Shown: piece by piece, positions 1-64,000 of the stretch | Numbering within the stretch: position 1 is the first letter of the stretch | Layout: each line of letters opens with the position of its first letter | DNA from: an uncultured Actinomycetes bacterium | Lineage (GTDB): Bacteria > Actinomycetota > Thermoleophilia > RBG-16-64-13 | DNA length: 64,000 bases | Direction of reading: 5' to 3' | Assembly (NCBI GenBank): GCA_903873715.1 | Contig: CAIQPS010000142.1 | Span: forward strand, 1,693 to 65,692 | Translations under genes and position numbers: made by a program | Notes under the pieces: model-generated | The model's input: only the letters and a program-made list of their open reading frames with translations | The model's database searches: none | Told to the model about the DNA's origin: nothing

Positions 1-881
1 TCGGACCAGCCGAGCAGTTCGAAGTGATGATGGATGGGCGTCATGAGGAACACCCGGCGGTGGAAGTAGCGGAAGCTGAACACCTGGATCATCACGCTCA
101 GCGCCTCCACCACGAACAGACCGCCCACCAGGAGCAGGAGCAGTTCCATCTCCGTGATGACCGCCATACCCGCCAGGGCGGCCCCCAAGGCCAACGAGCC
201 CGTGTCCCCCATGAACACCGAGGCCGGGTGGGTGTTGAACCAGAGGAAGCCCACGCACGCGCCGGTCAGGCACGAGCCCAGGATGGCCAGGTCGGTCTGT
301 CCGCGCAGGAAGGCGATGCCGGCGAACGCGAACATCGCCACCGCCACGGTGCCTCCGGCTAGGCCGTCGAGCCCGTCGGTGAGGTTCACCGCATGCGAGA
401 ACCCGGCGATGAGCAGGAAGGCGAAGACGTAATAGAACAGGCCTATCTGGAGCCCCGTCCTTATGAGAGGGATCTCCAACTCGGAGTCCACGCCCCCGTA
501 GTGGAGCGCCAGGAAGCAGGCCACCCCGACCAGCGGCACCTGCAGACCGAGCTTGATCTTGCCGTTGAGACCGAGGGAGCGCTTGCGGTTTCGCTTGAGA
601 AGGTCGTCCGCAAGGCCTATGAGCCCAGAGCCGTAGGTGAGGATGATCACCACCAGGCTGTCCCAGTGCTTGCCCGAGAAGATGAGATACGGGATCAGCG
701 CCGACACCAGGATGAGGATCCCGCCCATGGTGGGAGTGCCCTGCTTGGCGAGGTGCCGTTCGGGGCCTTCCTCCCTGATGTGCTGCCCTATGCCGCGATG
801 CTGGAGGAAGCGGATGAAGCGAGGCCCTGCCACCAAGGCGAGGACGAGCGCGACTAGAGTTGCTCCGAGTATCCTGATCAT
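1..881 (-). CDS. mraY: Phospho-N-acetylmuramoyl-pentapeptide transferase MraY (C-terminus truncated by the window edge)
   Basis: My own minus-strand translation from the ATG at about 881 reads MIRILGATLVALVLALVAGPRFIRFLQHRGIGQHIREEGPERH...LAKQGTPTMGGILILVSALIPYL. This contains the MraY KxGTPTMGG motif. It is not in the ORF track because its stop lies beyond position 1. Position directly after murF matches dcw synteny. Confidence 0.85.
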   Translation of the reverse strand, partial: MIRILGATLVALVLALVAGPRFIRFLQHRGIGQHIREEGPERHLAKQGTPTMGGILILVSALIPYLIFSGKHWDSLVVIILTYGSGLIGLADDLLKRNRKRSLGLNGKIKLGLQVPLVGVACFLALHYGGVDSELEIPLIRTGLQIGLFYYVFAFLLIAGFSHAVNLTDGLDGLAGGTVAVAMFAFAGIAFLRGQTDLAILGSCLTGACVGFLWFNTHPASVFMGDTGSLALGAALAGMAVITEMELLLLLVGGLFVVEALSVMIQVFSFRYFHRRVFLMTPIHHHFELLGWS

Positions 882-906
882 GCTTGTGAGTCCGGGTAGG
901 TGATGG

Positions 907-2349
907 TCACTCGGAAGTAGTTTCGCCGGGTCCCGCCGACCACCTTCCCGCCCGAGCCAGGCCGGCGACGGCTTCCACCATGTCCTCGAGCCTCACGCCC
1001 CGCGACGCCTTGAACAGCACGACGTCCCCGGGCCGGAGCGAGGCCTCCACCGGACCGCTGTCCAGCGGGGAATCGACATGGCCCGCGCCGGCGCCGAAAC
1101 CCTCCGCGGTGGCCCTGGACAGAGCGCCCACGCCCCAGACCAGCTGCACCCCGGCCGCCGCGGCATATTCGCCCGTCTGCCGGTGGAAAGCGAGTTCATC
1201 TGAGCCGAGTTCCCGCATGTCCCCGAGGACGGCAACAGGGCGGCCGCCCAGGCGCGCCGCTACCCTCACCAGGTTGTCGAGGGCGGCCCGAACGGCCGCG
1301 GGGTTCGCGTTGTAGGTGTCGTCGATGATGCATAGGCCGGGCAGGCTGACGATCTCCCCCCGGCCCTTGCCCGGAGTAGAATCGAGGAAGCCGGGAAGGC
1401 AATCGGCGAGCGGCAGCCCGGCGGCGTAGCAGCCGGCGGCCGCGGCCGCGAGATTCTGCAGGGTGTGCACCGGCACAGACGCGATCTTGAGCGAGACGTC
1501 ACCACCCGGCCAGCGGACCTTGAGGGTCTGCTCGTCGGCGCCCTCCTGCGGCTCCGCGGACACCAGGATGTCCGCGTTCTCGTTGGCGCAGAGAAGCCCG
1601 CTCCGCACTGCGAACCGCACCACCGGGCGGCACGCCCGCGCCAGGCACGGCTCAAGAGGTTCGCAGACCAGCGGCACCACTCCGATGCCACCCTCGCGCA
1701 GCCCGGCCACAAGCTCAGCCTTGGCTTCAGCTATATTCTCCAGGCTCCCCAAAAGCTCGAGGTGCACTGGATGGATGTTCGTGATGACACCCACGTCCGG
1801 CTCCGCGATGTCCGCCAAAGCCGCTATCTGCCCCAGTCCGCGCATCCCCATCTCGACGATGACGGCCTCCGTGTCAGCCTCTATCTTGAGTAGAGTCAGA
1901 GGCACGCCGATCTCGTTGTTCTGGTTGGCGGCCGTCACCACGACCTTCCGGACCCGGGCGACCATGGCAGCCATGATCTCCTTGGTGCTGGTCTTGCCGG
2001 CACTCCCGGTGACCGCCAGCACCTTGGCTCCGGACTTGCGCCGCACCTCGCGGGCCAGCGCCCCCAGTCCGGCAAGCGTGTCCGCCACAGGGTAGACGGG
2101 ACCGGCGCCTTCGGCAGTAGCCGCGTCCGCCCTCGCCTCCCACGCGCCGCTCTCCACCACCGCACCGCATGCCCCGGCGGCCAGCGCAGCGGCCACATAG
2201 TCGTGCCCGTCGAAGCGCTCGCCGCGCAGCGCCACGAAGAGATCGCCCTTCTTGAGGGAGCGGGTATCGGTGCTCACCCCGGATACGGCCGTCTGGAGCG
2301 TACCCACGCCGAGCGCCCCACCGGCCTCCTCGGCCGTCAGAGCGAGCAT
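907..2349 (-). CDS. murF: UDP-N-acetylmuramoyl-tripeptide--D-alanyl-D-alanine ligase MurF
   Basis: The track ORF 907..3144 carries a roughly 265-aa Arg/Gly-rich non-conserved N-terminal extension. The conserved Mur ligase sequence starts at MLALTAEEAGG..., whose ATG (2349) overlaps the murE stop (TGATG). Mur ligase motifs (GSAGKTSTKEIM, DDTYNANP) are present. Confidence 0.85.
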   Translation of the reverse strand: MLALTAEEAGGALGVGTLQTAVSGVSTDTRSLKKGDLFVALRGERFDGHDYVAAALAAGACGAVVESGAWEARADAATAEGAGPVYPVADTLAGLGALAREVRRKSGAKVLAVTGSAGKTSTKEIMAAMVARVRKVVVTAANQNNEIGVPLTLLKIEADTEAVIVEMGMRGLGQIAALADIAEPDVGVITNIHPVHLELLGSLENIAEAKAELVAGLREGGIGVVPLVCEPLEPCLARACRPVVRFAVRSGLLCANENADILVSAEPQEGADEQTLKVRWPGGDVSLKIASVPVHTLQNLAAAAAGCYAAGLPLADCLPGFLDSTPGKGRGEIVSLPGLCIIDDTYNANPAAVRAALDNLVRVAARLGGRPVAVLGDMRELGSDELAFHRQTGEYAAAAGVQLVWGVGALSRATAEGFGAGAGHVDSPLDSGPVEASLRPGDVVLFKASRGVRLEDMVEAVAGLARAGRWSAGPGETTSE

Positions 2350-3926
2350 CAGTCCCCGGCCTCCAGGGCACGCAGGGCCTCGCGGGCGACCTCCCGGTCG
2401 TCGAACGGGATGGTGCCCGTCGCGAACTCCTGACCGGACTCGTGGCCCTTGCCCAGGATCATCACCACATCGCCCGGCCTTGCCTCGGCCACGGTCTGGA
2501 ATATGGCCACCCGGCGATCGACCTCGACGGTCGCGGCCTCCGGACGACGCAGTCCCCCGACGATCTCGGCGAGGATGGCGTTCGGGTCTTCGCTGCGCGG
2601 GTTGTCCGAGGTGACCACCACCACATCGGCGTTGTCTTCCGCCTCCCTGCCCATGAGCGGCCTCTTGGTGCGGTCGCGATCCCCGCCACAGCCGATGACC
2701 GCGAAGAGCCGCCCCGTAGTGAGTTCCCGGGCGGTCTTGAGCGCATTGGCGACGGAGTCGGGCGTGTGGGCGTAGTCCACCAGCACGGAGAAGCCCTGGC
2801 CGGCGTCGACGGTCTCCATCCTTCCCGGGACGCCCTTGAACTCGCGCAAAGCGGCCAGCATGCCGTCCAGGTCGAGCCCCAGGCCGATCCCGCAGCCCAG
2901 TGCGGTGAGCGTGTTGGCCACGTTGAACGCCCCTACCAGGCGGGTGAACATCGGCCGCTCGACAGCCGCTTCGCCGCCATCGGCGCTTCCTCCGCCCATC
3001 TGCTCGAGCGCCGACCCACGGACTATCAGCGTGCCTTCGGTGCCCGCGGGGGTCATCACGAAGTCGCTGATCTCCAGGTCGGCAGGCCCCCACTCTCCGG
3101 CATGCGGTGAGGTGGAGAAGCCGATGACCCGGGAACGGTCGCATGCCTTGGCAAGGCGCAGGCCGAACGCGTCGTCAACATTGATGGTGGCCATCGCTCC
3201 ACCGGCCGCGAACTCCTCGTCGAGGAACAGCCGGCACTTAGCGGCGAAGTAGTCCTCGAGGGTGTGATGGTAGTCCAGATGGTCCTGGGTGAGGTTGGTG
3301 AAGGCTACGGCCCGGAAATCGATGCCCTTCGCCCTGCCCAGGTCAAGGGCGTGCGAAGAGACCTCCATGACGGCGGCCCGGTCCCCACCGGCGAGCATCT
3401 GGGCGAAGTCCCGCTGGATGTCGATGGCCTCGGGCGTGGTACGTCCGGCCGGGAGCGTCTGTCCGCCGATGCGCCGCTCCACGGTCCCCATCAGACCCGA
3501 CTGGAATCCCGCCGCACCGAGAAGATGCGCCGCCAGGAAGGCCGATGTGGTCTTGCCGTTCGTGCCGGTGATGCCCACGGTGAGCATCTTGGCACTCGGC
3601 CGGTCGTAGAAGGCCGCGGCCACCGGGCCCATCGCGGCGCGCACCGACGGGACCACCACCTGCGGGATGGGCAGGTCCAGGACGCGCTCGACACACAGCG
3701 CCGCGGCGCCTCGCGACACCGCGTCGGGAGCGAAGTCATGCCCGTCGCGCTTGAATCCGGGGACGCAGAAGAACAGGGTCCCGGGACCCACTTGGTCGCT
3801 TCGGTAGCTGAGCCCGCTGACGACGGTGTCCGCGCCTACCAACCGCTGCCCGTCGACAGAGGCGAAAAGGTCACAAAGTCTCACGGTTACGGATTCTATC
3901 ACCGGGGTGGCCCCCTCCCGAAGCAC
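2349..3926 (-). CDS. murE: UDP-N-acetylmuramoyl-L-alanyl-D-glutamate--2,6-diaminopimelate ligase MurE
   Basis: 525-aa ORF with Mur ligase ATP-binding motif GTNGKTTSAFL and the MurE-type DNPR motif. Lies between ftsI and murF. Confidence 0.85.
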   Translation of the reverse strand: MLREGATPVIESVTVRLCDLFASVDGQRLVGADTVVSGLSYRSDQVGPGTLFFCVPGFKRDGHDFAPDAVSRGAAALCVERVLDLPIPQVVVPSVRAAMGPVAAAFYDRPSAKMLTVGITGTNGKTTSAFLAAHLLGAAGFQSGLMGTVERRIGGQTLPAGRTTPEAIDIQRDFAQMLAGGDRAAVMEVSSHALDLGRAKGIDFRAVAFTNLTQDHLDYHHTLEDYFAAKCRLFLDEEFAAGGAMATINVDDAFGLRLAKACDRSRVIGFSTSPHAGEWGPADLEISDFVMTPAGTEGTLIVRGSALEQMGGGSADGGEAAVERPMFTRLVGAFNVANTLTALGCGIGLGLDLDGMLAALREFKGVPGRMETVDAGQGFSVLVDYAHTPDSVANALKTARELTTGRLFAVIGCGGDRDRTKRPLMGREAEDNADVVVVTSDNPRSEDPNAILAEIVGGLRRPEAATVEVDRRVAIFQTVAEARPGDVVMILGKGHESGQEFATGTIPFDDREVAREALRALEAGD

Positions 3927-3937
3927 AGGCCGGAGTC

Positions 3938-5662
3938 TTACTCGGACGACGCGCCGTCCACCTGCTCGGTGCTGGTGGTCGTCTCACCAGGCGTCTGCTC
4001 GGTGCCCGAGGACGGCGGGATGCCCAGGCGTTTGACGGCGAAGTCGGCGATGCGGGCGAACACGGGGGCCGCCACTTTGGCGCCCAGGCGTTCCGTCTGG
4101 GGCTCGTCGATCATCACCAGGATGACCAGCCGGGGAGAGTCCGCAGGCACCATGCCGATGAACGAAGAGATCACTTCGTTGGAATATCCGGCCTTGTCCA
4201 CGTTGGGTTTCTGAGCCGTGCCCGTCTTGCCGGCCACGGTGTAGCCATCCAGCTGGGCTTTCTTGCCGGTGCCCGTCTCGACGGTCACCTGGAGCATCGC
4301 CCTGAGTTGCGCCGCGACTTCCGCGCTGACCACCCGGCGGTTCCACGGCTGCATCGCGTCCTTGACCAGATGGGGCTGCAACAACACACCGTCGTTGGCG
4401 ATGGCCGAGTACGCGCAGGCAAGCTGCAGCGGGGACACGGCCACGCCCTGGCCCATGGGGACCTGATAGATGGTCACGCCGTTCCACTTCTCAGGAAGCT
4501 GCCCCGCGGTCTCCCCAGGGAAGTCGATGCCCAGCTTCTTGGTGAAACCGAACCGCTTGATCATGTCCACCAGCCGGTCCTTGCCCACCTCCCGGCCGAT
4601 CGTGACCGCCCCGATGTTGGACGACTGCGCCAGTATCTGGGTGACGGTCATGGTGCGCCACGGAGGCACTTCCTGATCGGCCTCGTGGATGACCTTGTTG
4701 TAGGCGGTGAGGACGTCCGGCAGCGTGAACTCGGTGTCCGGGTCCACCACCCCGTTCTCCAGTGCGGCGGCGACCGTCACCATCTTGAAGGTGGAGCCCG
4801 GCTCGCACATGTCGGTGACGAGCCAGTTGTGGGTGCCTCCGGTCTTCGGGTCCTGGTCGCCGTAGTCTTCCGGGCTGAAGAGCGGGGTCGAGGCCATGGC
4901 GAGGATCTCACCGGTTCGCGGGTCCATGACCAGCGCACATCCGCGCTTTGCCTCGAACCGGCTCACGGCGTCGGCGACGGCCATCTCGGCCTCGTACTGG
5001 ATCTGGGAGTCGATGGTCAATGTTATCGACTTGCCGGCCACGGCCGGGGTCGCGGACATCGTGTAAAGCCGATCGCCCTTGCGGTCTCTCACCACCTGCA
5101 GGGTGCCGGGATCGCCCGAAAGCACGCTGTTGTAGCCGTATTCGATGCCCTCCATGCCCTTGTAGTCGGTCCCGCCGACGAACCCGAGCAGTTGGGGGGC
5201 CAGCGCCCCTTTCGGATAGACCCGCGTGGCCTCCGACATCACACCGATCCCGTCCAGGCCCAGGGCCTTGACCTGAGCTCCTATCGCCGGGTCCACCCTG
5301 CGGGCAAGGTACTTGAAGTTGGTCTTCGTGTCGGTGAGCTTCTTGTAGAGGTCGGCCTGCGAGACCTTCAGGACGGGGGCCAGCTTTATGGCCGTCTGGG
5401 TCGCGTTCTTGACGTTGGGCAGGTCCGCGTAGATGGTCGACATCTGCCGGGAGATGGCAAGCGTCTCGCCGTTCCGGTCGTAGATGTTCCCTCGCGCCGG
5501 CTCGAGCGTGATGGTGCGGACGTGCTGACTGTCCCCCTGCTCCTGGAGACTGGGGGCCGCGATCACCTGTACATAGAAGGTCCGCCCGAACAGGGCGATC
5601 AGGAACACTACGGCAAGCCCCATGAACAAGGCCAGACGCCTATGGGTCCGGCTGCTGCTCAT
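3938..5662 (-). CDS. ftsI: Penicillin-binding protein / peptidoglycan D,D-transpeptidase FtsI (class B PBP)
   Basis: 574 aa with an N-terminal TM helix, PBP dimerisation domain, and transpeptidase motifs (STFK, SSN, KTGT). Its start overlaps the ftsL stop by ATGA. Confidence 0.85.
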   Translation of the reverse strand: MSSSRTHRRLALFMGLAVVFLIALFGRTFYVQVIAAPSLQEQGDSQHVRTITLEPARGNIYDRNGETLAISRQMSTIYADLPNVKNATQTAIKLAPVLKVSQADLYKKLTDTKTNFKYLARRVDPAIGAQVKALGLDGIGVMSEATRVYPKGALAPQLLGFVGGTDYKGMEGIEYGYNSVLSGDPGTLQVVRDRKGDRLYTMSATPAVAGKSITLTIDSQIQYEAEMAVADAVSRFEAKRGCALVMDPRTGEILAMASTPLFSPEDYGDQDPKTGGTHNWLVTDMCEPGSTFKMVTVAAALENGVVDPDTEFTLPDVLTAYNKVIHEADQEVPPWRTMTVTQILAQSSNIGAVTIGREVGKDRLVDMIKRFGFTKKLGIDFPGETAGQLPEKWNGVTIYQVPMGQGVAVSPLQLACAYSAIANDGVLLQPHLVKDAMQPWNRRVVSAEVAAQLRAMLQVTVETGTGKKAQLDGYTVAGKTGTAQKPNVDKAGYSNEVISSFIGMVPADSPRLVILVMIDEPQTERLGAKVAAPVFARIADFAVKRLGIPPSSGTEQTPGETTTSTEQVDGASSE

Positions 5663-6192
5663 CGGCCTGCGACCGTCGTGTCACCCTCCGTTCCGACCTG
5701 CCCGCTCTCCATGTAGTAGACCTGTTCGGCGGGCTGCATGCCGAGCACGGACGCCTGCTCCGCCACCCGTTCGGGGGCCGACAACGCGGCGATCTGCGAA
5801 GAGAGAGCGGCGATCGAGGACGTGAGTTGCGCCTCGGAGCTCTCCATCAGACCGACCTGCGACTCGGCCTCTGCCGCCCGGGCACTCAGCAACATGGGGC
5901 TGACGATGGCGACGCTCAGCAGCACGGCGGCGAACAGCACGACCACTGCGATCATGTGCCATTGAGGCCGCCGCTTGGTGACAAGGCGAGGCTTGGGTAG
6001 AGGCCTGGCCCTCTGGACCTCCACCTCGGGCTGAGGCACGCGTGCGGTCGCTTCGCGGCCGTAGTAGCGCGCGCTCCGCGACCGGGCGCTCACCCGGGCC
6101 TGCGCCCGCGCGGCGCTCCTGCGGGACGCCGCCGAGGGGACGAGGTCACCCTCCCAGGCTTCCATCCACGTCGTCCGCGCGACCGTGGCCAT
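5659..6192 (-). CDS. ftsL: Cell division protein FtsL-like (single TM helix plus coiled coil)
   Basis: The track ORF 5659..6345 was trimmed to MATVART..., whose ATG overlaps the rsmH stop (TGATG). It has one TM helix (IAVVVLFAAVLLSVAIV) followed by a Gln/Ala/Ser-rich coiled coil. Position between rsmH and ftsI is canonical for ftsL. Confidence 0.6.
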   Translation of the reverse strand: MATVARTTWMEAWEGDLVPSAASRRSAARAQARVSARSRSARYYGREATARVPQPEVEVQRARPLPKPRLVTKRRPQWHMIAVVVLFAAVLLSVAIVSPMLLSARAAEAESQVGLMESSEAQLTSSIAALSSQIAALSAPERVAEQASVLGMQPAEQVYYMESGQVGTEGDTTVAGR

Positions 6193-7157
6193 CAAAGCTT
6201 CCTCAGCGCGCGCATCTTGGCCGACGCCGCGCGCGGGTTCATCTCCAGTTCGTCCGGCCCGGGGACCACGGCCTTCGGCGTCATGATCGCCCCGGTCGCC
6301 TTGGCGCCGCATGCGCACACCGGGAAGTCCGGTGGGCAGACGCACGGTTTGGCTTTGCCGGTGAAGAAGTCCTTGACCATGCGATCTTCCAGCGAGTGGA
6401 AGCTGATGACCGCCAGGACGCCCCCGCTCTGCAGGAGCTCGAACGCCAGAGGCAGGGCGCGGGCGAGGCTCTCCAGTTCGCCGTTGACCTCGATGCGCAG
6501 GGCCTGGAAGACGCGCTTCGCCGGATTGCCCGCAGCGAAGCGGGCTGGGGTCGGGATGGCGCCCTTGATGGTCTCGACCAGTTCCGAAGTATTCGTGAAC
6601 GGCTTCTTGTCGCGGCGCGCGACGATGGCGCGCGCGATCCTGCGGGAGTACCGCTCCTCGCCGTAACGGCTGAAGATGTCGGCCAACCCGGTGTCAGGCC
6701 AGGTGTTGAGGATGTCCGCCGCGGTCACCCGCAGCGCCGGGTCCATCCGCATGTCCAGAGGGGCGTCGTAGCTGTACGAGAAGCCACGCTCGGGTGTGTC
6801 GATCTGCATGCTGCTGACGCCGAGGTCCATGTAGACGTGGGTGACATGCTCCCCCTCGTCCACAAGGTCTTCGAGACTGTCTGCAAAATCCCCGCGCATG
6901 AACCTGGCGGCGCAGTTCAGCCGGCCGGCGAGCGACTCGTAGTATCCCTCGGCCACCGGGTCGCGGTCGCAGCCGATCAGCAGGCCTTCGGCGCCCAAGA
7001 GTGCGCCCACCGCTTCCGCGTGGCCCCCGGCCCCGAACGTGCAGTCCACGACGCGGCTGTCTTCCTCCACGTCGAGTAGCCGGATCAGGGGCTTGGTAAG
7101 CACGGGGACATGCGCCATGGCCATCTCCATCACGAAGGATGCCGCCGCACTAGGCAT
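6192..7157 (-). CDS. rsmH: 16S rRNA (cytosine1402-N4)-methyltransferase RsmH (MraW)
   Basis: Conserved MraW sequence (HVPVL..., DCTFGAGGH, SFHSLEDR). The true start is probably one of the internal Met residues at residues 10-14 (7118-7130), since mraZ ends at 7150. Confidence 0.85.
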   Translation of the reverse strand: MPSAAASFVMEMAMAHVPVLTKPLIRLLDVEEDSRVVDCTFGAGGHAEAVGALLGAEGLLIGCDRDPVAEGYYESLAGRLNCAARFMRGDFADSLEDLVDEGEHVTHVYMDLGVSSMQIDTPERGFSYSYDAPLDMRMDPALRVTAADILNTWPDTGLADIFSRYGEERYSRRIARAIVARRDKKPFTNTSELVETIKGAIPTPARFAAGNPAKRVFQALRIEVNGELESLARALPLAFELLQSGGVLAVISFHSLEDRMVKDFFTGKAKPCVCPPDFPVCACGAKATGAIMTPKAVVPGPDELEMNPRAASAKMRALRKL

Positions 7158-7569
7158 CGCGGCTCACCATTTGCTGCCTGCGCTCCGCGTACGTCTCGGG
7201 ATCCCAGATCTCCAGATGGTCGCGGGCCCCGATGATGAGCACCTTCCCGGACAACCCGGCCGGCTCGATGTGCTGGCCCAGCAACACCCTGCCCTGGCCG
7301 TCGGGCTCCACCTCGTCCTGGTTGCCGTAGATATCACGGACGAGCCAGGCCGCCTCGAGGTCCTTGAAGTTGTCGAGAGGCTCGACGTTCTTGGCATCGA
7401 ATCTGTCCCACGTGACCGGGTGGAAGACGTTGACGCACGGCTCCCCGTTGGGGAACCGCACGAGCACCACCTTGTTCCTGAAGTACTCCCGGTAGCGGGC
7501 AGGAAGAGTCACACGGCCCTTGGGATCGAGGGTGTGTTCGAACTTGCCGGATAGCTTGAGCTCCTCCAT
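7150..7569 (-). CDS. mraZ: Transcriptional regulator MraZ
   Basis: Two DxxxR-type MraZ repeats (LDPKGRVTLPARYR...). I trimmed the track ORF (start 7629) to the ATG at about 7569 (MEELKLSGKFEH...), because the first 20 codons of the long ORF overlap four direct-repeat operator boxes that belong to the promoter. Confidence 0.85.
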   Translation of the reverse strand: MEELKLSGKFEHTLDPKGRVTLPARYREYFRNKVVLVRFPNGEPCVNVFHPVTWDRFDAKNVEPLDNFKDLEAAWLVRDIYGNQDEVEPDGQGRVLLGQHIEPAGLSGKVLIIGARDHLEIWDPETYAERRQQMVSRDA

Positions 7570-7584
7570 GTCTGACACGGTACG

Positions 7585-7632
7585 CCACTTTGCACCACTT
7601 TGCAACTTAAATGTGCCACTTTGGGCCACTTT
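7585..7632 (-). promoter_or_regulatory. Putative MraZ operator. Four direct repeats of AAAGTGG (mraZ sense strand) arranged as two pairs with 10-bp phasing, 16 nt upstream of the mraZ start
   Basis: The plus strand shows CCACTTT at about 7585-7591, 7595-7601, 7616-7622 and 7626-7632. Read on the mraZ strand this is AAAGTGGcccAAAGTGG-N14-AAAGTGGtgcAAAGTGG-cgtaccgtgtcagac-ATG. MraZ is known to bind short direct repeats in its own promoter (GTGGG-type repeats in E. coli, AAAGTG[T/G] with 10-bp period in Mollicutes). Confidence 0.6.
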
Positions 7633-7823
7633 ACTGGTCCGATGCGTGTCAGCCTTGGTCCCATGTTGTGCATAATCTGTTGCACCAGACCATCACTTGC
7701 ATCATGCGTTGCATCGTCGGGCCGCGCGGGGCCATCGTGGGGATGACGGTGTGCGATCGGAGGCGAGACCGGAAGTTCGGCCAAGAGCAGCGGGCGAGAT
7801 GCGCGCGCCCAGCCGTGCGGGTG

Positions 7824-10109
7824 CTATTGGACGCGCTTGAGCGGCGCGTACTCGAGCAGCAGGCGCTTCTGTTCCCTGCTTTCGGAGAAGAAGACCCGCA
7901 CCACCCCGCCCGGCTCCACGCCGAGCACCACGCCTTCGCCGAACTTGGCGTGCAGCACTTTGTCGCCGGGCGAGAACGCGCCGGCGGCGACTTCCTTCTT
8001 CTGTGGCGCCGAAGGCCGGCCGGTGGGCACCGCGCCGCCGAGGCCCCGGTCGCCGGATGGCCGGCTCCCCCATCCGCCGGACCCGGAACTACCGTATCCA
8101 CCCTGAGAGCTGCGGTATCCACCCCCGCGGCCTCCGGGATACGTCTTGTACTGCTCGGGGATCTCGCTGAGGAACCGGCTGGGCAGTTTGTACCCGGCGC
8201 TGCCGTGCAGCGTCCGGGAGCGGGCGAACGACAGGAACAAGGTGTCCCGCGCCCGGGTGATGCCCACGTAGCAGAGGCGCCGCTCCTCCTCCAGACGCTC
8301 CTCGTCCAGGGAGCGCGAATGGGGGAAGAGGCCCTCCTCCATGCCGGTGAGGAACACGACGGGGAACTCGAGCCCCTTGGCGTTGTGCAGGGTCATGAGG
8401 GTGACCAAGGGCTCGGTCTCCTCCATGCTGTCGATGTCGGCGTAGAGACTGATCTCCTGCAGGAAATCGGCGAGGGTGCCCTCGGGGTTCAGCCGGTCGA
8501 ACTCCTGGGCCACGCCCACGAACTCCTCCAGGTTCTCGAGACGGCCATCGGCCTCCAGGGTGCGCTCGGCTTTGAGCGCAGAAGCCAGCCCACTCTCGTG
8601 CAGCACCTGGCGGACGGTTGCCGCCACTTTGCCGGAGGCCTGCTCCCATGCGGCGAGATCCTGCGCCAGTTTGGTGCACGCGCTGACGGCCGCGCCGCCC
8701 AGACCCGCCTCGGCGGCGTAGAAGAGCGCCTCGCGCATCGGCACGCTGTTCTCCTGGCCGTACATCTGGAGGCGGCCGATGGCCACATCCCCCAGACCCC
8801 GGCGGGGCGTGTTGATGATCCGCACCAGGGAGATGTCGTCGGAAGGGTTGAGCGTGACGCGCAGGTAGGCGAGCAGGTCCTTGATCTCGGCTCGCTGGTA
8901 GAACTTGGTGCCCCCTATGACCCTGTAGCCGATGCCCTGCCGCACCAGCATGTCCTCGATGACCCTGGATTGAGCGTTCACGCGGTAGAACACGGCCACG
9001 TCCGACGCGGGGCGGGTCTTGAGCTGCTTGACGATCTCGTCGCAGACGAGCCTGGCCTCTTCGTGCTCGTCGGCGCACTCGAAGACGGTGATCGGCTCGC
9101 CGGCCCCCCGGTCGGTCCACAGGTTCTTGGGCTTGCGGCCCCGGTTGTTCGACACCAGCGCGTTGGCAGCGTCCAGGATGGTGGTGTACGAGCGGTAGTT
9201 CTGCTCGAGCTTGACCACGGTCGCATCCGGGAAGTCGTCCTCGAAGCTGAGGATGTTCCGGATGTCGGCGCCGCGCCACGAGTAGACCGACTGATCGTCG
9301 TCGCCGACCACGGTGACCTGGCGGTGCTCCTCGGTGAGGAGTTTCACCAGCATGTACTGGGCCCGGTTGGTGTCCTGGTACTCGTCGACGAGCACGTGGC
9401 GGAACAGATCCCGGTAGTAGGCCAAGCGTTCGGGGAACAGTTGCAGCACGTCCACCATGCGCATGAGCAGGTCGTCGAAGTCGAGCGCGTTCGCGTCGAG
9501 CATGCGGGCCTGGTAGCGCCGGTACACGGCGGCCGTGATGTCGTGGAAGCGCTCGTCGTCGTAGCCGCCCTCGGTGTCCCATGCCGTACCGCCGGCGCCG
9601 CCCCCGCCGCGGGCGAACTCGTCCACGTCGATGAGCTTGTTCTTGGCGTCGGAGATGACGTTCTGCAGCGCCTTCGGCGTGTACCGCTTGGGATCGAGGC
9701 GCAGGTCTTCCAGGCAGCGGCGGATGAGCCGTGCAGAATCGTCCTCGTCATAGATGGTGAAACTGGTCTTGTAGCCGAGTAGTTGAGCATCCTGGCGCAG
9801 CATGCGCGCGCAGGAGGCGTGGAACGTCGACACCCAGGTCCACCGGGCGGCCGGACCGAGGAGGGTCGCCACCCGCTCCTTCATCTCCCCGGCCGCTTTG
9901 TTGGTGAACGTGATGGCCATGACCTGATGCGGGCGCACCAAGCCACTCTCGATGAGGAAGGCGAGACGATAGGTGAGCACGCGCGTCTTGCCCGAGCCGG
10001 CCCCGGCGAGCACGAGCAGCGGTCCGGATTCGTGGAAGACGGCCTCTTGCTGACGCTCGTTGAGCTCCGGAGCCAGACGGGAGCGCGGGTCAGACGTCGT
10101 CGGGGCCAT
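7824..10109 (-). CDS. pcrA: ATP-dependent DNA helicase PcrA/UvrD (superfamily 1) with a Gly/Tyr/Arg-rich linker and a C-terminal Tudor-like domain
   Basis: 761 aa with Walker A ([11 protein letters not shown]), DEYQDTN, and UvrD C-terminal helicase motifs. The C-terminus has a [33 protein letters not shown] low-complexity tract, followed by a [14 protein letters not shown]... Tudor-like domain. Confidence 0.85.
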
Positions 10110-10914
10110 CGAGCCTCACAGGGTCGCATTCGTTCAGGGTCTCGGGCGGCGGAGTGGCGCCGCGCAGTTCCTCGATCTCGTTCTCCAGCATCACGACCCT
10201 GCGGACGAGACAGCGCATGGCTTCCGCGACCGGGTCGGGAAGGTGCGTGTAGTCGATGTCCGGGATCCCCACCTTCGCCCCGGCCGTGATGACCGGCCGG
10301 CCCGGGTTGCCGACCACGGTGGTGTTGGAGGGCACGTTCTGGACGACGACACTCCCCGCCCCCACCTGCACGTTGTCGCCCACCGTGATCGAGCCGAGGA
10401 GCAGCGAGCCCGCGCCGATGACGACGTTGTCGCCGACGGTCGGGTGGCGCTTGCCGGTCTCCTTGCCTGTCCCGCCGAGCGTGACGCCCTGGTAGATGGT
10501 CACGTTGTCGCCTATCTCGGCCGTCTCCCCTATGACGACCCCCGAGCCGTGGTCGATGAACAGCCCCTCGCCGAGCTTCGCCCCCGGGTGGATCTCTATG
10601 CCGGTGAGCAACCGCCCCACCTGGGACACGAGCCGCGGGGCGACCGGGACTTCCATCTCCCAGAGCGCATGGGCGGCACGGTGGAACCACAGGGCGTGAA
10701 GACCGGGATAGCAGGTGAGTATCTCGAACTCGTTCCGGGCGGCGGGGTCCCGCTGGCGGATGGCCGCGATGTCCCGGCTCATCTGAGACGCCGCGCCCCT
10801 GCCCGCGTCCCGGACGCTCGCGGCGGCCTTGAACGCGCCGGACAGAGCTTCCCGAGCGGCGAAACGGCACCAGCCGCCGGCCTGCAGCATGAGAGTGTTC
10901 TGGGGTCCAGTCAT
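10090..10914 (-). CDS. cysE: Serine O-acetyltransferase CysE
   Basis: Hexapeptide-repeat left-handed beta-helix ([38 protein letters not shown]) and a conserved N-terminal motif ([20 protein letters not shown]). The conserved core probably starts at [12 protein letters not shown] (about 10782). The track ORF adds 44 aa upstream. There is a C-terminal extension of about 45 aa. The stop overlaps the pcrA start by 20 nt. Confidence 0.8.
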
Positions 10915-10970
10915 GGGGCGTTACGATACCATGCGCCGGCGGCCCGCCCGGCCGTGGGTCATGGCCCCGC

Positions 10971-11909
10971 TCAGGACCCGGAGCCCGGTCGTGCGCTCGT
11001 ACCGGCCAAAATGCTCTTCGCCGCTTGGACGTCGGGCTCGAGATATGCCGCGCCGGGCGCGTACTCCACATGCCGACCGGTGATGGCCTGGCCCTCCCAG
11101 CCACCCGCCGTCATGGACGCCGACTCGGCTTCGAGCGACGCCAGGAACGCGTCCCGGTCACCGCCCACGTGCGCATCCGCGAGCCAACCACCGGCTGCGA
11201 CCGACCCTGCGTGCTGGGCGCTGAGCGCGCCTGCGAGCACGGCGGCCACGGCCCCGGCGTCGGCGCCCTGGCCGTCCAACTCCTCGGGAAGCCCACTCCC
11301 TCCGACGGCTCCGGTCACGGCCTGCCGCAGGTCGCTCCACTCGATCGAGGCGACGGCGGCGATGGACGCATCCAGGACGTCGCTCACAGCCTGCTCCGGC
11401 CCCGACAGGTCATCCGGGGAGGTGTAGACGTCGGCGAGACGCTCGAACCTGTCTCCCACCCGCAGCAGTGTCACGGACGGCATCCCCAGCACCACACCGC
11501 GGTCCGGACCACCCGAGACCAGAGCGAAAACGGCCGGGGAACCACCCTGCAACACGACCAGGAGGGCCGCACCGTCCACCGGTCCGGCGGAGCCGGCCTC
11601 GGTGGTGGATGTCGGTGCGATCGTGCTCGTCTGGGTGGAGGCCGTCTCTGCGAGCGTGGTCGGGGCAACCGTCGTCTGCGCCGTCCGCGCATCGGAGACA
11701 GCCGGCCACCAACCGTCGGCGAGCGGAGAGGAAAGGACTACTACGGCGGCCACCACGATAACCACGAGCGATCCGGTGAGGATGGTGCGCCCGGGCCGTT
11801 CGGGCCTGCGCCTTGCACGGCGCGTGCGCTGCCGGCGCGCGGCGTGGCGCGTGGACCGGCGCTCTACCGGCTGCCCGTGTTCAGGAGGCCACTCTTCAAG
11901 GTCGTTCAT
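10971..11909 (-). CDS. Membrane-anchored LytR_C-like (LytR/CpsA/Psr C-terminal domain) protein
   Basis: Arg-rich cytoplasmic N-terminus, one TM helix (ILTGSLVVIVVAAVVVL), a Thr/Ala-rich linker, then an extracytoplasmic domain. Its position directly downstream of nadD (ATGA overlap) matches the actinobacterial nadD/LytR_C/rsfS neighbourhood. The assignment is from memory of that family. Confidence 0.5.
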   Translation of the reverse strand: MNDLEEWPPEHGQPVERRSTRHAARRQRTRRARRRPERPGRTILTGSLVVIVVAAVVVLSSPLADGWWPAVSDARTAQTTVAPTTLAETASTQTSTIAPTSTTEAGSAGPVDGAALLVVLQGGSPAVFALVSGGPDRGVVLGMPSVTLLRVGDRFERLADVYTSPDDLSGPEQAVSDVLDASIAAVASIEWSDLRQAVTGAVGGSGLPEELDGQGADAGAVAAVLAGALSAQHAGSVAAGGWLADAHVGGDRDAFLASLEAESASMTAGGWEGQAITGRHVEYAPGAAYLEPDVQAAKSILAGTSARPGSGS

Positions 11910-12583
11910 ATCCCGCTGCCTGGGCGGTACTCGTCACTGGAATCGATGAGGTCGCACACCGCGTCGGGCACCAGATATCGCACGGGAAGCCCGGCGGCGA
12001 TGCGCTGCCGGATCATGCTCGAGGAGATGTCGAGACCGGGGACGTCCATGACCCGCACCTTGGCTTCAGGCCCGGTCCCCACCACGCCGGCGCCGAGAGA
12101 GGCCAGCACCGAGGCGAGCCGGGACAGGTCGAAGCCCGGCCGGGTGGCGGCAAGGAGGGTACAGCGCGCGAGCACGCCCTGGGGGTCCTTCCAGCTGAGG
12201 ATGTCCAGGACCGCGTCCGCACCTGTAATGAAGAAAAGGACTGCATCCGGCTGGAGGGCGCCCTTGAGATACTCGAGCGTGTCCACCGTGTAGTCGGTGC
12301 CGGGCTGGTCGATCTCCAGGCGGGAGACCGAGAACCGGGGGTTGGACGCCGTGGCGGCCACGGTCATGCGGTAGCGGAACTCCGGCGAAGCGAGTCGGCG
12401 CTTCTTGTGAGGCGGCTGGCCCGACGGCATGAACACGACCTCGTCCAGCCCGAACTGGGTCAAGGCCTCCTGCGCCGCCACGAGATGGGCGATATGGACG
12501 GGATCGAACGCCCCGCCCATGATGCCCAGCCGCAGCCCCCGGCGCGCGCTCAGACGGGATATCGGATCGGCCTCGTGCGTCAC
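11906..12583 (-). CDS. nadD: Nicotinate-nucleotide adenylyltransferase NadD
   Basis: GIMGGAFDPVHIAHL nucleotidyltransferase (H/T)IGH-type motif and NadD-length ORF. The start may be a few codons downstream of the track start. Confidence 0.85.
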   Translation of the reverse strand: MTHEADPISRLSARRGLRLGIMGGAFDPVHIAHLVAAQEALTQFGLDEVVFMPSGQPPHKKRRLASPEFRYRMTVAATASNPRFSVSRLEIDQPGTDYTVDTLEYLKGALQPDAVLFFITGADAVLDILSWKDPQGVLARCTLLAATRPGFDLSRLASVLASLGAGVVGTGPEAKVRVMDVPGLDISSSMIRQRIAAGLPVRYLVPDAVCDLIDSSDEYRPGSGI

Positions 12584-12607
12584 GCCGCCTCTCCTTCGGC
12601 CGCCCGG

Positions 12608-13879
12608 TTAGCGGACGTGCCCTTCCCCGGTGACCACATACTTGATGGACGTCAGTTCTTTGAGAGCCAGGGGCCCGCGGGCGTGGAGCTTCTGCGTGGA
12701 GATGCCGATCTCCGCCCCGAGGCCGAAGACCCCACCGTCGGTGAAGCGGGTCGATGCGTTGATGTAGATGACCGCGGCATCCACGGCGCGCGCGAAGCGG
12801 CGCGCCGCCTCCAGGTCCCGCGTGACGATGGCCTCGGAATGTCCGGTGCCGTACCGCGCGATGTGCTCGACGGCCTCCTCCAGACCGGAGACGACCTTGA
12901 CGGCCATCTGCAGGTCGAGGAACTCGGTGGCATAGTGGGTCTCGGTGGCCGTTTCCAGAGGCGCCGGGGTCTCACCCGCCAACTCGCGGGTCCGCTCGTC
13001 AACGAACAGCTTGACCTCACGCTCCTGCAGCCCCTTGGTGACGGCGGCCATGAAGTCCGGAGCCACGGCCTCGTGCACCAGCAGCGTCTCGGCGGCGTTG
13101 CACACTCCCGGGCGCTGACACTTCGCGTTGATGGTTATGTCCAAGGCGCTCTTGAGGTCGGCCGTCTCGTCGACGTAGATGTGGCAGTTCCCGCCCGCCG
13201 CGTAGATGACCGGCACCTTCGAATGTTCGAGCAGGAAGTCCTTGAGGGCCTCGCCCCCGCGCGGGATGACGAGGTCCACCTGGTCGCGCATCTGCAGCAG
13301 TTCGATGAGAGCGTCGCGGTCCTTGTCGAGCATGAACTGGATGGCGTCGCCGGGCAGGCCGGCTTCCAGGGCCGCGCCCGTGATCACCTCGGCGAGGATA
13401 CGGTTGGAGCGGTAGGCATCGCTGCCGCCGCGCAGGATGACGGCGTTGCCGGTCTTGAGGCAGAGCGCGGCAGCGTCGACGGTTACGTTGGGCCGGGCCT
13501 CGTAGACCACGCAGATGACCCCGAAGGGCACCCGCACCCGCTGGATCTCCAGGCCTTCCGGCGTCCTCCACCCGGACACGATCTCGCCGACCGGGTCCGG
13601 AAGGGCCGCGATGTCCCGCAGACTGGAGGCGATGCCCTTGAGCCGCTGCTCGTCGAGGAGCAGCCGGTCGATAAGGGCCTTGGTGAGGCCCTTCTTGCGG
13701 CCTTCCTCCACGTCCTTGGCGTTCTCCACCAGGATCTCGGCCGAGCGGCGCTGAAGCGCATCGGCCATGGCGACCAGGGCGCGGTTCTTCTCCGCCGCGG
13801 TCATGAGTGCCAGCCGCCGGGACGCGCTCTTCGCGGCCGCGGCCAATCCGGTGATCTTCGCCAGTCCGTTGCTGTTCAA
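12608..13879 (-). CDS. proA: Gamma-glutamyl phosphate reductase ProA
   Basis: 423 aa aldehyde dehydrogenase-family ProA sequence with the catalytic Cys region (NAKCQRPGVCNAAETLLVH). Confidence 0.9.
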   Translation of the reverse strand: MNSNGLAKITGLAAAAKSASRRLALMTAAEKNRALVAMADALQRRSAEILVENAKDVEEGRKKGLTKALIDRLLLDEQRLKGIASSLRDIAALPDPVGEIVSGWRTPEGLEIQRVRVPFGVICVVYEARPNVTVDAAALCLKTGNAVILRGGSDAYRSNRILAEVITGAALEAGLPGDAIQFMLDKDRDALIELLQMRDQVDLVIPRGGEALKDFLLEHSKVPVIYAAGGNCHIYVDETADLKSALDITINAKCQRPGVCNAAETLLVHEAVAPDFMAAVTKGLQEREVKLFVDERTRELAGETPAPLETATETHYATEFLDLQMAVKVVSGLEEAVEHIARYGTGHSEAIVTRDLEAARRFARAVDAAVIYINASTRFTDGGVFGLGAEIGISTQKLHARGPLALKELTSIKYVVTGEGHVR

Positions 13880-13894
13880 GTCGCCTCCTGCCTC

Positions 13895-15004
13895 TTAACA
13901 AACCAACACGAGATAGTCCCGGTGGATGGCCTCCGGGGACGAAGCGGGCAGTATCTCGGCCACCCGCGCACTGTGCAACCCCTTCACCCGGTCCAAGTCT
14001 TCCTTGGAGTAGCTGACCAGACCCTTGGCCAGCTCCACTCCGTCGGCGCCGACCACCGTGACCGCGTCGCCGGCCGCGAAGTCGCCCTCCACCCGGGTGA
14101 CACCGACCGGGAGCAGGCTCCCCTTGCCGCGGAGCGCCTTGGCCGCCCCCGCATCGACGACGACCTTGCCGTTGGCCGGCTTGCCGTACAGCAGCCAGAG
14201 CTTATAGTCTGGCAGACCGAGCGGACGGGGCGGGAACCGGGTGCCCACATCCTCGCCCGTGAGACAGGCGGTCAGCACGCCCGGCCGGGTGCCCCGAGCT
14301 ATGACGGTCTCCACTCCCCCGCTGGTGGCGATGCGGGCGCTGTTCACCTTGCTGCCCATGCCCCCGCGCCCCAGCGCGCTCACCGCGCCGATGGTGACGC
14401 ACTCGAGGTCGCCGAGACCGTCGACCGTGTTGATGAGCCGCGCGTCCGGATCCTCTCGCGGGTCGGCCGTGTAGAGGCCGTCCGTGTCCGTCAGGAGTAC
14501 GAGCAGGTCGGCCTTCACCAGCAGGGCCACCTGGGCCGCCAGGGCGTCGTTGTCGCCGAAGCAGAGCTCGTCGATGGAGGTGGTGTCGTTCTCGTTGATG
14601 ATCGGGACGACCTTCCACTCGAGCAGGCGCTTGAGAGTGTTGCGGGCGTTGAGATACTGGGTGCGGGCCGCGACGTCGAAGGCGGTGAGCAGCACCTGGG
14701 CCGTCACCACGTTCTCGTGGGCGAAGAGCTCGGTGTAGGTGCGAAGGAGATGCCCCTGCCCCACCGCGGCCGCGGCCTGCAGGTCCACGACGGCGTTGGG
14801 GCGGCGCTTCTTGCGCAGGATGCCCATGCCCGAGGACACGGCGCCCGACGACACGAGCAGCACCCTATGGCCCGCGGCCAGCAGTTCGCACACCTCCGAG
14901 ACCAGGCCCGCCATCGGGGCCAGCCGGAACGTGCCCCGCTCGGTGGTGAGCGTGGTGGAGCCTATCTTGACGACTATGGTCTTGCCGGTCTTCTTGTCCG
15001 CCAC
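13895..15004 (-). CDS. proB: Glutamate 5-kinase ProB (with C-terminal PUA domain)
   Basis: 369 aa amino-acid kinase fold (VVKIGSTTLT...) plus a C-terminal PUA domain. Position between obg and proA is canonical. Confidence 0.9.
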   Translation of the reverse strand: MADKKTGKTIVVKIGSTTLTTERGTFRLAPMAGLVSEVCELLAAGHRVLLVSSGAVSSGMGILRKKRRPNAVVDLQAAAAVGQGHLLRTYTELFAHENVVTAQVLLTAFDVAARTQYLNARNTLKRLLEWKVVPIINENDTTSIDELCFGDNDALAAQVALLVKADLLVLLTDTDGLYTADPREDPDARLINTVDGLGDLECVTIGAVSALGRGGMGSKVNSARIATSGGVETVIARGTRPGVLTACLTGEDVGTRFPPRPLGLPDYKLWLLYGKPANGKVVVDAGAAKALRGKGSLLPVGVTRVEGDFAAGDAVTVVGADGVELAKGLVSYSKEDLDRVKGLHSARVAEILPASSPEAIHRDYLVLVC

Positions 15005-15015
15005 CGTGGCCGCCT

Positions 15016-16431
15016 TTACTGGAACTCGAACGTATAGCCCTCGAGATCCACTTCGTCGCCGGGCTGCGCGCCCTTGGATTTTAGTGCAGCGTACACTCCG
15101 AGCCGGTCGAGCCGCTCGGCCAGATACTGAACAGCTTCTTCATTATCGAGGTCAAACCTGCTTACGAGGCGCTTGACCGCCTTGCCTTTGACCGCGAAGC
15201 CGGTCTCCTCATCGTGGGTGACCACGAAGCTCCGGGCGCCCGTGGGCGCCGGACGGTACGTCACGTGACGGCCTTCGGTCCGCTCCTCGACGGCGCCCGA
15301 CTCGGCCGCGGCGCCCTCATCCGCCAGGGTGTCCGGCGCGGTCATGCGCACGATGAGCGGCCCCACCCAGGACAGCAGCGCGCTGATCCCGGCGCCTGTG
15401 ACGGCCGACACCGGTCTCACCAGCCGGGCCGCCGGGGGCAGTTCGCCTTCTATCTCGTACGTGTAGGCCGGATGGCCCTCCCCGCGCAGCCGCTCCACCT
15501 CGCCTATGAACGTGCGCTCCCATTCCTGCACCGTCTCCGGCGGCAGCGCGTCTATCTTGTTGAGGACGATGGTCTGGGGCTTGCCGGCCAGGTCGGCGGC
15601 ATGGGCGTCCAACTCCCCGAGGATCGTGCGGAAGCCTTCGAGCGGCTCCACCCCGTAGTAGCCGGTGATGTCCACGACGTGCAGCAGCACCTGGCAGCGC
15701 TCGAGATGGGCCAGGAACTCGTGGCCCAGCCCCACTCCCTCGCTGGCGCCTTCCAGGAGCCCGGGCACGTCGGCCAGGGTGAAGGTGTCGCCTTCGCCGG
15801 TCCAGTCGACGACGCCAAGCATCGGTTCCAGCGTCGTGAAGGGGTAGTCGGCCACCTTGGGCTTGGCATTGGAGAGCCGGCGCAACAACGAGGATTTGCC
15901 CGCGTTGGGGAGGCCCGCGAGGCCCGCGTCGGCCATGAGCCGCAGCGACAGCTGCACCCAGAAGCCTTCGCCTTCCTCGCCCAACTCCCCGAAGTGCGGG
16001 GCCTGCCTCACCGAGTTCACGAAGCGGGTGTTGCCCTTGCCGCCCAGGCCGCCCTCGGCGATGACCACCCTCTGCCCCGGCTTGGTGATGTCTGCGAGCA
16101 GTTCGTCGGGCGCGTCCTCTTCACCCTCGGTGCCGTGGATGCGCCACAGTTGGGTCCCCAGCGGCACGGGTATGACGGCGTCTTCGCCGTTGGCGCCGTG
16201 CTTGCGCGCGCCCATGCCCGCTCCGCCGCTGCCGGCCTTGTAGTGGACCTTGTAGGTGAAGGGCTGGAGATCGCGCAGTTGCGGATCCCCCACGACGATC
16301 ACGTCGCCGCCCCGGCCCCCGTCGCCGCCGTCGGGCCCGCCCCGGGGCACGTGGATCTCATGGCGAAAAGAAACGCAGCCGTTCCCGCCGTTCCCGGCCG
16401 CCACATGGATCTTTGCTTGATCGAAGAACAT
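15016..16431 (-). CDS. obg: GTPase Obg/CgtA (with C-terminal OCT domain)
   Basis: Obg fold glycine-rich N-domain (GGNGGNGCVSFRHE, GGPDGGDGGRGG), G-domain motifs (GLPNAGKSSLL, DVPGLLEGA, NKID), and a C-terminal OCT extension. Confidence 0.9.
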   Translation of the reverse strand: MFFDQAKIHVAAGNGGNGCVSFRHEIHVPRGGPDGGDGGRGGDVIVVGDPQLRDLQPFTYKVHYKAGSGGAGMGARKHGANGEDAVIPVPLGTQLWRIHGTEGEEDAPDELLADITKPGQRVVIAEGGLGGKGNTRFVNSVRQAPHFGELGEEGEGFWVQLSLRLMADAGLAGLPNAGKSSLLRRLSNAKPKVADYPFTTLEPMLGVVDWTGEGDTFTLADVPGLLEGASEGVGLGHEFLAHLERCQVLLHVVDITGYYGVEPLEGFRTILGELDAHAADLAGKPQTIVLNKIDALPPETVQEWERTFIGEVERLRGEGHPAYTYEIEGELPPAARLVRPVSAVTGAGISALLSWVGPLIVRMTAPDTLADEGAAAESGAVEERTEGRHVTYRPAPTGARSFVVTHDEETGFAVKGKAVKRLVSRFDLDNEEAVQYLAERLDRLGVYAALKSKGAQPGDEVDLEGYTFEFQ

Positions 16432-16490
16432 GGACGGCGCCGGTCACGGCGAGCCCGGCTGCGTTGTGAACGCAGACCTGAGCCCGGTCG

Positions 16491-16742
16491 CTACTCGGTT
16501 ACGATGCTGATGACGCGCCCGACTTTGCCCGTGGTGAACTCCACGGTGCCGGGAGCGGTCGCGAAAAGGGTGTCGTCTTTGCCGATACCGACGTTCTCGC
16601 CCGGGCGGAACTTGGTGCCGCGCTGGCGCACGAGGATCTCGCCGGCTTTGACGGTCTCGCCCGCGAAGGCTTTGACACCCAGGCGCTGAGCCTGCGAATC
16701 GCGGCCGTTCCTGGAGCTACCGCCACCTTTCTTATGAGCCAT
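16491..16742 (-). CDS. rpmA: 50S ribosomal protein L27
   Basis: [24 protein letters not shown]... is the highly conserved L27 N-terminus. Confidence 0.9.
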
Positions 16743-16778
16743 GTCCTATCCCTTCCTTATAGCTCGAACAGGCCGAGC

Positions 16779-17081
16779 CTAGGCGATCTTCTGCACTTCG
16801 AGCTTCGTCTGCGCCGCGCGGAAACCGGCCTTCTTGCGCCAGCCACGCTTGGGCTTGAACCTCGAGATCTTGATCTTCGGACCACGCAGGTGCTCGACCA
16901 CGAGAGCCGTGACGGTGGCTTCCTTGCCATCGGCGGCCAGACGGAGGTCTCCCCCGTCGGCGACGAGCAGCGAGGGCAGCTCGACGGTGGCACCTTCGGC
17001 AGCGTCAACGCGGTCGACGACGACCTGCTGCCCTTCTTCTACCCGGTATTGCTTACCGCCGACCTTGACGATGGCGAACAT
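16779..17081 (-). CDS. rplU: 50S ribosomal protein L21
   Basis: MFAIVKVGGKQYRVEEGQ... is the conserved L21 sequence. It sits upstream of rpmA. Confidence 0.9.
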   Translation of the reverse strand: MFAIVKVGGKQYRVEEGQQVVVDRVDAAEGATVELPSLLVADGGDLRLAADGKEATVTALVVEHLRGPKIKISRFKPKRGWRKKAGFRAAQTKLEVQKIA

Positions 17082-17181
17082 CCCGACTCCTCAATGATTC
17101 TCAACCGACAGCACACAGCCGCCCGACGGCGGCCGCGAGCAACGCAGTATAGCAAGGTTGTTGCCGCGCTGCCACCTTTGT

Positions 17182-18621
17182 TCAATCCGGCACGATCGCG
17201 ACGTGCGCCAACGGTATCTCGCCGACCGCTTCCTGCACCTCGGCCCGCCGCCCCGTCTGCGCGACGAGCCTGCGCATGACCTCTCCGCCCGGCGCCAGCC
17301 GGCCCAGCAGACGCGGATGCACCGCGACCCGCACGACCGGCAGGTCCGATGCGCGCAGCAGGTCGGCGAGCCGCCGCTCCACCACGATGAGTGCAGACTC
17401 GTCGGATATCACCCGGCCGAGACCGCGGCAGGTGGGGCACGTGGCCGTGACGATCTCGCGCAGGCCCTGCGTGGTGTTCTGGCGGGTCATCTCCACCAGC
17501 CCCAAGGGCGAGATCTCCACCACGTAGGTCTTGGTGCGGTCGAGGGTGAACTCCGCCTCCAGTGCGGCGAGCACCACTTCGCGGTTGGTCTTGGCCGTCA
17601 TGTCGATGAAATCGATGACGATGATGCCCCCGATATCCCGCACCCGCAGCTGGCGGACTATCTCCTTGCACGCCTCGAGATTGGTCTTGAGCGTGGTGTT
17701 CTCGAGCTGCTTCTTGCCCACGTAGCGGCCGGTGTTCACGTCGATGACCGTCATGGCCTCGGTGTGGTCGATCACCAGGTAGCCGCCGGAAGGCAGCCCG
17801 ACCCGGCGGGCCAGGGCCTTCTCCATCTCCGGTTCGAGGCCGAAGCGCTCGAACAGCGGCGTGTCTCCTTCGTGGCGCTGGACCAGGTCCTTGTACTCTG
17901 GGGCGACCGCCCGGAGATAACTGACGACGCGGCGGTACAGCTTCTCGTCGTCGACTATGACGGCGTCGAAATCACGGCTGACGAGGTCTCTGACGCTGCG
18001 CAGGGCGAGCTCGGCCTCGGCGTAGACGAGTGACGGCGCCTGCATGCCCGCCGCGCGCCGTTCCGCGGCTGCCCACACGCGCTGCAGGAAGCGCAGGTCG
18101 CGCTCCAAGGCCTCCAGAGCCGCACCCTCAGCCGCCGTACGCACTATCAGGCCCCGGTCCTCCGGCTTCACGTCCTTGACGAGCGCCCGCAGCCGTTCCC
18201 TCTCCGCGTCGGGAAGACGCCGGGACACGCCGGCCCCCTTGCCCGAAGGTATGTACACCACGTAGCGGCCCGGTATTCCTACATCCATGGTCAGGCGCGG
18301 GCCCTTGCCGCCCATCGGGTCGCGGGTCACCTGGACCAGCAACTCCTTGCCCGATTTCAGCAGGTCGCCTATCCGGCGCCCGCCGCCTTTGGCCTCCTGC
18401 GAGACCACCTCGCCCACCGACAGGAACCCGTTCCGTTCCAACCCGATGTCGACGAAGGCCGCATCCATCCCGGGGAGCACGTTCTCGACACGGCCCTTGT
18501 AGACGTTGCCCACGAGCGACTGGCGGTCGGGCCGCTCCAGATACATCTCCGCCAGGCGCCCTTCCTCGAGGATGGCCACCCGGGTCTCGAGATGGTCGCG
18601 CGAGATCAACAGTCGTTTCAT
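17182..18621 (-). CDS. rng: Ribonuclease E/G family endoribonuclease (short RNase G-like form, no scaffold domain)
   Basis: 479 aa with S1 domain, DNase I-like and Zn-link regions (VGNVYKGRVENVLPGMDAAFVDIG..., CPTCRGLG). It has no long C-terminal degradosome scaffold. Confidence 0.85.
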   Translation of the reverse strand: MKRLLISRDHLETRVAILEEGRLAEMYLERPDRQSLVGNVYKGRVENVLPGMDAAFVDIGLERNGFLSVGEVVSQEAKGGGRRIGDLLKSGKELLVQVTRDPMGGKGPRLTMDVGIPGRYVVYIPSGKGAGVSRRLPDAERERLRALVKDVKPEDRGLIVRTAAEGAALEALERDLRFLQRVWAAAERRAAGMQAPSLVYAEAELALRSVRDLVSRDFDAVIVDDEKLYRRVVSYLRAVAPEYKDLVQRHEGDTPLFERFGLEPEMEKALARRVGLPSGGYLVIDHTEAMTVIDVNTGRYVGKKQLENTTLKTNLEACKEIVRQLRVRDIGGIIVIDFIDMTAKTNREVVLAALEAEFTLDRTKTYVVEISPLGLVEMTRQNTTQGLREIVTATCPTCRGLGRVISDESALIVVERRLADLLRASDLPVVRVAVHPRLLGRLAPGGEVMRRLVAQTGRRAEVQEAVGEIPLAHVAIVPD

Positions 18622-18628
18622 CCCAGCG

Positions 18629-21292
18629 TCACTCCCGGTCCAGAAGGATGCCCGTGCGGAACGTCTCCACCGACACGAGCGGCAGACCGGAGGCCTGCGC
18701 CAACGCTTTCAGCACGTTCTCTGGCCGCGCGGTGCCCACCGGAGTGACCGCCGCGGTGAACTCGGCGCACCAGGCGCCGACCGCGCTACCGTCCGGCTCG
18801 GCGGACTCCGCACCCGAGCCACATGCCTTGGCCGGGCCGAGTTCGATATGTCTCACGTATTTGCGCACGTCGACGGCCCGCACCTTGTCCTCGCGGGTCT
18901 CCTCGATCATCCATTCCCCGGACGCGTCGAAACGCTGCACGCCGGCCGCCAGTGCCTCCGTGACCGAGGTCTGCCGCTCTGCGGGCTTACCGGCCGTCTC
19001 CGCGCCCTCTCCTCCGCCGGCCACAGTGAACACCAACCGATACGACGCAGCTGTGACCCGGGCGGCCAGGTGCCGCCTGCCCGTGTAGCGTTCTACGCCG
19101 AGCAACTCCATATGCCCGGGCAGATGAGCGGCCAACCGCTCGGCGAAGTCATCCGGTGGCGGCTCGGCGAGATCGAACTCCGCCATCTCTTCGAGACCTT
19201 GGACCCCGACCCCCAAGGGCATCACGAGGGTGCAGAGCGGCTTGGGCCTCATCCCTTCGGATAGGGCGAGATGGCCGCCGGCGCGGCGCACCGCGCGGCG
19301 GAAGGCCTCCATCCGGTCGAGATGGCCGAGGAACCGGCCCCGGCCGGTCACAGAGAAGCGGGCGACGAACCGGAGGGGCACTGGCGACACAGGCCGTCTC
19401 TCGCCGGCGACGCTCGGAGCCGCCACCGGCGCCGACGCGACCACTGCCGGCGCCGCGGCATCAGCTGGCGCCGCGGCATCCACTCCCGCAGCCACGGTGC
19501 AGCGCCGCGCGGCCAGGTCGTTCCCGGGCGGTTCGTCGCAGGCCCCGCAATCGTCGCAGCCGTCCCACCGGCAATCACCGGTCAGTTCGGCGCGCGAGGC
19601 CCTCTCCCACTCGCCCCACAGGTACTCGTGGTCGGGGACGTTGTCCACCACATCCCAGGGCAGCGCCGCATCGCGGTCCAGGGCGGCCGTCGCGATCGCT
19701 TCGGTCGACGTCCCTTCGTCCGCGAAGGCCTGGGCCCAGGCGGCCGGTCTGAACTGCTCGGTCCAGGAGTCGAAGCGCGCACCGTTGCGCCAGGCCCTCT
19801 CGATGGTCTCCCCTATGGCGGGCCCGCCGCGGGCCAGCGTCGCTTCCAGATATCCCTTGTCCGGGTTGGGCATGGACAGCCGGATGCCCGGCTTGCGCAG
19901 CTTCGCCCGCAGCAGTTCCTGCCGGCGGCGGACCGTGTCCCGCGGAGCCATGGCCGCCCACTGGAAGGGGGTGAAGGGCTTGGGGATGAAGGTGTTGACG
20001 CTCACGTTGATCTGGAGCCGGCTCGCCCTGCCGCCCAGGACTCGCCGCCCGGTGTCCCGGATGCGAAGAACCAGGTCGCCGATGGCCTCCACGTCCTCGT
20101 CTGCCTCCCAGGGCAGGCCCAGCATGAAATAGAGCTTCAAAGTGCTTCTGCCGCCCAGGAAGGCCTCCTCGGCGGCCGAGAGGATGTCGTCCTCCGTGAC
20201 GTTCTTGTTGATGATGTCGCGCATGCGCTGGCTGCCCGCCTCCGGCGCCAGGGTCAGCGAGTTTCCGGTCGGCGAGGCCAGCCAGGCGAGCTTCACGGAA
20301 GCGCTGTCGACCCTGAGGGACGGCAGAGAGAGGTTCACCTCGGGATGGGCCTCCGCCACCCCGGTAAGCACCTCGGCCAGACACGAGTAGTCCGTGGTGG
20401 AAAGCGAGGCGAACGCCAGTTCCTGGTGCCCCGTGGCGGCGAGTTGCGCGCCCGCCATCTCGAGGACCTCGGCCCCCGGGCGCTCCCGGACCGGCCGGTA
20501 CCACATGCCCGCCTGGCAGAAGCGGCACCCGCGGGTGCAGCCACGCATGACTTCCACCCAGGCCCGGTCGTGCACGCCGGCCACGAGCGGCACCAGCCCC
20601 GAGGCCGGGTACGGCGCTCCCGAGAGACGGCCCAGGCTGCGCCGCTCCACCCGGCCGCTCACACCGGGGACGAAGACCCCGTCGACCTCGCTCAACCGGC
20701 GCTTGATCTGCGCCCTCGCCGCTCCCGCCGCTCGGGCGGCCGAGACGGCTCGGAGGATATCGGGGAACAGTTCCTCGCCGTCACCGACGGCCACCGCATC
20801 CACGAAGCGGCTCACCGGCGCGAAGTTCGCGCACGCCGGTCCTCCTACAAGCACCAGCGGGTCGCCCTCCCCGCGGTCCTCCGCGTGAAGCGGTATGCCG
20901 GCCAGGTCGAGCATCTCCAACAGGTTGGTGTAGTGGAACTCGTGCTGCAGCGTGACGCCCAGCAGATGGGCTTCGGCGACCGGCGTCCAACTCTCCAGGG
21001 TGAGGAGCGGCACGCCGGCGTCGCGCATCATCCCGATGGCGTCTACCCACGGCAGGTAGGCCCGCTCGACCCCGACCCCCTCCACACCACGGGCGACGTG
21101 ATAGAGGATCTGGATGGCCTGGTTGGAGATGGCTATCTCGTAGGTGTCGGGGAAGCCGAGGACCACCCGGAGCTCGGCGGGGTGTCCGCTGAACCCAGGC
21201 CCCGCCCCCGCCTCTTCGCCCGTCAGCCGGGCCGGCTGCCGGATCCCGGCGAGAACGGCCTCGAAGGCGCTGTCATACCGGGTGGCGCTCAA
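18629..21292 (-). CDS. Fused radical SAM protein of the TIGR03960 type (B12-binding-like N-domain plus radical SAM core) with C-terminal DUF2344/TIGR03936 domain. Function unknown
   Basis: CxxxCxxC radical-SAM motif (GCTRGCRFCQAG). The N-terminal domain (YEIAISNQAIQILYHV...LVLVGGPACANF) resembles the B12-binding-like module of TIGR03960 proteins. An Ala/Pro-rich linker follows. The C-terminal 230 aa (RFVARFSVTGRGRFLGHLDRMEAFRRA...) matches the DUF2344 partner domain. The track ORF (to 21733) was trimmed. The proposed TTG start at about 21292 overlaps the upstream gene's stop as TTGA, and the conserved N-terminus begins ATRYDSAFEAVLAGIRQPARLTG. Confidence 0.8.
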   Translation of the reverse strand: MSATRYDSAFEAVLAGIRQPARLTGEEAGAGPGFSGHPAELRVVLGFPDTYEIAISNQAIQILYHVARGVEGVGVERAYLPWVDAIGMMRDAGVPLLTLESWTPVAEAHLLGVTLQHEFHYTNLLEMLDLAGIPLHAEDRGEGDPLVLVGGPACANFAPVSRFVDAVAVGDGEELFPDILRAVSAARAAGAARAQIKRRLSEVDGVFVPGVSGRVERRSLGRLSGAPYPASGLVPLVAGVHDRAWVEVMRGCTRGCRFCQAGMWYRPVRERPGAEVLEMAGAQLAATGHQELAFASLSTTDYSCLAEVLTGVAEAHPEVNLSLPSLRVDSASVKLAWLASPTGNSLTLAPEAGSQRMRDIINKNVTEDDILSAAEEAFLGGRSTLKLYFMLGLPWEADEDVEAIGDLVLRIRDTGRRVLGGRASRLQINVSVNTFIPKPFTPFQWAAMAPRDTVRRRQELLRAKLRKPGIRLSMPNPDKGYLEATLARGGPAIGETIERAWRNGARFDSWTEQFRPAAWAQAFADEGTSTEAIATAALDRDAALPWDVVDNVPDHEYLWGEWERASRAELTGDCRWDGCDDCGACDEPPGNDLAARRCTVAAGVDAAAPADAAAPAVVASAPVAAPSVAGERRPVSPVPLRFVARFSVTGRGRFLGHLDRMEAFRRAVRRAGGHLALSEGMRPKPLCTLVMPLGVGVQGLEEMAEFDLAEPPPDDFAERLAAHLPGHMELLGVERYTGRRHLAARVTAASYRLVFTVAGGGEGAETAGKPAERQTSVTEALAAGVQRFDASGEWMIEETREDKVRAVDVRKYVRHIELGPAKACGSGAESAEPDGSAVGAWCAEFTAAVTPVGTARPENVLKALAQASGLPLVSVETFRTGILLDRE

Positions 21293-22143
21293 TTCCTCAT
21301 CGAGCCCGCCAGCGCGATCACCTTGCTGGTCGAGGCCGGAGCCCCTTTCTCGAAATAGGCGACGGCACCCAGACCGACCGCGATGGTGCCCGTATACGCG
21401 GTGACCATCCTCATCACGACGGCCAGGCCGGGGATTGACCGGACCAAGAGCCTGCCGATGCCGCGCAGCCCGAAGCCCAGGCCGACCATGGCCGCGAGTT
21501 CGACGGCCCGCTCCTTGTCGACGGGTTGGCCGTACATGGCGGCGATCCGGAGGACCATCTTCGCTTGGTTGAGGGTCATGGCCGGCATGTCGGACCCCGG
21601 CATGAAGAACACCAGGGCTATGAAGACGTTCTGCATGGCGGTCTTGCTGATGAGCCTGCGCGCAGCTGCGCGGCGCACCACCTGATACCGCCGCCCCAGC
21701 GCGGTCCCCCGGTCCCCGGCGATCTCCGCGCACAGTGCGAACAGCCGGTCCCAGCCGGCCTCGCTGTCAGAGAAGGCCAGGCGGGTGATGCCGCTGGAGG
21801 TGAGACTCGCTTTGGGCCGGGTCCCCGGACCCTCGTCGACGGCGATGATCACCGACTTGCGGGATACGGTGCGCCCCAGGAAGGTCTCGACCTCTTCCTC
21901 CTGCTCGGGCGTGGTGAAGACCACCAGCAGCTCACCGGTCCCGGCCGCGAACGGCGCTGGCCCCCCGAACGCCTCCCGGGTGGCGACACCCGGGATGGTC
22001 CCGCCGGCGGCGAACTGCTCGCGCGCACGCTCGACGAGCGCCTGGTCGCCGGCCAGGGTCAGCGAGGCCGTCTCGTCAGAGGACGCGGCCGCCTCCCTGA
22101 GGGCGCCGAGGGTCTTGGTGAGGTTCAAAGGCAGCTTGGCCAC
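21289..22143 (-). CDS. Uncharacterised conserved protein (soluble N-terminal domain plus C-terminal amphipathic/membrane-associated domain)
   Basis: 284-aa ORF. It has a good fit to local codon usage. It fills the gap between rodA and the radical-SAM gene with coupled junctions. The C-terminal half has two hydrophobic segments (VFIALVFFMPG, IPGLAVVMRMVTAYTGTIAVGLGAVAYF). No family was recognised with confidence. Confidence 0.5.
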   Translation of the reverse strand: MAKLPLNLTKTLGALREAAASSDETASLTLAGDQALVERAREQFAAGGTIPGVATREAFGGPAPFAAGTGELLVVFTTPEQEEEVETFLGRTVSRKSVIIAVDEGPGTRPKASLTSSGITRLAFSDSEAGWDRLFALCAEIAGDRGTALGRRYQVVRRAAARRLISKTAMQNVFIALVFFMPGSDMPAMTLNQAKMVLRIAAMYGQPVDKERAVELAAMVGLGFGLRGIGRLLVRSIPGLAVVMRMVTAYTGTIAVGLGAVAYFEKGAPASTSKVIALAGSMRN

Positions 22144-22177
22144 TCCCGCCTCCCGAGATACAGGCGCCGGGAAGCCT

Positions 22178-23380
22178 CTAACGAGTCTGCCCGGCTACCG
22201 AATGAACGTGGATACTCTCCAGGATGCCGATCGCCATCAAGTTTACTACCAGCGAACTACTGCCGAAACTCATGAACGGCAGCGGGATACCGGTCACCGG
22301 CATGATGCCGATGGTCATCCCGATGTTCACGAACACCTCGAACACAAGCATCCCCGCGATACCGGTGGCTATCAGCCTGCCGTACATGTCGTCCGACAGG
22401 CGGGCTATGCGGAACGCGCGCCACACGACCACGGCGAACAAGCCTATCAACAGGATGCCGCCCATGAAGCCCAGCTCCTCGCCGACTACGGCGAAGATGA
22501 AGTCTGTGTGGTGTTCGGGCAGGAAGTTGAGGTGGGTCTGGGTGCCGTCCAGATACCCCTTGCCGGTGAACATGCCGCTGCCGATGGCGATCTTGCTCTG
22601 GGTCAACTGGTAGCCGGCGCCGGTGGGGTCTCGTTCCGGGTCCAGGAAGATGGTGAGACGTTGTAGCTGGTAGTCCTTGAGCACCTGTATGCCAAGGGCA
22701 GGCAGGATGCGCAATGCGAGCACGGCCGCGAACAAGCTGACCCCCGCCAGCGCTCCCAGATGCGGCAGACGGATCCCCCAGACCACCAGCATGCAGATGA
22801 GGATGGCACCGAACACCAGTGCGGTCCCCAGGTCCGGCTGCAGGAACACGAGCGCCGTCGGCACGAGCAGGTACACCACGCAGATGATCACGAACCGGAG
22901 CCGGTGCCGCAGCGCGGTCCCTTCGGCCAGCACCGCCGCCAACGAGATGATGAGCAGCAGTTTGGCCAACTCCGAGGTCTGCAGGCGGGTCACCCGGAGG
23001 TCGATCCACCGGTTGGCGCCCACCGTCGAGTTGCCCGCCCCGATGTGAGGTACCAGGGTCAGCACCAGGAGCAGGAGCGTGAACGCGTAGATGTAGGTGC
23101 GCCATCGCGAGACGCGCTTGTAGTTGATCACGCTGATCATCATGAGAAACGCGAAGCCGATCACCAGTCCGATGCCCTGGGAGCGCACGTAGAAGAACGG
23201 GGTGGAGATGTTGGTGTCTGCGTGGGTGGCCGAGTACAGCATCAGCAGCCCGTAGGTGACCAGGGAGAGGGTGGCGAGCAGCAGGATCCAGTCCATGCTG
23301 CGCAGGTAGGCGCCCAGCGAGAAGCCGAGCGGCTGTCGCCGTTCCCTGGCGTTCTGCAGCACTTTCACTGATGGGGCCAT
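22178..23380 (-). CDS. rodA: Peptidoglycan glycosyltransferase RodA (SEDS family: FtsW/RodA/SpoVE)
   Basis: 400 aa with about 10 TM helices and SEDS motifs. It lies immediately downstream of PBP2 in the mre cluster. Confidence 0.85.
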   Translation of the reverse strand: MAPSVKVLQNARERRQPLGFSLGAYLRSMDWILLLATLSLVTYGLLMLYSATHADTNISTPFFYVRSQGIGLVIGFAFLMMISVINYKRVSRWRTYIYAFTLLLLVLTLVPHIGAGNSTVGANRWIDLRVTRLQTSELAKLLLIISLAAVLAEGTALRHRLRFVIICVVYLLVPTALVFLQPDLGTALVFGAILICMLVVWGIRLPHLGALAGVSLFAAVLALRILPALGIQVLKDYQLQRLTIFLDPERDPTGAGYQLTQSKIAIGSGMFTGKGYLDGTQTHLNFLPEHHTDFIFAVVGEELGFMGGILLIGLFAVVVWRAFRIARLSDDMYGRLIATGIAGMLVFEVFVNIGMTIGIMPVTGIPLPFMSFGSSSLVVNLMAIGILESIHVHSVAGQTR

Positions 23381-23390
23381 GTGCGTTCCG

Positions 23391-25289
23391 CTACTCGGTG
23401 GTGGGGATTATGATGCTGCTGCTGCCGGTATGGAAGTATGCCTCCAGGACCCGCCTCACGACCGGTGCGGCCACCGAACTACCGTGGCCGCCCTGCTCGA
23501 TGATGGCCACCACGGCGATCTCGGGTTTGTCGGCCGGCGCGTAGCCCATGAACAGGGCGTAGTCCTTCTCCGGGAGCTTCTGGGCGGTACCGGTCTTGCC
23601 CGCCACGGCGATGGGGAAGTTCTTGAACGCCCCGTAGGCGGTGCCACCCTCGGACGTCACGCCCAGCATGCCCTGGCGGACGATGTCGAGGATGTCCAGG
23701 CTGATGCCCAGTTCTCCCCGCTTCTCGCTCTCGAACTGGTGGATGCGGTTTCCCGAAGCGTCGGTGATGAGCCAGCCCAGATGAGGCACCCACAGAGTCC
23801 CGCCGTTCGCGATGGCCGACAGCGCGACCACCATCTGCATGGGCGTCACCAGGAGGTCGCCCTGCCCGATGGCCAGGTTGATCTCGTCCCCCGGTTTCCA
23901 TTTCTTGTCCTCGGCTGTCTTGCCGACCTCGAGTTTCCAGTACTTGTCGGGCACCCGGGAGCCGGTGGTCTCGCCCGGCAGGTCGATGCCCGTGGTCTGC
24001 CCGAAGCCGAACTTCCGCACCCCGTCCTGGAGCACCGGGCCGGACTGGGAATACAGCAGGTTGCCCACGTTGTAGAAGTACACGTCGCACGACTCGGCGA
24101 TGGCCTGGAGCAGGTTGACCGTGCCGTGGCCCTTCGCCTCCCAGTCCTTCCAGGTCTGGAAGTAGGCCTTGTAGGAGCCCTTGCAGTCGAAGGTGGTCTC
24201 CGGGGTGATGACGCCCGCGGCCAACGCGGCCGTGGCCACGAAAGGCTTGAACGTGGACCCCGCCGGATAGAGGCCGTCGATGACCCTGTCGTAGAGCGGG
24301 AAGTGGGCCTGCGGGGCCGTCAACTCCTTGTACTTGACCGACGCCATCCCGCCCACCCAGAGCGACGGGTCGTAGTCGGGGAACGAGGCCATAGCGAGGA
24401 TCTCCCCGTTGTTGGGGTCCATCGCCACGACGGCGCCGCCTGCGGCGCCGTTCGCCTGGGCCAACTGTATCCCCTCGACCAGGGCGTTCTCGGCGGCCTG
24501 CTGCAGGTCGCTGCTGATCGTCAGCCACAGGTTGCTCCCGGGCGTAGGGGCGAAGTCCTCGACCACCCGCTTGGGCCGGCCGGCGGCGTCCACTTCCACG
24601 GTCTTGTAGCCGTCGGTGCCGCGCAGGAAGCTGTCGTACTTGCGCTCGACGCCGTCCTTGCCGAGGGTGGCGCCTGGCGTCAGTGTGGAGAATTGCTCCT
24701 GGTCGAGATCGTTCTGGGAGGCCTCCCCCACGTAGCCGAGCAGATGGGTGGCGAAGGCGCCGAAAGGATACTGGCGTAGATAGGAGTTCTCCACCTGGAT
24801 CCCCTTGAACAACTCGCTGTGCTCCTTGATGTAGGCCACAGTCGGGTTCTCGGCCACGTCCTCCTTGACGACGTAGGTGACGTACGGGTCCTTCTTGGCC
24901 TTGGTATACGCGGCCATGAGCTCGGATGAGTCGAGGTTGAGCACCTTCGCCAGACCGTCGATCTCGGCAGTGAACTGCTCGGGTGCCTTCTTGGGGTCGT
25001 ACATGTCCATGGGCAGCAGACCGACGTCCAGACCGGCCCGGTTCTCCACGAGGATCTTGCCGTTCCGGTCGTAGATGACGCCTCGGGGGGCCTCCACCTT
25101 GACTTCGCGGATACGGTTGTCCTTGGCCACCTTCACGTAGGTGTCGCCCGACAGGACCTGCATGTACCACAGGCGGAACGCGATGACGCCGAACAGGACG
25201 AACGTCACGATGAGGAGCACGCCGATCCGCATGCCGATGAACGAGTCGTCCTCGGTGGAGCGCTTCTTCCTGATGGGTTCGAGGATCAT
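23391..25289 (-). CDS. mrdA: Penicillin-binding protein 2 (elongasome class B PBP, MrdA)
   Basis: 632 aa with an N-terminal TM helix, PBP dimer domain, and transpeptidase SXXK (STFK), SXN and KTGT motifs. It sits between mreD and rodA. Confidence 0.9.
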   Translation of the reverse strand: MILEPIRKKRSTEDDSFIGMRIGVLLIVTFVLFGVIAFRLWYMQVLSGDTYVKVAKDNRIREVKVEAPRGVIYDRNGKILVENRAGLDVGLLPMDMYDPKKAPEQFTAEIDGLAKVLNLDSSELMAAYTKAKKDPYVTYVVKEDVAENPTVAYIKEHSELFKGIQVENSYLRQYPFGAFATHLLGYVGEASQNDLDQEQFSTLTPGATLGKDGVERKYDSFLRGTDGYKTVEVDAAGRPKRVVEDFAPTPGSNLWLTISSDLQQAAENALVEGIQLAQANGAAGGAVVAMDPNNGEILAMASFPDYDPSLWVGGMASVKYKELTAPQAHFPLYDRVIDGLYPAGSTFKPFVATAALAAGVITPETTFDCKGSYKAYFQTWKDWEAKGHGTVNLLQAIAESCDVYFYNVGNLLYSQSGPVLQDGVRKFGFGQTTGIDLPGETTGSRVPDKYWKLEVGKTAEDKKWKPGDEINLAIGQGDLLVTPMQMVVALSAIANGGTLWVPHLGWLITDASGNRIHQFESEKRGELGISLDILDIVRQGMLGVTSEGGTAYGAFKNFPIAVAGKTGTAQKLPEKDYALFMGYAPADKPEIAVVAIIEQGGHGSSVAAPVVRRVLEAYFHTGSSSIIIPTTE

Positions 25290-25825
25290 TCCTCGGCCCC
25301 GCCGAACTGAGCGGCCTCGACATGCCGCACGGGCAGCAGCCCGGTGCGGACGAACAACACGTAGAGCGGCGCCGTGATCAGGGCATCAAGGACCATCTCG
25401 GGGAGCATCTGGGTGCCGATCATGGTCAGGAAGCCCCCGCGCGGCCCCATGACGTACTGGAACAGACCGTACATGAACTGGGCCAGGAACGATGTGACCC
25501 CGGACAGCAACACCACGCTCCACGGCTTGGAGATGGCGAAGCGGGCCACGAAGACGCCCACGAGATAGCCCGCCAGGACGTATACCAGCGACCGCACGCC
25601 GAGGGGCGAGAAATAGGCGATGTCCGCGATGAGCCCGGCGAAGAAGCCGAACACCGCCGCCTCCAGCGACCCCCGGGAGACGGCGACGATCACCGTGAGG
25701 ATCAGGAACAGGTCGCCGGTGACCCCCAGGATGCTCACGTGCGAGACGACGATCACCTGCAGCAGCACCGCCACTACCAGCAGTGCCACCACCTTGGCCG
25801 CCATGATCAACTGGCTCCGGCCCAT
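25286..25825 (-). CDS. mreD: Rod shape-determining protein MreD
   Basis: Small polytopic membrane protein downstream of mreC. The track ORF (to 25975) has a Pro/Arg-rich non-conserved N-terminus. The likely start is MGRSQLIMAAKVV... at about 25825 (or M at about 25804). Confidence 0.7.
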   Translation of the reverse strand: MGRSQLIMAAKVVALLVVAVLLQVIVVSHVSILGVTGDLFLILTVIVAVSRGSLEAAVFGFFAGLIADIAYFSPLGVRSLVYVLAGYLVGVFVARFAISKPWSVVLLSGVTSFLAQFMYGLFQYVMGPRGGFLTMIGTQMLPEMVLDALITAPLYVLFVRTGLLPVRHVEAAQFGGAEE

Positions 25826-25832
25826 CAGCTCT

Positions 25833-26858
25833 CTACCCCTCGGTGGTGGTCGTGGTGCTCGAGGCCGGAGTGGTCGTGGTGGTCGTGCCGGATGCCGGGA
25901 CGGTCGTGGTGGTGGTGAGGCCGGCCGGCCACGTGGTGGTGGTGCTCCCGCCCGGCACGGTGGTCGTCGTGACACCGCCCAGGGTGTCGTCGGAGCCGGG
26001 CACTATCAGCACCATGACCTCCTCCAGGACGCGGAAGTCCAGGAAGGGCTGCACCTCGATGGCCTTGTAGCTGTTGACGTCCTCCTCGCCCACGTTCACG
26101 ACGATCCCGATGGGGATGTCGGGCGGGTAGATGCCGCCGCCGTAGCCGGATGTGACCACCACCAGCTTCGGGTCGACGCTGATGTCGCGGTCCACGTAGT
26201 CCATGATCACCCGGCCGGACACCGAGCCTTCCACGATGCCCTCCGCGCGCGACCCCTGGATCTTGGCGTACACGCTCGACTCGGAGTCGGTGATGAGTTG
26301 CACCTGGGCGGAATGGGCTGTCACCGACACGATCTTGCCCACCAGGCCTTTGCCGGCCAGCGCCTCACCCGCAACAGGCGTCGAACCGACCACCGCCATG
26401 TCGACGGCGAGGCCGTCGGCCGAGCCCTTGTCGATCTCCACCCAGGCCTGCCACTTGTTCGGAGACTTCGCTATCACCCTTGCGGCCACGAAGCCGGTCC
26501 CGTTGGGGAACGTCCCTTTGTCTTTGAGGTCGAGCAGGCTCTTGAGGCGTTCGTTCTCCTCGCTCTGCTCCTGGAGTTCGATGACCTTGCCCTGCAGCAC
26601 CTGCACCTCGCCGGCCAGACGCTCGGCGTCCTTGTGTGCGGCCCACAACGTGGTCAGCCAGTGATATCCGTCCTGGAACGGCTGGGCTATACGGTCACCC
26701 CAGGTCTGCATCGGGGCGAGCAGGCTCGCCGTGCCCCTCTGGATGGCATGGACCGGACCGGACTGGGTCTGCCGGAACGAGACTGTGAGTACCGCGAGCG
26801 ACGCGATGATCAAGACGACGAAAACGACTCGCCGCCAAGCCACCTTGTTGCGTGGCAT
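25833..26858 (-). CDS. mreC: Rod shape-determining protein MreC (with a Thr-rich C-terminal tail)
   Basis: N-terminal TM helix, coiled coil, and MreC beta-barrel domains (VVTSGYGGGIYPPDIPIGIV). The C-terminus is TTTTVPGGSTTTTWPAGLTTTTTVPASGTTTTTTPASSTTTTT. Confidence 0.85.
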   Translation of the reverse strand: MPRNKVAWRRVVFVVLIIASLAVLTVSFRQTQSGPVHAIQRGTASLLAPMQTWGDRIAQPFQDGYHWLTTLWAAHKDAERLAGEVQVLQGKVIELQEQSEENERLKSLLDLKDKGTFPNGTGFVAARVIAKSPNKWQAWVEIDKGSADGLAVDMAVVGSTPVAGEALAGKGLVGKIVSVTAHSAQVQLITDSESSVYAKIQGSRAEGIVEGSVSGRVIMDYVDRDISVDPKLVVVTSGYGGGIYPPDIPIGIVVNVGEEDVNSYKAIEVQPFLDFRVLEEVMVLIVPGSDDTLGGVTTTTVPGGSTTTTWPAGLTTTTTVPASGTTTTTTPASSTTTTTEG

Positions 26859-26891
26859 GAACTACCTCGCTAACTCAGGGCCGATGGGCCT

Positions 26892-27893
26892 TTAGTAGCG
26901 GCGCTTCTTGACCCTCTGTGAACCCCGGTACAGAGTGTCGAACTCTTCCAATGACCGCCCGGATCCGACGGCCACGCACGTGAGCGGCGATTCAGCCAGG
27001 TTCACCGGCATCTGCGTCTCCTCACGCACCCGTTCGCACATCCCGCGCAGGAGGGAGCCTCCGCCCGCCATCATGATCCCGCGGTCCATGATGTCGGACG
27101 CCAGTTCCGGCGGGGTCTTGTCGAGGGTGGACTTGATGGCGTCGACGATGGCCGCCACCGGTTCGGCGATGGCCTCCCGGATCTCCTCGGAGGAGACCAC
27201 CAGGGTCTTCGGCAGGCCGGTGACCAGGTCGCGCCCGCGGATCTCGGCCTGCTCTTCGTGTTCGAGCGGGAAGGCCGAGCCGATCTCGAGCTTGAGTTCC
27301 TCAGCAGTCTGGCTGCCGATCATGAGCTTATATTCCTTCTTGATGTAGGCGATGATCGCCTCGTCCAACTCGTCCCCGCCGATCCTCACCGACTGGGCCA
27401 CGACGATGCCGGCCAACGAGATCACGGCCACCTCGCTCGTACCGCCACCGATATCCACGATCATGGAGCCGGTGGGCTCTCCGACCGGCAGACCGGCGCC
27501 GATGGCTGCCGCCATAGGCTCCTCGATGAGGTACGCCGCACGGGCGCCCGCACTGATGGTGGCCTCCTCCACGGCGCGTCGTTCCACGCCGGTGACCCCC
27601 GAGGGAACGCACACGACCACCCGCGGATGTGCCCAGCGGTTCTGGTGCACGCGCTGGATGAAGTGCCGCAGCATCTGCTCCGTCACGTCGAAGTCGGCGA
27701 TGACGCCGTCCTTGAGCGGGCGGATGGCGGAGATGGTGCCGGGTGTACGGCCCAGCATGCGTTTCGCGTCGGCTCCGACGGCGAGGACCTCGCCCGAGCG
27801 GCTGTCTATGGCTACCACGGACGGTTCGGAGAGGACGATGCCTCTCCCCCGTACATACACGAGAGTGGTGGCGGTGCCCAGGTCCACGGCCAT
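26892..27893 (-). CDS. mreB: Rod shape-determining actin homologue MreB
   Basis: 333 aa with actin-fold phosphate-1/-2 motifs ([22 protein letters not shown]). Confidence 0.9.
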
Positions 27894-28019
27894 GTCCCGA
27901 CCGGCGAACCCGGTGATGAACTCGGTGAAAGCTATGGCCCTACCTCCCTGACGCTATCGGGCCCCTGGAGCGTTGGCAGACCGCCGGACCACCGGCTGGC
28001 CACTCGGGGCGTCCGCGTA

Positions 28020-28721
28020 TTATATCCACTGCCGCCGCATAAGGTCGAACCCGGCCTCCCGGAACAAGCGGGCAAGCAGGCACAGCGGCAGGCCCACCAC
28101 GTTGCTGTACTCTCCGCGCACCTCGGTGGCGAACATCCCCGCCAACCCCTGGATGCCGTAGGCGCCGGCCTTGTCCGTCCACTCACCGGAAGCCAGATAG
28201 GCCTCCACCTGAGCCGCGGACAACTCCCCGAAGGTCACGTCGGTCACCGCCGTGGCCACGATAAGACCGGTGGCGGCACCACCCATCTGCCCGGCACCGC
28301 CCGACGGCACGGTGGCGCCCGGCGCGCCCTCGGGCGCCCCGGGACTCCCCAGCCGCATCAACGCGACCCCGGAGACCACCTGGTGGGTCCTGCCCGACAG
28401 GGCCGTGATCATGTCCCGGGCGTCGTCCCGTGAGCCGGGCTTGCCCATCACCCGGTCGCCCAGGGTGACCAACGTGTCGGTCCCGAGGACGAAGGCGCCG
28501 AGCGGCACGCCGGCCGGCAGCGCCGCACCCCGCACCTTGGCGACCGCGTTCGTTGCGGCCAGCGTCACCGCCGTATCTCCGCTCATGACCTCGTCGGCCA
28601 CGGACCGCACGACCTCGTACGGCACCCCCATGTCGCGCAGCAGCGAATGCCGGCGCGGCGATTGCGACGCCAGGAAGAGCCTGAAATCAGGCGGGAACGG
28701 AGGCCGAAGGTCCACCGGCAT
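28020..28721 (-). CDS. maf: Maf-like nucleoside triphosphate pyrophosphatase (septum formation protein Maf)
   Basis: LASQSPRR...GTDT signature of Maf/Ham1 family. It lies upstream of mreB as in Bacillus-type maf-mreBCD clusters. Confidence 0.8.
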   Translation of the reverse strand: MPVDLRPPFPPDFRLFLASQSPRRHSLLRDMGVPYEVVRSVADEVMSGDTAVTLAATNAVAKVRGAALPAGVPLGAFVLGTDTLVTLGDRVMGKPGSRDDARDMITALSGRTHQVVSGVALMRLGSPGAPEGAPGATVPSGGAGQMGGAATGLIVATAVTDVTFGELSAAQVEAYLASGEWTDKAGAYGIQGLAGMFATEVRGEYSNVVGLPLCLLARLFREAGFDLMRRQWI

Positions 28722-28759
28722 TTGACCGATTCGGCGGGATGCGCCTCGTGAGGCCCCGG

Positions 28760-29176
28760 CTACGCGATCAGTTCCTCGGGCGCGAAGAAGAGCCCTATCT
28801 CCCGTTCGGCGCTCTCGGGGCCGTCGGAGCTGTGCACGACGTTCTGCCCCATGTCCAGGGCGAAGTCGCCGCGGACGGTGCCGGGGGCGGCGTTGACGGG
28901 GTTGGTGGCGCCCATCATGGCGCGGACCACCTGGATCGCCGAGGGACCGGCGACGGCCATGGCGAACACCGGACCGGAGGTGATGAAGTCGACGAGGTCC
29001 TTGTAGAAGCCTTTGCCGACATGCTCGGCGTAATGCCGGCTCGCAAGGTCTTCGCTGACCATGAGCATCTTCGCAGCCTTGATCTCGAAGCCCCGGCGCT
29101 CCAGACGGGCCACGACCTCACCCACCAGACCACGAGCCACACCGTTAGGCTTGACCAGCACCAACGTACGTTCCAC
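28760..29176 (-). CDS. ndk: Nucleoside diphosphate kinase
   Basis: [22 protein letters not shown]...NVVHSSDG contains the catalytic His motif (NxxHGSD-type). Confidence 0.9.
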
Positions 29177-29242
29177 TACTTCCTCCCAGATACTAGGGCG
29201 CGCTTGAGCGCGCGTTGTTGAAAAGCGATGCTACTGGGCGCG

Positions 29243-29776
29243 CTACTGCTGCTGCGGCACCTGCTGCAGCTGCTGTGCCTCGGCGAGCCCGGGAGGGCTC
29301 TCGACCGGCGGTGCCACCCGCCGGGCCTTCAGGTCATGAGCGCAATACGGGCAGAGTTTCCAGCCCGGTTCCAAGACCCGGTCGCACGAAGGACAGGCGG
29401 TGCGCAGCGGCCTGCGGCAGCTGGGGCAGGCCAGGAAGTCCGGCCTGATGATCTCCCCGCAGGACGGGCACGCCCGCAACGTGTGCAACTCCTGCTCCAT
29501 GGCCCGCATCTCCAGTTCGCGCTCGCGCGCGTCGGCGAGATACTCCGCGGGGCGCAGGATGGCGTAGATGAGAGTGCCGATATACGGCAGGAGCAGCGAA
29601 CAGAGAACGGCCACTCCGACGATCACGGGATCGTCGACACGCTTGCGCGCATCCTTGAGAGTCCAGAAGACGAGCACCAACCACAGGACGACAGCGCAGA
29701 ACAGAAGTACGTAGACCGAGAGCATCCAGTACGGGGAACTGATGATCCTGTTGATGGTCTGGAAGAGGTTGTCCAC
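29243..29776 (-). CDS. Membrane protein with two N-terminal TM helices and a C-terminal double zinc-ribbon domain
   Basis: GTG start. TM segments WMLSVYVLLFCAVVLWLVLVFW and VIVGVAVLCSLLLPYIGTLIYAIL, then CPSCG...CPSC...CPSC...CPYC (four CxxC pairs). Confidence 0.5.
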   Translation of the reverse strand: MDNLFQTINRIISSPYWMLSVYVLLFCAVVLWLVLVFWTLKDARKRVDDPVIVGVAVLCSLLLPYIGTLIYAILRPAEYLADARERELEMRAMEQELHTLRACPSCGEIIRPDFLACPSCRRPLRTACPSCDRVLEPGWKLCPYCAHDLKARRVAPPVESPPGLAEAQQLQQVPQQQ

Positions 29777-29912
29777 CTGCTGCCCCCTAGATCAGGACCC
29801 GTGCAAGCACGTAGCCGAGCGTGAAGAATACTACCACCACGATCGCCACAAGCAGCGCGACGACGAACGCCCCATGGCTCGCTCCACCGGCTCTCCGGCG
29901 GGCCGCCATGAC

Positions 29913-31205
29913 CTAGTTCATCCCCCGCTTCAAGTCCGAGATGAGGGTCAGAGACCCGGTCACCAGGACCACCTGGTTCGATGTGGCCAACCGGTACGCG
30001 CTCACCATCGCCGAATGGGGATCGGGGTCCACGAAGACCTCGGTGTCCTTGTCGACCTCGCCGATGAGGGCCGCGAGTTCGTCGGCTGTATGAGCCCGCG
30101 AACTCGTGGTCTGGGTGGCGAAGATGATGTCGCAACGCGGAGCCAGGTGGCGGATCATCTCGGCTGCGTCCTTGTCACGGAGTATCGATACGACGGCGAT
30201 GAGACGCCGCCGCTCGAGGATAGGATCCAAGGAGCGCATGGTCTCTTCCATCCCGGGCGGGTTGTGCGACCCGTCGAAGATGCAGAGAGGCTGCGTGCTG
30301 ATGACTTCGAGGCGCCCCGGGGCCGCCGTGGAGGCCAGGGCCTGCCGGACGAGCTCCCCGTCCAGCTCCCCTCCCGTGAACAGTTCCACCGCTGCCACGG
30401 ACACCGCCGCGTTGACGCGCTGGTATCCGCCCAGCACCTTCAGCTTGACGTCCATGTAGCAGCCGTAGAGGCCGAAGATGTCGAAGGATTCGCCCCGCGG
30501 ATCGGCGAGGATCACGATGTCGTCACCGAAGAAATGGCTCTCCGCATCCCGGGCGGCGCAGAACTGCTTGAGTTCCTCCTTGAGATCGGAGGCCAGCACC
30601 CCGGCCACCACCTTGCCGTGCGGCGGGATGATCGCCTGCTTCTCCTTGAGGATCGCCAGAGGCGTGTCGCCCAGGAGCTCCGTGTGCTCCAGGCCGATGC
30701 TCGTGAGCACCTGCACCTCGGATTCGATGACGGCGGTGGCGTCCAGCCGCCCCCCCAGGCCCGCCTCGATGACGGCCACGTCGCAGCCCTGCTCCTTGAA
30801 GTACAGGAAGGCCGCGGCGGTCAGGACCTCGAACTGGGTCAGCATCTCGTCGGGGGCGAACCCTTTCTCGAGCTCCTCCACAATCGGCCGGATGCGGTGC
30901 ACCAGGTCACAGAAGTCCTCGTCGCTCGACGGGATGGAGTCGACCATCTGCCGTTCGGCCAGGCTCACCAGATGGGGAGACGTGTACGCGCCCACCTTAT
31001 GCCCTTGGGCCTGCAGTAGCGTGGAGATGAAACGAGTGGTGGACGTCTTCCCGTTGGTCCCGACGACGTGGATGCAGCGGTACGACTTGTGCGGAGACCC
31101 GAGGGCCTCCACGAGCTTCTGCATGCGCTCGAGGCCTAGACGAGTGCCGAGGCGCTCGAGGCTGTTGACGTACTCCCAGACCGCGTTGACGTCGCAACTG
31201 CCCAC
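29913..31205 (-). CDS. folC: Bifunctional folylpolyglutamate synthase / dihydrofolate synthase FolC
   Basis: Mur-ligase-family FolC motifs (HVVGTNGKTSTTRFI). The track ORF (to 31970) has a 255-aa Arg/Gly-rich spurious extension. The GTG start at 31205 overlaps the valS stop (TAGTG). Confidence 0.85.
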   Translation of the reverse strand: MGSCDVNAVWEYVNSLERLGTRLGLERMQKLVEALGSPHKSYRCIHVVGTNGKTSTTRFISTLLQAQGHKVGAYTSPHLVSLAERQMVDSIPSSDEDFCDLVHRIRPIVEELEKGFAPDEMLTQFEVLTAAAFLYFKEQGCDVAVIEAGLGGRLDATAVIESEVQVLTSIGLEHTELLGDTPLAILKEKQAIIPPHGKVVAGVLASDLKEELKQFCAARDAESHFFGDDIVILADPRGESFDIFGLYGCYMDVKLKVLGGYQRVNAAVSVAAVELFTGGELDGELVRQALASTAAPGRLEVISTQPLCIFDGSHNPPGMEETMRSLDPILERRRLIAVVSILRDKDAAEMIRHLAPRCDIIFATQTTSSRAHTADELAALIGEVDKDTEVFVDPDPHSAMVSAYRLATSNQVVLVTGSLTLISDLKRGMN

Positions 31206-33898
31206 TAGCGCTCCTCTCCAGGAAGGACCAGACGGCCCCCCACCCGTTCCTCGTAGTGGCGACGGACTTCCTCCAGAGCGGCCTCTGCCGCGGCCAGACG
31301 CGCCCGCTCCTCGGCCACCACGGCTTCCGGCGCCTTGGCCACGAAGCCCTGATTGTTCAGCTTGCCCCCGGCCTTCGCAGCCTCGGCCTGAGCCTTCTTG
31401 GCCTTGCTGATGAGCCGTTCGGCCTCGCGCTCCACGTCCACCAAGCCCTCGAGGTCCAGCATGGCTTTGACGCCCGGCCCGGCGATGGAGGCGAAGCGGC
31501 CGGCGGGCTGCTGCCCTTCGGCCAACACCTCGACGATCTCGCAGCCGGCCAGCTGCCGCACCGATCCGGGAAGCCCGACCAGCGCCGCGGCTGCGCCGGG
31601 CGCGGACTCCATGAGCCGCACCGTGCAGGCGACGTCCCGGGCCAGCCCGAGTTCCTCCCGTGCCGACCGCAGACCGGCCACCACGGCGGTGAACGCTTCC
31701 ATGGCCGCTTCGGCGGCGGCGTCGGCCCACTCGGCCGGCGCGTCGGGGTAGGCGGCATCGAAGATGCTGGCCGGGCGCAGCCCGGCCTGGACCTGCGGCA
31801 GGAAGCTGTAGATCTCCTCGGTGATGAACGGCATCACCGGATGCAGCATCACCATGACGGACTCGAGAAGCGCCAGGAGGTTGCCGCTCACCTGGAGGCG
31901 CTCGGCCGGATCCTCGCTGTAGAGGCGAGCCTTGGCGATCTCCAGATACCAGTCGCACACCTCGTTCCACACGAAGCGATAGAGCGCCCGGGCGACGTCG
32001 TCGAACTGGTACGACTCGTAGAGCGAGGCCGATTCGGCGCTCACGGCGGCCAAGCGACTGAAGATCCAGCGGTCCGCCGGGGTGGCGAGCTCGACCTTGG
32101 GCCCGCCCGCGGCCTGCCCGGCCGCCGGATCGGCGCCCTGGAGGATGAGGCGGGAGGCGTTCCAGATCTTGTTGGCGAAGTTACGGCCCATCTCGATGCG
32201 CTCGGAGCTGAAGCGGACGTCCTGCGCCGAGCTCATGTACGCCAGGCCGAAACGGGTGGCGTCGGTGCCGTAGTCGGCGATGAGTTCCAGCGGGTCGACC
32301 CCGGTCCCCAGGCTCTTGCTCATCCGGCGGCCGTCGGCGGCCAGCACGGTCGGGTGGATGATGACGTCCCTGAACGGCACGTCGCCCATGAACTCCAGGC
32401 CCATCATGATCATCCGCGCCACCCACAGGTAGATGATGTCGCGGGCGGTGGAGAGCACCGTCGTCGGATAGAAGGCCTTGAGCCTGTCGGTCTGCTCCGG
32501 CCAGCCCAGCGTGGCGAACGGCCACAACTGTGAGCTGAACCAGGTATCGAGGACGTCTTCCTCGGCGCGCGCGGAGCCGCCGCACTTGTCGCACTTCTCG
32601 GGCGCGGTGGTGGCCACCATGATGTGGTCGCACTGGTCGCAGAAGTAGGCGGGTATGCGATGCCCCCACCACAGCTGCCGGCTGACGCACCACGGCCGGA
32701 TGCCCCGCATCCATTCGAGGTAGACGTCGCCCCAGCGCTCGGGGAAGAACTTGACCCGGCCGTCCTCCACCGCTTTGATGGCGGGCTCGGCCAGGCGCTT
32801 CATGTCCATGAACCACTGCAGCGACAGCAGCGGCTCGATGGTGGTGCCGCAGCGGTAGCAGGTGCCCACCGCGTGCTTGTAGTCCTCAGCCTTGACGAAG
32901 AGGCCGTCTTCTTCCAGCCGTTTGATGACCGCCTCGCGCGCGTCCGCGGCCGTCATGCCCACGAACTCGCCGGCGTCGGTCGTCATGATGCCGTCCAGGC
33001 CTATCACCGAGATGCTCGGCAGTCCGTGCCGGATACCGATCTCGAAGTCGTCGGGGTCGTGCGCCGGGGTGATCTTGAGGGCGCCGGTGCCGAACCCGAT
33101 GTCCACGTGCTCGTCCGCGATGATGGGCACTTCCCGCCCGATCAGCGGCACGACCGCGAACTTGCCGACCAGCTGTCCATAGCGCGGGTCCTTGGGGTTC
33201 ACGGCCACGGCGGTGTCGCCCAGGATGGTCTCCGGGCGGGTGGTGGCCACGGTCAGGAACAGGTCGGAGCCGGCCACCGGGTACTTCACGTGGTACAGGA
33301 ACGAAGCCCGGTCCTCGTGCTCCACCTCCAGGTCGGAGATGGCGGAGCCGCAGCGGGTACACCAGTTGACCAGGTACACGTCGCGGTAGATGTCGCCCTT
33401 CTTGTAGAGATCCACGAAGACCTTGGCCACCGCCTCGCGGTAGCCGTCATCCATCGTGAAGCGCTCGGATTCATAGTCGCAGGCGCAGCCGAGGCGCTTG
33501 AGTTGGTGGATGATGGTCGACCCGTACTGGTCGCGCCACTTCCACACCCGCTTCTCGAACTCCTCGCGCCCCAGGTCCTCCTTGCGCAGGCCCTCGCCCG
33601 CGAGCTGGCCTTCCACTTTGTTCTGGGTGGCGATACCGGCGTGGTCGGTGCCGACCACCCACAGGGTGTTGTAGCCGCGCAGGTGGTGGTAGCGGGTGAG
33701 GATGTCCTGGATGGTGTCGTTGAGGGCATGCCCCATGTGGAGCGACCCCGTGACGTTCGGCGGTGGGATGGAGATGACGTACGACGGCCGGGGGTCGTCG
33801 GAGGAGGCGCGGAACGCATGACGCGCCAGCCACCCCTGCATCAGACGCTCTTCCACCTCGTGGGGTGCGTAGCGCGCCGCCATGTTCACGTCGGTCAT
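31205..33898 (-). CDS. valS: Valine--tRNA ligase ValS
   Basis: Class I aaRS HMGH (SLHMGHALNDT) and KMSKS motifs, plus a C-terminal coiled coil. The track ORF (to 34642) is over-extended. The ATG of [17 protein letters not shown]... forms an ATGA overlap with the lon stop. An alternative start is MAARYAP, two codons later. Confidence 0.9.
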   Translation of the reverse strand: MTDVNMAARYAPHEVEERLMQGWLARHAFRASSDDPRPSYVISIPPPNVTGSLHMGHALNDTIQDILTRYHHLRGYNTLWVVGTDHAGIATQNKVEGQLAGEGLRKEDLGREEFEKRVWKWRDQYGSTIIHQLKRLGCACDYESERFTMDDGYREAVAKVFVDLYKKGDIYRDVYLVNWCTRCGSAISDLEVEHEDRASFLYHVKYPVAGSDLFLTVATTRPETILGDTAVAVNPKDPRYGQLVGKFAVVPLIGREVPIIADEHVDIGFGTGALKITPAHDPDDFEIGIRHGLPSISVIGLDGIMTTDAGEFVGMTAADAREAVIKRLEEDGLFVKAEDYKHAVGTCYRCGTTIEPLLSLQWFMDMKRLAEPAIKAVEDGRVKFFPERWGDVYLEWMRGIRPWCVSRQLWWGHRIPAYFCDQCDHIMVATTAPEKCDKCGGSARAEEDVLDTWFSSQLWPFATLGWPEQTDRLKAFYPTTVLSTARDIIYLWVARMIMMGLEFMGDVPFRDVIIHPTVLAADGRRMSKSLGTGVDPLELIADYGTDATRFGLAYMSSAQDVRFSSERIEMGRNFANKIWNASRLILQGADPAAGQAAGGPKVELATPADRWIFSRLAAVSAESASLYESYQFDDVARALYRFVWNEVCDWYLEIAKARLYSEDPAERLQVSGNLLALLESVMVMLHPVMPFITEEIYSFLPQVQAGLRPASIFDAAYPDAPAEWADAAAEAAMEAFTAVVAGLRSAREELGLARDVACTVRLMESAPGAAAALVGLPGSVRQLAGCEIVEVLAEGQQPAGRFASIAGPGVKAMLDLEGLVDVEREAERLISKAKKAQAEAAKAGGKLNNQGFVAKAPEAVVAEERARLAAAEAALEEVRRHYEERVGGRLVLPGEER

Positions 33899-36483
33899 TC
33901 TGCTTTCGTCCCCTCCTCGTCGCCGCCAAGTTCCTCGATGCCCTCGAGCACGTGAGGAAGAACGTCGACGTAACTGTCGACATACACGATCTCCAGGCCT
34001 TTCTTGAGCTCCACCGGCAGTTCGTGGATCTCGGGCGCCACCGTGCGCGGAAGCACCACGCGCTGCACGCCCTCGCGCAGAGCCGCGAGCATCTTCTCTT
34101 TGAGACCGCCCACCGGCAGCACCTGGCCGGTCAGCGTGATCTCGCCCGTGAGCGCCACCAACGGCTTCACCGGGATCTGCAGCAGCGCGGACAGCAGGGC
34201 CGTCGCCACCGCGATACCGGCCGACGGGCCCTCCTTGGGCACCGCGCCCTCGGGGAAGTGCATGCGCACTTCCAGCGCCGACAACAGTTCGTGGTCGGAC
34301 GGGAGCGAAGGTTCGCACTCCGCGCCGGGCTCTTCCGGCTTGAAGCCGGCTTCGTCGGACCGTAGGCCGGGCTCGCCGGATCCGGCGGTCTCGATGATGC
34401 GGCCGCCCGGGCGCCGCAGGTCGTTGCCGGCATGGCTGCGGTCCTCTTCCGGAGGCTCGGGCCGCTCGTAGTTGTCCAGAAGGTAGGCGCGCCCGGGGGA
34501 CTCCGCCCACAACGCGTTCAGATTGGGATCGCGGGCGATGGACGTCTTGAGGTAGCCCCACCCGGCGGTGACGCTCTCCTGCATGATCTCGCCCAGTTGC
34601 CCGGTCAGGTGGAAATCGCCCTTGCCCGGGGTGACCACACATTCGATGCGCAACACGTCTCCCCCGGCCCCCGTGTACGCCAGGCCGAGGCTGACACCCA
34701 CCTGAGCCTCGGTGGCCAGGCGGGCGGACAGGAACGGCGCCGGCCCCACCAGGGCGCCGAGTTGTGCCGGGCCCACCCGCTTGGGAAGGTTCTTGCCCTC
34801 CACCTTCATGCGGGCCAAGCGCCGGTACACCTTGCCGATGAGGCGGGAAACCTCGCGGACCCCGGCCTCCCGGGTGTGTTCGCGGATGAGCGCCCGGATG
34901 GCGGCATTGGTGAGCACGTTGCCCAGGTCCTTGAGGCCGCTCTCCTCGGCGATCTTGGGGATGAGATGCCGCGTGGCTATCTCCAGCTTCTCCCGGTCGG
35001 TGTAACCGGGGAGACGGATGACCTCCATGCGGTCGAAGAGCGTCTCGGGGATGTCCTCCTCGTAGTTCGCCGTGGCGATGAAGAAGACGTGCGACAGGTC
35101 GTACTCGAGCTCCAGGTAGTTGTCCCGGAAGGTGCGGTTCTGCACCGGGTCGAGCACTTCCATGAGGGCCGCCGCCGGGTCGCCCCGCCAGTCGGACTCC
35201 ATCTTGTCTATCTCGTCGAGCACGATCACCGGGTCGTCGACGCCGGCGCGTTTGAGCGAGTCGATGATGCGGCCCGGCATGGCGCCCACGTAGGTCTTGC
35301 GGTGCCCGCGGACCTCGCCCTCATCGCGCACGCCACCCAGGCTGATGCGCTGCAGAGGCCGCTCCAGGCCCTTGGCCGTGGCCATGGCCACGGACGTCTT
35401 GCCCACGCCGGGCGGCCCGACCAGGCACAGGATGGCGTTGGGAGGCGTCCCGCCCCGCAGGTTGGCCACCGCCAGATACTCGATGATGCGGTCTTTGACG
35501 CTCTTCAGACCGTAGTGGGTGTCGTCGAGGACCCGCGCCACAGCGGCCACGTCCGGGATGGACGACGCCGAGCGCGCACCCCAGGGCAACCCCAGCGCGG
35601 TGTCGAGATAGGTCTTGGCCACGGCGACCTCGGCCGACAGCGGCGGCAGGTCTGAGAGGCGCTTGATCTCCTTGACGAGCGCCGCATGCGCCGCCTCTGG
35701 CAGCTTCTTGCCCTCGAGCAGCTTCATGTACATGCCACGGTCGGTGTCGTCCTCGCCCTCTTCGCCCAGCTCGTCCTGCAGCACCTTGAGGCGCTCGTGC
35801 AGGAACACCCGGCGTTGCTGGCGCTCGAAACTGTCGTGCACCCGCTCGGAGATCTCGTTCTCGATCGCGATGAACTCGTTCTCCTGGATGAGGGTCTCGA
35901 GCAGCATGAGAAGGCGGGCTTCGGAATCGTCGCCCTCGAGGAGCTCCTGCTTGCGGTCCGGCCCGATCATGAGGTTGGAGGCGATGACGTCCACCATGCT
36001 CTCCGGGTCCGTGACCGTCTCGAGGGCGGTCTCGGCCTCCTCGGGAAGCTGGGGGGTCTGCCCCACGTAGGCCGCGAACTCCCGACCCACCGAGTCCATC
36101 AGGGCCCGCATGCGCGGCCACTTGAGCGGCACCTTGCTCTCGATGGGCGTGTAGGTGACGGTGAACAACGGGTTGGACGTCTCGTACGAGTCGATGGTCA
36201 CCCGCTCGCGGCCCTCGATGAGCGCCTTGAGAGTGCCGTCCGTCAGGCGCGAGAACTGGACCACCTTGGCCAGGGTCCCGATCGTGTGGATGTCTTCAGG
36301 CTCGGGCTCGTCCGTGGCCGCGGACCGTTGGGCGGCCATGACCAGCATGCCTTCGGTCTGTGCGGTCTGCTCGAGGGCGCGGACGCCCTTGTCCCGCTCG
36401 ACGAATATCGGGGCGAGCATGCCCGGGAATAGCACGAGGTCACGCGTCGCAAGGAGCGGGATCGCCCGCTTCGATTCAGCCAT
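33895..36483 (-). CDS. lon: ATP-dependent protease Lon (LonA)
   Basis: 862 aa with the Lon N-domain, an AAA+ module (GPPGVGKTS), and a protease domain with the catalytic Ser motif (KEGPSAGIA). It carries an insertion of about 60 aa ([14 protein letters not shown]...[11 protein letters not shown]) between the AAA+ and protease domains. Confidence 0.9.
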
Positions 36484-36535
36484 CTCTTGTCCCGCCCTTA
36501 CCGACTCGGTCCGAGTCCCGCCAGCCGCGCTGGGG

Positions 36536-37807
36536 TCACGCGGACTCTTGTCCCAGTTCCAGGTCCTCGCGCGCGGTGCTCGTCACAAGCGTGGGGTCGA
36601 TCCTCTTCTCGATGACCTCCCGGGTGACGACACACTTGGTGACGTCGCGCCGGCTGGGAAGCTCGAACATCGTGTTGAGAAGCGCCGCCTCGATGATGGA
36701 GCGCAAACCGCGAGCCCCGGTCTCAAGCTTGAGAGCCTGCTCCGCGATGGCGTCGAGCGCTTCCTTCTGGAAGATGAGGTCCACCCCGTCGAAGGCGAAG
36801 AACTTGTGGTACTGCTTGGTGAGCGCGTTCTTCGGCTCGGTGAGGATGGACACGAGGTCCTCCTGGCGGAGCTGGTGCACGTTGCAGATGACGGGCAGGC
36901 GCCCGATGAACTCGGGGATGAGGCCGAATTCGAGAAGATCCTCGGGCAACACCTGGGCGAACAGCTCGCCGATGTCCCGCTGGTTCTTGCTCTCGATCTC
37001 CGCGCCGAAGCCCACGCCCTTCTTGCCGATGCGCCGTTCGATGAGCTTCTCGAGGCCGGCGAAGGCGCCACCACAGATGAACAGGATGTTCGTGGTGTCG
37101 ATGGTGAGGAACTCCTGGTGCGGATGCTTGCGCCCGCCCTGCGGCGGGACGCTGGCCGTGGTGCCTTCCAGGATCTTCAGCAGGGCCTGCTGCACGCCCT
37201 CGCCCGAGACGTCCCGGGTGATGGACGGGTTGTCGGCCTTGCGGGCGATCTTGTCGACCTCGTCGATGTAGATGATGCCGGTCTCGGCCTTCTTGATGTC
37301 GAAGTCCGCGGCCTGGATGAGCTTGAGGAGGATGTTCTCCACGTCCTCGCCCACGTAGCCGGCCTCGGTGAGAGCGGTGGCGTCGGCGATGGCGAACGGC
37401 ACGTTGAGGATGCGGGCCAGCGTCTGCGCAAGCAGGGTCTTGCCGCACCCGGTAGGGCCGAGCAGGAGGATGTTCGACTTCTGCAGCTCCACCCCGTCTT
37501 CCGACTGGGTGCCCATCTGCACGCGCTTGTAGTGGTTGTAGACCGCCACGGACAGCGCGCGCTTGGCCTCTTCCTGGCCGATGACGTAGTCCGACAGGAT
37601 CCCGTAGATCTCTTTCGGCTTCGGCAGGTTGTCGAGGTCAAGGGTCGCCGGAGGCGAGAACTCCTCGTCGATGATCTCGTTGCAGAGGTCGATGCACTCG
37701 TCGCAGATGTAGACGCCCGGCCCCGCGATCAGTTTCTTGACCTGGCGCTGGCTCTTGCCACAGAAGCTGCAGAGGAGCTGTTCGGATCCTCCTGGCGGTT
37801 TCGGCAC
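36536..37807 (-). CDS. clpX: ATP-dependent Clp protease ATP-binding subunit ClpX
   Basis: C4 zinc finger (CSFCGKS...CDEC), Walker A (GPTGCGKT), and the IGF-like loop. Confidence 0.9.
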
Positions 37808-37819
37808 GAGTGCGACCCC

Positions 37820-38404
37820 CTACCTGTGCTCGATGATCTTGTCGACGATCCCGTACGCCAGCGACTCTTCGGCCGTCATGAAGTAATCCCGGTCGGTGTC
37901 CTTGCTCACTTTCTCGAACTCCTGACCCGTGTGCTTGGCGAGGATCTCGTCCAGCCGCTTGCGCAGGCTGAGCGCCTCGCGGGCGTGGATCTCGATGTCC
38001 GTCGCCGGACCTTCGAAGCCGCCCGACACCTGGTGGATCAGTATCTTCGAGTTCGGCAGCGCGAACCGTTTACCTTTAGCCCCGCCCGCCAGGAGCAGTG
38101 CGCCCATGGACATGGCGATGCCCACGCAGATCGTCGAGACGTCCGGCTTGATGAACTGCATGGTGTCGTAGATGGCCAGACCGGCGTACACGCTGCCGCC
38201 CGGGCTGTTGATGTACAGCGAGATGTCCTTGTCGGGATCCTCGGACTCGAGGTGCAGCAACTGCGCCACCACCAGGTTGGCCACCTGGTCGTTGACGGCG
38301 CTGCCAAGGAATATGATGCGCTCGCTGAGCAGGCGCGAATAGATATCGAACGCGCGTTCGCCTCGGCTGGTCTGTTCGACCACCATCGGTATGAGTGGGC
38401 TCAC
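37820..38404 (-). CDS. clpP: ATP-dependent Clp protease proteolytic subunit ClpP
   Basis: 194 aa with the Ser-His-Asp catalytic triad context ([11 protein letters not shown]...). There is a single clpP copy. Confidence 0.9.
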
Positions 38405-38445
38405 GGCAACCGTCCTTTCTGCGTGATGCTGTCGCGCAGCGGGAC

Positions 38446-39930
38446 CTACGCCTCCGGGGCCTCGGTCTCCGCAGCGGCTTCGGGGGCCGCTTCGGCCTCG
38501 GCCGGAGCAGCTTCCGCCTTCGCTTTCGCACGGGTGGTCTTGGGTTTGGCCGGCTTGTCGGCGGCCTTGTCGGCATCCTTGGCCGTCTCGGCTTTCGCGA
38601 GGGCGGCTTTGGCCTCGGCCACCGCGGCAGCGCCCTCGGTCAGGGCGACGGCGTTGGCGGCGATGAAGTCGGCGGCCTTGTCACGGAGGACCTGCCACAC
38701 GACGGTCTGGTAACGGCCCGACTTGCGCAGCCGTTCTTCGAACTGTTTGGGATCCACGCGGCCGGCCATGGCCATCTGCATGACGGCGCCCTTGATGTCC
38801 TCGTCGCTGGCCTCGAGGCCTTCGGCCTGCGCGACCGCGTCGAGGACCAGACCGGTCTTGACGTTGTTGGCGGCGGTCGGCTTCATGTCCTCGAGCATCT
38901 GCTCGGCGGTGGTGCCGGTGGCGGCCATGTAGGCGTTCATGTCGGCGCCCTGGGCCTGGAGAGACCGGGCGAAGTCGTTGAGCATCTCTTCAGCCTGCTC
39001 TTTGACGACGATGTCGGGCATGTCGAGGCTCGCCTTGTCGGCGACGGCCTGCACGGCCTGGGCGCGGAACTTCTGGTCGGCCTGGTAGGTCTTGCCGGCC
39101 TGCATCTTGCCCTGGATCTCAGCACGCAGCTCGTCCATGGTGGCGAACTCGCTGATCTCCGCGGCCCATTCGTCGGTGAGCGCCGGAAGGATCTTCTCTT
39201 TGATCTCCTTCACCGTGATGGTGAAATCGGCGGTCTTGTTGGCGATGTCGTCGGGGAAGCCCTCGGGAAGCGGCACGGCCACCGTCTTGGTGTCGCCCGC
39301 GTTCATCCCGGGAACGGCCTGCTCGACCTCTTCGAAGATGCGGCTCGCGCCGACCTCGAACACGAAGTCGGTGGCCTGCAGCCCGTCGACACCCATGCCT
39401 TCGACCTCAGCGCTGAAGTCGGCGGTCACGAAGTCGCCCTTCTCGGCCGCGCGGCCTTCCACCGGCTTGAGCTCGGCGAACTCGTTGCGGAGGCGATCCA
39501 TCTGGGAGTCGATCTCCTCAGCGGTCACGGCGTCGTTCTCTTTGACGACTTCCACGCCCTTGTACTGCCCCAGCTCCACTTCGGGCATGACGGTAGCGGT
39601 CGCGGAGAAGCTGAAATCCTTGCCCAACTCGGGAAGGTCGTCACCCATGTCGATCTGCGGGGTGTCCACCACGTCGAGGTTGAGTTCGAGGGCGCCCCGG
39701 GTGAACCAGGTGCCAAGGGAGTCGTCGATGGCCTCGAGAAGGATGGCCTGGTCGCCCACGCGCTGCCGCAGCATGGCGAGCGGAGCTTTGCCGGGCCGGA
39801 AGCCGGGAAGCCGGGCTTCCTTCTGCAGCTTCTTCAAACGCGACTCGAAAGCTTCCTGCAGCTCCTCGCTGGAAACCTCGACCGCAAGCTTGACCGTGTT
39901 TCCTTCGCGCTCGCTGAGGGTCGTCTTCAC
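38446..39930 (-). CDS. tig: Trigger factor (with Ala/Glu/Lys-rich C-terminal tail)
   Basis: N-terminal ribosome-binding GFRPGKAP motif, an FKBP-type PPIase domain, and a C-terminal chaperone domain. The tail is [25 protein letters not shown]. Confidence 0.9.
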
Positions 39931-39969
39931 GTTCTTCCTTTCGTTCCTTCTAGGAGGGTGTTACCCGGA

Positions 39970-40049
39970 TGCGGGTGAGAGGACTCGAACCTCCACGTCA
40001 AAGACACATGCTCCTAAGGCATGCGCGTCTGCCATTCCGCCACACCCGC
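39970..40049 (-). tRNA. tRNA-Leu (anticodon TAG), class II with long variable arm
   Basis: I folded by hand the reverse complement GCGGGTGTGGCGGAATGGCAGACGCGCATGCCTTAGGAGCATGTGTCTTTGACGTGGAGGTTCGAGTCCTCTCACCCGCA. The anticodon loop is CTTAGGA, the T-loop is GTTCGAGTC, and the variable arm is 13 nt. Coordinates +/-2. Confidence 0.75.
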
Positions 40050-40108
40050 CTGACGCTTCACAGCTCGAACCAACCCCGCGGGGACCGGCAGCTTACCGGT
40101 TCCTGAGG

Positions 40109-40183
40109 GGTGAACGATGGGACTTGAACCCACGACCGCTGGGGCCACAACCCAGTGCTCTGCCAACTGAGCTACGTTCACCA
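40109..40183 (-). tRNA. tRNA-His (anticodon GTG) with encoded G-1
   Basis: The reverse complement GGTGAACGTAGCTCAGTTGGCAGAGCACTGGGTTGTGGCCCCAGCGGTCGTGGGTTCAAGTCCCATCGTTCACC forms a cloverleaf. The anticodon loop is TTGTGGC. An extra 5' G pairs with C73. Coordinates +/-2. Confidence 0.75.
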
Positions 40184-40393
40184 CGACTGTCCGCCGCGCG
40201 CCCGAGTGGGCTTGCCGCAGACCGTCTCGTAAGCCCAAGTGCGTGCCGAACCCGACCCCTGTCTCACGAGCGCAGGACAGTATAGCGGATTGGGCTGGGG
40301 TGCAAAGGAAAAGGCCCGCCCGATCGACCCGGGTGGGAGCTGTGTCCACGAGACCGGGCGCGGACTCAGGGGGCTACGGGATACTTCGTGATG

Positions 40394-40888
40394 CTATTCG
40401 CGCAAGCGTTTGAGGTCGTGGCCCACACCGGGGCCTCGAGGCCACGGCCTCCAGGACAGAGCGGCGAGCACGGGCCCGAGGTGCTGAGGATCCCGCACCA
40501 GTTCGCGCCCTTGTGGCCAGTGACCGCTTTCCCAGAGAGCCCATCTCCCATCCTCCAGAAGCAGGATGTCGATGGAGTGGCTGAAGTCACGCCGCCCAGT
40601 CAGAGAGAACGAGAACCGGAAAACGCGGACACGCCTGTCTCTCGGCACCGGATACCAGTCACCGACGAGTCGCTCCACTCCGTCAGGCCCGATGCCGGTA
40701 CCGGCCGGTTCCCAGAACTTTCGCGGCACCGACTTCGCTAGATCCTCGAGCATGGCCGCGACGCTTTCGGGCGGATGCTCTATCGGCAGATCATCCGGAC
40801 TGACGCCGGACCGCTTCCAGGCAGCATTGATCCTTTTGTCCCTTGTCCGCGACAAGCACTGGCCAGCCGGCCCTCCACGCCCGCTCAC
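40394..40888 (-). CDS. Hypothetical Trp/Arg-rich protein (164 aa) in the inter-tRNA segment
   Basis: GTG start preceded by a clear GGAGG Shine-Dalgarno 5 nt upstream. An 11-bp palindrome GGTAAcTTACC lies between a putative promoter and the RBS. Local GC is noticeably lower than the window average. No recognisable domain. Confidence 0.45.
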   Translation of the reverse strand: MSGRGGPAGQCLSRTRDKRINAAWKRSGVSPDDLPIEHPPESVAAMLEDLAKSVPRKFWEPAGTGIGPDGVERLVGDWYPVPRDRRVRVFRFSFSLTGRRDFSHSIDILLLEDGRWALWESGHWPQGRELVRDPQHLGPVLAALSWRPWPRGPGVGHDLKRLRE

Positions 40889-41047
40889 CGAGGCCTCCTG
40901 TGTAGCTTGACCTTACGGTAACTTACCTTCCGGTCACATTAACAACACAGATGCGTCCAGCGCAAGTCCAGAGAGTGGTATTTGTCGATCGTGAGAAATC
41001 GAAGATAGTGCCGAACCCGGAAAGTGACGTGGGCCCCGAGCCCGCTA

Positions 41048-41121
<74 letters not shown>

Positions 41122-41159
41122 TCGGCCCACGATGCCGTGGAGGAATGCTCACCGAAAGG

Positions 41160-41232
41160 AGCGGGCGACGGGGTTCGAACCCGCGACATTCAGCTTGGAA
41201 GGCTGACGCTCTACCAACTGAGCTACACCCGC
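41160..41232 (-). tRNA. tRNA-Gly (anticodon TCC)
   Basis: The reverse complement GCGGGTGTAGCTCAGTTGGTAGAGCGTCAGCCTTCCAAGCTGAATGTCGCGGGTTCGAACCCCGTCGCCCGCT forms a cloverleaf. The anticodon loop is CTTCCAA. The discriminator is U, as in bacterial tRNA-Gly. Coordinates +/-2. Confidence 0.75.
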
Positions 41233-41260
41233 CCGGCGATGAGCCTTGCCGAGACGATAG

Positions 41261-41334
41261 TCGGGACGGGCGGATTCGAACCGCCGGCCCCCTGCTCCCA
41301 AAGCAGGTGCGCTACCAGGCTGCGCCACGTCCCG
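41261..41334 (-). tRNA. tRNA-Pro (anticodon TGG)
   Basis: The reverse complement CGGGACGTGGCGCAGCCTGGTAGCGCACCTGCTTTGGGAGCAGGGGGCCGGCGGTTCGAATCCGCCCGTCCCGA forms a cloverleaf. The anticodon loop is TTTGGGA. Coordinates +/-2. Confidence 0.75.
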
Positions 41335-41442
41335 TTCGCCCGCATGTCCCTGGCCTCGGCCGCGTGAGTATATCGTATCGGCTACACTGAGAACCGTGGC
41401 GGATAGCACTGGTTCGATAGTCGGATAGTCGGAGGAGTACAC

Positions 41443-42378
41443 GTGAAGATCCTTGTCACCGGAGGGGCCGGCTTCATCGCTTCGCACGTGAGCGACAGCT
41501 TCCTGGCACTCGGGCATGAGGTGGCCATAGTCGACAACTTCGCGAGTGGCAAGCGCGAGAATCTCCCAGCGGGTGCGACGTTCTATGAGGCGGATATCCG
41601 CGACGAGACCCTCCGCGACGTCTTCCGCACCGAGAAGCCGGAAGTGGTGGTCCACCACGCCGCCCACATCGAGGTGGCCCGGTCGGTGCGCGAGCCCGCC
41701 TACGACGCGAGCATCAACATCCTCGGCTCGCTCAACCTCATGGAATGTTGCCGCGAGTACGGCGTCAGGAAGATCATCTACGCCGGTACCGGCGGGGCGC
41801 TGGTGGGTGAGCCCATCTACATCCCCGTGGACGAGGCCCACCCCATCGACCCCCTAGCGCCGTACGGTGTGAGCAAGCACACCGTCGAGCACTACCTGTT
41901 CACCTATAAGGCCAACCACGGCATCGAGTACACGGTGCTGCGCTACCCCAACGTCTACGGCCCGCGGCAGGACCCGCACGGCGAGGCCGGCGTGGTCGCC
42001 ATCTTCTCGCTGCTCTTGCTGGCAGGCAAGACGCCGACCATTTTCGGCGACGGCAGCAAGACTCGCGACTACTGTTACGTCGGCGACATCGCCGCGGCCA
42101 ACGTCCTCGCCCTTAACAGCCCGGTCAGCGGCGTCTACAATCTGGGGAGAGGCATCGAGGTGAGTGACCTCGAGGTGTTCGAGGCGGTTCGCAAGGCCGT
42201 CGGGTCGGACATCCAGCCGAACTACGCACCGGTCCGCCCGGGAGAGGTCGAGCACATCGCGCTCGACTCGTCCAAAGCTCAGAACGAACTGGGTTGGGCC
42301 TGGAAGGTCGATTTCACCGAAGGCGTGAGCAAGGCCGTGGACTTCTATCGCGAACAGATCAAGAGGGAGAAGCAATGA
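41443..42378 (+). CDS. NAD-dependent epimerase/dehydratase (UDP-glucose 4-epimerase GalE-like SDR)
   Basis: GTG start. Rossmann GxxGxxG (VTGGAGFIASH), a catalytic YxxxK (YGVSKH), and a typical extended-SDR length of 311 aa. Confidence 0.85.
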   Translation: MKILVTGGAGFIASHVSDSFLALGHEVAIVDNFASGKRENLPAGATFYEADIRDETLRDVFRTEKPEVVVHHAAHIEVARSVREPAYDASINILGSLNLMECCREYGVRKIIYAGTGGALVGEPIYIPVDEAHPIDPLAPYGVSKHTVEHYLFTYKANHGIEYTVLRYPNVYGPRQDPHGEAGVVAIFSLLLLAGKTPTIFGDGSKTRDYCYVGDIAAANVLALNSPVSGVYNLGRGIEVSDLEVFEAVRKAVGSDIQPNYAPVRPGEVEHIALDSSKAQNELGWAWKVDFTEGVSKAVDFYREQIKREKQ

Positions 42379-43097
42379 GCAAGAGAGACCGCCGGGACAA
42401 CGACGGCCGCGACCGCGACCGGCGGGACGACCGTCGCGACCGGGACCGCGACCGCGATCGTGACCGCGACTGGGACGACGACGGGCAGCAGCGCCGCTCC
42501 GGCGACGGCGACGTCCAGGAGAGCGACTCCCTGGCGGCCCTCAAGGCCATCCTCGCCAAGGTGGCGGCCCAACTCAAGCCGCTCAATCTGACGTCCGACG
42601 AATCCATCCGCCTGGTGGAGCAGTTGTACGGCAGCGTCCTCGACGTGGACTCGGCCATGGCCGGCGAAGCGGACGACACCCGCAAGTCTTGGACCCTCGC
42701 CTACCTCCAGAACACCACCATCCGCCGCGACGGCGACAAGATCGCAGTGGACTTCCCCACCGCTGAAGAGCTCCGGGCCGCCCAGGCCCCGCAGGCGGCC
42801 CAAGCCCCCTCGACGGACCAGGGCGCCGCTGCCGCCGGTGCAGAGCACGCTTCCGGCCCTGCCCCATCGCAAGCTCCGGCCCGTCCTGCCCCCGCCGCCC
42901 AGGCTGCTCCGGCTGCCGCTCCCGTGCCGGCCGAAGCTTTCGCCGCCGCCCCCGCTGGGGCGACCCCTGCCGCCGAGTCGGCGGCCGAACCTGCCGCTCC
43001 GCGGGCGCCCCGCCCGCCCAGGCCCCGTCAGCCTCGCAAAGAGCCGGCCCAGGAAGCTCCGGCCGCAGCCCCTGCGCCGGAGGCCCCGGAAGCCTGA
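42375..43097 (+). CDS. Protein with N-terminal poly(Arg-Asp) repeat tract, a small central globular region, and a Pro/Ala-rich C-terminus. Unknown function
   Basis: The ATG at 42375 overlaps the epimerase stop (ATGA). The N-terminus is MSKRDRRDNDGRDRDRRDDRRDRDRDRDRDRDWDDDGQQ. The central part is LAALKAILAKVAAQLKPLNLTSDESIRLVEQLYGSVLDVDS.... The C-terminal 110 aa are APQAAQAPS...PAPEAPEA low complexity. A strong intrinsic terminator follows. Confidence 0.55.
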   Translation: MSKRDRRDNDGRDRDRRDDRRDRDRDRDRDRDWDDDGQQRRSGDGDVQESDSLAALKAILAKVAAQLKPLNLTSDESIRLVEQLYGSVLDVDSAMAGEADDTRKSWTLAYLQNTTIRRDGDKIAVDFPTAEELRAAQAPQAAQAPSTDQGAAAAGAEHASGPAPSQAPARPAPAAQAAPAAAPVPAEAFAAAPAGATPAAESAAEPAAPRAPRPPRPRQPRKEPAQEAPAAAPAPEAPEA

Positions 43098-43121
43098 CGC
43101 ACCTCACATCACCGTGAAGAC

Positions 43122-43157
43122 ACACCGGCCGCCCCTAGGGGCGGCCGGTGTCGTTTT
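43122..43157. terminator. Rho-independent terminator (possibly bidirectional) between the convergent RD-repeat gene and the PfkB kinase gene
   Basis: A perfect 14-bp GC-rich stem ACACCGGCCGCCCC-TA-GGGGCGGCCGGTGT is followed by CGTTTTG on the plus strand. The reverse strand has TCTTCAC after the stem. Confidence 0.6.
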
Positions 43158-43219
43158 GATGGAAAGTCCGGCGGAGTGTCCGCGCGGCGGCGGTGCAGCA
43201 CCGCCAGGCCTCGGCGAGG

Positions 43220-44155
43220 CTAGACCTCGTCGAAGTGCGTCATGCGCTTGAAGAGCCGGAAGCGCTCGTCCACCTCGCGCTGCTCCAGCCGCAGCAGACG
43301 GTCGATACTGAAGTCCTCTACGGCGAAGGACGCCAGCGTGCTCCCGTAGATGATGGCTCGCGCCAGCGACGAGTCGTGGGTGTTCCCGCAGGCGGCCAGG
43401 TAGCCAACGAATCCGCCGGCGAAGGTGTCCCCAGCGCCCGTCGGGTCGAAGACTTCCTCGAGCGGCAACGCGGGCGCCGTGAAGAACTCCCCGTCCCGCG
43501 ACGTGGTCGTCAGGACCCCGTGTTCCCCGCGCTTGATCACGACCGTCGCCGGGCCCATGGCCCGCAGAGTCCGCGCCGCTTTCACGAGGTTCGATTCCCG
43601 GGACAACTCGCGGGCCTCGGAGTCGTTGATGATGAGGATGTCGATCCGCTCGAGCACCTTGGCCAGGTCGTCCGGGGTGTTCTCGATCCAAAGGTTCATC
43701 GTGTCGGCCGCGACCAGTTTCGGTGATTCGACCTGGTCGAGCACGTCGAGTTGCAGCTTCGGGTGGATGTTGCCCAGGAAGACGAAGGGCGACGTGCGCC
43801 ACTCCTCCGATATCACCGGCTGGAAGTCCTCGAAGACGTTCAGCTTGGTGTAGATGGTCTCGCGCTGGTTGAGGTCGAACCCGTAGACGCCCTTCCAGCG
43901 GAACGTCTCGCCCGGCATCACTTGAAGGCCTGAGGTGTCGATGGACCGCCCGCCGAACACCTCGGCGCCCCGTTCGGCGAAGTCCTCGCCGACGACCGCC
44001 ACCAGCCGGACGTCCGTGAAGAAGGACGCGGCCAGCGAGAAGTACGTGGCCGAGCCGCCGACCACCCTGTTCGCCTCACCGAACGGGTTCTTGATGGAAT
44101 CGAAAGCTACCGAACCGACCGCGAGGATCGGGCTCTTGCCGTGTGCGTCGACCAT
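43220..44155 (-). CDS. PfkB-family carbohydrate/nucleoside kinase (ribokinase fold)
   Basis: 311 aa with a ribokinase-like fold and the C-terminal DPTGAGDTFAGGF anion-hole/catalytic motif. It lies adjacent to MTA phosphorylase. Confidence 0.8.
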   Translation of the reverse strand: MVDAHGKSPILAVGSVAFDSIKNPFGEANRVVGGSATYFSLAASFFTDVRLVAVVGEDFAERGAEVFGGRSIDTSGLQVMPGETFRWKGVYGFDLNQRETIYTKLNVFEDFQPVISEEWRTSPFVFLGNIHPKLQLDVLDQVESPKLVAADTMNLWIENTPDDLAKVLERIDILIINDSEARELSRESNLVKAARTLRAMGPATVVIKRGEHGVLTTTSRDGEFFTAPALPLEEVFDPTGAGDTFAGGFVGYLAACGNTHDSSLARAIIYGSTLASFAVEDFSIDRLLRLEQREVDERFRLFKRMTHFDEV

Positions 44156-44159
44156 GTCT

Positions 44160-45023
<864 letters not shown>

Positions 45024-45191
45024 GCCTCTCCTTTACAGACGTTGCCCTCTGCGACCCGCCGCCGTGGGACGGCCGGGCGGCGCCAGTGAGACAGCGTACC
45101 ACGGCCCGCCGCGGCGACCGGGCGGCCCAGCCCGCAACGTCCGGTCCCAGTGTCGACGCGGAGACTCGGTCGCGGCGCTCGACGCGGGGCC

Positions 45192-45560
45192 TCAGTCCCG
45201 GCCGCCGCCTCCGAGCGCGGCCACGTAGGCCATCTGTAATTGCGAAAGAGCGGCGCGGTGCGCGGCCATCTCGTCAGGCGAACGCTTGCCTTCGAGCACG
45301 CCCACCAAAGCCCGGAACGCGTCGATCGCCATACTCGCCTGCGCCAGGTCCTTGCGGGCCTCCGTGTCCGGGGTCAGGCCCATCCTCTCGATGGCCAGCG
45401 ACGAAAGCGAGTGGAGCATGAGCATCACGTGGTCGGCGACCGTCAGGTTGCGGATCTCTTCCTCGAACCGCCGCATGGTCTCCTGGTCCGGCATCCCTTC
45501 CGGCGCGACCTCCGCCGCGGTATCGACCGCGTCGCCGTCGATGCGTTCGTCTTCAGACAT
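45192..45560 (-). CDS. DUF1844-like small acidic protein
   Basis: The 122-aa reading frame starts at MSEDERIDGD... with a strong RBS GGGAGGG 4 nt upstream. The track ORF 45192..46007 is an in-frame read-through of the intergenic region. The DUF1844 assignment is from memory of that family's typical sequence. Confidence 0.6.
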   Translation of the reverse strand: MSEDERIDGDAVDTAAEVAPEGMPDQETMRRFEEEIRNLTVADHVMLMLHSLSSLAIERMGLTPDTEARKDLAQASMAIDAFRALVGVLEGKRSPDEMAAHRAALSQLQMAYVAALGGGGRD

Positions 45561-45737
45561 GTGCCCTCCCTTCTCCATCAGCGCCCTTCCTGGGACTCCG
45601 GGAATGAGGGAACAGGATACATCCTCCCCGCATAACGCCACAATCGCGTGGCGGACGACACTTCTGACTCCGCCAGTCGACCCTGTTAGAATGTGAAGCG
45701 CCTTGGAGGATGTGGAGCCCAAAGGAGCACACAAGGC

Positions 45738-46391
45738 TTGAGCCTTAGCCCGCAGGTCCGCGACGCGGACACCCATCTGATCGAAAGAGCCCGTTCCGGC
45801 GATACGGAAGCCGTGACGGAACTCTACCGGCGGCACGAGCGCAGGGCCTACAACCTCGCGCTCCGCACGCTCGGCAACCCCTGGGATGCGGCCGATGTCG
45901 CGCAGGAGGCCTTCATCAAGGCCTTCCGCAACCTGGACTCCTTCAAAGGTGACGCCCGCTTCTCCACCTGGCTCCATCGCATCGTGGTCAATGCGGCTTA
46001 CGACCATCTACGCAGGCATCGCCCCGAGCCGATGGACGGCGAGATCCTCGAAGAGGTCTCCGGGCCAGGCGGCACCGGCGCCGTGGTGGGCTCTGGCAGG
46101 GAGGGCATAGACCCGGCCATAGACGGACTCTCCGACCCCTTGCGGGATGCGCTCATGAGCCTGAGCGAAGGCTTCCGCTTCGCGGTGGTGCTGTGCGACC
46201 TGCTCGGCTTCCCGTACGACGAAGCCGCCGAGATCCTCGGGGTGCAGGAGGGGACCATCAAGTCCCGGATCTTCCGGGCTCGAGAGGCGCTGGCCGAGGC
46301 GCTCGTCAAAGCAGGCTACGAGGTCCCGGGCGTGCGGAACCCGGGTACGGCCGGGGGCGTCACACGGCCGGGTACACCAGGGGAACGTTGA
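45738..46391 (+). CDS. ECF-type RNA polymerase sigma-70 factor (SigE-like)
   Basis: Region 2 (LIERARSGDTEAVTELYRRHERRAYNLALRTLGNPWDAADVAQEAFIKAF) and region 4 (LSEGFRFAVVLCDLLGFPYDEAAEILGVQEGTIKSRIFRAREAL). The proposed TTG start at about 45738 has AAAGGAG 10 nt upstream. The track start at 45693 is the alternative. Confidence 0.8.
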   Translation: MSLSPQVRDADTHLIERARSGDTEAVTELYRRHERRAYNLALRTLGNPWDAADVAQEAFIKAFRNLDSFKGDARFSTWLHRIVVNAAYDHLRRHRPEPMDGEILEEVSGPGGTGAVVGSGREGIDPAIDGLSDPLRDALMSLSEGFRFAVVLCDLLGFPYDEAAEILGVQEGTIKSRIFRAREALAEALVKAGYEVPGVRNPGTAGGVTRPGTPGER

Positions 46392-46393
46392 GG

Positions 46394-47638
46394 ATGATGA
46401 TCAGGGGCGACCAACACGTAGACGATTGGGCCGAGATAGCGGTCGACTATCTCGACGGGCAGCTCGACCACGACACAAGGATCATGGTCGAGACCCATCT
46501 GGCCGAGTGCCCGGAGTGCGCCGCCCGGTTGCGCAGGCAGCAGTACGTCGTCTCCGTGCTTCAAGAGACCGCCCTCGACGACCCGCCGGAAGACCTCGAA
46601 TACCGCGCCATCGGGGAATTGGTCTTCCCCTCCCCGGGCGGCCGGCCGGTCGCCCAGCCCGCTGAAGCGAAGCGCCTCTACCGCACGCCGCGCTGGTATC
46701 GCACGGTGCGCGCGTGGATCCCGGCCACAGTCGCCGTGTGCGCGTTGCTCGCCGCGGTCGTGGGGTATGGCATAGCCAAGTCGAACTCCGACGCGAACCT
46801 GGCGACCGACTCCGCCAGGACGGGCGGCACCGCCGCCGCGGCCACCACAGCTGCGCCGTCCGCTCTCAGTGAAGCAGCGGGCACAGGCTCCCCCCAGGAT
46901 ATGACCACCGCCGCTCCGGCCACCACGACGACCGCCGGGGCCTCCACTCTGGCCGGGGCTCAGCCCAACGTCACCTTCGTGGTCACGCAGGATCCCAAGG
47001 CGATGATCCGTGCGCTCAACGACGCGGAGACCCCCGTATACGTGGCCTTCCACGCCCCCATCGACACGACCGGCGGCGAGCCGGCGACCGGCACCACAGC
47101 GGCCGGTTCGGAGACCACCGCGCCACCGAGCGGTACAGACACCACTACCGCGGCCAAGACAGACTCCACCGCTGACGGGGGCACCGGGACCACCGGCCCC
47201 GTGGACGGCGGCGACATCACCAAAGCCACCCTGTCGTCCGATCAGGCCACAGCCCTCGCGGACGCCATCAAGCAGTTCACCGGCCTAGACCCGCTCGACA
47301 GGACCCTCTGGATCAGCGGGCCTACGTACGCGGTCTTCCTGCCCCGCAAGGACGCCGACGATCTCGTCGATCTGGTCCGCTCCATCAGCTCCACCTACGG
47401 CCTGTCCGTGACGCTTGAGGGGGGCCCGCCGGCGCAGGCTCAGGATGTCTCCGCGCGGCTGCTTGACCAGAAGAAGATGTTCCCCGTGCTGGAGGCCAAC
47501 CGCGCGCTGCAGCCTTCCACCTGGAACTACGACTTCACCACCTCGACACTCGCTCCTCCGGGGCAATCGGAGAGCCTCGGGTCCACCCCGGACGCCGACG
47601 GATCGCACGTGGTGCTGATCATCTGGATCTCCGAATAG
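46394..47638 (+). CDS. Anti-sigma factor (zf-HC2 zinc-binding N-domain, one TM helix, large Thr-rich extracytoplasmic domain)
   Basis: The ATG is 3 nt after the sigma factor stop. It has the HLAECPECAARL zinc-finger anti-sigma motif and a TM helix (WIPATVAVCALLAAVVGYGIA). The extracytoplasmic part of about 300 aa is rich in T/A/G. The track ORF (from 46193) is over-extended upstream. Confidence 0.7.
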   Translation: MMIRGDQHVDDWAEIAVDYLDGQLDHDTRIMVETHLAECPECAARLRRQQYVVSVLQETALDDPPEDLEYRAIGELVFPSPGGRPVAQPAEAKRLYRTPRWYRTVRAWIPATVAVCALLAAVVGYGIAKSNSDANLATDSARTGGTAAAATTAAPSALSEAAGTGSPQDMTTAAPATTTTAGASTLAGAQPNVTFVVTQDPKAMIRALNDAETPVYVAFHAPIDTTGGEPATGTTAAGSETTAPPSGTDTTTAAKTDSTADGGTGTTGPVDGGDITKATLSSDQATALADAIKQFTGLDPLDRTLWISGPTYAVFLPRKDADDLVDLVRSISSTYGLSVTLEGGPPAQAQDVSARLLDQKKMFPVLEANRALQPSTWNYDFTTSTLAPPGQSESLGSTPDADGSHVVLIIWISE

Positions 47639-47646
47639 GGCCTGAA

Positions 47647-47685
47647 ACGAGAAAAGAGCCTGCGTCTCGCAGACTCTCTCCGTCT
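47647..47685 (+). terminator. Putative intrinsic terminator after the sigma/anti-sigma operon
   Basis: Imperfect hairpin GAGCCTGCG-TCTC-GCAGACTC is followed by TCTCCGTCTTG (pyrimidine-rich and weakly U-rich). Confidence 0.4.
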
Positions 47686-47689
47686 TGAA

Positions 47690-47766
47690 TGGTCGGGGTG
47701 CCGGGATTTGAACCCGGGACCTCATCGTCCCGAACGATGCGCGCTACCAGGCTGCGCTACACCCCG
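47690..47766 (-). tRNA. tRNA-Pro (anticodon CGG) with encoded 3' CCA
   Basis: The reverse complement CGGGGTGTAGCGCAGCCTGGTAGCGCGCATCGTTCGGGACGATGAGGTCCCGGGTTCAAATCCCGGCACCCCGACCA forms a cloverleaf. The anticodon loop is TTCGGGA. Coordinates +/-2. Confidence 0.75.
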
Positions 47767-47795
47767 CCGCGTGGGGTGACCCCCTCGCCGGTCGC

Positions 47796-50700
47796 CTATT
47801 CTACCACCAGTCGGCGGCCGTTCACGGTGTCGCAGACATTTTTAATGCCACAACTCGCGCATCCGGGGCCGAACTGCGGGTGGAAGTCTCCCGCCTCGAG
47901 ACCTGAGAGGGCATGTTCCAGCCGTTTTTCGAGCCCGGCAAGGTCCCCCCTCCCATAGTCGAAACCCACCGGTTCGTCCGGTCGCTCCAGAAACAGGAAC
48001 TCCATGCGCACCGCGGATGCCCCCGCCTTGAGGGCTGCCAGACAGTACATCGCGGCCTGCAGGTGGTACGTGGCGGCGGCCTCCTCCGGAGAGCGGCCGT
48101 TCAGAGCGTTCGACTTGTAGTCGGCTATCAGCCAGCGTTCGTCGCTGCGGACGAGCAGGTCGATGACGCCGTTGACGGCGACTCCCCCGTGCACGAAGAA
48201 GAAGGGTGTCTCCTTGGACGCTTGGGCCAGACCGGTCGCGCGGGCCGCATCGGAGGTCCAGAAGGCGGCGGTGAGCGCTGCCGCCCGATCGACCACGCGA
48301 CTCCCTGCCGCCAACCCCTGCTCCCGGGCGATCTCCTGGGCCAGCGCCTTGAGGCCGGCGCCCTCGGGCTCGGGACCGGCAAGATCCAGCCGCCGCAGCA
48401 GGGTATGGACGAGCAGGCCCACCTCGATGCCGCTGTGCAGTTCGTCCCCATCCAGGAGGCCGTCGGCTGCCGGCTCCCCATCGTCCGCCGCACCGTCACC
48501 GTCGGTGGGGAACCCGAGTGCCCGCGCCGGTAGCTCCGGGCCGAGCCCGAGGACCCGCTCCAGGTAGAAGCGTTGCGGGCAGCGATCGTAGGCCGACAGC
48601 GCCGAGAAGCTGACCTGCCGGGCGGCGGGCGGCGAACTCGGGACGTCCAAGAGACACGGGGATGCAGCCACCCTTGCCCGCTCGGACGGCCCGGCGGAGG
48701 CCACGGCCCCGTCATCCGGCCTGCATGCGGCCACGCCCTTGACCACGGCGTGGATATCCTCCAACGGCACCACCTCTCCGGGGAGCGGCGGATGATCCAA
48801 GCCGAGCGCGGTCACGATCGTACCGATACGGGCGGCGTCCGGGTCGTCCTTGGCCTTACGGGAACCGACCAGGACCAACTGGTCCCGAGCCCGGGTCATG
48901 GCCACGTAGAGCAATCGGATGTCCTCGTCTTCGGCGCGACGCTGCTGGTCGGCGATGATGGCTTCGACCGGCCCCCATCCCGGCCTATCCGGGTCGCTCT
49001 TGTCGACGCGCAGCCGCGCTGCCATGGTCCCGTCGCTGCCCACGAGGATCTCGGGAGCCTTGTACGGGTTCGGATCCTTGTGCAGCCCCGCCAAGATGAC
49101 CACGTTGAACTCGAGACCCTTGGCTTGGTGTACCGTCATGATGCGCACCACGTTCTCGCCCTCGGCCAGGCTGGGAGCATTGCCTTCGTCGTCCCCCATG
49201 TCGCTGAGCGACCCGATGAGGGTCACGAAGCCCTTCAGATCGGGGCCTTCGAGGTCCTCGTACTCGGCAGCCATCCTCATGAGCTTGCGCACGTTGGCGA
49301 ACCGGCGCTTGCCGTGCGGCGCCGCAAGCAGGCAGAGATCGTAGTCGCAGGCGGTGACGGCATCGTCGATGAGGCGGGACAGCCCGGGGCGTCCGATCCG
49401 CAACCTCAACCTGTCGAGCCGGTCCTGGAGGCCCTGCAGGCGGGACTCGTCCGCCGTCTCCAACATGCCTGCGAGCGCCCCGTCGCGGACTACGTCCCAC
49501 AATGAGAGCGCGCGGCGGCCGCGCGCGGCGCGGCCGATCTGGTAGAGGCAATCGTCGCTCACCTCCACCAACGGCGACCGAAGGACCGTGAGCAGCGCCA
49601 GGTCGTCGTGCGGGTTGAGCAGCAAGCGGAGCAGGGCCAGGATGTCGGCGATCTCGTCCTGCGAGTAGTAGCCCTTGCCCCGAACCACGTACACCTCGAG
49701 CCCGCGTGCCTGCAGGGCATCCTGGTACTCGTTGACCTGAGTGAGTTGCGGCAGAAGCACCACTATGTCCTGCTTGCTCCAACCACGCTCGTCGACGAGC
49801 CGGCGAGCCGTGTCGGCTACGACATAGGCCTCGGCTTGCTGCTTGGTCAAGAACCCTTCTTCGCCGTCGGGCGCCGCCCGGTCCACCACCAGTATCTCCG
49901 TGGGGCCGGCCGTGCCGCGCGGTTCGTCGCCCGCGGAGCACCCGCCATCCCGCCCGGCCTGCAGCGGGCCGAAGCGGTCCGCGAAGAGAGAGGGCCTGCC
50001 GAACAGGTGGTTGACGAACGCTATCAGTTCGGGACGGCTCCGATAGTTGGTGTCCAACCGGTGCTGCGCGATCCCCCCATCTTCCATGCGCCGCATGAAC
50101 ACCCCGACGTCCGCCCCCCTGAAGCTGTAGATGCTCTGCCGGGCGTCCCCGACCATCAGCTGCTTCTCCGGGCGAAGTCCGTCGATGATGGCGCATTGCA
50201 GTTCGTTGGTGTCCTGGAACTCGTCCACCAGGATGTGCGATGCGATGACCGGGCCCCTCGCTCCTCGGGAGTCGTCCAGCATGAGCTTGGCCCTGACCTC
50301 CAAGTCCGAGAAGTCGAGGACCCCGCGAGCCTGCTTGTGCGATTCGTACAGCTCGTGGAAGACGCTCAGCAACTTGTTGACGACGTCCACCAGCCTGCCA
50401 AGCTCGGTCTGCGCCAGGGTCTGCCGGTAGCGGATGAGCGCGCCTTCCACAGGCTCCAGGTAGGGCTTGGCACTCGGTGTGGACCGGGAAGGGAAGAACT
50501 CTGAAGTCTCGGCCACCCGGCAGTGAGCATCCCCTTCGCGTTCGACCTGCTCGAGCCACAGGCGGCATCTGTTCAGCCGGTCCAGGCTCTTCCGCAGATC
50601 GGACCCTATCTTGGGAACGGCGTTGCCCTGAGCCAGAGCGTGGTCGCAGGCCTCCACGAGCGCTTGCCGGGCGCCGGGATCGGATGGCGCGGCGGTGATC

Positions 50701-51245
50701 TGCACTTCCGGGGACTGGCGGCCAAGGCCGCGCAGCCGGTCGTAGAGCGGCAGCACCAAGTCCTCCATGCCGTCACCCCGGGAGGCCAGCACCTGCAGGT
50801 CCTCCTCCGAAGCCTGTTCGACCACCTTGGCCCACGCTTGGCGCCAGACCTCCTTCTTGATGAGCTGCTCGGCATCGGCCTCGAGCACGCCGAAAGAGGG
50901 GTCGACGCCTGCCTTGAGGGCCTCCGCCGCGAGGAGGCGCCGGCACAGGCCGTGGATCGTGCCGATCGCCGCTACATCGAGCGACCGGGCGAGCTCCGGC
51001 TGCCCGAATCGCACCAACTCCTTGCGGATGCGCTCCGCCAGCTCCGACCCGGCTTTGCGCGTGAACGTGACCGCCGCAAGGTCCTCGAGCTTGAGTCCCA
51101 GGTCGAGAAGGCAGTGCACGAAGTAGGCGACGAGCAGCTTGGTCTTCCCGCTGCCTGCGCCCGCGGCGACGAGAGCCCGGGGGGCCTGCTCGAACAGCAC
51201 CGCGCGCTGCGCGTCGGAAAGGGAGGCTTGATCGCGGTAGTCCAC
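47796..51245 (-). CDS. addA: ATP-dependent helicase/nuclease subunit AddA (RexA): UvrD-like SF1 helicase with C-terminal RecB-family PD-(D/E)xK nuclease
   Basis: Walker [20 protein letters not shown], helicase motifs III-VI, and a C-terminal nuclease motif IDLLVRSDERWLIADYKS. The track ORF (to 51542) was trimmed. The GTG start at about 51245 has an AGGG RBS and lies 8 nt downstream of the addB stop. Confidence 0.8.
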   Translation of the reverse strand: MDYRDQASLSDAQRAVLFEQAPRALVAAGAGSGKTKLLVAYFVHCLLDLGLKLEDLAAVTFTRKAGSELAERIRKELVRFGQPELARSLDVAAIGTIHGLCRRLLAAEALKAGVDPSFGVLEADAEQLIKKEVWRQAWAKVVEQASEEDLQVLASRGDGMEDLVLPLYDRLRGLGRQSPEVQITAAPSDPGARQALVEACDHALAQGNAVPKIGSDLRKSLDRLNRCRLWLEQVEREGDAHCRVAETSEFFPSRSTPSAKPYLEPVEGALIRYRQTLAQTELGRLVDVVNKLLSVFHELYESHKQARGVLDFSDLEVRAKLMLDDSRGARGPVIASHILVDEFQDTNELQCAIIDGLRPEKQLMVGDARQSIYSFRGADVGVFMRRMEDGGIAQHRLDTNYRSRPELIAFVNHLFGRPSLFADRFGPLQAGRDGGCSAGDEPRGTAGPTEILVVDRAAPDGEEGFLTKQQAEAYVVADTARRLVDERGWSKQDIVVLLPQLTQVNEYQDALQARGLEVYVVRGKGYYSQDEIADILALLRLLLNPHDDLALLTVLRSPLVEVSDDCLYQIGRAARGRRALSLWDVVRDGALAGMLETADESRLQGLQDRLDRLRLRIGRPGLSRLIDDAVTACDYDLCLLAAPHGKRRFANVRKLMRMAAEYEDLEGPDLKGFVTLIGSLSDMGDDEGNAPSLAEGENVVRIMTVHQAKGLEFNVVILAGLHKDPNPYKAPEILVGSDGTMAARLRVDKSDPDRPGWGPVEAIIADQQRRAEDEDIRLLYVAMTRARDQLVLVGSRKAKDDPDAARIGTIVTALGLDHPPLPGEVVPLEDIHAVVKGVAACRPDDGAVASAGPSERARVAASPCLLDVPSSPPAARQVSFSALSAYDRCPQRFYLERVLGLGPELPARALGFPTDGDGAADDGEPAADGLLDGDELHSGIEVGLLVHTLLRRLDLAGPEPEGAGLKALAQEIAREQGLAAGSRVVDRAAALTAAFWTSDAARATGLAQASKETPFFFVHGGVAVNGVIDLLVRSDERWLIADYKSNALNGRSPEEAAATYHLQAAMYCLAALKAGASAVRMEFLFLERPDEPVGFDYGRGDLAGLEKRLEHALSGLEAGDFHPQFGPGCASCGIKNVCDTVNGRRLVVE

Positions 51246-51252
51246 GGGGACC

Positions 51253-54246
51253 CTAGCCTCTCCTGGCCCTGCAGACCGGGCCCAATTGGCAGTAGTCCGG
51301 ACATTTGCGCCGGGTCTGCGGCAGGATGTCTCCCCGGCGCATGCCGCCGGCCGCCTGCTTGGCCAATCCCAGCGCACCTTCGAGCATCGCCTGGAAGCCC
51401 TCTTCGTCGGAGGTGGCACAGTCCTTGACCTGCTTGCCCAGCAGGTCCTCCGAGCCGGGAGCGGCCACCCCGGTCCGCTTGCGATCCTTGGCTGAGAGAT
51501 AGACACCACCGACGACCTCGGCATCCGGCCGCTCGGCAGCAAGAGCCAGCATGTACAGAGGGAGTTGCAGGGCCTCCTCGGTGCCTATCTTGTTCTTGCT
51601 CGGTACGCTGCCGCTCTTGTAGTCCACGATGAACAGGTGGTCCCGGGTGGAGTGATCTATCCGGTCCACACGACCCCTGAGGGCCAGCCCACCCACATCG
51701 ACGCCGTCCACCCCGCCCACTGTGGTCTCGGTCTCGAACGGCTGCAAGCTGCTCTCCGCGTCCGCTTCCATGGCCAGGACCTCGCGTACCCAGCCCCTCA
51801 ACTTCCAGCCCATCACCCGGCGCTCGGCGACCGTGCCGGGGCACCGGTCGCTGTTTACGGCAGCATCGACAAGGCCGGCGGCGATGGCCTGCGCCATATC
51901 CAGCTCCGTCCTGCGGAGCGGCAACGCCTCTCTGGACTTGAGTTCCAGGAAGGTGTCCCGCAATACCTGGTGAAGGAGTTCGCCGGTGACCCGATTGTCG
52001 GCCAGGGTCTCCATGTCGTCGGCGCCCACGACCCTCTCGATGAACCAGGAGAACGGGCACTTGAGGTAGCTCTCCAGAGAGGACGGAGAGAACGACCCGG
52101 TGGCTGCCAGCTCGGCCTTCACCGCATCGCTGACGAACCCCGCCGGCGATCCCGAACGCGTCCAGGATGGAGGCGCGAGAGGCGCAGGGCGGCATGAGTC
52201 GTGTGGCTGCAACCCCCCTGCGGCGCAGGCACGAAGGTAGTGCCTCATCGACGGCGCCTCGCCGGCCGGGTAGACCTGGTCGGCCAGCGTCCGGTGGATC
52301 ACGCCGGAGTCCTCGACGCCCAACAGCATCTTCGACCGAGACCAGTAGTAGGACTGCCCGGCGAAGCCTCCCGCGTCATCCGCGTCCCGGGCGCTCAGGA
52401 ACAGGTGCCGCCGGGCCCGGGACAGAGCCCGCACGAACAGCGCTTCCTCGTCGTCCGGCTGCTGGTTGAAGACCTCCCCTCCCAGGTTTTCGAGCCTGGT
52501 TCGCTGGGCCGGTGTGAGTAGACCCGGCCGGTCCCCCCGGCGGGGGAACTCACCCTCGACCAGGCCGAGGATGAACACGGTATCGAAGAGCCGGGCCCGT
52601 GCGCGATGGGCCGTGAGGACCTGCACCGCCCCTTCGGGGGCAGTGGGCGCCCCGGCGACACCGACCCGGGCAAGTGCCGGAAGAAGCACTTCGACTCGAA
52701 GCACGCCCTCCGGCAGGCTACCTTCGGTGCGGAAGGCCGACAACTCCGAGAGGGCGTCCCGCAAGGCGCGCGCCGCCCGGGCGTCGGCGCCCATATCGAG
52801 CGCGGCCGTGCCGGCGCGCTCCGGGCCGCTCGCCGCGCGGGCGAAAGCGGTCAAGCATGCGGAGAGCATCTGTTCGCCCAACCGCTGGGCGGCGTCCAGG
52901 TCGACGGACCGCTCCCCGCCGCGTGTCACGACGACGTCCATGAGCGCCTGCAAGGAGCCCTGGACCAGCGACTCCGCAGACCGGGCCAAAGCCTGCACCC
53001 CGCGGGCGGTGCCGCGGAGGTAGGCCAATTCCACGTCGGCGGCTTGCTCCAACGTCAACAGGCTGAAGGGGCCGCGCAGGTAGTCGGCGACGGCTTCCGC
53101 GTCATCTGCGGCCACGCCCCGCACTCCGGCCAGGAAAGCGTGCCCCAGGCCCGTCTCCCCCAGCGCGACCCGCTCGTCGACCTCGCACGGGATACCGCAC
53201 GAGAGCAGCACGTCCTCGAGCAACCTGCCCCACGTCTTGGTGCTGCGGACGATGACCGCTATCTGGCCGGGTGCCGTGCCGCACCGGATGCGCTCCGCGA
53301 TCTGCTGGGCAGCCAGTTCGGCCTCGTTGCGCTGTCCGGAGGCCAGCAGGAAGCGGACTCCCCCATCCTCCTCGTCCCACGCGACCGGCGCCGGCTCATC
53401 GGGCGATAGGTTCTCGGCGAAGTGTCTTTCCAGATACATGCCCGCCAGTGACGTGTACCGCTCCTCAGACCGCAACACCTCCACCCGGCCGGCGGCCGAT
53501 CTCTCCCAGGCCCGCAACTCTTCCGGGGTGGTGAGACCTGCGTAGCCGATATCTTGAGCGCCGTCCTCCCGGTCTGCGTCCAGCACCAGCAGGATCTCGG
53601 CGTTCCCGGCCAGGGTCTCGAGTAGCTTCCGCTGGGCGAGCGTGAACGAGGTGAAGCCGTAGAACGCCAGCGGACGGCGCCACTCGGACGCAGCACCCAA
53701 AGCCTCGCGCACGGCGTCGGACCGGTCGCAGAGCCCCAACTGGTCCCTGAGAGCGGAGTACCGAGCCAGCAGCCGCTCGATATCGGCCGCGAGAGCCGCG
53801 GAGCCGGCATCGGCAGCCGCCCAGCGCGCCAGCAGCCTCCCGATCTCCTCCAGGCTTCGCCCGCTGTCTCCCAGTTGCTGCAGCAGCGCCGCCGTGACCC
53901 CTGCCATGCCCGGGAACTCGGCCGAGAAGCCCTGGGCCCGAGGCGGCTCCTCCCGCAGCAGGTGACTGACCAGTAGCGTGCGCTCGAAGTCCCCGATGTA
54001 GCGTGGCGCCCTTCCGAGCAGCAGGCGCACCAAGCCGTCGAACGTGACCGCGGGCGACTGGCCGATGAGCGCTCCCTTGCGCTCGGCCATCTCCGCCGAC
54101 AGGGAACGAGCGTCCGGGCTCGTGGGGACCACGATGAGCGGCTGCAGTCCGAGCCGCGACTCCCACCACTGCAGCACCCGGCCCAGCTTGCCGGAATTAG
54201 CATGGCCCAGGATGAGTGTGAGACCTATGACGGGGACGTCGTCCAT
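51253..54246 (-). CDS. addB: ATP-dependent helicase/nuclease subunit AddB (RexB): degenerate helicase-like N-domain plus C-terminal RecB-like nuclease with Fe-S cysteines
   Basis: N-terminal Walker A only (GHANSGKL). C-terminal nuclease motif HLFIVDYKSG. There are four Cys (CPFSW...CPDYCQLGPVC) in the pattern of the AddB iron-sulfur staple. It lies upstream of addA, as in the Bacillus addB-addA operon. The start was chosen at the second ATG (MDDVPV...), because the first ATG of the track ORF overlaps a putative -10 hexamer. Confidence 0.8.
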   Translation of the reverse strand: MDDVPVIGLTLILGHANSGKLGRVLQWWESRLGLQPLIVVPTSPDARSLSAEMAERKGALIGQSPAVTFDGLVRLLLGRAPRYIGDFERTLLVSHLLREEPPRAQGFSAEFPGMAGVTAALLQQLGDSGRSLEEIGRLLARWAAADAGSAALAADIERLLARYSALRDQLGLCDRSDAVREALGAASEWRRPLAFYGFTSFTLAQRKLLETLAGNAEILLVLDADREDGAQDIGYAGLTTPEELRAWERSAAGRVEVLRSEERYTSLAGMYLERHFAENLSPDEPAPVAWDEEDGGVRFLLASGQRNEAELAAQQIAERIRCGTAPGQIAVIVRSTKTWGRLLEDVLLSCGIPCEVDERVALGETGLGHAFLAGVRGVAADDAEAVADYLRGPFSLLTLEQAADVELAYLRGTARGVQALARSAESLVQGSLQALMDVVVTRGGERSVDLDAAQRLGEQMLSACLTAFARAASGPERAGTAALDMGADARAARALRDALSELSAFRTEGSLPEGVLRVEVLLPALARVGVAGAPTAPEGAVQVLTAHRARARLFDTVFILGLVEGEFPRRGDRPGLLTPAQRTRLENLGGEVFNQQPDDEEALFVRALSRARRHLFLSARDADDAGGFAGQSYYWSRSKMLLGVEDSGVIHRTLADQVYPAGEAPSMRHYLRACAAGGLQPHDSCRPAPLAPPSWTRSGSPAGFVSDAVKAELAATGSFSPSSLESYLKCPFSWFIERVVGADDMETLADNRVTGELLHQVLRDTFLELKSREALPLRRTELDMAQAIAAGLVDAAVNSDRCPGTVAERRVMGWKLRGWVREVLAMEADAESSLQPFETETTVGGVDGVDVGGLALRGRVDRIDHSTRDHLFIVDYKSGSVPSKNKIGTEEALQLPLYMLALAAERPDAEVVGGVYLSAKDRKRTGVAAPGSEDLLGKQVKDCATSDEEGFQAMLEGALGLAKQAAGGMRRGDILPQTRRKCPDYCQLGPVCRARRG

Positions 54247-54254
54247 CTCCCACA

Positions 54255-54276
54255 TTGTAAAGGCGCCGCCGGACAG
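54255..54276 (-). promoter_or_regulatory. Putative PafBC-dependent (RecA-NDp-like) promoter driving a leaderless addB transcript
   Basis: The minus strand reads TGTCCGGC-ggcgcctt(8 nt)-TACAAT-gtgggag-ATG. This is a TGTC-containing upstream element at the 8-nt spacing reported for the mycobacterial RecA-NDp motif (tgtcRgtg-N8-TAnnnT), then a -10 hexamer 7 nt from the start codon. It is in the 50-nt divergent region shared with the WYL regulator gene. The consensus is quoted from memory. Confidence 0.35.
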
Positions 54277-54305
54277 GAACAGCCAGCGTGCGATAGTCTT
54301 AGCGC

Positions 54306-56447
54306 ATGAGCCGGGACAAAGAAAAACTCATACGGCAACTCTCCCTCCTCTCGTTCCTCCTCAGCAAGCCCCGCCCGTTCACGGCGCAGGAGATCCAGGA
54401 GTCGGTCGAGGGCTATTGGGGGATGACCGACGACACGTTCACCCGGCGCTTCAACGGGGACCGGCACGACCTCGGCAAGGTGGGCATCGAGATACGGGTG
54501 CTCACGGGCTCCGATGCGGCCGATGTGGGCGAACAGCAGCTCTACCTGCTTCGCCAGGACGATTTCCGGCTGCCGGAGATCGACCTGACCCCCGAAGAAC
54601 TGACCGCGCTTTCCATGGCCCTCGCCGCGCTGGATGGGCGCTTCGCCTACGCGCGGCCGCTGCGCCTGGCCCTCACCGCCATCTGCCACGGCCGCCAGGA
54701 CGCCCTGGAGGAACAGTTCGGCCTGCTGCCGGTGGCCCTCGCGCCCGACGAGGACGCCCGCAGGGCGGGCAAGCAGCTGGCTCGGCTCGAGGACGCGGTC
54801 GCCCGCGGGCGCACGGTCACCTTCTCATACCCCGTGAGCGAGCAAGATGCCTCACTCATGGACCGCACGCTCGACCCGTACAACCTCTTCTTCATAGACG
54901 GCCACTGGTACGTGGTGGGCCGGGACCATCTGCGCGACGCCATCCGCACCTTCCGGGTCACCAGGATCAACGGGCCCGTGAAGTTCGTGACCGAGAAGAA
55001 CCGCGACTTCAACCGGCCGGCAGACTACGACCCCGCTGCCTACGGTGCGCGGCCGCCCTGGCTTCTCGGCCCGGTGCGCGGGACCGCCACCATCAGCGTG
55101 GGTGACGACATGGCCTGGTACGTGGAGCGGCTCGCCCCCCACGTACACGCCCTCCCCGGCGGCGACGACACCTGCACCCTCTTCGAGATGCCCTATGCCG
55201 ACGCCGGGCTGCTCCTCTCCTGGGTGGCAGGGCTCGGGAGTTGCGGCGAGCTCCTCGCCCCCACGCAGCTTCGTGACGAGCTGATAGACGGGCTACGCAA
55301 AGCGGCCGAAGCTCATACCGGCCCGGCGGACGACCCCGCTGCCCCCGGATCCCGGGAGGCGGCGGCCGCCTCGGGAGCGCCCAAGCCGGCCCCGAGACGG
55401 GGCTCCGCCGCCGCGCGCAAAGCCGCGGCCGACGACGAGGACGGCGAGCCCATCGCCGTGGAACACCTGGCGCGCGCGGTCGCTTTACTCCACTACCTGG
55501 TGGAACCGGAGCGGCCGGAGCTCGTTCCGTGGAAGGTCATCGAACGGGACCTCGGCCTCACCCGGGCCGAGCTCGAGGAAGACCTTCGCCTGGTCAACAT
55601 GGTGAACTTCGGGGGCGGCACCTACGCCTTGTTCGCGGAAGCTGAGCCCAAGGGCATCCGCGTGACCCGCGACGTCATGGCCGACACCTTCGCCCGTCCC
55701 GCCCGGCTCTCCCCTCTCATGGCCCGGGCGCTCTTGCTCGCCCTGGACCTGCTGGGCGACGCCTTCACCGCGCCGGGGCTGAAGTCGCTCACGCCGGTGC
55801 GCGAGAAGATCCAGGCCGTCGTCGGGGCCTCCCCGGAGGACGGTTCCGTCGTGGTGGACCAATTGCTGGCCCCGGCCCACGAGATCACCGCCGCCATCCG
55901 CCGGGGCATCCACGACCGCCGGGTGGTCGAGCTCGAATACCTCACCAAGGGCAGGCTCGAAGTCTCCACAAGGCAGGTGGAGCCCTACCTCCTCTTCCGT
56001 GGCCAGGAAGCCTGGTACCTGGAGGCGTTCTGCCTGAGCGCGCAAGCCGAACGGACCTTCAAGCTCGAGCGGATACGCTCCGCCCGGGTCCTCGACGAGA
56101 CCTACACGCCCCGCCCCGAGGTTGACCTGACGTCGCGCCGGAGCGGCCAGGCCTTCATCCCCGGCGACGTGGCCTCGTGGGCGACGGTGCGCTTCCAGCC
56201 CCGCTGGCTGCGCCACCTGCAGGACCGGGGCACAGACTTCTTCGCCCTGCCGGACGGCCGGCTGGAGGCACGCATCCCGTACGCCGACGAGGGCTGGATG
56301 GCCTACGACGTCCTGCGCTTCCTCGGTGAGGCGGTCCTGGAGAGCCCGCAGTCGGCGCGCGACCGCATCAAGGAACTGGCGGCCGCCTTGCACGCTCGCT
56401 ACGAGAGCGGGACACCGGCGCAGGCATCCACAGGAGACACACCGTGA
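54306..56447 (+). CDS. pafBC: Naturally fused tandem HTH-WYL-WCX regulator (PafBC-like DNA-damage-response activator)
   Basis: 713 aa made of two consecutive repeats. Each has an N-terminal winged HTH, a WYL domain (first RTVTFSYPVS...NLFFIDGHWYVVGRDHLRDAIRTFRVTRI, second RRVVELEYLTKGRLEVSTRQVEPYLLFRGQEAWYLEAFCLSAQAERTFKLERI), and a C-terminal extension. This is the architecture of PafB+PafC, which occur as a single fused polypeptide in some Actinobacteria. Confidence 0.75.
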   Translation: MSRDKEKLIRQLSLLSFLLSKPRPFTAQEIQESVEGYWGMTDDTFTRRFNGDRHDLGKVGIEIRVLTGSDAADVGEQQLYLLRQDDFRLPEIDLTPEELTALSMALAALDGRFAYARPLRLALTAICHGRQDALEEQFGLLPVALAPDEDARRAGKQLARLEDAVARGRTVTFSYPVSEQDASLMDRTLDPYNLFFIDGHWYVVGRDHLRDAIRTFRVTRINGPVKFVTEKNRDFNRPADYDPAAYGARPPWLLGPVRGTATISVGDDMAWYVERLAPHVHALPGGDDTCTLFEMPYADAGLLLSWVAGLGSCGELLAPTQLRDELIDGLRKAAEAHTGPADDPAAPGSREAAAASGAPKPAPRRGSAAARKAAADDEDGEPIAVEHLARAVALLHYLVEPERPELVPWKVIERDLGLTRAELEEDLRLVNMVNFGGGTYALFAEAEPKGIRVTRDVMADTFARPARLSPLMARALLLALDLLGDAFTAPGLKSLTPVREKIQAVVGASPEDGSVVVDQLLAPAHEITAAIRRGIHDRRVVELEYLTKGRLEVSTRQVEPYLLFRGQEAWYLEAFCLSAQAERTFKLERIRSARVLDETYTPRPEVDLTSRRSGQAFIPGDVASWATVRFQPRWLRHLQDRGTDFFALPDGRLEARIPYADEGWMAYDVLRFLGEAVLESPQSARDRIKELAAALHARYESGTPAQASTGDTP

Positions 56448-56920
56448 GGTTCTGGCTCCGCTGGGCGGCGAACAGCGTCGCCGTCTTCCTGGCTCTATAT
56501 CTGGTCGATTCGCTGCTCCACGAGCGGTTCCGTTTCACGGCGACGTGGGCGGCGGTCATCGCGGCCATCGTCTTGGCTTTCGTCGACAGCTTCGTCAAAC
56601 CGCTGCACCGGGCCCGCAGCAAGCCCGGCCGGGCGGCACTGGCGGCGGCGCTCAACGTCCTGGTCGACGCGCTCATCCTCCAGTTGTTCGTCTGGGTGGG
56701 TGCAGGCCTCACCACCCTCGGCTTCCTCTGGGTGCTGTTGGCAGCCGCCTTCGCGACCCTGGTCGCCGGGCTCATCAACTCCCAGGTGGGCTTCACGGCT
56801 TCAGGCAAGCGCCGCCCCGGATCGGGCGGGCGAGAGCGGGCGGGATCGGGCCGCGAAGGGCGCAGACAGGCTACGGATGAGCCGAAACCGGTGCGTACCG
56901 AGCGGAAGCGCCTGACCTAG
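56444..56920 (+). CDS. Small membrane protein of the YvlD/DUF360 (phage-holin-4_2-like) family with basic C-terminal tail
   Basis: GTG start overlapping the pafBC stop (GTGA). There are four hydrophobic segments (WAANSVAVFLALYLV, WAAVIAAIVLAFV, AALNVLVDALILQLFVWV, LGFLWVLLAAAFATLVAGLI). The C-terminus is Arg/Gly-rich. Confidence 0.6.
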   Translation: MRFWLRWAANSVAVFLALYLVDSLLHERFRFTATWAAVIAAIVLAFVDSFVKPLHRARSKPGRAALAAALNVLVDALILQLFVWVGAGLTTLGFLWVLLAAAFATLVAGLINSQVGFTASGKRRPGSGGRERAGSGREGRRQATDEPKPVRTERKRLT

Positions 56921-56940
56921 GAGACCGGGCTTGCGGCCCG

Positions 56941-58032
56941 TCAGATCCCCGCGGGGATCACGTGGCCGTGAGACTGCACCAACAGCCGGAAATCGTGCGG
57001 GCTGCTGGCGACCAGCATCGCGTCCGACAGCGACACCAACCCCGCCTCGAACAGGTTCAACAGGCTCTGGTCGAAGGTCTGCATGCCGTAGAAGTCGCCT
57101 TCCTGCATGGCCGTCTTGATGTTGTGGGTCTGCCCCGCGTCGAGGATCATGTCGCGGATGCGGCCGGTCATGGCCATGACCTCCACGGCGGGCACCCTCC
57201 CCTTGCCGTCAGAACGGACCAGCAGACGCTGGGAGATGATCCCGCGCAGCGAGCCGGCGAGCATGATGCGCACCTGTTTCTGCTGGTAGAGCGGGAAGAA
57301 GTCGATGATGCGGTTGACCGTCTCGGACACGTCGATGGTGTGGAGCGTGCTGAGCACGAAGTGACCGGTCTGAGCTGCCGTGAGGGCCGTGCGGACCGTC
57401 TCCTGGTCGCGCATCTCGCCGATGAGGATGATGTCCGGGTCCTGACGCAGGACGTACTTGAGGGCGGTGCCGTAGTTCTCGGTGTCGAGGCCTATCTCCC
57501 GCTGGTTGACGATGCACTTGACGTCGCTGTGGAGGATCTCGATGGGGTCCTCGATGGTGACGATGTGCCTGCGAAGGTTGCGGTTGATGTGGTCGATCAT
57601 CGACGCGAGCGTGGTGGTCTTGCCCGAGCCGGTGGTCCCGGTGACCAGCACCATGCCCCTGGGTTCGAGGGCCAGTTGCTGCACCACCGGCGGCAGGTTG
57701 AGGTCGTGGAAGTTGGGCACCCGGGTCACCACGTGGCGCATGGCGATCGAGATGGTGCCCCTCTGCCGGTAGACGTTCACGCGGTAGCGACCGCTGTTGG
57801 GCGCGCTGTACGCGAAGTCGATCTCGTTGGTCTCGCTGAAACGGCGGATCTGCTTCTCGCTCATGAGCGATGCAGCGTAGTCCTTCGTGTCCTCAGGAGA
57901 GCAGACGGGCTCCTGCAGCTCCTTGAGCTCGCCATCGACCCTCATTATGGGAGGGCTGCCCACCTTGATGTGGAGGTCGGATGCACCCGCCTCTTTCACC
58001 TGCAGCAGCAACTCGTCGATGTTCTTCATCAA
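56941..58032 (-). CDS. pilT: Type IV pilus retraction ATPase PilT (twitching motility protein)
   Basis: 363 aa, PilT/GspE secretion ATPase with Walker A GTTGSGKTTT, Asp and His boxes, and a PilT-type length. No other pilus genes in the window. Confidence 0.85.
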   Translation of the reverse strand: MMKNIDELLLQVKEAGASDLHIKVGSPPIMRVDGELKELQEPVCSPEDTKDYAASLMSEKQIRRFSETNEIDFAYSAPNSGRYRVNVYRQRGTISIAMRHVVTRVPNFHDLNLPPVVQQLALEPRGMVLVTGTTGSGKTTTLASMIDHINRNLRRHIVTIEDPIEILHSDVKCIVNQREIGLDTENYGTALKYVLRQDPDIILIGEMRDQETVRTALTAAQTGHFVLSTLHTIDVSETVNRIIDFFPLYQQKQVRIMLAGSLRGIISQRLLVRSDGKGRVPAVEVMAMTGRIRDMILDAGQTHNIKTAMQEGDFYGMQTFDQSLLNLFEAGLVSLSDAMLVASSPHDFRLLVQSHGHVIPAGI

Positions 58033-58182
58033 GAGCCTCCGAACGGTTCACGCGCAGCGCTGAGGGCGCGGCACGTCCTTCTCCTACTGTTTCGGAGGAA
58101 ACGCCCCGCGACTTGAGAGGGTCGGGCGCGCGCCCGATGAGCACCGCGGCCCGGCGGTCCGGCCGGCGCGGCCTTCCCTCGC

Positions 58183-59205
58183 CTAGAAGGCGCCCTTCCA
58201 GTACGGCTTGACCTCTTCGAGCGCCTCACGCACGTCGGCCTTCTCGTCGGCCGAAACGGTGGGGCTGAACTCGGGCGTCTCCCCTCCCAGCCCACGTATG
58301 GTGGCCACCACCGACGCCGCGAGCATCGACGGGGAATATCCACCCTCGAGGAAGCAGACCGGACCGGCCGCGCCGGTCTCGCCGGCGATCCGGACCAGCC
58401 GGGCCGCCATCCACTGGAAGGCGGTCTGCGAGAAGCACAGGTCACCCAGCGGGTCGCCCTTCTGCGGGTCGTATCCGGCTGAGACCAGGATCAATTGGGG
58501 CTTGAAGGCCCGCGCCAGAGGCGCCAGCAGAGTGTCGAAGGCCTGCTGCACCGCCCCGTCACCGTCGCCCGGAAGGAGCGGCACGTTCACTATCGTGCCG
58601 GCCGCGGCATCCGACCCGGTCTCGACGGTCTTGCCCGTCCCGGGATAGTGGCCTGCCTCGTGCGTGCTGAAGAACAGCACACGGGGCTCCCGGTAGAAGA
58701 TGTCCTGGGTCCCGTTGCCGTGGTGCACGTCCCAATCGACGATGAGCACCCTTTCGAGGCCCTTCTCTGCCAGCGCATACGCCGCCGCGACCGCGATGTT
58801 GTTGAAGAGACAGAAGCCCATGCCCTGCTTGGGCCGGGCGTGGTGGCCCGGAGGCCGCACGAGCAGGAAGGCCTTCTCGCCGGACCCCAGTGCCTTGTCG
58901 ACGGCCATCAGGCCCGAACCGGCCGCCAGGAGCGCCGCTTCGTACGACCGCGGCGACACGAAGGTGTCGCCGTCCAGCCATCCGCCGCCCTGCTGGGCCA
59001 ACCTCTCCACCGTCTGGATGTACGCCGGATCGTGCACCCGGGCGATGGCAGCGACGGGCGCCGGATCCGGCGTGATCCACCGGATGTCGAGACCGCTGTC
59101 GAGCAACGCCTGCACGGACGCCGAGAGGCGCCGCTTGTTCTCAGGGTGCTCCCCGGTCTCGTGCTCGAGGAATACCGGGGTGTAGTAGACGTCGATGGCT
59201 GTCAT
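58183..59205 (-). CDS. Histone deacetylase-family (AcuC/acetoin utilisation-like) Zn-dependent deacetylase
   Basis: Arginase/deacetylase fold motifs (RPPGHHA, DWDVHHGNGTQ, GGGY). Confidence 0.8.
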   Translation of the reverse strand: MTAIDVYYTPVFLEHETGEHPENKRRLSASVQALLDSGLDIRWITPDPAPVAAIARVHDPAYIQTVERLAQQGGGWLDGDTFVSPRSYEAALLAAGSGLMAVDKALGSGEKAFLLVRPPGHHARPKQGMGFCLFNNIAVAAAYALAEKGLERVLIVDWDVHHGNGTQDIFYREPRVLFFSTHEAGHYPGTGKTVETGSDAAAGTIVNVPLLPGDGDGAVQQAFDTLLAPLARAFKPQLILVSAGYDPQKGDPLGDLCFSQTAFQWMAARLVRIAGETGAAGPVCFLEGGYSPSMLAASVVATIRGLGGETPEFSPTVSADEKADVREALEEVKPYWKGAF

Positions 59206-59233
59206 GGAGCCGTCCAGATGGTCGAGGGCCTGC

Positions 59234-60517
59234 CTAGAGTATCCGCCTGCCGCAGTTGTACGAGGTCCACAGGTAGTCGATGCGGACGCCCTTGCCCGTG
59301 CCGGCGGCGTTCACCATCTTACCGCCCCCGATGTAGATGCCCACATGGTGGATGGGGCTGAAGAAGAACACCAGGTCCCCCGGCTCCAGGTTCGCCCGCG
59401 AGACGGCGGTGCCGTACGTGGACTGCAGGCTGCTCGAGTGCGGGAGCGAGATGCCGAAGTGCCTGTAGACGTACCTGGTGAAGCCGGAACAGTCGAAGCC
59501 GTCCGGGGTGGAACCGCCCCAGACGTACGGGGTCCCCAGGAACGTCAACGCGTAGTCGACGATGTCGCCGCCGGTGGTGCCCCCGCCCGAGGACGGCGGG
59601 TCGATGGTGGTCGTGGTCTTCTTGGTGGTGGTGGTCGACTTACCGGTGGTGGTCGTGGTCTTGCTCGTGGTACCGGTATGTCCGGTGGTGGTGGTCGTCT
59701 TCTTGACGGTGGTCGTCGTGGAGGCACGCCGGGCCGCTTCCTCGCGGGCCTTGCGGGCTTCCTCGGCCGCCTTCTTCGCCGCCTCGGCCAGAGCCTTCTG
59801 CCGCGCCGCCTCTTCCGCTTCCAACTGAGCGACCAGAGCCTCTTTGCCCTTCAGCGCGTTCTTCTTGGTCTCGAGGCGCGCCTTGACATCTTCCTCCGCC
59901 TTGGCGGCTTCGGCCGCGTACTTCTCCTGATCGGCGATCTGCTGCTCGAGCGTGGCTTTACGCTGAGTGACTTCCTTGTGGTAGGCGGTGACCTGGGTCA
60001 CCAGGTCGCTGTCCTGCTTGCTGAGGCGCTCCAGAAGGCCCAGCCTGTTGATGAGGTCCGAGAAGGACTCGGCGCCGACCAGGGTGTTCAGCACGCCCAG
60101 GTGGCCCTGCTTGTAGATGTCCACCACCCGGGAGCTCAGTCTGGCCGACGCCTCGGCCAGGTCGGCCTCAGCCGTGTTCAAGCGCTCCTCGTTGTCCGCG
60201 GCCGCCGCCTTGGTCTCTTCCAGCTTGGCGTTCGCGGTGTCGTACTCTTCGACCGCCGCCTCCACCTGGGCGTCAAGTTCGTCGACCTGCTCACGCAGAG
60301 CGTCGACCTGGCTCTTGGCGTTGTTGATGGCGGATGTGTCTGCCCACGCGATGCCGGCCACCACAAGGGCCGAGATCACACAGGCTATGAAGAATGGGAT
60401 GAGACGAACCAGATGCTGCCCGATGCTGCTCGCTTTGCCGGTGATGTCGGGACCTCCTACACCGTCGTGCCGGACCGGAGCATCGCTCGAGACCGCCCCC
60501 CTGAGAATCCGCCACAC
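59234..60517 (-). CDS. RipA-like peptidoglycan endopeptidase: signal/TM anchor, long coiled coil, Thr-rich linker, C-terminal NlpC/P60 domain
   Basis: N-terminal hydrophobic segment, then about 200 aa of A/E/K-rich coiled coil, then TTTTVKKTTTTTGHTGTTSKTTTTTGKSTTTTKKTTTT, then NlpC/P60 (GTPYVWGGSTPDGFDCSGF...HHVGIYIGG) with Cys and His catalytic residues. Confidence 0.75.
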   Translation of the reverse strand: MWRILRGAVSSDAPVRHDGVGGPDITGKASSIGQHLVRLIPFFIACVISALVVAGIAWADTSAINNAKSQVDALREQVDELDAQVEAAVEEYDTANAKLEETKAAAADNEERLNTAEADLAEASARLSSRVVDIYKQGHLGVLNTLVGAESFSDLINRLGLLERLSKQDSDLVTQVTAYHKEVTQRKATLEQQIADQEKYAAEAAKAEEDVKARLETKKNALKGKEALVAQLEAEEAARQKALAEAAKKAAEEARKAREEAARRASTTTTVKKTTTTTGHTGTTSKTTTTTGKSTTTTKKTTTTIDPPSSGGGTTGGDIVDYALTFLGTPYVWGGSTPDGFDCSGFTRYVYRHFGISLPHSSSLQSTYGTAVSRANLEPGDLVFFFSPIHHVGIYIGGGKMVNAAGTGKGVRIDYLWTSYNCGRRIL

Positions 60518-60567
60518 TATACCATCGCCCCTGCGAGGCGGCCAACCGGCCCACCGGCCGCGCGGCG

Positions 60568-61635
60568 CTAGAGACGGGCCAGATACGCCTCGATGCCGTG
60601 CATGATGGCCTCGGCCTCGCGGACCACGACCTTCGGGTCGGCCAACTCGTCGGCCTCTTCGGGGCAGCTCAGGAACCCGGGCTCCACCATGACGGCCAGA
60701 GGCTTGATCTCCCGCAGGCAGGCATAATTGCGACCGTGGGTATGGAGGTCCACCCGCCCCAACTCCGTGCTGATGGCGTCCACGATATAGCCGGCCAGAC
60801 GTTTACCGGCCTTGGACATGTAACCCGAGTTGGCGAAGTAATAGGAAGCCGCGCCCCGGGCCTTCGGTGACGAGGCATAGGCGTGATGCAGACAGATGTG
60901 GATGTGCGGCTCCCACGCGTTGGCCGCCTCCATGCGCTCGTAGAGCGGCATGCTGGTGTCGGTCTCGCGCACGAGGTTCACCTCGGCCCCGGCCTCCGCG
61001 AGCAACACCGCCAACTGTTTGGCGAGCGCCAAGTTGGCGTCCTTCTCCGTGGTGCCGTTGGCGGCCTGATAGCCGCGCTCCCGGCCGCCGTGAGCGGCGT
61101 CGATGCCCACCTTGAGGCCCGAGAAGGAATCCAGCCCCACATAGCCGTCCATGCGGTCGGGGATGTTGACCGACGGGAGAGGGTCCCCGGCCTTCTGCAG
61201 CCGGCGCAGCCTGTCGAGAGTGGTCTCTCCCACGATGCCGTCCACCGTAAGGCCCGCGTTGCGCTGGAACTCCGTGACGGCCACTTCGAGCAGAGGCGAG
61301 AATATGCCGTCCACCGGACCGCAGTCGAAACCGAGCTCGTCGAGGCGGCGCTGCAGATAGAGGACGTCGTCCCCCCGCATGTAGGGCACCCGCAGGTAGA
61401 GCAGCCGGTCGCCGGGCTCGTACCCCGCCTCCACGAGTTCGGTCCAGGTGTTGTCTTCGACGATGCCGTCGGCGAAGAGCAGGCGGCGCTGCTGGAAGGC
61501 CCGGATGGCGCTCTCAGTGTGTGGGCCGAAGAAACCGTCGGCCCCCTCTTTGCCCAGGAAGAACCCCAGGGCGGCGAGGCGGGTCTGGATATCGACCACC
61601 TGTTTGCCTGAATTGCCTCTACCGACAGGACGCAA
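60568..61635 (-). CDS. N-acetylmuramoyl-L-alanine amidase (Amidase_3 family) with two N-terminal peptidoglycan-binding (PG_binding_1) domains
   Basis: Two LGF-type PG-binding repeats (DIQTRLAALGFFLG..., YLQRRLDELGFDCG...), followed by an Amidase_3 catalytic domain (VGIDAAHGG...E...H). Confidence 0.8.
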   Translation of the reverse strand: MRPVGRGNSGKQVVDIQTRLAALGFFLGKEGADGFFGPHTESAIRAFQQRRLLFADGIVEDNTWTELVEAGYEPGDRLLYLRVPYMRGDDVLYLQRRLDELGFDCGPVDGIFSPLLEVAVTEFQRNAGLTVDGIVGETTLDRLRRLQKAGDPLPSVNIPDRMDGYVGLDSFSGLKVGIDAAHGGRERGYQAANGTTEKDANLALAKQLAVLLAEAGAEVNLVRETDTSMPLYERMEAANAWEPHIHICLHHAYASSPKARGAASYYFANSGYMSKAGKRLAGYIVDAISTELGRVDLHTHGRNYACLREIKPLAVMVEPGFLSCPEEADELADPKVVVREAEAIMHGIEAYLARL

Positions 61636-61734
61636 TCGATCGCGCCTTTCCGAGCGTTTTGACCGGGACCCATGCCGGCCCCCGCGACGATGAGCGCCTC
61701 CTGCTTGGGAGGCTTGGCTATTATACTCATCAGC

Positions 61735-62973
61735 ATGACCGGAGCGGACACATCGAGGGGCGCGGGAAGCACCAGGCGGCGACTCGGCATCGCCGCAGTA
61801 GCCCTATGGGTTGTCGCCCTCGTGCTGGCCGGAGTCTACTTCTCGCAGCGCTCCCAGACCGGAGCCGCGGCTCAGGCGACCAGCACCAGCCTGGCGGCGG
61901 TCTCCACCACGGTCACCACCCTTCCTCCCACCACAGAGCCACCCACCACAGAGGCACCGACCACGACCACTACCGAGGCTCCCACCACCACGACCACCGA
62001 GGAACCGTCGTTGACGATCGCCGCCGGAGGCGACGTCCAGGGCGACAGGATGGTGGGCAAGTACATCGACGCGCACGGTGGGGACTCGGCGCTCGGCAAG
62101 GTCGCCTCGTACCTCCAGAGCGCCGACCTGGCCCTGCTCAACCTGGAAGGTCCGATCTCGGACAAGGGAACGAAGCTTTCCTGGAAGGAATACACCTTCC
62201 GCAGCCGCCTTGCGCTGGCCCAAGGTCTGGCGAATGCCGGCGTCGACGTGGTCAGCCTGGCCAACAACCATGCCATGGACTGCGGTTCGGCCGCGCTGCT
62301 CGACACCATCCAGCGGCTGGACGCCGTCGGGGTGAAGCATGCGGGCGGTGGCGAGGACATCACCGCGGCCCGCGCGCCCGCCATCGTGGAGACGCCGGCC
62401 GGCAAGGTGGCCGTCCTCGGCTTCACGGACAAGGCCGCCAGCGGCTTCGCGGCCGGCGCCGAGCATCCCGGGTCGGCCATGATCGGAGACGGCTCCAAGG
62501 TGGTCGAGGCCATCCAGGCGGCCAAGCAGAAGGCCGATTTCGTCATCGTCATCTTCCACTGGGGCACCGAGTACACCTTCAACGCCGCGGGCTACCAGCG
62601 CTCTCTCGCGCACCGTTGCGTGGACGCCGGGGCCGACCTCATCATCGGCAGCCACCCGCACGTGATCCAGGGCATCGAGCTCTACAAGGACAAGCTCATC
62701 GCCTACAGCATGGGCGACTTCGTCTTCGACCACCGGCCGGGGCCCACCGGACAGACCTTCATCCTGAGGGTCACGCTCAAGCCCGGACAGCCCCCGGTGG
62801 CGCGGATCATCCCGCTGTACCTCGACAACACCTACGGCATCCCGGCGGTGGTCACCGGCGATACCGCCGACACCATCCTGAACAGGCTGATCAGCCTGAG
62901 CAAAGGCTTCGGGACGACCATCACCCGGTCGGGCGACCAGGCCTGGATAGGGCAGACGGAGCCCGCCGAGTAG
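61735..62973 (+). CDS. CapA-family (poly-gamma-glutamate synthesis/metallophosphatase-like) membrane-anchored protein with Thr/Pro-rich linker
   Basis: TM anchor (LGIAAVALWVVALVLAGVYF), linker TTVTTLPPTTEPPTTEAPTTTTTEAPTTTTTEEPS, then a CapA/PGA_cap domain (IAAGGDVQGDR...NLEGPIS...VDVVSLANNH...SHPH). The track start at 61672 is an alternative start. Confidence 0.75.
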   Translation: MTGADTSRGAGSTRRRLGIAAVALWVVALVLAGVYFSQRSQTGAAAQATSTSLAAVSTTVTTLPPTTEPPTTEAPTTTTTEAPTTTTTEEPSLTIAAGGDVQGDRMVGKYIDAHGGDSALGKVASYLQSADLALLNLEGPISDKGTKLSWKEYTFRSRLALAQGLANAGVDVVSLANNHAMDCGSAALLDTIQRLDAVGVKHAGGGEDITAARAPAIVETPAGKVAVLGFTDKAASGFAAGAEHPGSAMIGDGSKVVEAIQAAKQKADFVIVIFHWGTEYTFNAAGYQRSLAHRCVDAGADLIIGSHPHVIQGIELYKDKLIAYSMGDFVFDHRPGPTGQTFILRVTLKPGQPPVARIIPLYLDNTYGIPAVVTGDTADTILNRLISLSKGFGTTITRSGDQAWIGQTEPAE

Positions 62974-63009
62974 TCCGACGGTCCACGGACGGCCCGAGCG
63001 CCGCCCACT

Positions 63010-64000
63010 TCAGCAGCCCAGGTCGCGCCCCTTCTTCTGAAGGTACTGGCTGTAGTCCGCCATCTTGCGCAAGATACGCACCGCTCGCAGCGGGGACGGC
63101 AGCACGAACGTCGAGTACCTCCCGCCTGCAGAGAAGACCGCCTGCGTCATGGGCTTGAACGACACGCTCACGATGGGCTTGCAGTAGCGGTCCATCAGCG
63201 ACGCCATCTGGTCGATGAACTGGTGCTCGCGGTCGCTCAGTTCCGGTTCGGCCTCCTCCGGCGAGGCGCATCCCTCGCTCCCGGGCGCTATCCCGGCCTC
63301 GGTGCAACGCTTGATCCGCTCGATCTCCTCGTGGGCCCGGCGGCTCTCGGCCATCGTCCCGATGATCCCCATCACCAGCACCGCATCCACTGCGTCGCTG
63401 GCCGCCAGCATCTCAACGATGGACTCGGGCACGCCCGGGGTGAGCGTGGCCACCAGGTCCACGGGGTTTGAGCGGCTCCAATACGGCGGCAGCAGCCCGT
63501 CCAGCTTGGATATGACGTCAGGCGGGAGCGTCGCCAACTCCAGGCCTGAACGGGCGATCTCGTCGGACACCACCACGCCCCAGCCGCCGCCCATCGTCGC
63601 GACCGCCACCCGCTTGCCCGGCGGGAGCGGCATGTACGAGAGGGCGAACGCCAGGTCCATGAACTCGTCGGGATCCGTGGTGACGATCATCCCGGACTGG
63701 CGGGCGGCTGCCATGAACACCGCGCTCGACGAGGTCAGTGCCCCGGTGTGCGACGCCGCCGCTTTGGCGCCGTAGTCCGTCATCCCGCCGCGCAGCACCA
63801 CCACCGGCTTCTCCATGGTCGTCTCACGGACCACATCGAGGAGGCGCCGCCCGTCGTCGTATCCCTCCATGTACGCAACGATCGTGGACGTCAGCGGGTC
63901 GGTGCGCAGGTAGTTGATGAAATCGACCGCGTCGAGCATGGCTTCGTTGCCCACGCCGATGAACTTGCCAACACCTCCGTGGCGCCGCTCGGCGGCCACC
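63010..64000 (-). CDS. NDP-forming acyl-CoA synthetase-like / CoA-binding domain protein (N-terminus beyond window end)
   Basis: Succinyl-CoA-synthetase-like ligase-CoA domain (GVGNEAMLDAVDFINYL...VVVLRGGMTDYGAKAAASHTGALTSS). The frame is open to the window edge. The ORF start in the track is an internal Met. Confidence 0.6.
   Translation of the reverse strand, partial: VAAERRHGGVGKFIGVGNEAMLDAVDFINYLRTDPLTSTIVAYMEGYDDGRRLLDVVRETTMEKPVVVLRGGMTDYGAKAAASHTGALTSSSAVFMAAARQSGMIVTTDPDEFMDLAFALSYMPLPPGKRVAVATMGGGWGVVVSDEIARSGLELATLPPDVISKLDGLLPPYWSRSNPVDLVATLTPGVPESIVEMLAASDAVDAVLVMGIIGTMAESRRAHEEIERIKRCTEAGIAPGSEGCASPEEAEPELSDREHQFIDQMASLMDRYCKPIVSVSFKPMTQAVFSAGGRYSTFVLPSPLRAVRILRKMADYSQYLQKKGRDLGC

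Follow-up and report, generated by a model that had tools for sequence, protein, structure and literature searches.

DUF697 (PF05128) is a widespread domain whose function is not established and which is recurrently paired with GTPases, either by fusion or by adjacency (YcjX-YcjF). In the literature searched, we found no functional account of the family, either as DUF697 or under COG3597, COG3768, UPF0283 or PF05128. In the GTPase-DUF697 fusions (MMR_HSR1 or GTP_EFTU plus PF05128), such as P0330, annotated 'GTPase [Chloroflexia bacterium]', a G domain is followed by DUF697. In E. coli, the DUF697 protein is the inner-membrane protein YcjF (UPF0283), which has two N-terminal transmembrane helices and lacks a G-like domain; a separate gene encodes the partner NTPase, YcjX, in the order ycjX-ycjF-tyrR. 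The context of ycjXF is heat shock (sigma-32) and psp, rather than cell-wall genes (PMC3041696). Within the TRAFAC GTPases, EngB/YsxC, Era and EngA are soluble, catalytically active proteins that bind ribosomes and carry no DUF697 domain. In the cell-wall elongation machinery, RodZ is the known cytoplasmic and membrane adaptor of MreB and RodA-PBP2.

Here we describe a DUF697-family gene in a Rod-system operon. The window, which is the whole 64,000-nucleotide stretch of actinomycete DNA that was analyzed, carries the following features around it:

26892..27893, minus strand: mreB (Pfam)
25833..26858, minus strand: mreC (Pfam)
25286..25837, minus strand: mreD (Pfam)
23391..25289, minus strand: pbp2 (Pfam)
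22178..23380, minus strand: rodA, 400 aa, the upstream gene (Pfam FTSW_RODA_SPOVE, 335 bits)
22149..22154, minus strand: ribosome-binding site GGGAGG, 5 nt 5' of the GTG start (read from the sequence)
21289..22143, minus strand: coding sequence of the 284-aa protein, stop codon counted, with predicted degenerate GTPase and DUF697 domains (open reading frame listing, sequence)
21289..21292, minus strand: TTGA overlap, where the 284-aa gene stops and the radical-SAM gene starts with TTG (putative translational coupling)
18629..21292, minus strand: radical-SAM fusion, 887 aa, the downstream gene (Pfam Radical_SAM_N2, Radical_SAM and DUF2344)

The frame begins with GTG at 22143, following a 34-nt gap after the rodA stop codon (22180..22178). 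Its own stop, TGA at 21291..21289, overlaps the radical-SAM start, TTG at 21292..21290, and the gene is thus as tightly packed into a conserved operon as originally described. This NTGA junction is present in all 20 Thermoleophilia-like loci, as TTGA in 17 and as GTGA or ATGA in three. From mreB to rng, the minus strand showed no terminator-like site, and mreB is preceded by a promoter-like site (28048..28019). The super-operon also contains ribosomal and proline-synthesis genes. With rodA and the radical-SAM gene as its neighbors, the 284-aa gene has no adjoining YcjX-type (DUF463) partner.

The 284 codons form a genuine and conserved gene that looks expressed. Its GC content by codon position is 0.66/0.52/0.90, resembling that of the neighboring genes, and the differences between the window gene and its orthologue at locus L002 number 60/24/128 at codon positions 1/2/3. 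The original description credited the gene with no long overlapping partner, and this is not literally true: plus-strand frames of 249 and 293 aa run across it, and the radical-SAM frame is open as far as 21733. All of these have the codon-position composition of noncoding DNA over the gene. Moreover, GC3 in the overlapping plus-strand frames is 0.64 to 0.70 versus 0.90 in the 284-aa frame, which argues that high GC alone does not account for the coding signal of the latter. The protein has 157 full-length homologues, with identity down to 44%, and matches 2084 library clusters at E ≤ 0.001.

No family was assigned in the original prediction. The protein nevertheless scores 38.4 bits against Pfam DUF697, where membership is set by the curated gathering cut-off of 27.7 bits; residues 150 to 259 match profile positions 11 to 119 of 162. 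By sequence, it is a DUF697-family protein. Some Coriobacteriia orthologues fall under the cut-off (20 to 26 bits), database names for close homologues already read 'DUF697 family', and an NCBIfam search with the protein gave no match. The parts of the protein can be laid out as follows:

22075..22143, minus strand: residues 1 to 23, N-terminal peptide MAKLPLNL and then a predicted helix (alignments A1 and A2; AF2 helix 6 to 22, low to moderate pLDDT)
21763..22074, minus strand: residues 24 to 127, putative degenerate Era/EngB-type G domain of reduced alpha/beta form (alignment, hhalign, N-domain profiles, AF2)
21334..21762, minus strand: residues 128 to 270, predicted helical, basic, amphipathic DUF697 region (Pfam PF05128, AF2, YcjF alignment)
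21565..21600, minus strand: residues 182 to 193, PGSDMPAMTLNQ, the most conserved family motif, in the loop following the most hydrophobic stretch

In the N-terminal peptide, L4 and P5 are nearly invariant (A1 and A2). AF2 places strands at 27-32, 71-77, 98-103, 111-114 and 120-124 in the putative G domain, and helices at 128-152, 154-178, 186-203, 210-236 and 238-265 in the DUF697 region. The DUF697 core motif PG[AS]D[ML]Px[ML]TxNQxx[ML], located between two helices, is present as PGSDMPAMTLNQAKM at residues 182 to 196, and P182, G183, D185 and N192 are invariant across alignment A2. The DUF697 core of YcjF is homologous, and the A1 profile aligns to YcjF residues 171 to 293. Unlike YcjF, however, the window protein lacks the two N-terminal transmembrane helices. 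In YcjF, strongly hydrophobic segments exceed a Kyte-Doolittle mean of 1.6 at two places: at 99-121, before the DUF697 core begins, and at 214-234, a membrane segment that aligns with the most hydrophobic stretch of the window protein, just before PGSDMPAMTLNQ. In the window protein no 19-residue segment reaches 1.6, the maximum being 1.56. The hydrophobic maxima do lie in the C-terminal part, as was noted from the sequence originally, and the N-terminal half is acidic, as was also noted (20 acidic and 14 basic residues in 1-150, compared with 5 and 18 in 151-284). The alignments also place invariant charged residues (R212, E215, R227 and R231) inside the 'hydrophobic' helices. Given the low hydropathy and these charges, we ruled out an integral multi-pass membrane protein.

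The region ahead of DUF697 occupies the place of a G domain, and both alignment A2 and hhalign match LAGDQALVE to G1, AVDEGPG to G4 and FSDSEAG to G5. A P-loop (GxxxxGK[ST]) is absent from the window protein and from every A1 sequence, and no G3 DxxG was found in the window protein. At G4, AVDEG keeps only D103, under the Asp of NKxD, and at G5, FSD keeps only S125. In contrast, the relatives P0198 and P0269 to P0272 keep G1 (GxxxVGKS), G4 (NKxD) and G5 (SAx), and P0141 scores 26.9 bits against Pfam GTP_EFTU (cut-off, 26.5). When A1 was compared with A5, the alignment of motif-bearing relatives, hhalign returned a probability of 100% and E = 9e-48 over 268 columns (residues 1 to 270). Restricting hhalign to the N domains left just the first 36 columns aligned (E = 3e-5), and we therefore turned to iterative searches with N-domain profiles, controlled by shuffled decoys. 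Starting from the N domain of the window clade by itself, the profile detected P0141 at E = 2.4e-4, then at 4.5e-11 one iteration later, and P0195 at 1e-8 in the third iteration; no decoy scored. At the level of sequence profiles, these results show that the N domain is homologous to GTPase domains that still carry their motifs in relatives from the same slot of the operon. With the P-loop, G2, G3, G4 and G5 lost, residues ~24 to 127 would constitute a pseudo-GTPase, and the window protein is predicted not to bind GTP. An active GTPase was ruled out, all of the G motifs being lost. A strict Walker A motif is found in only four of 133 rodA-linked complete open reading frames.

Structure prediction and a Foldseek search, suggested along with the original prediction, were informative for a relative and not for the window protein itself. 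The AF2 model of P0198 (pLDDT 89) matches EngB/YsxC at E = 1.4e-6, and matches Era and EngA as well, so that the best structural matches of its G domain span E = 1e-6 to 1e-4. The model of the window protein gave nothing significant against the PDB, the best matches being SIS/flavodoxin-like folds (E = 0.015); we attribute the SIS/phosphosugar-isomerase and ribosomal S2 matches (E = 0.015 to 0.5) to a generic flavodoxin-like sandwich. A sequence-profile search of the PDB returned only de novo designed alpha/beta proteins (E ≥ 0.09). The GTPase origin thus rests on sequence profiles and on the relatives. Despite the loss of motifs, L30, G32, E82, V102, G105, R121, F124 and W131 are invariant in the N domain, and such strong conservation argues for a specific binding partner. 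Very probably, then, this is a two-domain protein consisting of a pseudo-GTPase domain and a DUF697 domain.

How does it compare with the other proteins of this architecture? The GTPase-DUF697 fusions can be aligned with it over its whole length and share the PGxDxPxxTxNQ core. However, P0330 and P0331 have complete G1 to G5 motifs (GPVNSGKST, PGTT, DTPG, NKID, SAK), which the window protein does not, its G domain is ~40 residues shorter than that of the fusions, and P0330 and P0331 are encoded outside mre operons whereas the window-type gene is fixed after rodA. The mre-operon relatives (P0198, P0269 to P0272, P0141 and P0195) have the same slot between rodA and the radical-SAM gene, and share with the window protein the conserved LP peptide at the N terminus as well as the DUF697 domain. 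They keep G1, G4 and G5, without G2 or G3, whereas the window protein has none of these; from their motifs, the motif-bearing relatives may still bind guanine nucleotide.

The gene was originally said to hold an invariant position, and gene order in related genomes agrees. For this comparison, X denotes orthologues of the 284-aa gene and rSAM the radical-SAM gene. In a sample biased towards relatives of the query, X lies directly after mreBCD-pbp2-rodA in ~170 loci from Thermoleophilia, Coriobacteriia and unplaced lineages. The order mreB-mreC-(mreD)-pbp2-rodA-X-rSAM is found in nearly all of 80 genome loci, the exceptions being L054, where the rSAM gene is missing, and a few whose upstream DNA is too short to read. 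In the metagenome set, rodA is upstream of X in 69 of the 70 loci that could be judged, and the remaining one encodes a paralogue whose N terminus differs. Indeed, rodA is directly upstream wherever there is a full-length orthologue with readable upstream DNA, and the motif-retaining relatives occupy this slot as well. It persists across X proteins that are ~25 to 35% identical and across GC contents of 43 to 74%. The Coriobacteriia loci have X overlapping the rodA stop or close to it, with rSAM tens to hundreds of bases away; in Eggerthellaceae, rSAM is still with rodA-X, and rng, rplU and rpmA are elsewhere. Across Thermoleophilia, Coriobacteriia and related lineages, the mreB-mreC-mreD-pbp2-rodA operon therefore has X as its conserved final gene, and in the lineage of the window X is predicted to be translationally coupled to the rSAM gene behind it.

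A role with either the elongasome or the radical-SAM enzyme had been proposed. Its first half gains from the linkage to the rodA module. Its second half is weakened, since no fewer than 15 loci (L054 and 14 from the metagenome set) keep rodA-X without a downstream rSAM gene. Among the ~170 loci compared, X was never seen beside rSAM without rodA. X is thus retained with rodA where rSAM is missing and the reverse is never seen, which shows that the conserved linkage is to the rodA module.

The best explanation overall, and one we lean towards when identity and role are taken together, is that this degenerate GTPase-DUF697 protein acts in the Rod complex. For the role by itself, gene order gives a little short of an even chance that the 284-aa protein is a membrane-proximal, nucleotide-independent accessory of that complex. 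It would be a two-domain cytoplasmic protein in which the DUF697 part, a basic, glycine-rich, amphipathic helical bundle, holds it at the inner membrane face. There it may regulate the RodA-PBP2/MreB wall-elongation complex, or serve it as an adaptor, with no need of nucleotide. Its ancestor would have been a GTP switch tethered to the membrane, which then became a fixed scaffold. Against membrane placement stand the hydropathy maximum of 1.56 and the invariant charges in the helices. Against a Rod role, a shared operon is no proof of shared function.

A bolder version of the Rod reading is possible but rather doubtful. It would make the subfamily an unrecognised sixth Rod (elongasome) component in Thermoleophilia, Coriobacteriia (with human-gut Eggerthellaceae) and allied lineages, a former GTP switch on RodA-PBP2/MreB now mostly frozen as a nucleotide-free, RodZ-like scaffold that couples elongation to the radical-SAM/RNase G/Obg module. 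With RodZ, the protein would have in common only the proposed membrane-proximal accessory role; it lacks a helix-turn-helix, a clear transmembrane helix and a periplasmic domain. A Pfam search found no domain or sequence relation, and a RodZ homologue was ruled out.

Could the partner instead be the downstream module (the radical-SAM/DUF2344 enzyme, RNase G, L21, L27 and Obg)? The protein would then be what is left of a GTPase for ribosome or RNA maturation, and would recruit the radical-SAM enzyme or regulate it, possibly at the membrane. We consider this unlikely, although the TTGA overlap is conserved and the T that makes the start codon is under selection, the ancestral G domain is structurally nearest to ribosome-assembly GTPases, and the Eggerthellaceae keep rSAM beside rodA-X with rng, rplU and rpmA elsewhere. 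The loci with rodA-X and no rSAM, the lack of any with X and rSAM but no rodA, and the spacing in Coriobacteriia all speak against it. Moreover, Clostridia-type operons share the radical-SAM gene and are not known to require an X-like gene.

About equally improbable is a DUF697 protein of the YcjF kind, with a general function in membrane stress or housekeeping, that is specifically tied to neither neighbor and merely fixed at the operon junction. Its homology to YcjF, the sigma-32 control of ycjXF and its frequent location beside psp genes (PMC3041696), and the presence of more distant GTPase-DUF697 proteins in unrelated contexts would suit such a function. However, the persistence of the slot after rodA at such divergence in sequence and GC is unusual for a neutral hitch-hiker, a YcjX-type partner gene is absent, and the N domain is strongly conserved without its motifs. 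Finally, spurious long open frames are common at 69% GC and several cross this region, but a chance frame here is vanishingly improbable and is refuted by GC3, the concentration of substitutions at third positions, the homologues and clusters, the Pfam score, and the conserved ribosome-binding site and synteny.

The degenerate G domain of this DUF697 subfamily and its link to rodA seem to be undescribed in the literature searched. There, nothing relevant turned up on DUF2344/TIGR03960, or on this gene order, for which we found only unrelated work on C. difficile essential genes. If the Rod link is false, what remains is an ordinary conserved hypothetical gene, already named DUF697 in public databases. 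The association with the Rod system, as the last gene of its operon, gives DUF697 a concrete and testable cellular context, and within a single genomic slot its G domains form a natural gradation from those that bear motifs to those that are fully degenerate. Should the Rod link be true, the protein would be an example of a bacterial pseudo-GTPase and an elongasome factor particular to certain lineages, among them gut bacteria that can be cultured, such as Eggerthella, Adlercreutzia, Gordonibacter and Slackia.

The 284-aa gene between rodA and the radical-SAM fusion (here X) is a real gene, a member of the DUF697 family with what reads in sequence as a degenerate G domain, and the conserved last gene of a Rod-system operon. 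On the minus strand, the order around it is lon, valS, folC, zinc-ribbon protein, ndk, maf, mreB, mreC, mreD, pbp2, rodA, X, radical-SAM fusion, rng, rplU, rpmA, obg, proB. Both mreB and rplU are preceded by promoter-like sites, and no minus-strand terminator-like site was found between mreB and rng. Across the whole window, Rfam matches at gathering thresholds comprise tRNA genes only. The features are as follows:

21289..22143, minus strand: X, 284 codons, GTG start
5 nt upstream of the X start, minus strand: GGGAGG (sequence)
22180..22178, minus strand: rodA stop, 34 nt upstream of X
21291..21289, minus strand: X TGA stop, overlapping TTG at 21292..21290 (sequence)
18629-21292, minus strand: radical-SAM fusion, 887 aa, Radical_SAM_N2 + Radical_SAM + DUF2344
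28020-28721, minus strand: maf, directly upstream of mreB
29243-29776, minus strand: double zinc-ribbon protein, 177 aa, between folC and ndk
39970-41334 and 47693-47766, minus strand: six tRNA genes, five clustered (Rfam)

The X frame is a coding one, not an artifact of the 69% GC content. Codon positions 1/2/3 have GC of 0.66/0.52/0.90, in line with the neighboring genes, whereas the overlapping plus-strand ORFs (249 and 293 aa) have a GC3 of 0.64-0.70. Differences from the orthologue at locus L002 number 60/24/128 at codon positions 1/2/3, mostly third-position. A spurious ORF is refuted by the GC3 contrast, the third-position bias and the existence of homologues. In three long-read MAG assemblies (L001, L003, L008), X and some neighbors are split into shorter frames, probably by insertion/deletion errors of assembly rather than as pseudogenes.

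The radical-SAM gene has an apparent TTG start overlapping the X stop (TTGA, 21289-21292; junctions also in L004-L007 and L096-L119). This overlap is conserved in the window's clade wherever the radical-SAM gene is present. At 17 of 20 junctions it reads NNT-TGA, the last X codon being CGT, CAT or AAT, and GTGA or ATGA occurs at the remaining three. In those 17 loci the last codon varies but always ends in T, and the TTG start is thereby preserved. In the window, an Ala/Pro-rich linker joins the radical-SAM and DUF2344 parts in one 887-aa product; in several related lineages (L081, L087, L091, L093) DUF2344 has a gene of its own, 99-254 aa long. The literature searched offered no functional account of the two, although they are conserved as a pair.

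The original prediction assigned X to no family. However, Pfam DUF697 (PF05128) covers residues 150-259 at 38.4 bits (cut-off 27.7); an NCBIfam search gave no match. In a large protein collection there are 157 homologues over the full length, with identity down to 44%, most labeled "uncharacterized protein (DUF697 family)" by JGI and some, from Thermoleophilia or Actinobacteria MAGs, named "DUF697 domain-containing protein" by NCBI. The DUF697 assignment is therefore already public annotation. In an exhaustive profile search of 1.84 billion cluster representatives, 2084 clusters passed E <= 0.001, of which 213 also passed E <= 1e-30. We found no functional account of DUF697 in the searchable literature. 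The Escherichia coli family member, YcjF, is known only from a sigma-32-controlled ycjX-ycjF-tyrR unit, often beside psp genes (PMC3041696).

YcjF residues 171-293 align with the window-clade profile, and its hydrophobic segment 214-234 corresponds to the most hydrophobic stretch of X, NVFIALVFFMPGSDMPAMTL. The strongly hydrophobic YcjF segment 99-121, ahead of the DUF697 core, is missing from X. An acidic N-terminal half and hydrophobic C-terminal segments had been described accurately: residues 1-150 contain 20 acidic and 14 basic residues, versus 5 and 18 in the C-terminal 134, where the hydrophobic maxima lie. Hydropathy nowhere in X reaches transmembrane level (maximum 1.56, below the usual threshold). 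In the other helices R212, E215, R227 and R231 are invariant and position 245 is conserved basic. From these charges and the YcjF comparison, we read DUF697 as an amphipathic, basic bundle, which may rest at the membrane surface or partly enter the membrane. A multi-pass membrane protein is disfavored by the invariant charged helix residues and the sub-threshold hydropathy.

The N-terminal half, by sequence comparison, is a degenerate GTPase domain. Pfam gave no match on residues 1-149 of X, nor in Coriobacteriia orthologues. Of the structural checks suggested originally, AlphaFold2 gave a model (32-sequence alignment; pLDDT 78, pTM 0.75), and Foldseek against the PDB gave no significant match for X itself (best E 0.015, SIS/flavodoxin-like folds). 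In the model, residues 6-22 form a helix, strands 27-32, 71-77, 98-103, 111-114 and 120-124 belong to a small alpha/beta domain, and five long helices account for DUF697. More distant full-length relatives retain the missing motifs. P0195 carries VTGEKESGKSALI, VLTKIDK and VSAKNNTG; P0198 and P0269-P0272 have GR(N/D)xVGKS, NK(I/V/T)D and SA(K/N/L); P0141 matches Pfam GTP_EFTU (26.9 bits, cut-off 26.5); and in P0330 and P0331, of which one is annotated "GTPase [Chloroflexia bacterium]," the full set of five G motifs precedes DUF697. For the AlphaFold2 model of P0198 (pLDDT 89, pTM 0.84), matches include EngB/YsxC (E 1.4e-6), Era, EngA and TrmE, with a loose whole-length resemblance to IRG-type GTPases. 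In the joint alignment with these relatives, LAGDQALVE, AVDEGPG and FSDSEAGW of X lie exactly beneath G1, G4 and G5. Full-length hhalign of the window clade against the motif-bearing set (probability 100%, E 9e-48, 268 columns from residue 1) places D103 under the NKxD Asp and S125 under the SAx Ser. Because DUF697 supplies most of that score, the N domain was examined alone, with a window-clade profile of residues 1-148 searched against 367 N-terminal regions and 1101 shuffled decoys. P0141 came up on the first pass with E 2.4e-4, improving to 4.5e-11 on the second; P0195 was reached at 1e-8 on the third, and Coriobacteriia N domains at 1e-10; no decoy scored in any pass. When the two N-domain alignments were compared directly by hhalign, only 36 columns aligned (E 3e-5).

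These motif and domain comparisons therefore give a three-step series: complete GTPase-DUF697 proteins outside mre operons; mre-operon proteins that keep just G1, G4 and G5; and proteins with no motifs, in the window clade and Coriobacteriia. A strict Walker A occurs in 4 of 133 complete rodA-linked ORFs of the fetched loci (three also having NKxD); of 98 full-length cluster representatives, 3 have a Walker A motif. Within the window clade L30, G32, E82, V102, G105, R121, F124 and W131 are invariant, a sequence pattern that points to selection on the N domain for something other than nucleotide binding; L4-P5 is nearly invariant. The N-terminal peptide (residues 1-23, 22075-22143; M-x-K/x-L-P-L/V-x-L/I) is kept from Gaiellales to Coriobacteriia and in motif-bearing relatives, and may act as a partner-docking motif.

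Among species-representative genomes, the best 80 loci came from Gaiellales/Thermoleophilia and Coriobacteriia (Eggerthella, Adlercreutzia, Gordonibacter, Slackia, Raoultibacter, Senegalimassilia, Ellagibacter, Paraeggerthella, Lancefieldella). All with enough flanking DNA have mreB-mreC-(mreD)-pbp2-rodA-X, which upholds the invariant position claimed originally, and all but L054, where two ABC exporters follow rodA-X, have the radical-SAM gene next. Coriobacteriia have a longer ORF, of about 300-450 aa, that takes up the rodA-to-radical-SAM space. Motif-bearing relatives, on contigs of 43% to 65% GC, occupy the identical slot: L081 (P0198) and L087/L088 (P0272) read valS-folC-ndk-mreBCD-pbp2-rodA-X-rSAM-DUF2344-rng-...-rplU-rpmA-obg-proB, L083 (P0141) pbp2-rodA-X and L082 (P0195) X-rSAM, and L084, L091 and L093 share this order. 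In lineages whose X retains GTPase motifs, an HD-GYP-like response-regulator/HD-domain gene is inserted between rng and rplU (L081 12369-13394, L087 12408-13409). The more distant GTPase-DUF697 proteins P0330, P0337 and P0340 have unrelated contexts.

Of 80 metagenome loci, 70 could be judged for upstream rodA, and 69 have it directly upstream of X. The exception, L124, encodes a paralogue sharing the DUF697 part only, with a different N terminus (4155-5234; weakly sigma-70 region-2-like), adjoining a rhodanese/beta-lactamase-fold gene outside any mre operon. The radical-SAM gene lies downstream in 43 loci and is absent from 14 with room for it, e.g., L121, which reads rodA-X-(67-aa ORF)-RNase E-rplU-rpmA-obg. 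A 67-71% GC clade (L121, L128, L129, L132, L134-L136, L139, L142, L144, L155) has rodA-X, a conserved-looking 67-aa ORF (L121 6867-7070) and a long RNase E whose tails are Arg-rich, with no radical-SAM gene between X and RNase E. Since rodA stays beside X even where the radical-SAM gene is absent, X is linked to rodA rather than to the radical-SAM gene. The searchable literature yielded no description of a degenerate GTPase domain in this subfamily, of graded G-motif loss within one operon slot, or of strict rodA linkage across Thermoleophilia, Coriobacteriia and allied lineages.

From gene order, we tentatively favor X as a nucleotide-independent adaptor or regulator of RodA-PBP2/MreB. The ancestor would have been a membrane-tethered GTP switch; X would now act without nucleotide, near the membrane. 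That X works instead with the radical-SAM/RNase G/ribosomal module fits both the coupling at TTGA and a G domain of EngB/Era-like ancestry, but its persistence in loci lacking the radical-SAM gene leaves this improbable. Similarly unlikely is that X is a YcjF-like membrane protein of general function, unconnected with its neighbors. As a putative RodA-PBP2/MreB adaptor, its function read from gene order, X is a candidate for cell-shape research that is accessible in culturable gut Coriobacteriia.

Follow-up and report, generated by a model that had tools for sequence, protein, structure and literature searches.

The DNA analysed here, a window of 64,000 nucleotides taken as a whole, carries at one locus a gene for a GalE-type sugar epimerase and, overlapping its 3' end, a gene for a protein of 240 residues with an N-terminus made largely of Arg and Asp (the RD protein). 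The features of the locus are collected in Table 1, and those that the original prediction had named are all present where it had placed them. The RD locus lies in a housekeeping neighbourhood with tRNA genes and tig-clpP-clpX-lon; an Rfam search of positions 38000-46000 returned tRNAs only.

Table 1. Features of the epimerase and RD-protein locus (positions in the window).
Feature	Position	Strand	Basis or remark
Promoter-like -10 hexamer TACACT, upstream of epimerase	41383..41388	+	Recurs in related loci
GalE-type NAD-dependent sugar epimerase, 311 aa, GTG start	41443..42378	+	Pfam Epimerase, E 8e-59
Putative internal σ70-like promoter, TTAACA-17 nt-TACAAT, in epimerase CDS	42113..42141	+	234 nt upstream of RD start
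Shine-Dalgarno GGGAG for RD gene	42365..42369	+	Read from sequence, within epimerase 3' end
RD-protein gene	42375..43097	+	240 aa plus stop (43095-43097); ATG at 42375; ATGA overlap with epimerase stop
N-terminal Arg/Asp mixed-charge disordered tract, residues 1-40	42375..42494	+	Composition, AF2 pLDDT
Imperfect hexanucleotide repeat (CGNGAY)6, encoding RDRDRDRDRDRD	42435..42470	+	TRF
Conserved acidic folded core, residues 41-130	42495..42764	+	Alignments, AF2 core model
Ala/Pro/Glu/Gln-rich disordered C-terminal tail, residues 131-240	42765..43094	+	Composition, low pLDDT
Pro-Arg patch PRAPRPPRPRQP, residues 209-220	42999..43034	+	Inside C-terminal tail
Intrinsic-terminator-like hairpin, then CGTTTTG	43122..43157	+	Between RD gene and convergent pfkB

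The RD open reading frame is a real gene, vertically inherited and present in single copy, and it belongs to a narrow family of orphans in uncultured Actinomycetota. The same 240-aa gene was called in three public assemblies, and homologues were found in more than 100 protein clusters, with 68 homologues returned by one search and 36 GTDB species by another. When 1.84 billion representatives were searched in full with a HMMER profile, only 42 clusters came out, which make up one family except for a spurious repeat protein (P0104), and a second profile, seeded with divergent members, gave 117 clusters, all of them close. Neither profile search returned a homologue from a cultured organism or a link from the family to any named one. 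All carriers are MAGs of uncultured Actinomycetota with the label Thermoleophilia or Gaiellales, and the family is known only from this group of actinobacteria of soil and sediment. The A/G-rich start region, RTG AGC AAG AGA GAC, is conserved in relatives and keeps the rare codon AGA, which accounts for 2% of the Arg codons in the window.

Three regions of the RD protein

The protein as a whole is acidic (pI 4.9). Its first 40 residues include 15 Arg, 1 Lys and 16 Asp, for a charged fraction of 80% and a net charge of 0, and they contain a 12-residue pure RD alternation; in the AF2 model this tract has a pLDDT of 52-57 and no secondary structure. The Arg/Asp-rich N-terminus described by the original prediction is conserved in relatives, and what is conserved in it is composition. 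Among 130 members compared, tract length is 23-50 aa, the numbers of positive and negative residues rise together (r = 0.91), Arg is strongly preferred over Lys (1159 against 124), and the net charge lies between -2 and 0 in 117 of the 130. In most of the 36 species R+K equals D+E plus 1, at any tract length. A few divergent members (P0295, P0296) have Lys/Glu-rich tracts, with K and E in place of R and D. We also considered a signal-peptide, Tat or membrane role: by eye, no hydrophobic segment follows the charged N-terminus, and helix 1 is amphipathic, with Lys residues.

Within the tract, TRF reported a repeat of period 6 with 6 copies and 80% matches, and the degenerate pattern (CGNGAY)4 gave 4 matches against 0.01 expected from shuffles. 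The repeat region has a 24-nt in-frame insertion relative to L007 and other close species; in the window the family-wide tract has recently grown by these 24 nt to give the (RD)6 run. The repeat had been proposed as a possible contingency locus, a hypermutable simple sequence repeat giving strain-to-strain protein variants, an explanation that we now consider very improbable. Tract length does vary between species, and RD runs are expanded in several branches (the window, P0264, P0231, L032 and L042), but the differences occur only between species. L039 and L040 are further metagenome assemblies of this strain, from other samples. Over 3.9-6.8 kb their consensus sequences share 99.97-99.99% identity with the window, with a single SNP, outside the repeat, and their repeat length is equal; a third same-strain contig also has a gene call of 240 aa (known from the gene call alone). 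Since length is constant among three same-strain assemblies, the repeat is not a contingency locus. Furthermore, a 6-nt unit always stays in frame and therefore never switches the gene off, and the imperfection of the repeat, with its mixed CGC/CGG/CGT and GAC/GAT codons, suppresses slippage. Tract length drifts through short in-frame duplications, and charge balance and the preference for Arg persist.

The central region, whose homologues the original prediction had singled out for a search, is the conserved part of the protein. It had been described as a small alpha-helical region, but it is an α+β core, common to all members: the AF2 model has 85-90 aa arranged as three helices and a β-hairpin at a pLDDT of about 90, and the core-only model reaches a pLDDT of 87.4 and a pTM of 0.75. 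The core is acidic (pI 4.48). In the aligned main subfamily its identity to the window protein is 59-82% with 28 invariant columns, and the most divergent relatives retain 45-58% (tblastn). The invariant motifs are LVEQLY and AGE.DD.RK, the latter a charged loop. The core carries all invariant residues and is the functional module of the RD protein.

Searches with this domain gave no relative. Pfam returned 0 matches for the full protein, the core or 33 core homologues (E up to 10), NCBIfam returned only low-complexity matches of 10-14 bits, PADLOC had no match, and the best PHROGs match had an E of 0.04. The core profile matched no PDB sequence at E up to 10. Foldseek searches of the PDB with the full and core-only models (best E 0.3-0.9) and of viral structures (best E 0.2) gave nothing significant, the highest TMq over 60 or more columns being 0.42 and 0.50, respectively. 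ArsR/SmtB-type winged helices recurred as weak Foldseek matches and share the element order helix-helix-helix-β-hairpin; unlike them, the core is acidic (pI 4.5), it has no sequence similarity to them, and an ArsR/SmtB identity was rejected on TM-scores of 0.17-0.27, an rmsd of 11-15 Å and E of at least 0.5. The family adds a confidently modelled small domain without detectable relative. It is confined to one uncultured lineage of actinobacteria, of which little is known.

The 110-aa C-terminal tail has the predicted Pro/Ala/Gln-rich composition (45 A, 24 P, 10 E, 8 Q). In relatives the tails span 0-150 aa and are unalignable, yet they are always A/P/E-rich with an acidic end. Patches resembling the Pro-Arg patch recur in some long-tailed relatives (L003, L006, L036 and L038), as PRGSRPRQAPP, ARPSRPPRP, PRAPRPPRP and PRAPRPPARP. 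This Ala/Pro-rich tail is the dispensable, fast-evolving part of the protein.

The tail also bears on whether the frame is translated at all. Its third-position GC is atypical (72%, against about 90% in the core), the +1 frame has a GC3 of 92%, and the region overlaps with long spurious ORFs on either strand. Nevertheless, that the ORF is wholly or partly a chance low-complexity frame in GC-rich DNA has almost no probability, given the normal coding signature of the core and the N-terminal tract (codon-position GC of 66/43/92 in the core, with the same pattern in neighbouring genes), the conservation of the protein across its clusters, the low tail GC3 common to the whole family (mean 73.5 in the tail and 84.2 in the core) and the composition that the relatives' tails retain in the annotated frame. 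The Arg/Asp-rich N-terminus and the pairing with the epimerase, whose absence from homologues would have pointed to such an artefact, are both conserved in relatives. For the gene itself an artefact is refuted, and any doubt would concern only how far the tail is translated.

Epimerase pairing and transcription signals

The upstream gene product has the features of an extended SDR, with GGAGFIAS for GxxGxxG, Y-GVS-K for YxxxK, and a Pfam match that spans the whole domain. Its closest solved relatives are 4zrm (E 1.7e-87) and 2p5u (E 8e-82), both deposited as UDP-glucose 4-epimerases, and the best PDB relatives in general are short UDP-glucose 4-epimerases, at E 1e-76 to 1e-87. Against TIGR01179 (galE) it scored 201 bits, under the equivalog cutoff of 262.3, and we therefore keep the label GalE-type and name no substrate.

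The epimerase stop codon (TGA, 42376-42378) overlaps the RD start codon (ATG, 42375-42377) as ATGA. The epimerase identity and the overlap were both borne out, and an RTGA overlap occurs in nearly all intact related loci, together with a conserved GGA or GGAG 6-10 nt upstream of the RD start that is the putative Shine-Dalgarno sequence inside the epimerase gene. This layout is that of a putative translationally coupled gene pair. Four-nucleotide overlaps are common in compact operons, and an overlap alone implies no interaction.

Epimerase/RD pairs had been put forward for a conservation check. In 36 of 36 species the gene immediately upstream of the RD gene encodes the epimerase, whereas other neighbours vary (pfkB in 27, tig in 27, clpX in 22), and the pairing persists in the divergent loci L041-L044. 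However, two divergent relatives, L045 (Ga0371479_11176590) and L046 (JAAYAL010000025.1), keep the RD gene intact at this locus, every core motif included, and have no epimerase there. Adjacency to the epimerase is therefore not required, and we rejected a strict dependence on it.

Upstream of the epimerase, TACACT or TACAAT, usually within ..TTTGTGCAYTACACTGG.., is found 33-100 nt before the start codon in most related loci, and in the two relatives lacking the epimerase GGCTACAATGG or CTCTACAATAG lies directly upstream of the RD gene. The TACACT hexamer is probably the promoter of the operon. A second candidate lies inside the epimerase coding sequence, where it is the sole promoter-like match in 41200-43400 (1 found, 0.1 expected). 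The motif occupies the same position in 21 of 34 full-length epimerase orthologues, and codon choice under it is unusual: Leu224 is CTT in 74% of epimerase genes, compared with 0-17% at other conserved Leu columns, and Asn233 is AAT in 79%, compared with 9-41% at other Asn columns. From this conservation at synonymous sites we infer that the motif acts as a promoter. Such a promoter, seen as codon-choice outliers, would be a clean case of overlapping coding and regulatory constraint.

The view of the locus as a discrete two-gene unit is therefore too simple: the pair is usual, but there are the two loci without epimerase and the conserved putative internal promoter, because of which the RD gene is probably also transcribed alone. 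To judge from these loci, the RD gene is a partly autonomous unit. Where the original prediction placed a 14-bp perfect hairpin terminator downstream of it, positions 43122-43151 form a 30-nt perfect palindrome with 14-nt arms that folds as 13 pairs and a 4-nt loop, and the fold of 43095-43165 is strong (dG -42.1 kcal/mol, z -6.95), but only four T follow, and a terminator pattern scan gave 1 site against 0.7 expected. A similarly strong hairpin with a T-rich tail was seen in only 6 of the 33 related loci scored, and the terminator is thus not a family feature.

Possible roles of the RD protein

The explanation that best fits the material as a whole, which we hold tentatively and as possible rather than probable, is an orphan three-part protein with an epimerase-linked, partner-binding core and electrostatic tails. 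The RD gene would be expressed from the conserved promoter upstream of the epimerase, through the RTGA stop/start overlap, and probably also from the second promoter inside the epimerase coding sequence. The core may be a protein-protein interaction module, and its most likely partner would be the UDP-hexose 4-epimerase with which it is co-expressed, or else the sugar-nucleotide and envelope pathway fed by this enzyme. The charge-balanced, Arg-rich tail could give weak, multivalent, salt-sensitive contacts, or could keep the acidic core soluble; it is probably not a nucleic-acid binder in the manner of a classical basic tail. Expression uncoupled from the epimerase, which follows from the conserved putative internal promoter, counts against a strict 1:1 co-assembly. 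Alternatively, what the core binds may lie outside sugar metabolism.

An unlikely alternative is that the epimerase is a mere operon neighbour and that the RD protein is an autonomous hub or condensate former resembling eukaryotic proteins with Arg-rich mixed-charge domains (R-MCDs), such as U1-70K, NELF-E and SPA-5. The tract would then drive self-association, or association with RNA or ribosomes, and core oligomerisation would raise its valence. The composition is that of an R-MCD: the tract is disordered, dominated by Arg and Asp/Glu, about 80% charged and near-neutral, with Arg far above Lys family-wide, and it is Arg, not Lys, that counts for MCD cohesion (10.1101/771592). The existence of the RD gene alone in L045 and L046, probably with its own promoter, and its setting among tRNA genes and tig-clpP-clpX-lon would also suit an autonomous role. 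Valence points the other way, as pure RD20 and RD30 stay soluble, condensation needs RD40 or longer, and speckle targeting needs RD30 or longer (10.1101/771592). The tract has only about 16 R/D pairs (about 16 R and 16 D), tracts in relatives have about 20-50 residues, and in many members they have only 20-27 aa. The protein and, above all, its core are acidic, and no RNA-binding domain was detected. The analogy with eukaryotic RNA-binding and splicing factors drawn by the original prediction therefore holds for composition, but not for the domain content, the charge of the protein or the tract length, which is below that of self-condensing RD peptides.

It is quite doubtful, in turn, that the family as such is a prokaryotic counterpart of the R-MCD proteins, that is, a housekeeping protein of undescribed fold with an Arg/Asp tail for multivalent assembly. 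It would form condensates, or a hub on RNA, ribosomes or an enzyme complex, and the targets of selection would be charge balance and Arg content, not sequence.

A further reading, distinctly improbable in our view, places the protein among the hydrophilins or "entropic bristles", as a general stress protectant or solubiliser. The effect of its polyampholyte and Ala/Pro tails would then be non-specific, for instance under desiccation or osmotic stress in soil. More than 60% of the 240 residues are predicted to be disordered, the tails keep their composition but are free in length and sequence, and many of the carrier MAGs apparently come from large environmental metagenome surveys. However, the conserved folded core, with its 28 invariant positions including the charged loop AGE.DD.RK, implies a specific interaction, and many members have almost no C-terminal tail and an N-terminal tract of only 20 aa.

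Relation to known systems

The upstream gene resembles those of GalE operons in being a short (311 aa) GalE-type SDR; unlike such operons, the locus in the window has neither galT nor galK nearby. A GalE that depends on a small accessory protein is not known to us.

With the eukaryotic R-MCD proteins the RD tract shares its disorder, a well-mixed and near-neutral composition of nearly only Arg and Asp/Glu, a strong excess of Arg over Lys, and a length that evolves by repeat expansion. In contrast to them it is bacterial, its 20-50 or so residues are below the lengths that condense in vitro, and an orphan acidic α+β core stands in place of an RRM. The likeness is compositional, not homologous, and the RD family is known from sequence and model. 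If the tract is functional, the family would offer a compact natural series on what selection preserves in a polyampholyte disordered region, a question so far studied almost only in eukaryotic condensate proteins; its practical weight is modest.

Finally, SspB, PopZ and McdB are bacterial scaffold or adaptor proteins with functional disordered regions. The RD protein has no conserved terminal peptide motif like that of SspB, and its C-terminal tail is absent in many members. A functional disordered region is also known from a further bacterial protein, Bacteroides Rho (PMC13269538). The RD protein has no sequence or fold relationship to any of these four; what it has in common with bacterial scaffolds and adaptors is its plan: the protein is small and cytoplasmic, and its folded module lies between charged or Pro/Ala-rich linkers that are conserved in composition and variable in sequence.

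The RD gene and its family

The original prediction described this locus accurately with respect to the ORF, its overlap with the upstream gene, the Arg/Asp-rich N-terminus, the repeat, the tail and the 3' hairpin. The RD gene and the 311-aa ORF before it (41443-42378) meet in an ATGA junction, where the ATG of the one and the TGA of the other overlap. The initial codons RTG AGC AAG AGA GAC are kept at the DNA level. They include AGA, which accounts for only 26 of the 1330 Arg codons in the ORFs of the window, a pattern that would be expected if the initiation region were selected to stay unstructured. Past the stop codon, the palindrome folds into 13 pairs with a 4-nt loop, and folding of 43095-43165 gave a dG of -42.1 kcal/mol (z -6.95).

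Features of the RD locus and of related loci
Feature	Position	Details
RD ORF	ATG 42375, stop 43095-43097	240 aa
Shine-Dalgarno of RD gene	6 nt upstream of ATG	GGGAG
Imperfect hexanucleotide repeat	42435-42470	period 6, 6 copies, 80% matches
Perfect palindrome	43122-43151	30 nt, 25 nt past RD stop; then CGTTTTG
σ70-like promoter (putative)	42113-42141	TTAACA-17 nt-TACAAT, inside epimerase CDS; only match in 41200-43400
Promoter-like element 5' of epimerase	41383-41388	TACACT; ..TTTGTGCAYTACACTGG.. in relatives; conserved
Core elements (AlphaFold2)	residues 51-67, 74-94, 100-112; 115-126	three helices; β-hairpin
Pro-Arg patch	residues 209-220	PRAPRPPRPRQP; recurs in some long-tailed relatives
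P0287	L045:2791-3501	divergent RD-family member at same locus, without epimerase
P0293	L046:3256-3501	divergent RD-family member at same locus, without epimerase
AsnC_trans_reg gene	L041:2127-2360, L042:2112-2345, L044:2282-2515, L046:3023-3256	

A search with the central 107 residues retrieved 68 protein clusters with E values between 1e-12 and 1e-46; every one comes from a metagenome or MAG, and they carry no Pfam domain. When one genome per GTDB species was scanned, homologues were found in 36 species, all uncultured Actinomycetota, which carry the depositor labels Actinomycetota, Actinomycetes, Thermoleophilia or Gaiellales and include 'Actinobacteria bacterium RBG_16_64_13'. When 1.84 billion representative proteins were searched with a full HMMER profile, just 42 clusters came back, with no tail of distant relatives; another profile, for which the most divergent members served as seeds, gave 117 clusters, all close and all 'hypothetical protein'. 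Members of the main subfamily are 59-82% identical to the protein of the window over the aligned core (residues 38-130), where 28 columns are invariant, among them those of LVEQLY and the loop AGE.DD.RK. By codon position, the G+C of the RD core (66/43/92%) matches that of both the epimerase (64/41/87) and pfkB (63/42/91), and an RD ORF of identical length is called in three public assemblies of the source organism. Family-wide homologues, a conserved core, coding-type codon-position G+C and repeated gene calls together rule out a low-complexity frame artefact, which the original prediction had itself raised, and both the R/D-rich N-terminus and the pairing recur in relatives. The RD ORF is a genuine gene, and the orphan family to which it belongs is a narrow one. 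Its exact 240-aa sequence was absent from a 15-billion-protein collection, in which the neighbouring epimerase is present at 100% identity on 5 contigs of up to 69.6 kb.

Nothing similar to the RD protein was found in Pfam, NCBIfam, PADLOC or PHROGs, or among PDB sequences searched with the core profile, and the protein is outside every described family. The full-length AlphaFold2 model, built with the family alignment, has a pLDDT of ~85-94 across residues 51-130, and the core-only model reaches a pLDDT of 87.4 and a pTM of 0.75; both tails have a pLDDT of around 50 and are without secondary structure. The pI is 4.5 for the core and 4.9 for the whole protein. With either model, Foldseek returned no significant match in the PDB (best E 0.3-0.9), nor was any significant in BFVD (best E 0.2), and TMq was at most 0.50 across these searches. 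Weak matches to ArsR/SmtB proteins recurred, but the two are alike solely in the order of elements, and with TM ≤0.27 and an rmsd of 11-15 Å we rejected this kinship.

The Arg/Asp tract and the C-terminal tail

Residues 1-40 (MSKRDRRDNDGRDRDRRDDRRDRDRDRDRDRDWDDDGQQR) contain 15 Arg, 1 Lys and 16 Asp, with a net charge of 0. Every member with an intact N-terminus starts with M-[S/T/A]-[K/R]-[K/R]-[D/E]-R-R-D followed by a mixed-charge tract, which across the 36 species spans 20-43 residues, 60-80% of them charged; in most of these species R+K equals D+E plus 1, independently of tract length. Among 130 members, counted with a slightly longer tract definition, lengths run from 23 to 50 residues, positive and negative residue counts are correlated (r = 0.91), and 117 members have a net charge between -2 and 0; in total, these tracts hold 1159 Arg versus 124 Lys and 950 Asp versus 453 Glu. 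These figures show that composition, charge balance and a preference for Arg over Lys are conserved, and sequence is not. Public gene calls in two divergent loci (L041, 3437-3555; L042, 3430-3552) begin at an internal ATG and thereby lose an N-terminus rich in R, D and G (VAPRERRGPSQDRDRDRDNYRGDRDRGDRGDRDRGDRSRGG in the case of L042), so that the tract is under-represented in protein databases for that subfamily.

Pure RD/DR alternation of at least 7 residues occurs in only 8 of the 130, which belong without exception to the divergent MARRGGGERRD/VARRERRD subfamily (e.g. P0264, P0231 and P0092), and comparable runs exist at loci L032 and L042. The longest seen, 12 residues, is that of the window, where a 24-nt insertion of four GACCGN units, encoding RDRDRDRD, is present relative to the nearest species-level relatives. 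The R/D tract is thus a trait of the family, and the pure RD run a local one. Within the window, (CGNGAY)4 is unique to the repeat region (4 overlapping matches versus 0.01 expected). The suggestion that this repeat might be a contingency locus did not hold up, as the 6-nt unit is always in frame, the repeat is imperfect, and tract length is exactly the same in two loci from other assemblies and different samples (L039 and L040), which share 99.97-99.99% identity with the window across 3.9-6.8 kb and carry one SNP elsewhere (P198A). The length change is ordinary drift of a repeat within a disordered region. Like the window's exact sequence, the P198A variant was not returned, in this case by the first homologue search.

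The last 110 residues include 45 Ala and 24 Pro. Family tails range from 0 to ~150 residues and are not alignable; read in the annotated frame, all of them are rich in A/P/E/T/Q, usually with an acidic end. GC3 is 71.8% in the window's tail (42765-43094) versus 92% in the core, and averages 73.5 versus 84.2 over 25 members. Our interpretation is that codon selection is weak in this fast-evolving segment. The low GC3 also leaves the extent to which the tail is translated less certain than any other part of the gene. Relative to neighbouring genes, the tails (window, L003-L038) over-use GCT and CCT codons. The tails of L007 and L028 look frameshifted in translation (e.g. ...RSRAGAGSRCRSSRCPCCGARR... 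and PRPRRPRLRRPSRCPQQNRPPPNRRPRR...), and the epimerase genes are split in several MAGs of the same MFD series (L004, L005, L007, L008 and L013); assembly indels are the likely cause of both.

Pairing with the epimerase and the surrounding locus

The product of the upstream gene is a short extended SDR of the GalE type, with GxxGxxG and YxxxK motifs and a Pfam Epimerase match at E 8e-59. Its best solved relatives are the UDP-glucose 4-epimerases 4zrm (E 1.7e-87) and 2p5u (E 8e-82), and it scores 201 bits with TIGR01179, under the cutoff of 262.3. An orthologue (52-91% identity) lies directly 5' of the RD gene in 36/36 species, while the other neighbours vary (pfkB in 27, tig in 27, clpX in 22). 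In assemblies without a frameshift the junction is almost always RTGA, with GGA or GGAG 6-10 nt upstream. The pairing is kept in the divergent loci L041-L044, where the epimerases are 64-74% identical and the genes are 3 nt apart or overlap by 1, 4 or 8 nt. The exceptions are L045 and L046, which have no epimerase gene or remnant: here the RD-family genes lie between the tRNA-Leu/His/Arg/Gly/Pro cluster and an MTAP-like gene, each with its own TACAAT -10 and AGGAG and with all core motifs intact. The proposed two-gene unit therefore stands in part: the genes are co-oriented and overlapping in most genomes, but not in all, and a promoter-like motif lies inside the unit.

This motif, within the epimerase CDS, recurs at the same position in 21 of 34 full-length orthologues despite spacer divergence. 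Across 33 orthologues, Leu224 is CTT in 74% of genes versus 0-17% at 16 other conserved Leu columns, and Asn233 is AAT in 79% versus 9-41% at six other conserved Asn columns, a comparison affected by phylogenetic non-independence, for which the other columns of the same alignment are a partial control. These codon outliers indicate DNA-level selection, and the simplest reading is a putative internal promoter from which the RD gene would be transcribed on its own, behind a 5' UTR of ~227 nt.

Further upstream, the window's tRNA cluster is split at 40182-41047, between tRNA-His (40107-40181) and tRNA-Arg (41048-41121), by ~870 bp holding an orphan 164-aa ORF (40394-40888, minus strand) without a Pfam match. 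The His-Arg spacing is ~35-130 nt in L041 and L044-L046, and a different insertion of ~1.45 kb occupies the same spot in L042; the site looks like an insertion hot spot. A conserved motif (GAGAGTATAGCGTATCG; GAGTATATCGTATCG in the window) adjoins tRNA-Pro at 41355-41380 (minus-strand sense), at the same position in many loci; its reverse complement has TATACT (TATATACT in the window), probably the -10 of a divergent tRNA-cluster promoter. Ahead of the epimerase or RD gene, loci of the divergent sublineage carry a stand-alone AsnC_trans_reg gene of 77 aa (ligand-binding domain only), which is absent at the window's RD locus.

Possible role and relation to known mixed-charge domains

All invariant residues fall within the core, and tails may be very short, so the core would be the functional module, most plausibly one that binds proteins or oligomerises. 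Among possible partners we rank the co-expressed epimerase, or the pathway it belongs to, first, because its adjacency is invariant within the main lineage, although the stand-alone relatives and the putative internal promoter make this assignment doubtful. If the core oligomerises, the Arg/Asp tract could add weak multivalent contacts. In a single available calibration, pure RD20 and RD30 stay soluble and condensation needs RD40 or longer (10.1101/771592), so one such tail of 20-40 residues should not condense by itself when it sits on a monomer. Classical nucleic-acid binding is unlikely, since the net charge is negative.

No function is attached to the protein, and Arg/Asp-rich low-complexity segments, built from CGN and GAC codons, are compositionally cheap at the window's G+C of 67%. 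Among known concepts, the nearest is the arginine-enriched mixed-charge domain (R-MCD) of eukaryotic proteins, which the RD tract resembles by composition; unlike these domains, it is bacterial, short and fused to an orphan core.

Follow-up and report, generated by a model that had tools for sequence, protein, structure and literature searches.

We have analyzed a divergent locus of the Thermoleophilia in which a PafBC-like regulator, fused into a single polypeptide, stands back to back with an addB-addA gene pair. The addB promoter carries a box whose conservation supports it as a real PafBC-type element, and the neighbouring fused protein probably switches this promoter on, as in mycobacteria. 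Most of the evidence supports reading the locus as a real but largely expected extension of the known PafBC system into a deep-branching lineage. The features are collected in Table 1; positions are those of the window, that is, the whole 64,000-nucleotide stretch of DNA that was analyzed.

Table 1. Features of the regulator/addB-addA locus and of its intergenic spacer.
Feature	Position	Strand	Remarks
addA-type helicase-nuclease	47796..51245	-	UvrD-helicase, UvrD_C, PDDEXK_1 (Pfam)
addB-type subunit	51253..54246	-	Walker-A-only degenerate helicase-like N-terminus, C-terminal PD-(D/E)XK nuclease, 4 invariant Cys
addB start codon ATG	54246..54244	-	7 nt past -10; first ATG after -10
GTGGGAG between -10 and addB ATG	54253..54247	-	7 nt
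-10 hexamer TACAAT, addB promoter	54259..54254	-	TACAAT in 19/22 loci
10-nt spacer, addB promoter	54269..54260	-	between tGTCCG and -10
PafBC-type "-26 element" tGTCCG, addB promoter	54275..54270	-	conserved; PafBC motif geometry
-10 hexamer TAGTCT, regulator gene	54294..54299	+	6 nt ahead of ATG
Fused PafBC-like regulator gene, 713 aa	54306..56447	+	HTH-WYL-WCX twice, single chain
158-aa 4-TMS membrane protein	56444..56920	+	PF04020, E=8e-9

Pfam detects two WYL domains, two WCX domains and HTH_PafC in the 713-aa regulator. Over its full length it can be aligned with the fused PafBC of Arthrobacter aurescens (PDB 6sj9, E=1e-28, residues 11-699 versus 8-662). M. smegmatis PafB and PafC match it at 7e-18 to 2.5e-20, and its halves align to PafB (residues 7-333) and PafC (415-696). 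At least 120 relatives display the same architecture. The sequence-only reading had claimed a tandem HTH-WYL-WCX protein and had proposed an HMM search for these domains; both the domain matches and the alignment to 6sj9 bear out that claim. It had also described the protein as a natural PafB-PafC fusion, which is correct as far as the single chain is concerned, but such fusions are not new and have already been described as class C WYL proteins (PMC6789036). The start codons of the regulator and addB ORFs lie 50 nt apart when longest-ORF starts are taken, in agreement with the approximate distance given earlier. On the other side, the GTG start of the 158-aa membrane protein gene overlaps the regulator stop codon. 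The two genes are probably co-transcribed, and the PF04020 gene is kept downstream of the regulator gene in 14 loci.

Six residues of the PafB WYL domain have been shown to be required in M. smegmatis (R181, Y196, R204, R208, R211 and R214; PMC11804915). All six ssDNA-binding residues are kept in the 713-aa protein, as R187, Y202, R210, R214, R217 and R220, and they vary little or not at all among 75 Thermoleophilia homologues. In HTH-B, residues K5, R8, R46, K52 and Y76 of PafB correspond to K7, R10, R47, R53 and Y80. R47 is the counterpart of the base-reading Arg46; 72 of the 75 homologues have Arg there, two group-1 proteins carry Lys, and one homologue shows a gap. Base-reading Arg50 is not kept: the aligned residue is G51 here and is never Arg in the 75 homologues, being mostly G (also A or D) in group 1 and S or A in group 2. 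An invariant Arg, R48, occupies the position of M. smegmatis M47, one after the Arg46 equivalent. R56 of PafB is not kept in the 713-aa protein or in most of the 75 homologues. The position aligned with the wing Trp70 holds V74 and no Trp, in a gapped loop where the alignment is unreliable. The DNA-reading helix can be summarized as R-R-F-x-small-D-R here versus R-M-F-E-R-D-K in mycobacterial PafB. Given the differences at R50, R56 and apparently W70, the contacts to DNA and RNA polymerase must differ in detail.

The gene pair on the opposite strand had been read from the sequence as AddAB rather than AdnAB, and the profile comparisons agree. A profile built from 12 AddB orthologues matches B. 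subtilis AddB (3u44_B) with E=7e-49 versus 1.6e-30 for AdnA, and an AdnAB identity was rejected on this comparison (mycobacterial AdnAB: PDB 6ppj, 7sjr); the best PDB match of the AddA-type protein is AddA (3u44_A, E=4e-61). The single AddB-type sequence gave no match against PDB; the profile alone finds relatives. In this protein Pfam identified PDDEXK_1 plus a weak UvrD_C and did not find the UvrD N-terminal domain. Its Walker A motif is GHANSGK, or G(P/H)ANSGK across the clade, and Cys730, 982, 986 and 992 are invariant. Every AddA/AddB equivalog score (addA_Gpos, addB_Gpos, addA/B_alphas) falls below its NCBIfam cut-off, with 320 versus 708 bits for addA_Gpos, 61 versus 904 for addB_Gpos and 40 versus 487 for addB_alphas. 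The products of addBA are a divergent lineage of the AddAB family. The probable start of addA is the GTG at 51245, which lies 7 nt past the addB stop and is preceded by GGAGAGG.

The sequence-only reading had described an upstream tgtc element followed by TACAAT-N7-ATG on the addB strand and had seen in it the geometry of a PafBC-dependent promoter. The element is present, in the form TGTCCG-N10-TACAAT-N7-ATG with TGTCCG-N10-TACAAT at 54275-54254, and its geometry equals that of the published PafBC motif tGTCgg(N10)tA(N3)T, which spans -28..-7 with the box at -28..-23, has no -35 and was defined by ChIP-seq and cryo-EM (PMC8635444). No -35 consensus was seen at 16-19 nt from the addB -10, and a scan of 53900-54700 for sigma-70 promoters and terminators gave no match; the 50-nt spacer leaves no room for another promoter. 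The match is not significant from the window alone: TGTC-N12-TANNNT occurs there once versus 1.02 expected, and at least one match was found in 69 of 100 shuffles. The form GTCCG-N10-TANNNT occurs twice versus 0.83 expected, the second time inside an amidase ORF (61299-61319).

Conservation was assessed in Thermoleophilia at 22 orthologous loci that share the paf/addB-addA arrangement and whose regulators range from 40 to 77% identity. GTCCG lies exactly 10 nt ahead of the addB -10 in 19 of these loci, and yGTCC is found close to the -10 in 21. The exceptions are L002 and L029, which have GTCCT, L020, where the box is 1 nt closer, and L001, which has CATCCG. The three loci in which the -10 is not TACAAT have TAGACT, TAGCAT or TAAAAT. 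As a background, GTCCG stands at the box offset for 18 of 3040 TANNNT hexamers (0.6%) elsewhere in 1.26 Mb. The box holds 1.0-2.2 bits of information per position and the -10 0.9-2.6 bits, with four of its six positions at 2.2 or above, while most of the spacer between them holds 0.0-0.4 bits and its sequence drifts among the 22 loci. The regulator gene is divergent from addB-addA in every one of the 21 group-1 genomes. The distant L065, which lies across the deepest split in the tree, has the same arrangement and keeps both the adjacency and the box.

Both genes of the divergent pair seem to begin with little or no leader. For this assessment a start was considered leaderless if a -10 hexamer stood 6-8 nt ahead of the start codon and no Shine-Dalgarno sequence was present. 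Across the loci the addB start codon is ATG in 19 of 22 and lies 6-10 nt past the -10 (7 nt in the window, 9-10 nt in roughly one half of the orthologous loci). A further in-frame ATG upstream (54255..54253, minus strand) overlaps the -10 and cannot be on a transcript begun at the predicted promoter. The ATG at 54246 is the only addB start compatible with the -10; it is without a usable Shine-Dalgarno sequence, and it fits the AddB N-terminus, as residue 2 of B. subtilis AddB aligns at profile position 11. These data support an addB mRNA that is leaderless or nearly so, with a predicted leader of 0-1 nt here. Since starts occur up to 9-10 nt past the -10, the term has to be understood as covering leaders of 0 to about 4 nt. 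The leaderless start claimed at the outset is supported by its spacing and by the lack of a usable Shine-Dalgarno sequence. The regulator mRNA also looks leaderless, with TGCGC-TAGTCT-N6-ATG in 20 of 22 loci and an information content of up to 2.6 bits. CGGACA, the reverse complement of the tGTCCG box, lies 18 nt upstream of the regulator -10, at the would-be -35 position; in most other loci the box abuts a -35-like cTGACc of the regulator promoter. A crude estimate of how common leaderless genes are in these loci gave no information, because longest-ORF starts are unreliable.

The addBA side of the locus contains addB/addA, a tRNA-Pro and a zf-HC2 anti-sigma-like gene, and the other side PF04020, PilT, an HDAC-like gene, NlpC/P60 and an amidase. 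This neighbourhood (anti-sigma-like gene, addA, addB, paf, PF04020, pilT etc.) is syntenic across group 1. The regulator locus has no pafA/Pup-proteasome neighbourhood, and a PafA-like gene was not among the conserved neighbours of 80 loci, as judged from cluster representatives that were read, about half of them also scanned with Pfam; a canonical pafBC may exist elsewhere in the genome. A defence island was considered and rejected: PADLOC gives generic WYL and UvrD domain matches alone, and the surrounding genes are syntenic and of housekeeping type. Neither the window nor ~390 kb of group-1 flanks yielded a second gene with the box, and a GTC[CAG]G-N10-TANNNT scan of 1.26 Mb gave no other convincing target in group-1 flanks. 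The sole other repair-type operon in the window, a UvrD-like operon at 7824-10914, displays TATCGT-N8-ATG and no GTC box, and tblastn with E. coli RecA and LexA queries found neither gene in the 1.26 Mb examined. The dinB gene by group-2 PafBC homologues was also tried as a second hard-wired target and is unsupported, with GTC-N12-TAnnnT in 2 of 11 loci. Literature searches returned no paper on PafBC or other WYL regulators in Thermoleophilia, nor one that ties such regulators to addAB genes beside them.

In mycobacteria, adnA is exclusively PafBC-dependent (PMC8682763), which confirms for adnA the control by PafBC on which the sequence-only reading had drawn. By analogy, we infer that the regulator of the present locus binds the box and activates rather than represses, with ssDNA as the likely signal and with predicted transcription start sites. 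The 50-bp spacer would hold two promoters that face away from each other, both used by the housekeeping RNA polymerase. The leftward addB-addA promoter combines a good -10, TACAAT, with yGTCCG at -28 to -23 instead of a -35. DNA damage would generate single-stranded DNA, which would enter the WYL/WCX tunnel of the regulator and bind; the N-terminal HTH would then read the GTC element, while the second HTH would touch sigma region 4 ("sigma adaptation"). RNA polymerase would initiate 0-1 nt ahead of the addB ATG, resulting in a leaderless addB mRNA, and translation of addA, 7 nt past addB, would rely on a Shine-Dalgarno sequence of its own. The rightward regulator promoter would be conventional and probably constitutive (TAGTCT and a -35-like hexamer), with transcription beginning at the ATG. 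Actinobacterial promoters often function with a -10 alone, so some basal, PafBC-independent transcription of addBA is possible.

It is unlikely that the fused WYL protein is instead a local repressor or autoregulator of the BrxR/CapW type, shutting addBA and/or its own promoter until released by ssDNA. Many WYL regulators adjoining their targets are repressors, and here too the regulator stands next to its target, on the opposite strand. In the window the box overlaps the regulator -35 position (18-nt spacer to TAGTCT), in most other loci it abuts the -35-like cTGACc, and the equivalents of R50 and W70 are missing, the latter in the unreliable loop alignment. However, a box at -28..-23 of a -35-less promoter is the structurally defined geometry of PafBC activation, a repressor site would have no need of the constant 10-nt distance to the -10 that 19-20 of 22 loci maintain, and the closest solved homologues are the activators PafBC, PafB and PafC, not BrxR or CapW. 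Quite unlikely as well is a reading of yGTCCG by an alternative sigma factor or some other regulator, with the adjacency a matter of inherited synteny. The whole neighbourhood is indeed syntenic in group 1, so that adjacency alone is no proof of a regulatory link, and with one box found no regulon ties the box to PafBC. Sigma region 4 at a -35 needs 16-19 nt to the -10, and cannot be accommodated by the 9-10 nt that separate the box from a canonical TACAAT; ECF-type -10 elements are unlike TACAAT. The GTC core and spacing equal the PafBC element, and L065 retains both adjacency and box beyond the deepest split of the tree. Lastly, a functionless chance resemblance to the RecA-NDp motif in a short GC-rich spacer would fit the single window match versus 1.02 expected, but this is scarcely tenable, being already contradicted by the comparative data, in which 19-21 of 22 loci keep box and -10 despite a diverging spacer, against the background of 0.6%.

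A wider proposal can be made, possible although on the whole doubtful: that the fused PafBC of Thermoleophilia is an ancestral, dedicated sensor of break resection and not a global proteasome-linked regulator, and that it is self-amplifying with AddAB. AddAB would then make the ssDNA that activates PafBC, and PafBC would activate addBA; as the box overlaps the regulator -35 region, occupancy of the addB promoter could throttle the regulator. As proteins from either side of the deepest split in their tree have paf linked to addBA, the association with the Pup-proteasome would be the later one.

The present data suggest that promoters with the PafBC -26 element, until now defined in Actinomycetia, extend to the deep-branching Thermoleophilia, and that PafBC control of the DSB-resection enzyme may hold even with AddAB in place of AdnAB. 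Reviews describe pafBC as tightly tied to the Pup-proteasome locus, and the regulator locus presented here is an exception to that linkage. Nature here combines an altered DNA-reading helix with a GTCCG box, which bears on the readout of the GTC triplet. One polypeptide together with an adjacent 50-bp bidirectional promoter, predicted to be leaderless, would make a compact in vitro system for sigma adaptation.

Compared with PafBC of M. smegmatis and M. tuberculosis (PDB 7p5x, 9fnd), the regulator shares HTH-WYL-WCX twice, the ssDNA-binding Arg/Tyr residues of the PafB WYL domain and R46; the target promoter is tGTCnG-N10-TAnnnT without a -35, and the target is likewise a DSB-resecting helicase-nuclease (adnAB in mycobacteria). 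In contrast to the mycobacterial heterodimer it is one polypeptide, it is not in an operon with pafA and has no Pup-proteasome genes beside it, and its target is adjacent, divergent and of the AddAB type. It has a small residue at R50 and an invariant Arg at M47, R56 is not kept and W70 apparently not either, and the box consensus is GTCCG versus GTCgg. With the fused PafBC proteins of Arthrobacter aurescens (6sj9), Kocuria rhizophila and Thermobifida fusca ("class C") it has the single-chain PafB-PafC fusion in common, but it differs in being linked to addBA; the two align only distantly, and the linker between the halves is not conserved. B. subtilis AddAB (PDB 3u44) resembles the target in its A subunit, a UvrD-like motor with a RecB-family nuclease, and in its B subunit, which has a lone Walker A, a nuclease at the C-terminal end and four Cys of the Fe-S type, although the present proteins are very divergent and below the NCBIfam AddA/AddB cut-offs. 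SiwR of M. smegmatis and DriD of Caulobacter are also WYL sensors with an ssDNA effector that lie beside or control few damage-response genes; they form homodimers of a single HTH-WYL(-WCX) unit and bind sites that are palindromic or of another kind, whereas the locus described here combines a tandem PafB/PafC-type fusion with a non-palindromic -26 element.

In the 713-aa product of the fused PafBC-like gene, here called paf, Pfam searches find WYL (E = 6e-38) and WCX domains, two of each, and an HTH_PafC domain. Arthrobacter aurescens has a fused PafBC (6sj9) with which residues 11-699 of this protein align (E = 1e-28), so that the fused WYL regulator proposed in the sequence-only reading is borne out; M. 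smegmatis PafB and PafC (RNAP complexes 7p5x and 9fnd) align with one half each. The WYL residues of M. smegmatis PafB needed for ssDNA binding and activation (R181, Y196, R204, R208, R211 and R214; PMC11804915) are all conserved here.

The 1000-aa B subunit encoded by the divergent operon has a PD-(D/E)XK nuclease domain, a weak UvrD_C match in Pfam, a Walker-A-like GHANSGK and a C...CxxxCx5C set, whose four cysteines are invariant in the orthologue alignment. As a single-sequence query it had no PDB match; a profile of 12 orthologues matched B. subtilis AddB (E = 7e-49) better than mycobacterial AdnA (1.6e-30). The A subunit has a UvrD-type helicase and a nuclease; among solved structures AddA (3u44_A, E = 4e-61) is the best match. 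Every NCBIfam equivalog score of the pair fell under the cut-off. Since AddB and AddA are the best structural matches, the pair is assigned to the AddAB type, as a member of divergent sequence, which agrees with the addB-addA operon first proposed. The likely start of addA is the GTG at 51245, 7 nt past the addB stop and preceded by GGAGAGG.

Coordinates of promoter elements and reading frames (window positions unless a locus is named)
Feature	Position	Strand	Size	Source
tGTCCG box	54275-54270	-		read from sequence
Spacer between box and -10		-	10 nt	
addB -10, TACAAT	54259-54254	-		
GTGGGAG between -10 and ATG	54253-54247	-		
addB ATG	54246-54244	-		
Second in-frame ATG, overlapping the -10	54255-54253	-		
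paf -10, TAGTCT, then 6 nt to ATG	54294-54299	+		
ORF	51253-54255	-	1000 aa	ORF table
ORF	47796-51542	-		ORF table
ORF	54306-56447	+	713 aa	ORF table
Sites of the 111-122-aa family	L060:15372, L066:7442, L064:16492, L069:16457	+		

In the window alone, TGTC-N12-TANNNT occurs once against 1.02 expected, not more than chance. It is the comparison across loci that argues decisively for a box beyond chance. A scan using one genome per species gave 80 Thermoleophilia loci with a gene for a fused PafBC homologue; in 21 of these (L001-L020 and L029, 40-77% protein identity) addB-addA is divergently adjacent, and the extended synteny is that of the window. The 22 spacers, anchored on the addB -10, have the consensus C-yGTCCG-N10-TACAAT. 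In 19 of the 22 loci GTCCG has exactly this offset, the exceptions being GTCCT in two loci, a spacing 1 nt shorter in one and CATCCG in L001. Information content in these spacers is 1.0-2.2 bits per position in the box and 0.9-2.6 bits in the -10 (at least 2.2 at four of six positions), and most of the spacer carries only 0.0-0.4 bits. In the rest of the 1.26 Mb examined, 18 of 3040 TANNNT hexamers (0.6%) have GTCCG at the same offset. No box besides that of addB was found in the window or the flanks of the 21 loci, and neither recA nor lexA was found in the window or any collected locus.

ChIP-seq in M. smegmatis gave the consensus tGTCgg(N10)tA(N3)T, with the upstream part at -28 to -23 read by the PafB HTH and no -35 (PMC8635444). 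The addB element has the same core and spacing, and if transcription starts at 54247 its box falls at exactly -28 to -23. No -35-like consensus was seen 16-19 nt upstream of TACAAT in the 22 aligned spacers, and a consensus sigma-70 scan found no other promoter. The TACAAT-N7-ATG with a PafBC-type GTC element and no -35, as described in the sequence-only reading, is real, and its interpretation is supported with corrections; that the element activates, that ssDNA is the signal and where transcription starts is what we infer.

One correction concerns the addB leader. In essentially all loci, 6-10 nt separate the -10 from the start codon (ATG in 19 of 22 loci, GTG or TTG in 3). The 7-nt gap in the window predicts a leader of 0-1 nt, as a leaderless start implies; about half of the loci have a gap of 9-10 nt, for which the predicted leader reaches about 4 nt. 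The ATG at 54255 forms part of the -10, and in other loci its equivalent either is not in frame or runs into a stop, so the start is at 54246. Profile position 11 aligns with residue 2 of B. subtilis AddB, which shows that the protein lacks no further N-terminal part. On the other strand, the paf promoter has the classic leaderless geometry, TGCGC-TAGTCT-N6-ATG being kept in 20 of 22 loci. A -35-like cTGACc lies 18 nt upstream of the paf -10 in most loci; in the window's compact spacer its position is occupied by CGGACA, the reverse complement of the box. More distant homologues also have TGCG-TATGCT-N7-ATG (e.g. L031 near 6650-6680), so a leaderless paf whose -10 directly follows a conserved TGCG seems to be the general pattern in this class. 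A leaderless-type TATCGT-N8-ATG without the GTC box (window 10914-10945, minus strand) also precedes a hexapeptide-transferase/UvrD-like helicase operon.

The neighbours of paf and addBA are housekeeping genes: tRNA-Pro, a zf-HC2 anti-sigma-like gene, a PF04020 membrane protein, PilT, an HDAC-like gene, NlpC/P60 and an amidase. The tRNA-Pro(CGG) gene (47690-47766, minus strand) directly follows the addA stop, and five clustered tRNA genes (Leu, His, Arg, Gly, Pro; 39970-41334, minus strand) separate the trigger-factor gene from the ORF next to it. The PF04020 ('Phage_holin_4_2' family) protein (158 aa, 4-TMS; 56444-56920, plus strand) has a GTG start overlapping the paf stop codon (GTGA); its gene is kept downstream of paf in 14 loci and is thus probably co-transcribed with it.

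In the 59 other loci (35-37% identity; Gaiellaceae, Miltoncostaeaceae, Solirubrobacteraceae) paf adjoins dinB, dprA/comM or an OB-HD protein, and addBA is absent near it except in L065, which retains both the adjacency and the element. In this distant, lower-GC relative (L065:7540-7975, minus strand) CGTCCG-N10-TAGGAT is only 12 nt away from the paf ATG but about 390 nt before addB, and within the interval to addB there is a 47-aa basic ORF that has a Shine-Dalgarno of its own, GGGAGG. In a midpoint-rooted NJ tree, of which both rooting and method are weak, L065 branches at the base of the clade opposite the 21 loci; this position and the kept adjacency suggest that the linkage may be ancestral.

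The dinB gene (Y-family polymerase; IMS Pfam domains) adjoins the fused homologue in a Gaiellaceae-type subgroup (L025, L031, L040, L047, L048, L050, L055, L058, L063, L069 and L070), upstream of the paf match; it is divergent and immediately upstream in most of these 11 loci. It looks leaderless (GGTAGCCT-N6/7-GTG), and a GTC-N12-TAnnnT box ahead of it is not consistent, being found in only 2 of the 11. GTCCG-N10-TA(G/C)CCT, with a start codon 8-9 nt later, precedes a 111-122-aa protein family in four loci. The family is without a Pfam match and shares the motif E-x-E-C-A-x-x-L-D..G..W.YEP; in Gaiellales it is a candidate for a second gene with a PafBC box.

Natural PafB-PafC fusions (PMC6789036), the sigma-adaptation mechanism (PMC8635444) and ssDNA as PafBC ligand (PMC11804915) were established previously. 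Mycobacterial adnA is exclusively PafBC-dependent (PMC8682763), as the control of adnAB named in the sequence-only reading requires. Our literature searches found nothing linking PafBC with Thermoleophilia or with an adjacent addAB. Reviews tie pafBC tightly to the Pup-proteasome locus (PMC8223512), whereas paf here sits outside that context, with no Pup-proteasome genes among its neighbours. Of the M. smegmatis PafB HTH residues, K5, R8, R46, K52 and Y76 are kept. None of the 75 Thermoleophilia proteins has Arg at the position of R50, the second arginine that reads bases (mostly Gly/Ser/Ala there), and the M47 position is invariantly Arg in them. The window protein and most homologues lack R56, and no Trp aligns with Trp70, in a loop where the alignment is unreliable. 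In all these 75 fused homologues the recognition helix has the pattern F-x-R-R-F-x-(G/S/A)-D-R (window 54441-54467). The alignments show a strong family resemblance to PafBC, with DNA contacts that must differ from those known. What distinguishes this system is the adjacent AddAB target outside a proteasome context, the altered recognition helix and two back-to-back promoters, predicted to be leaderless.
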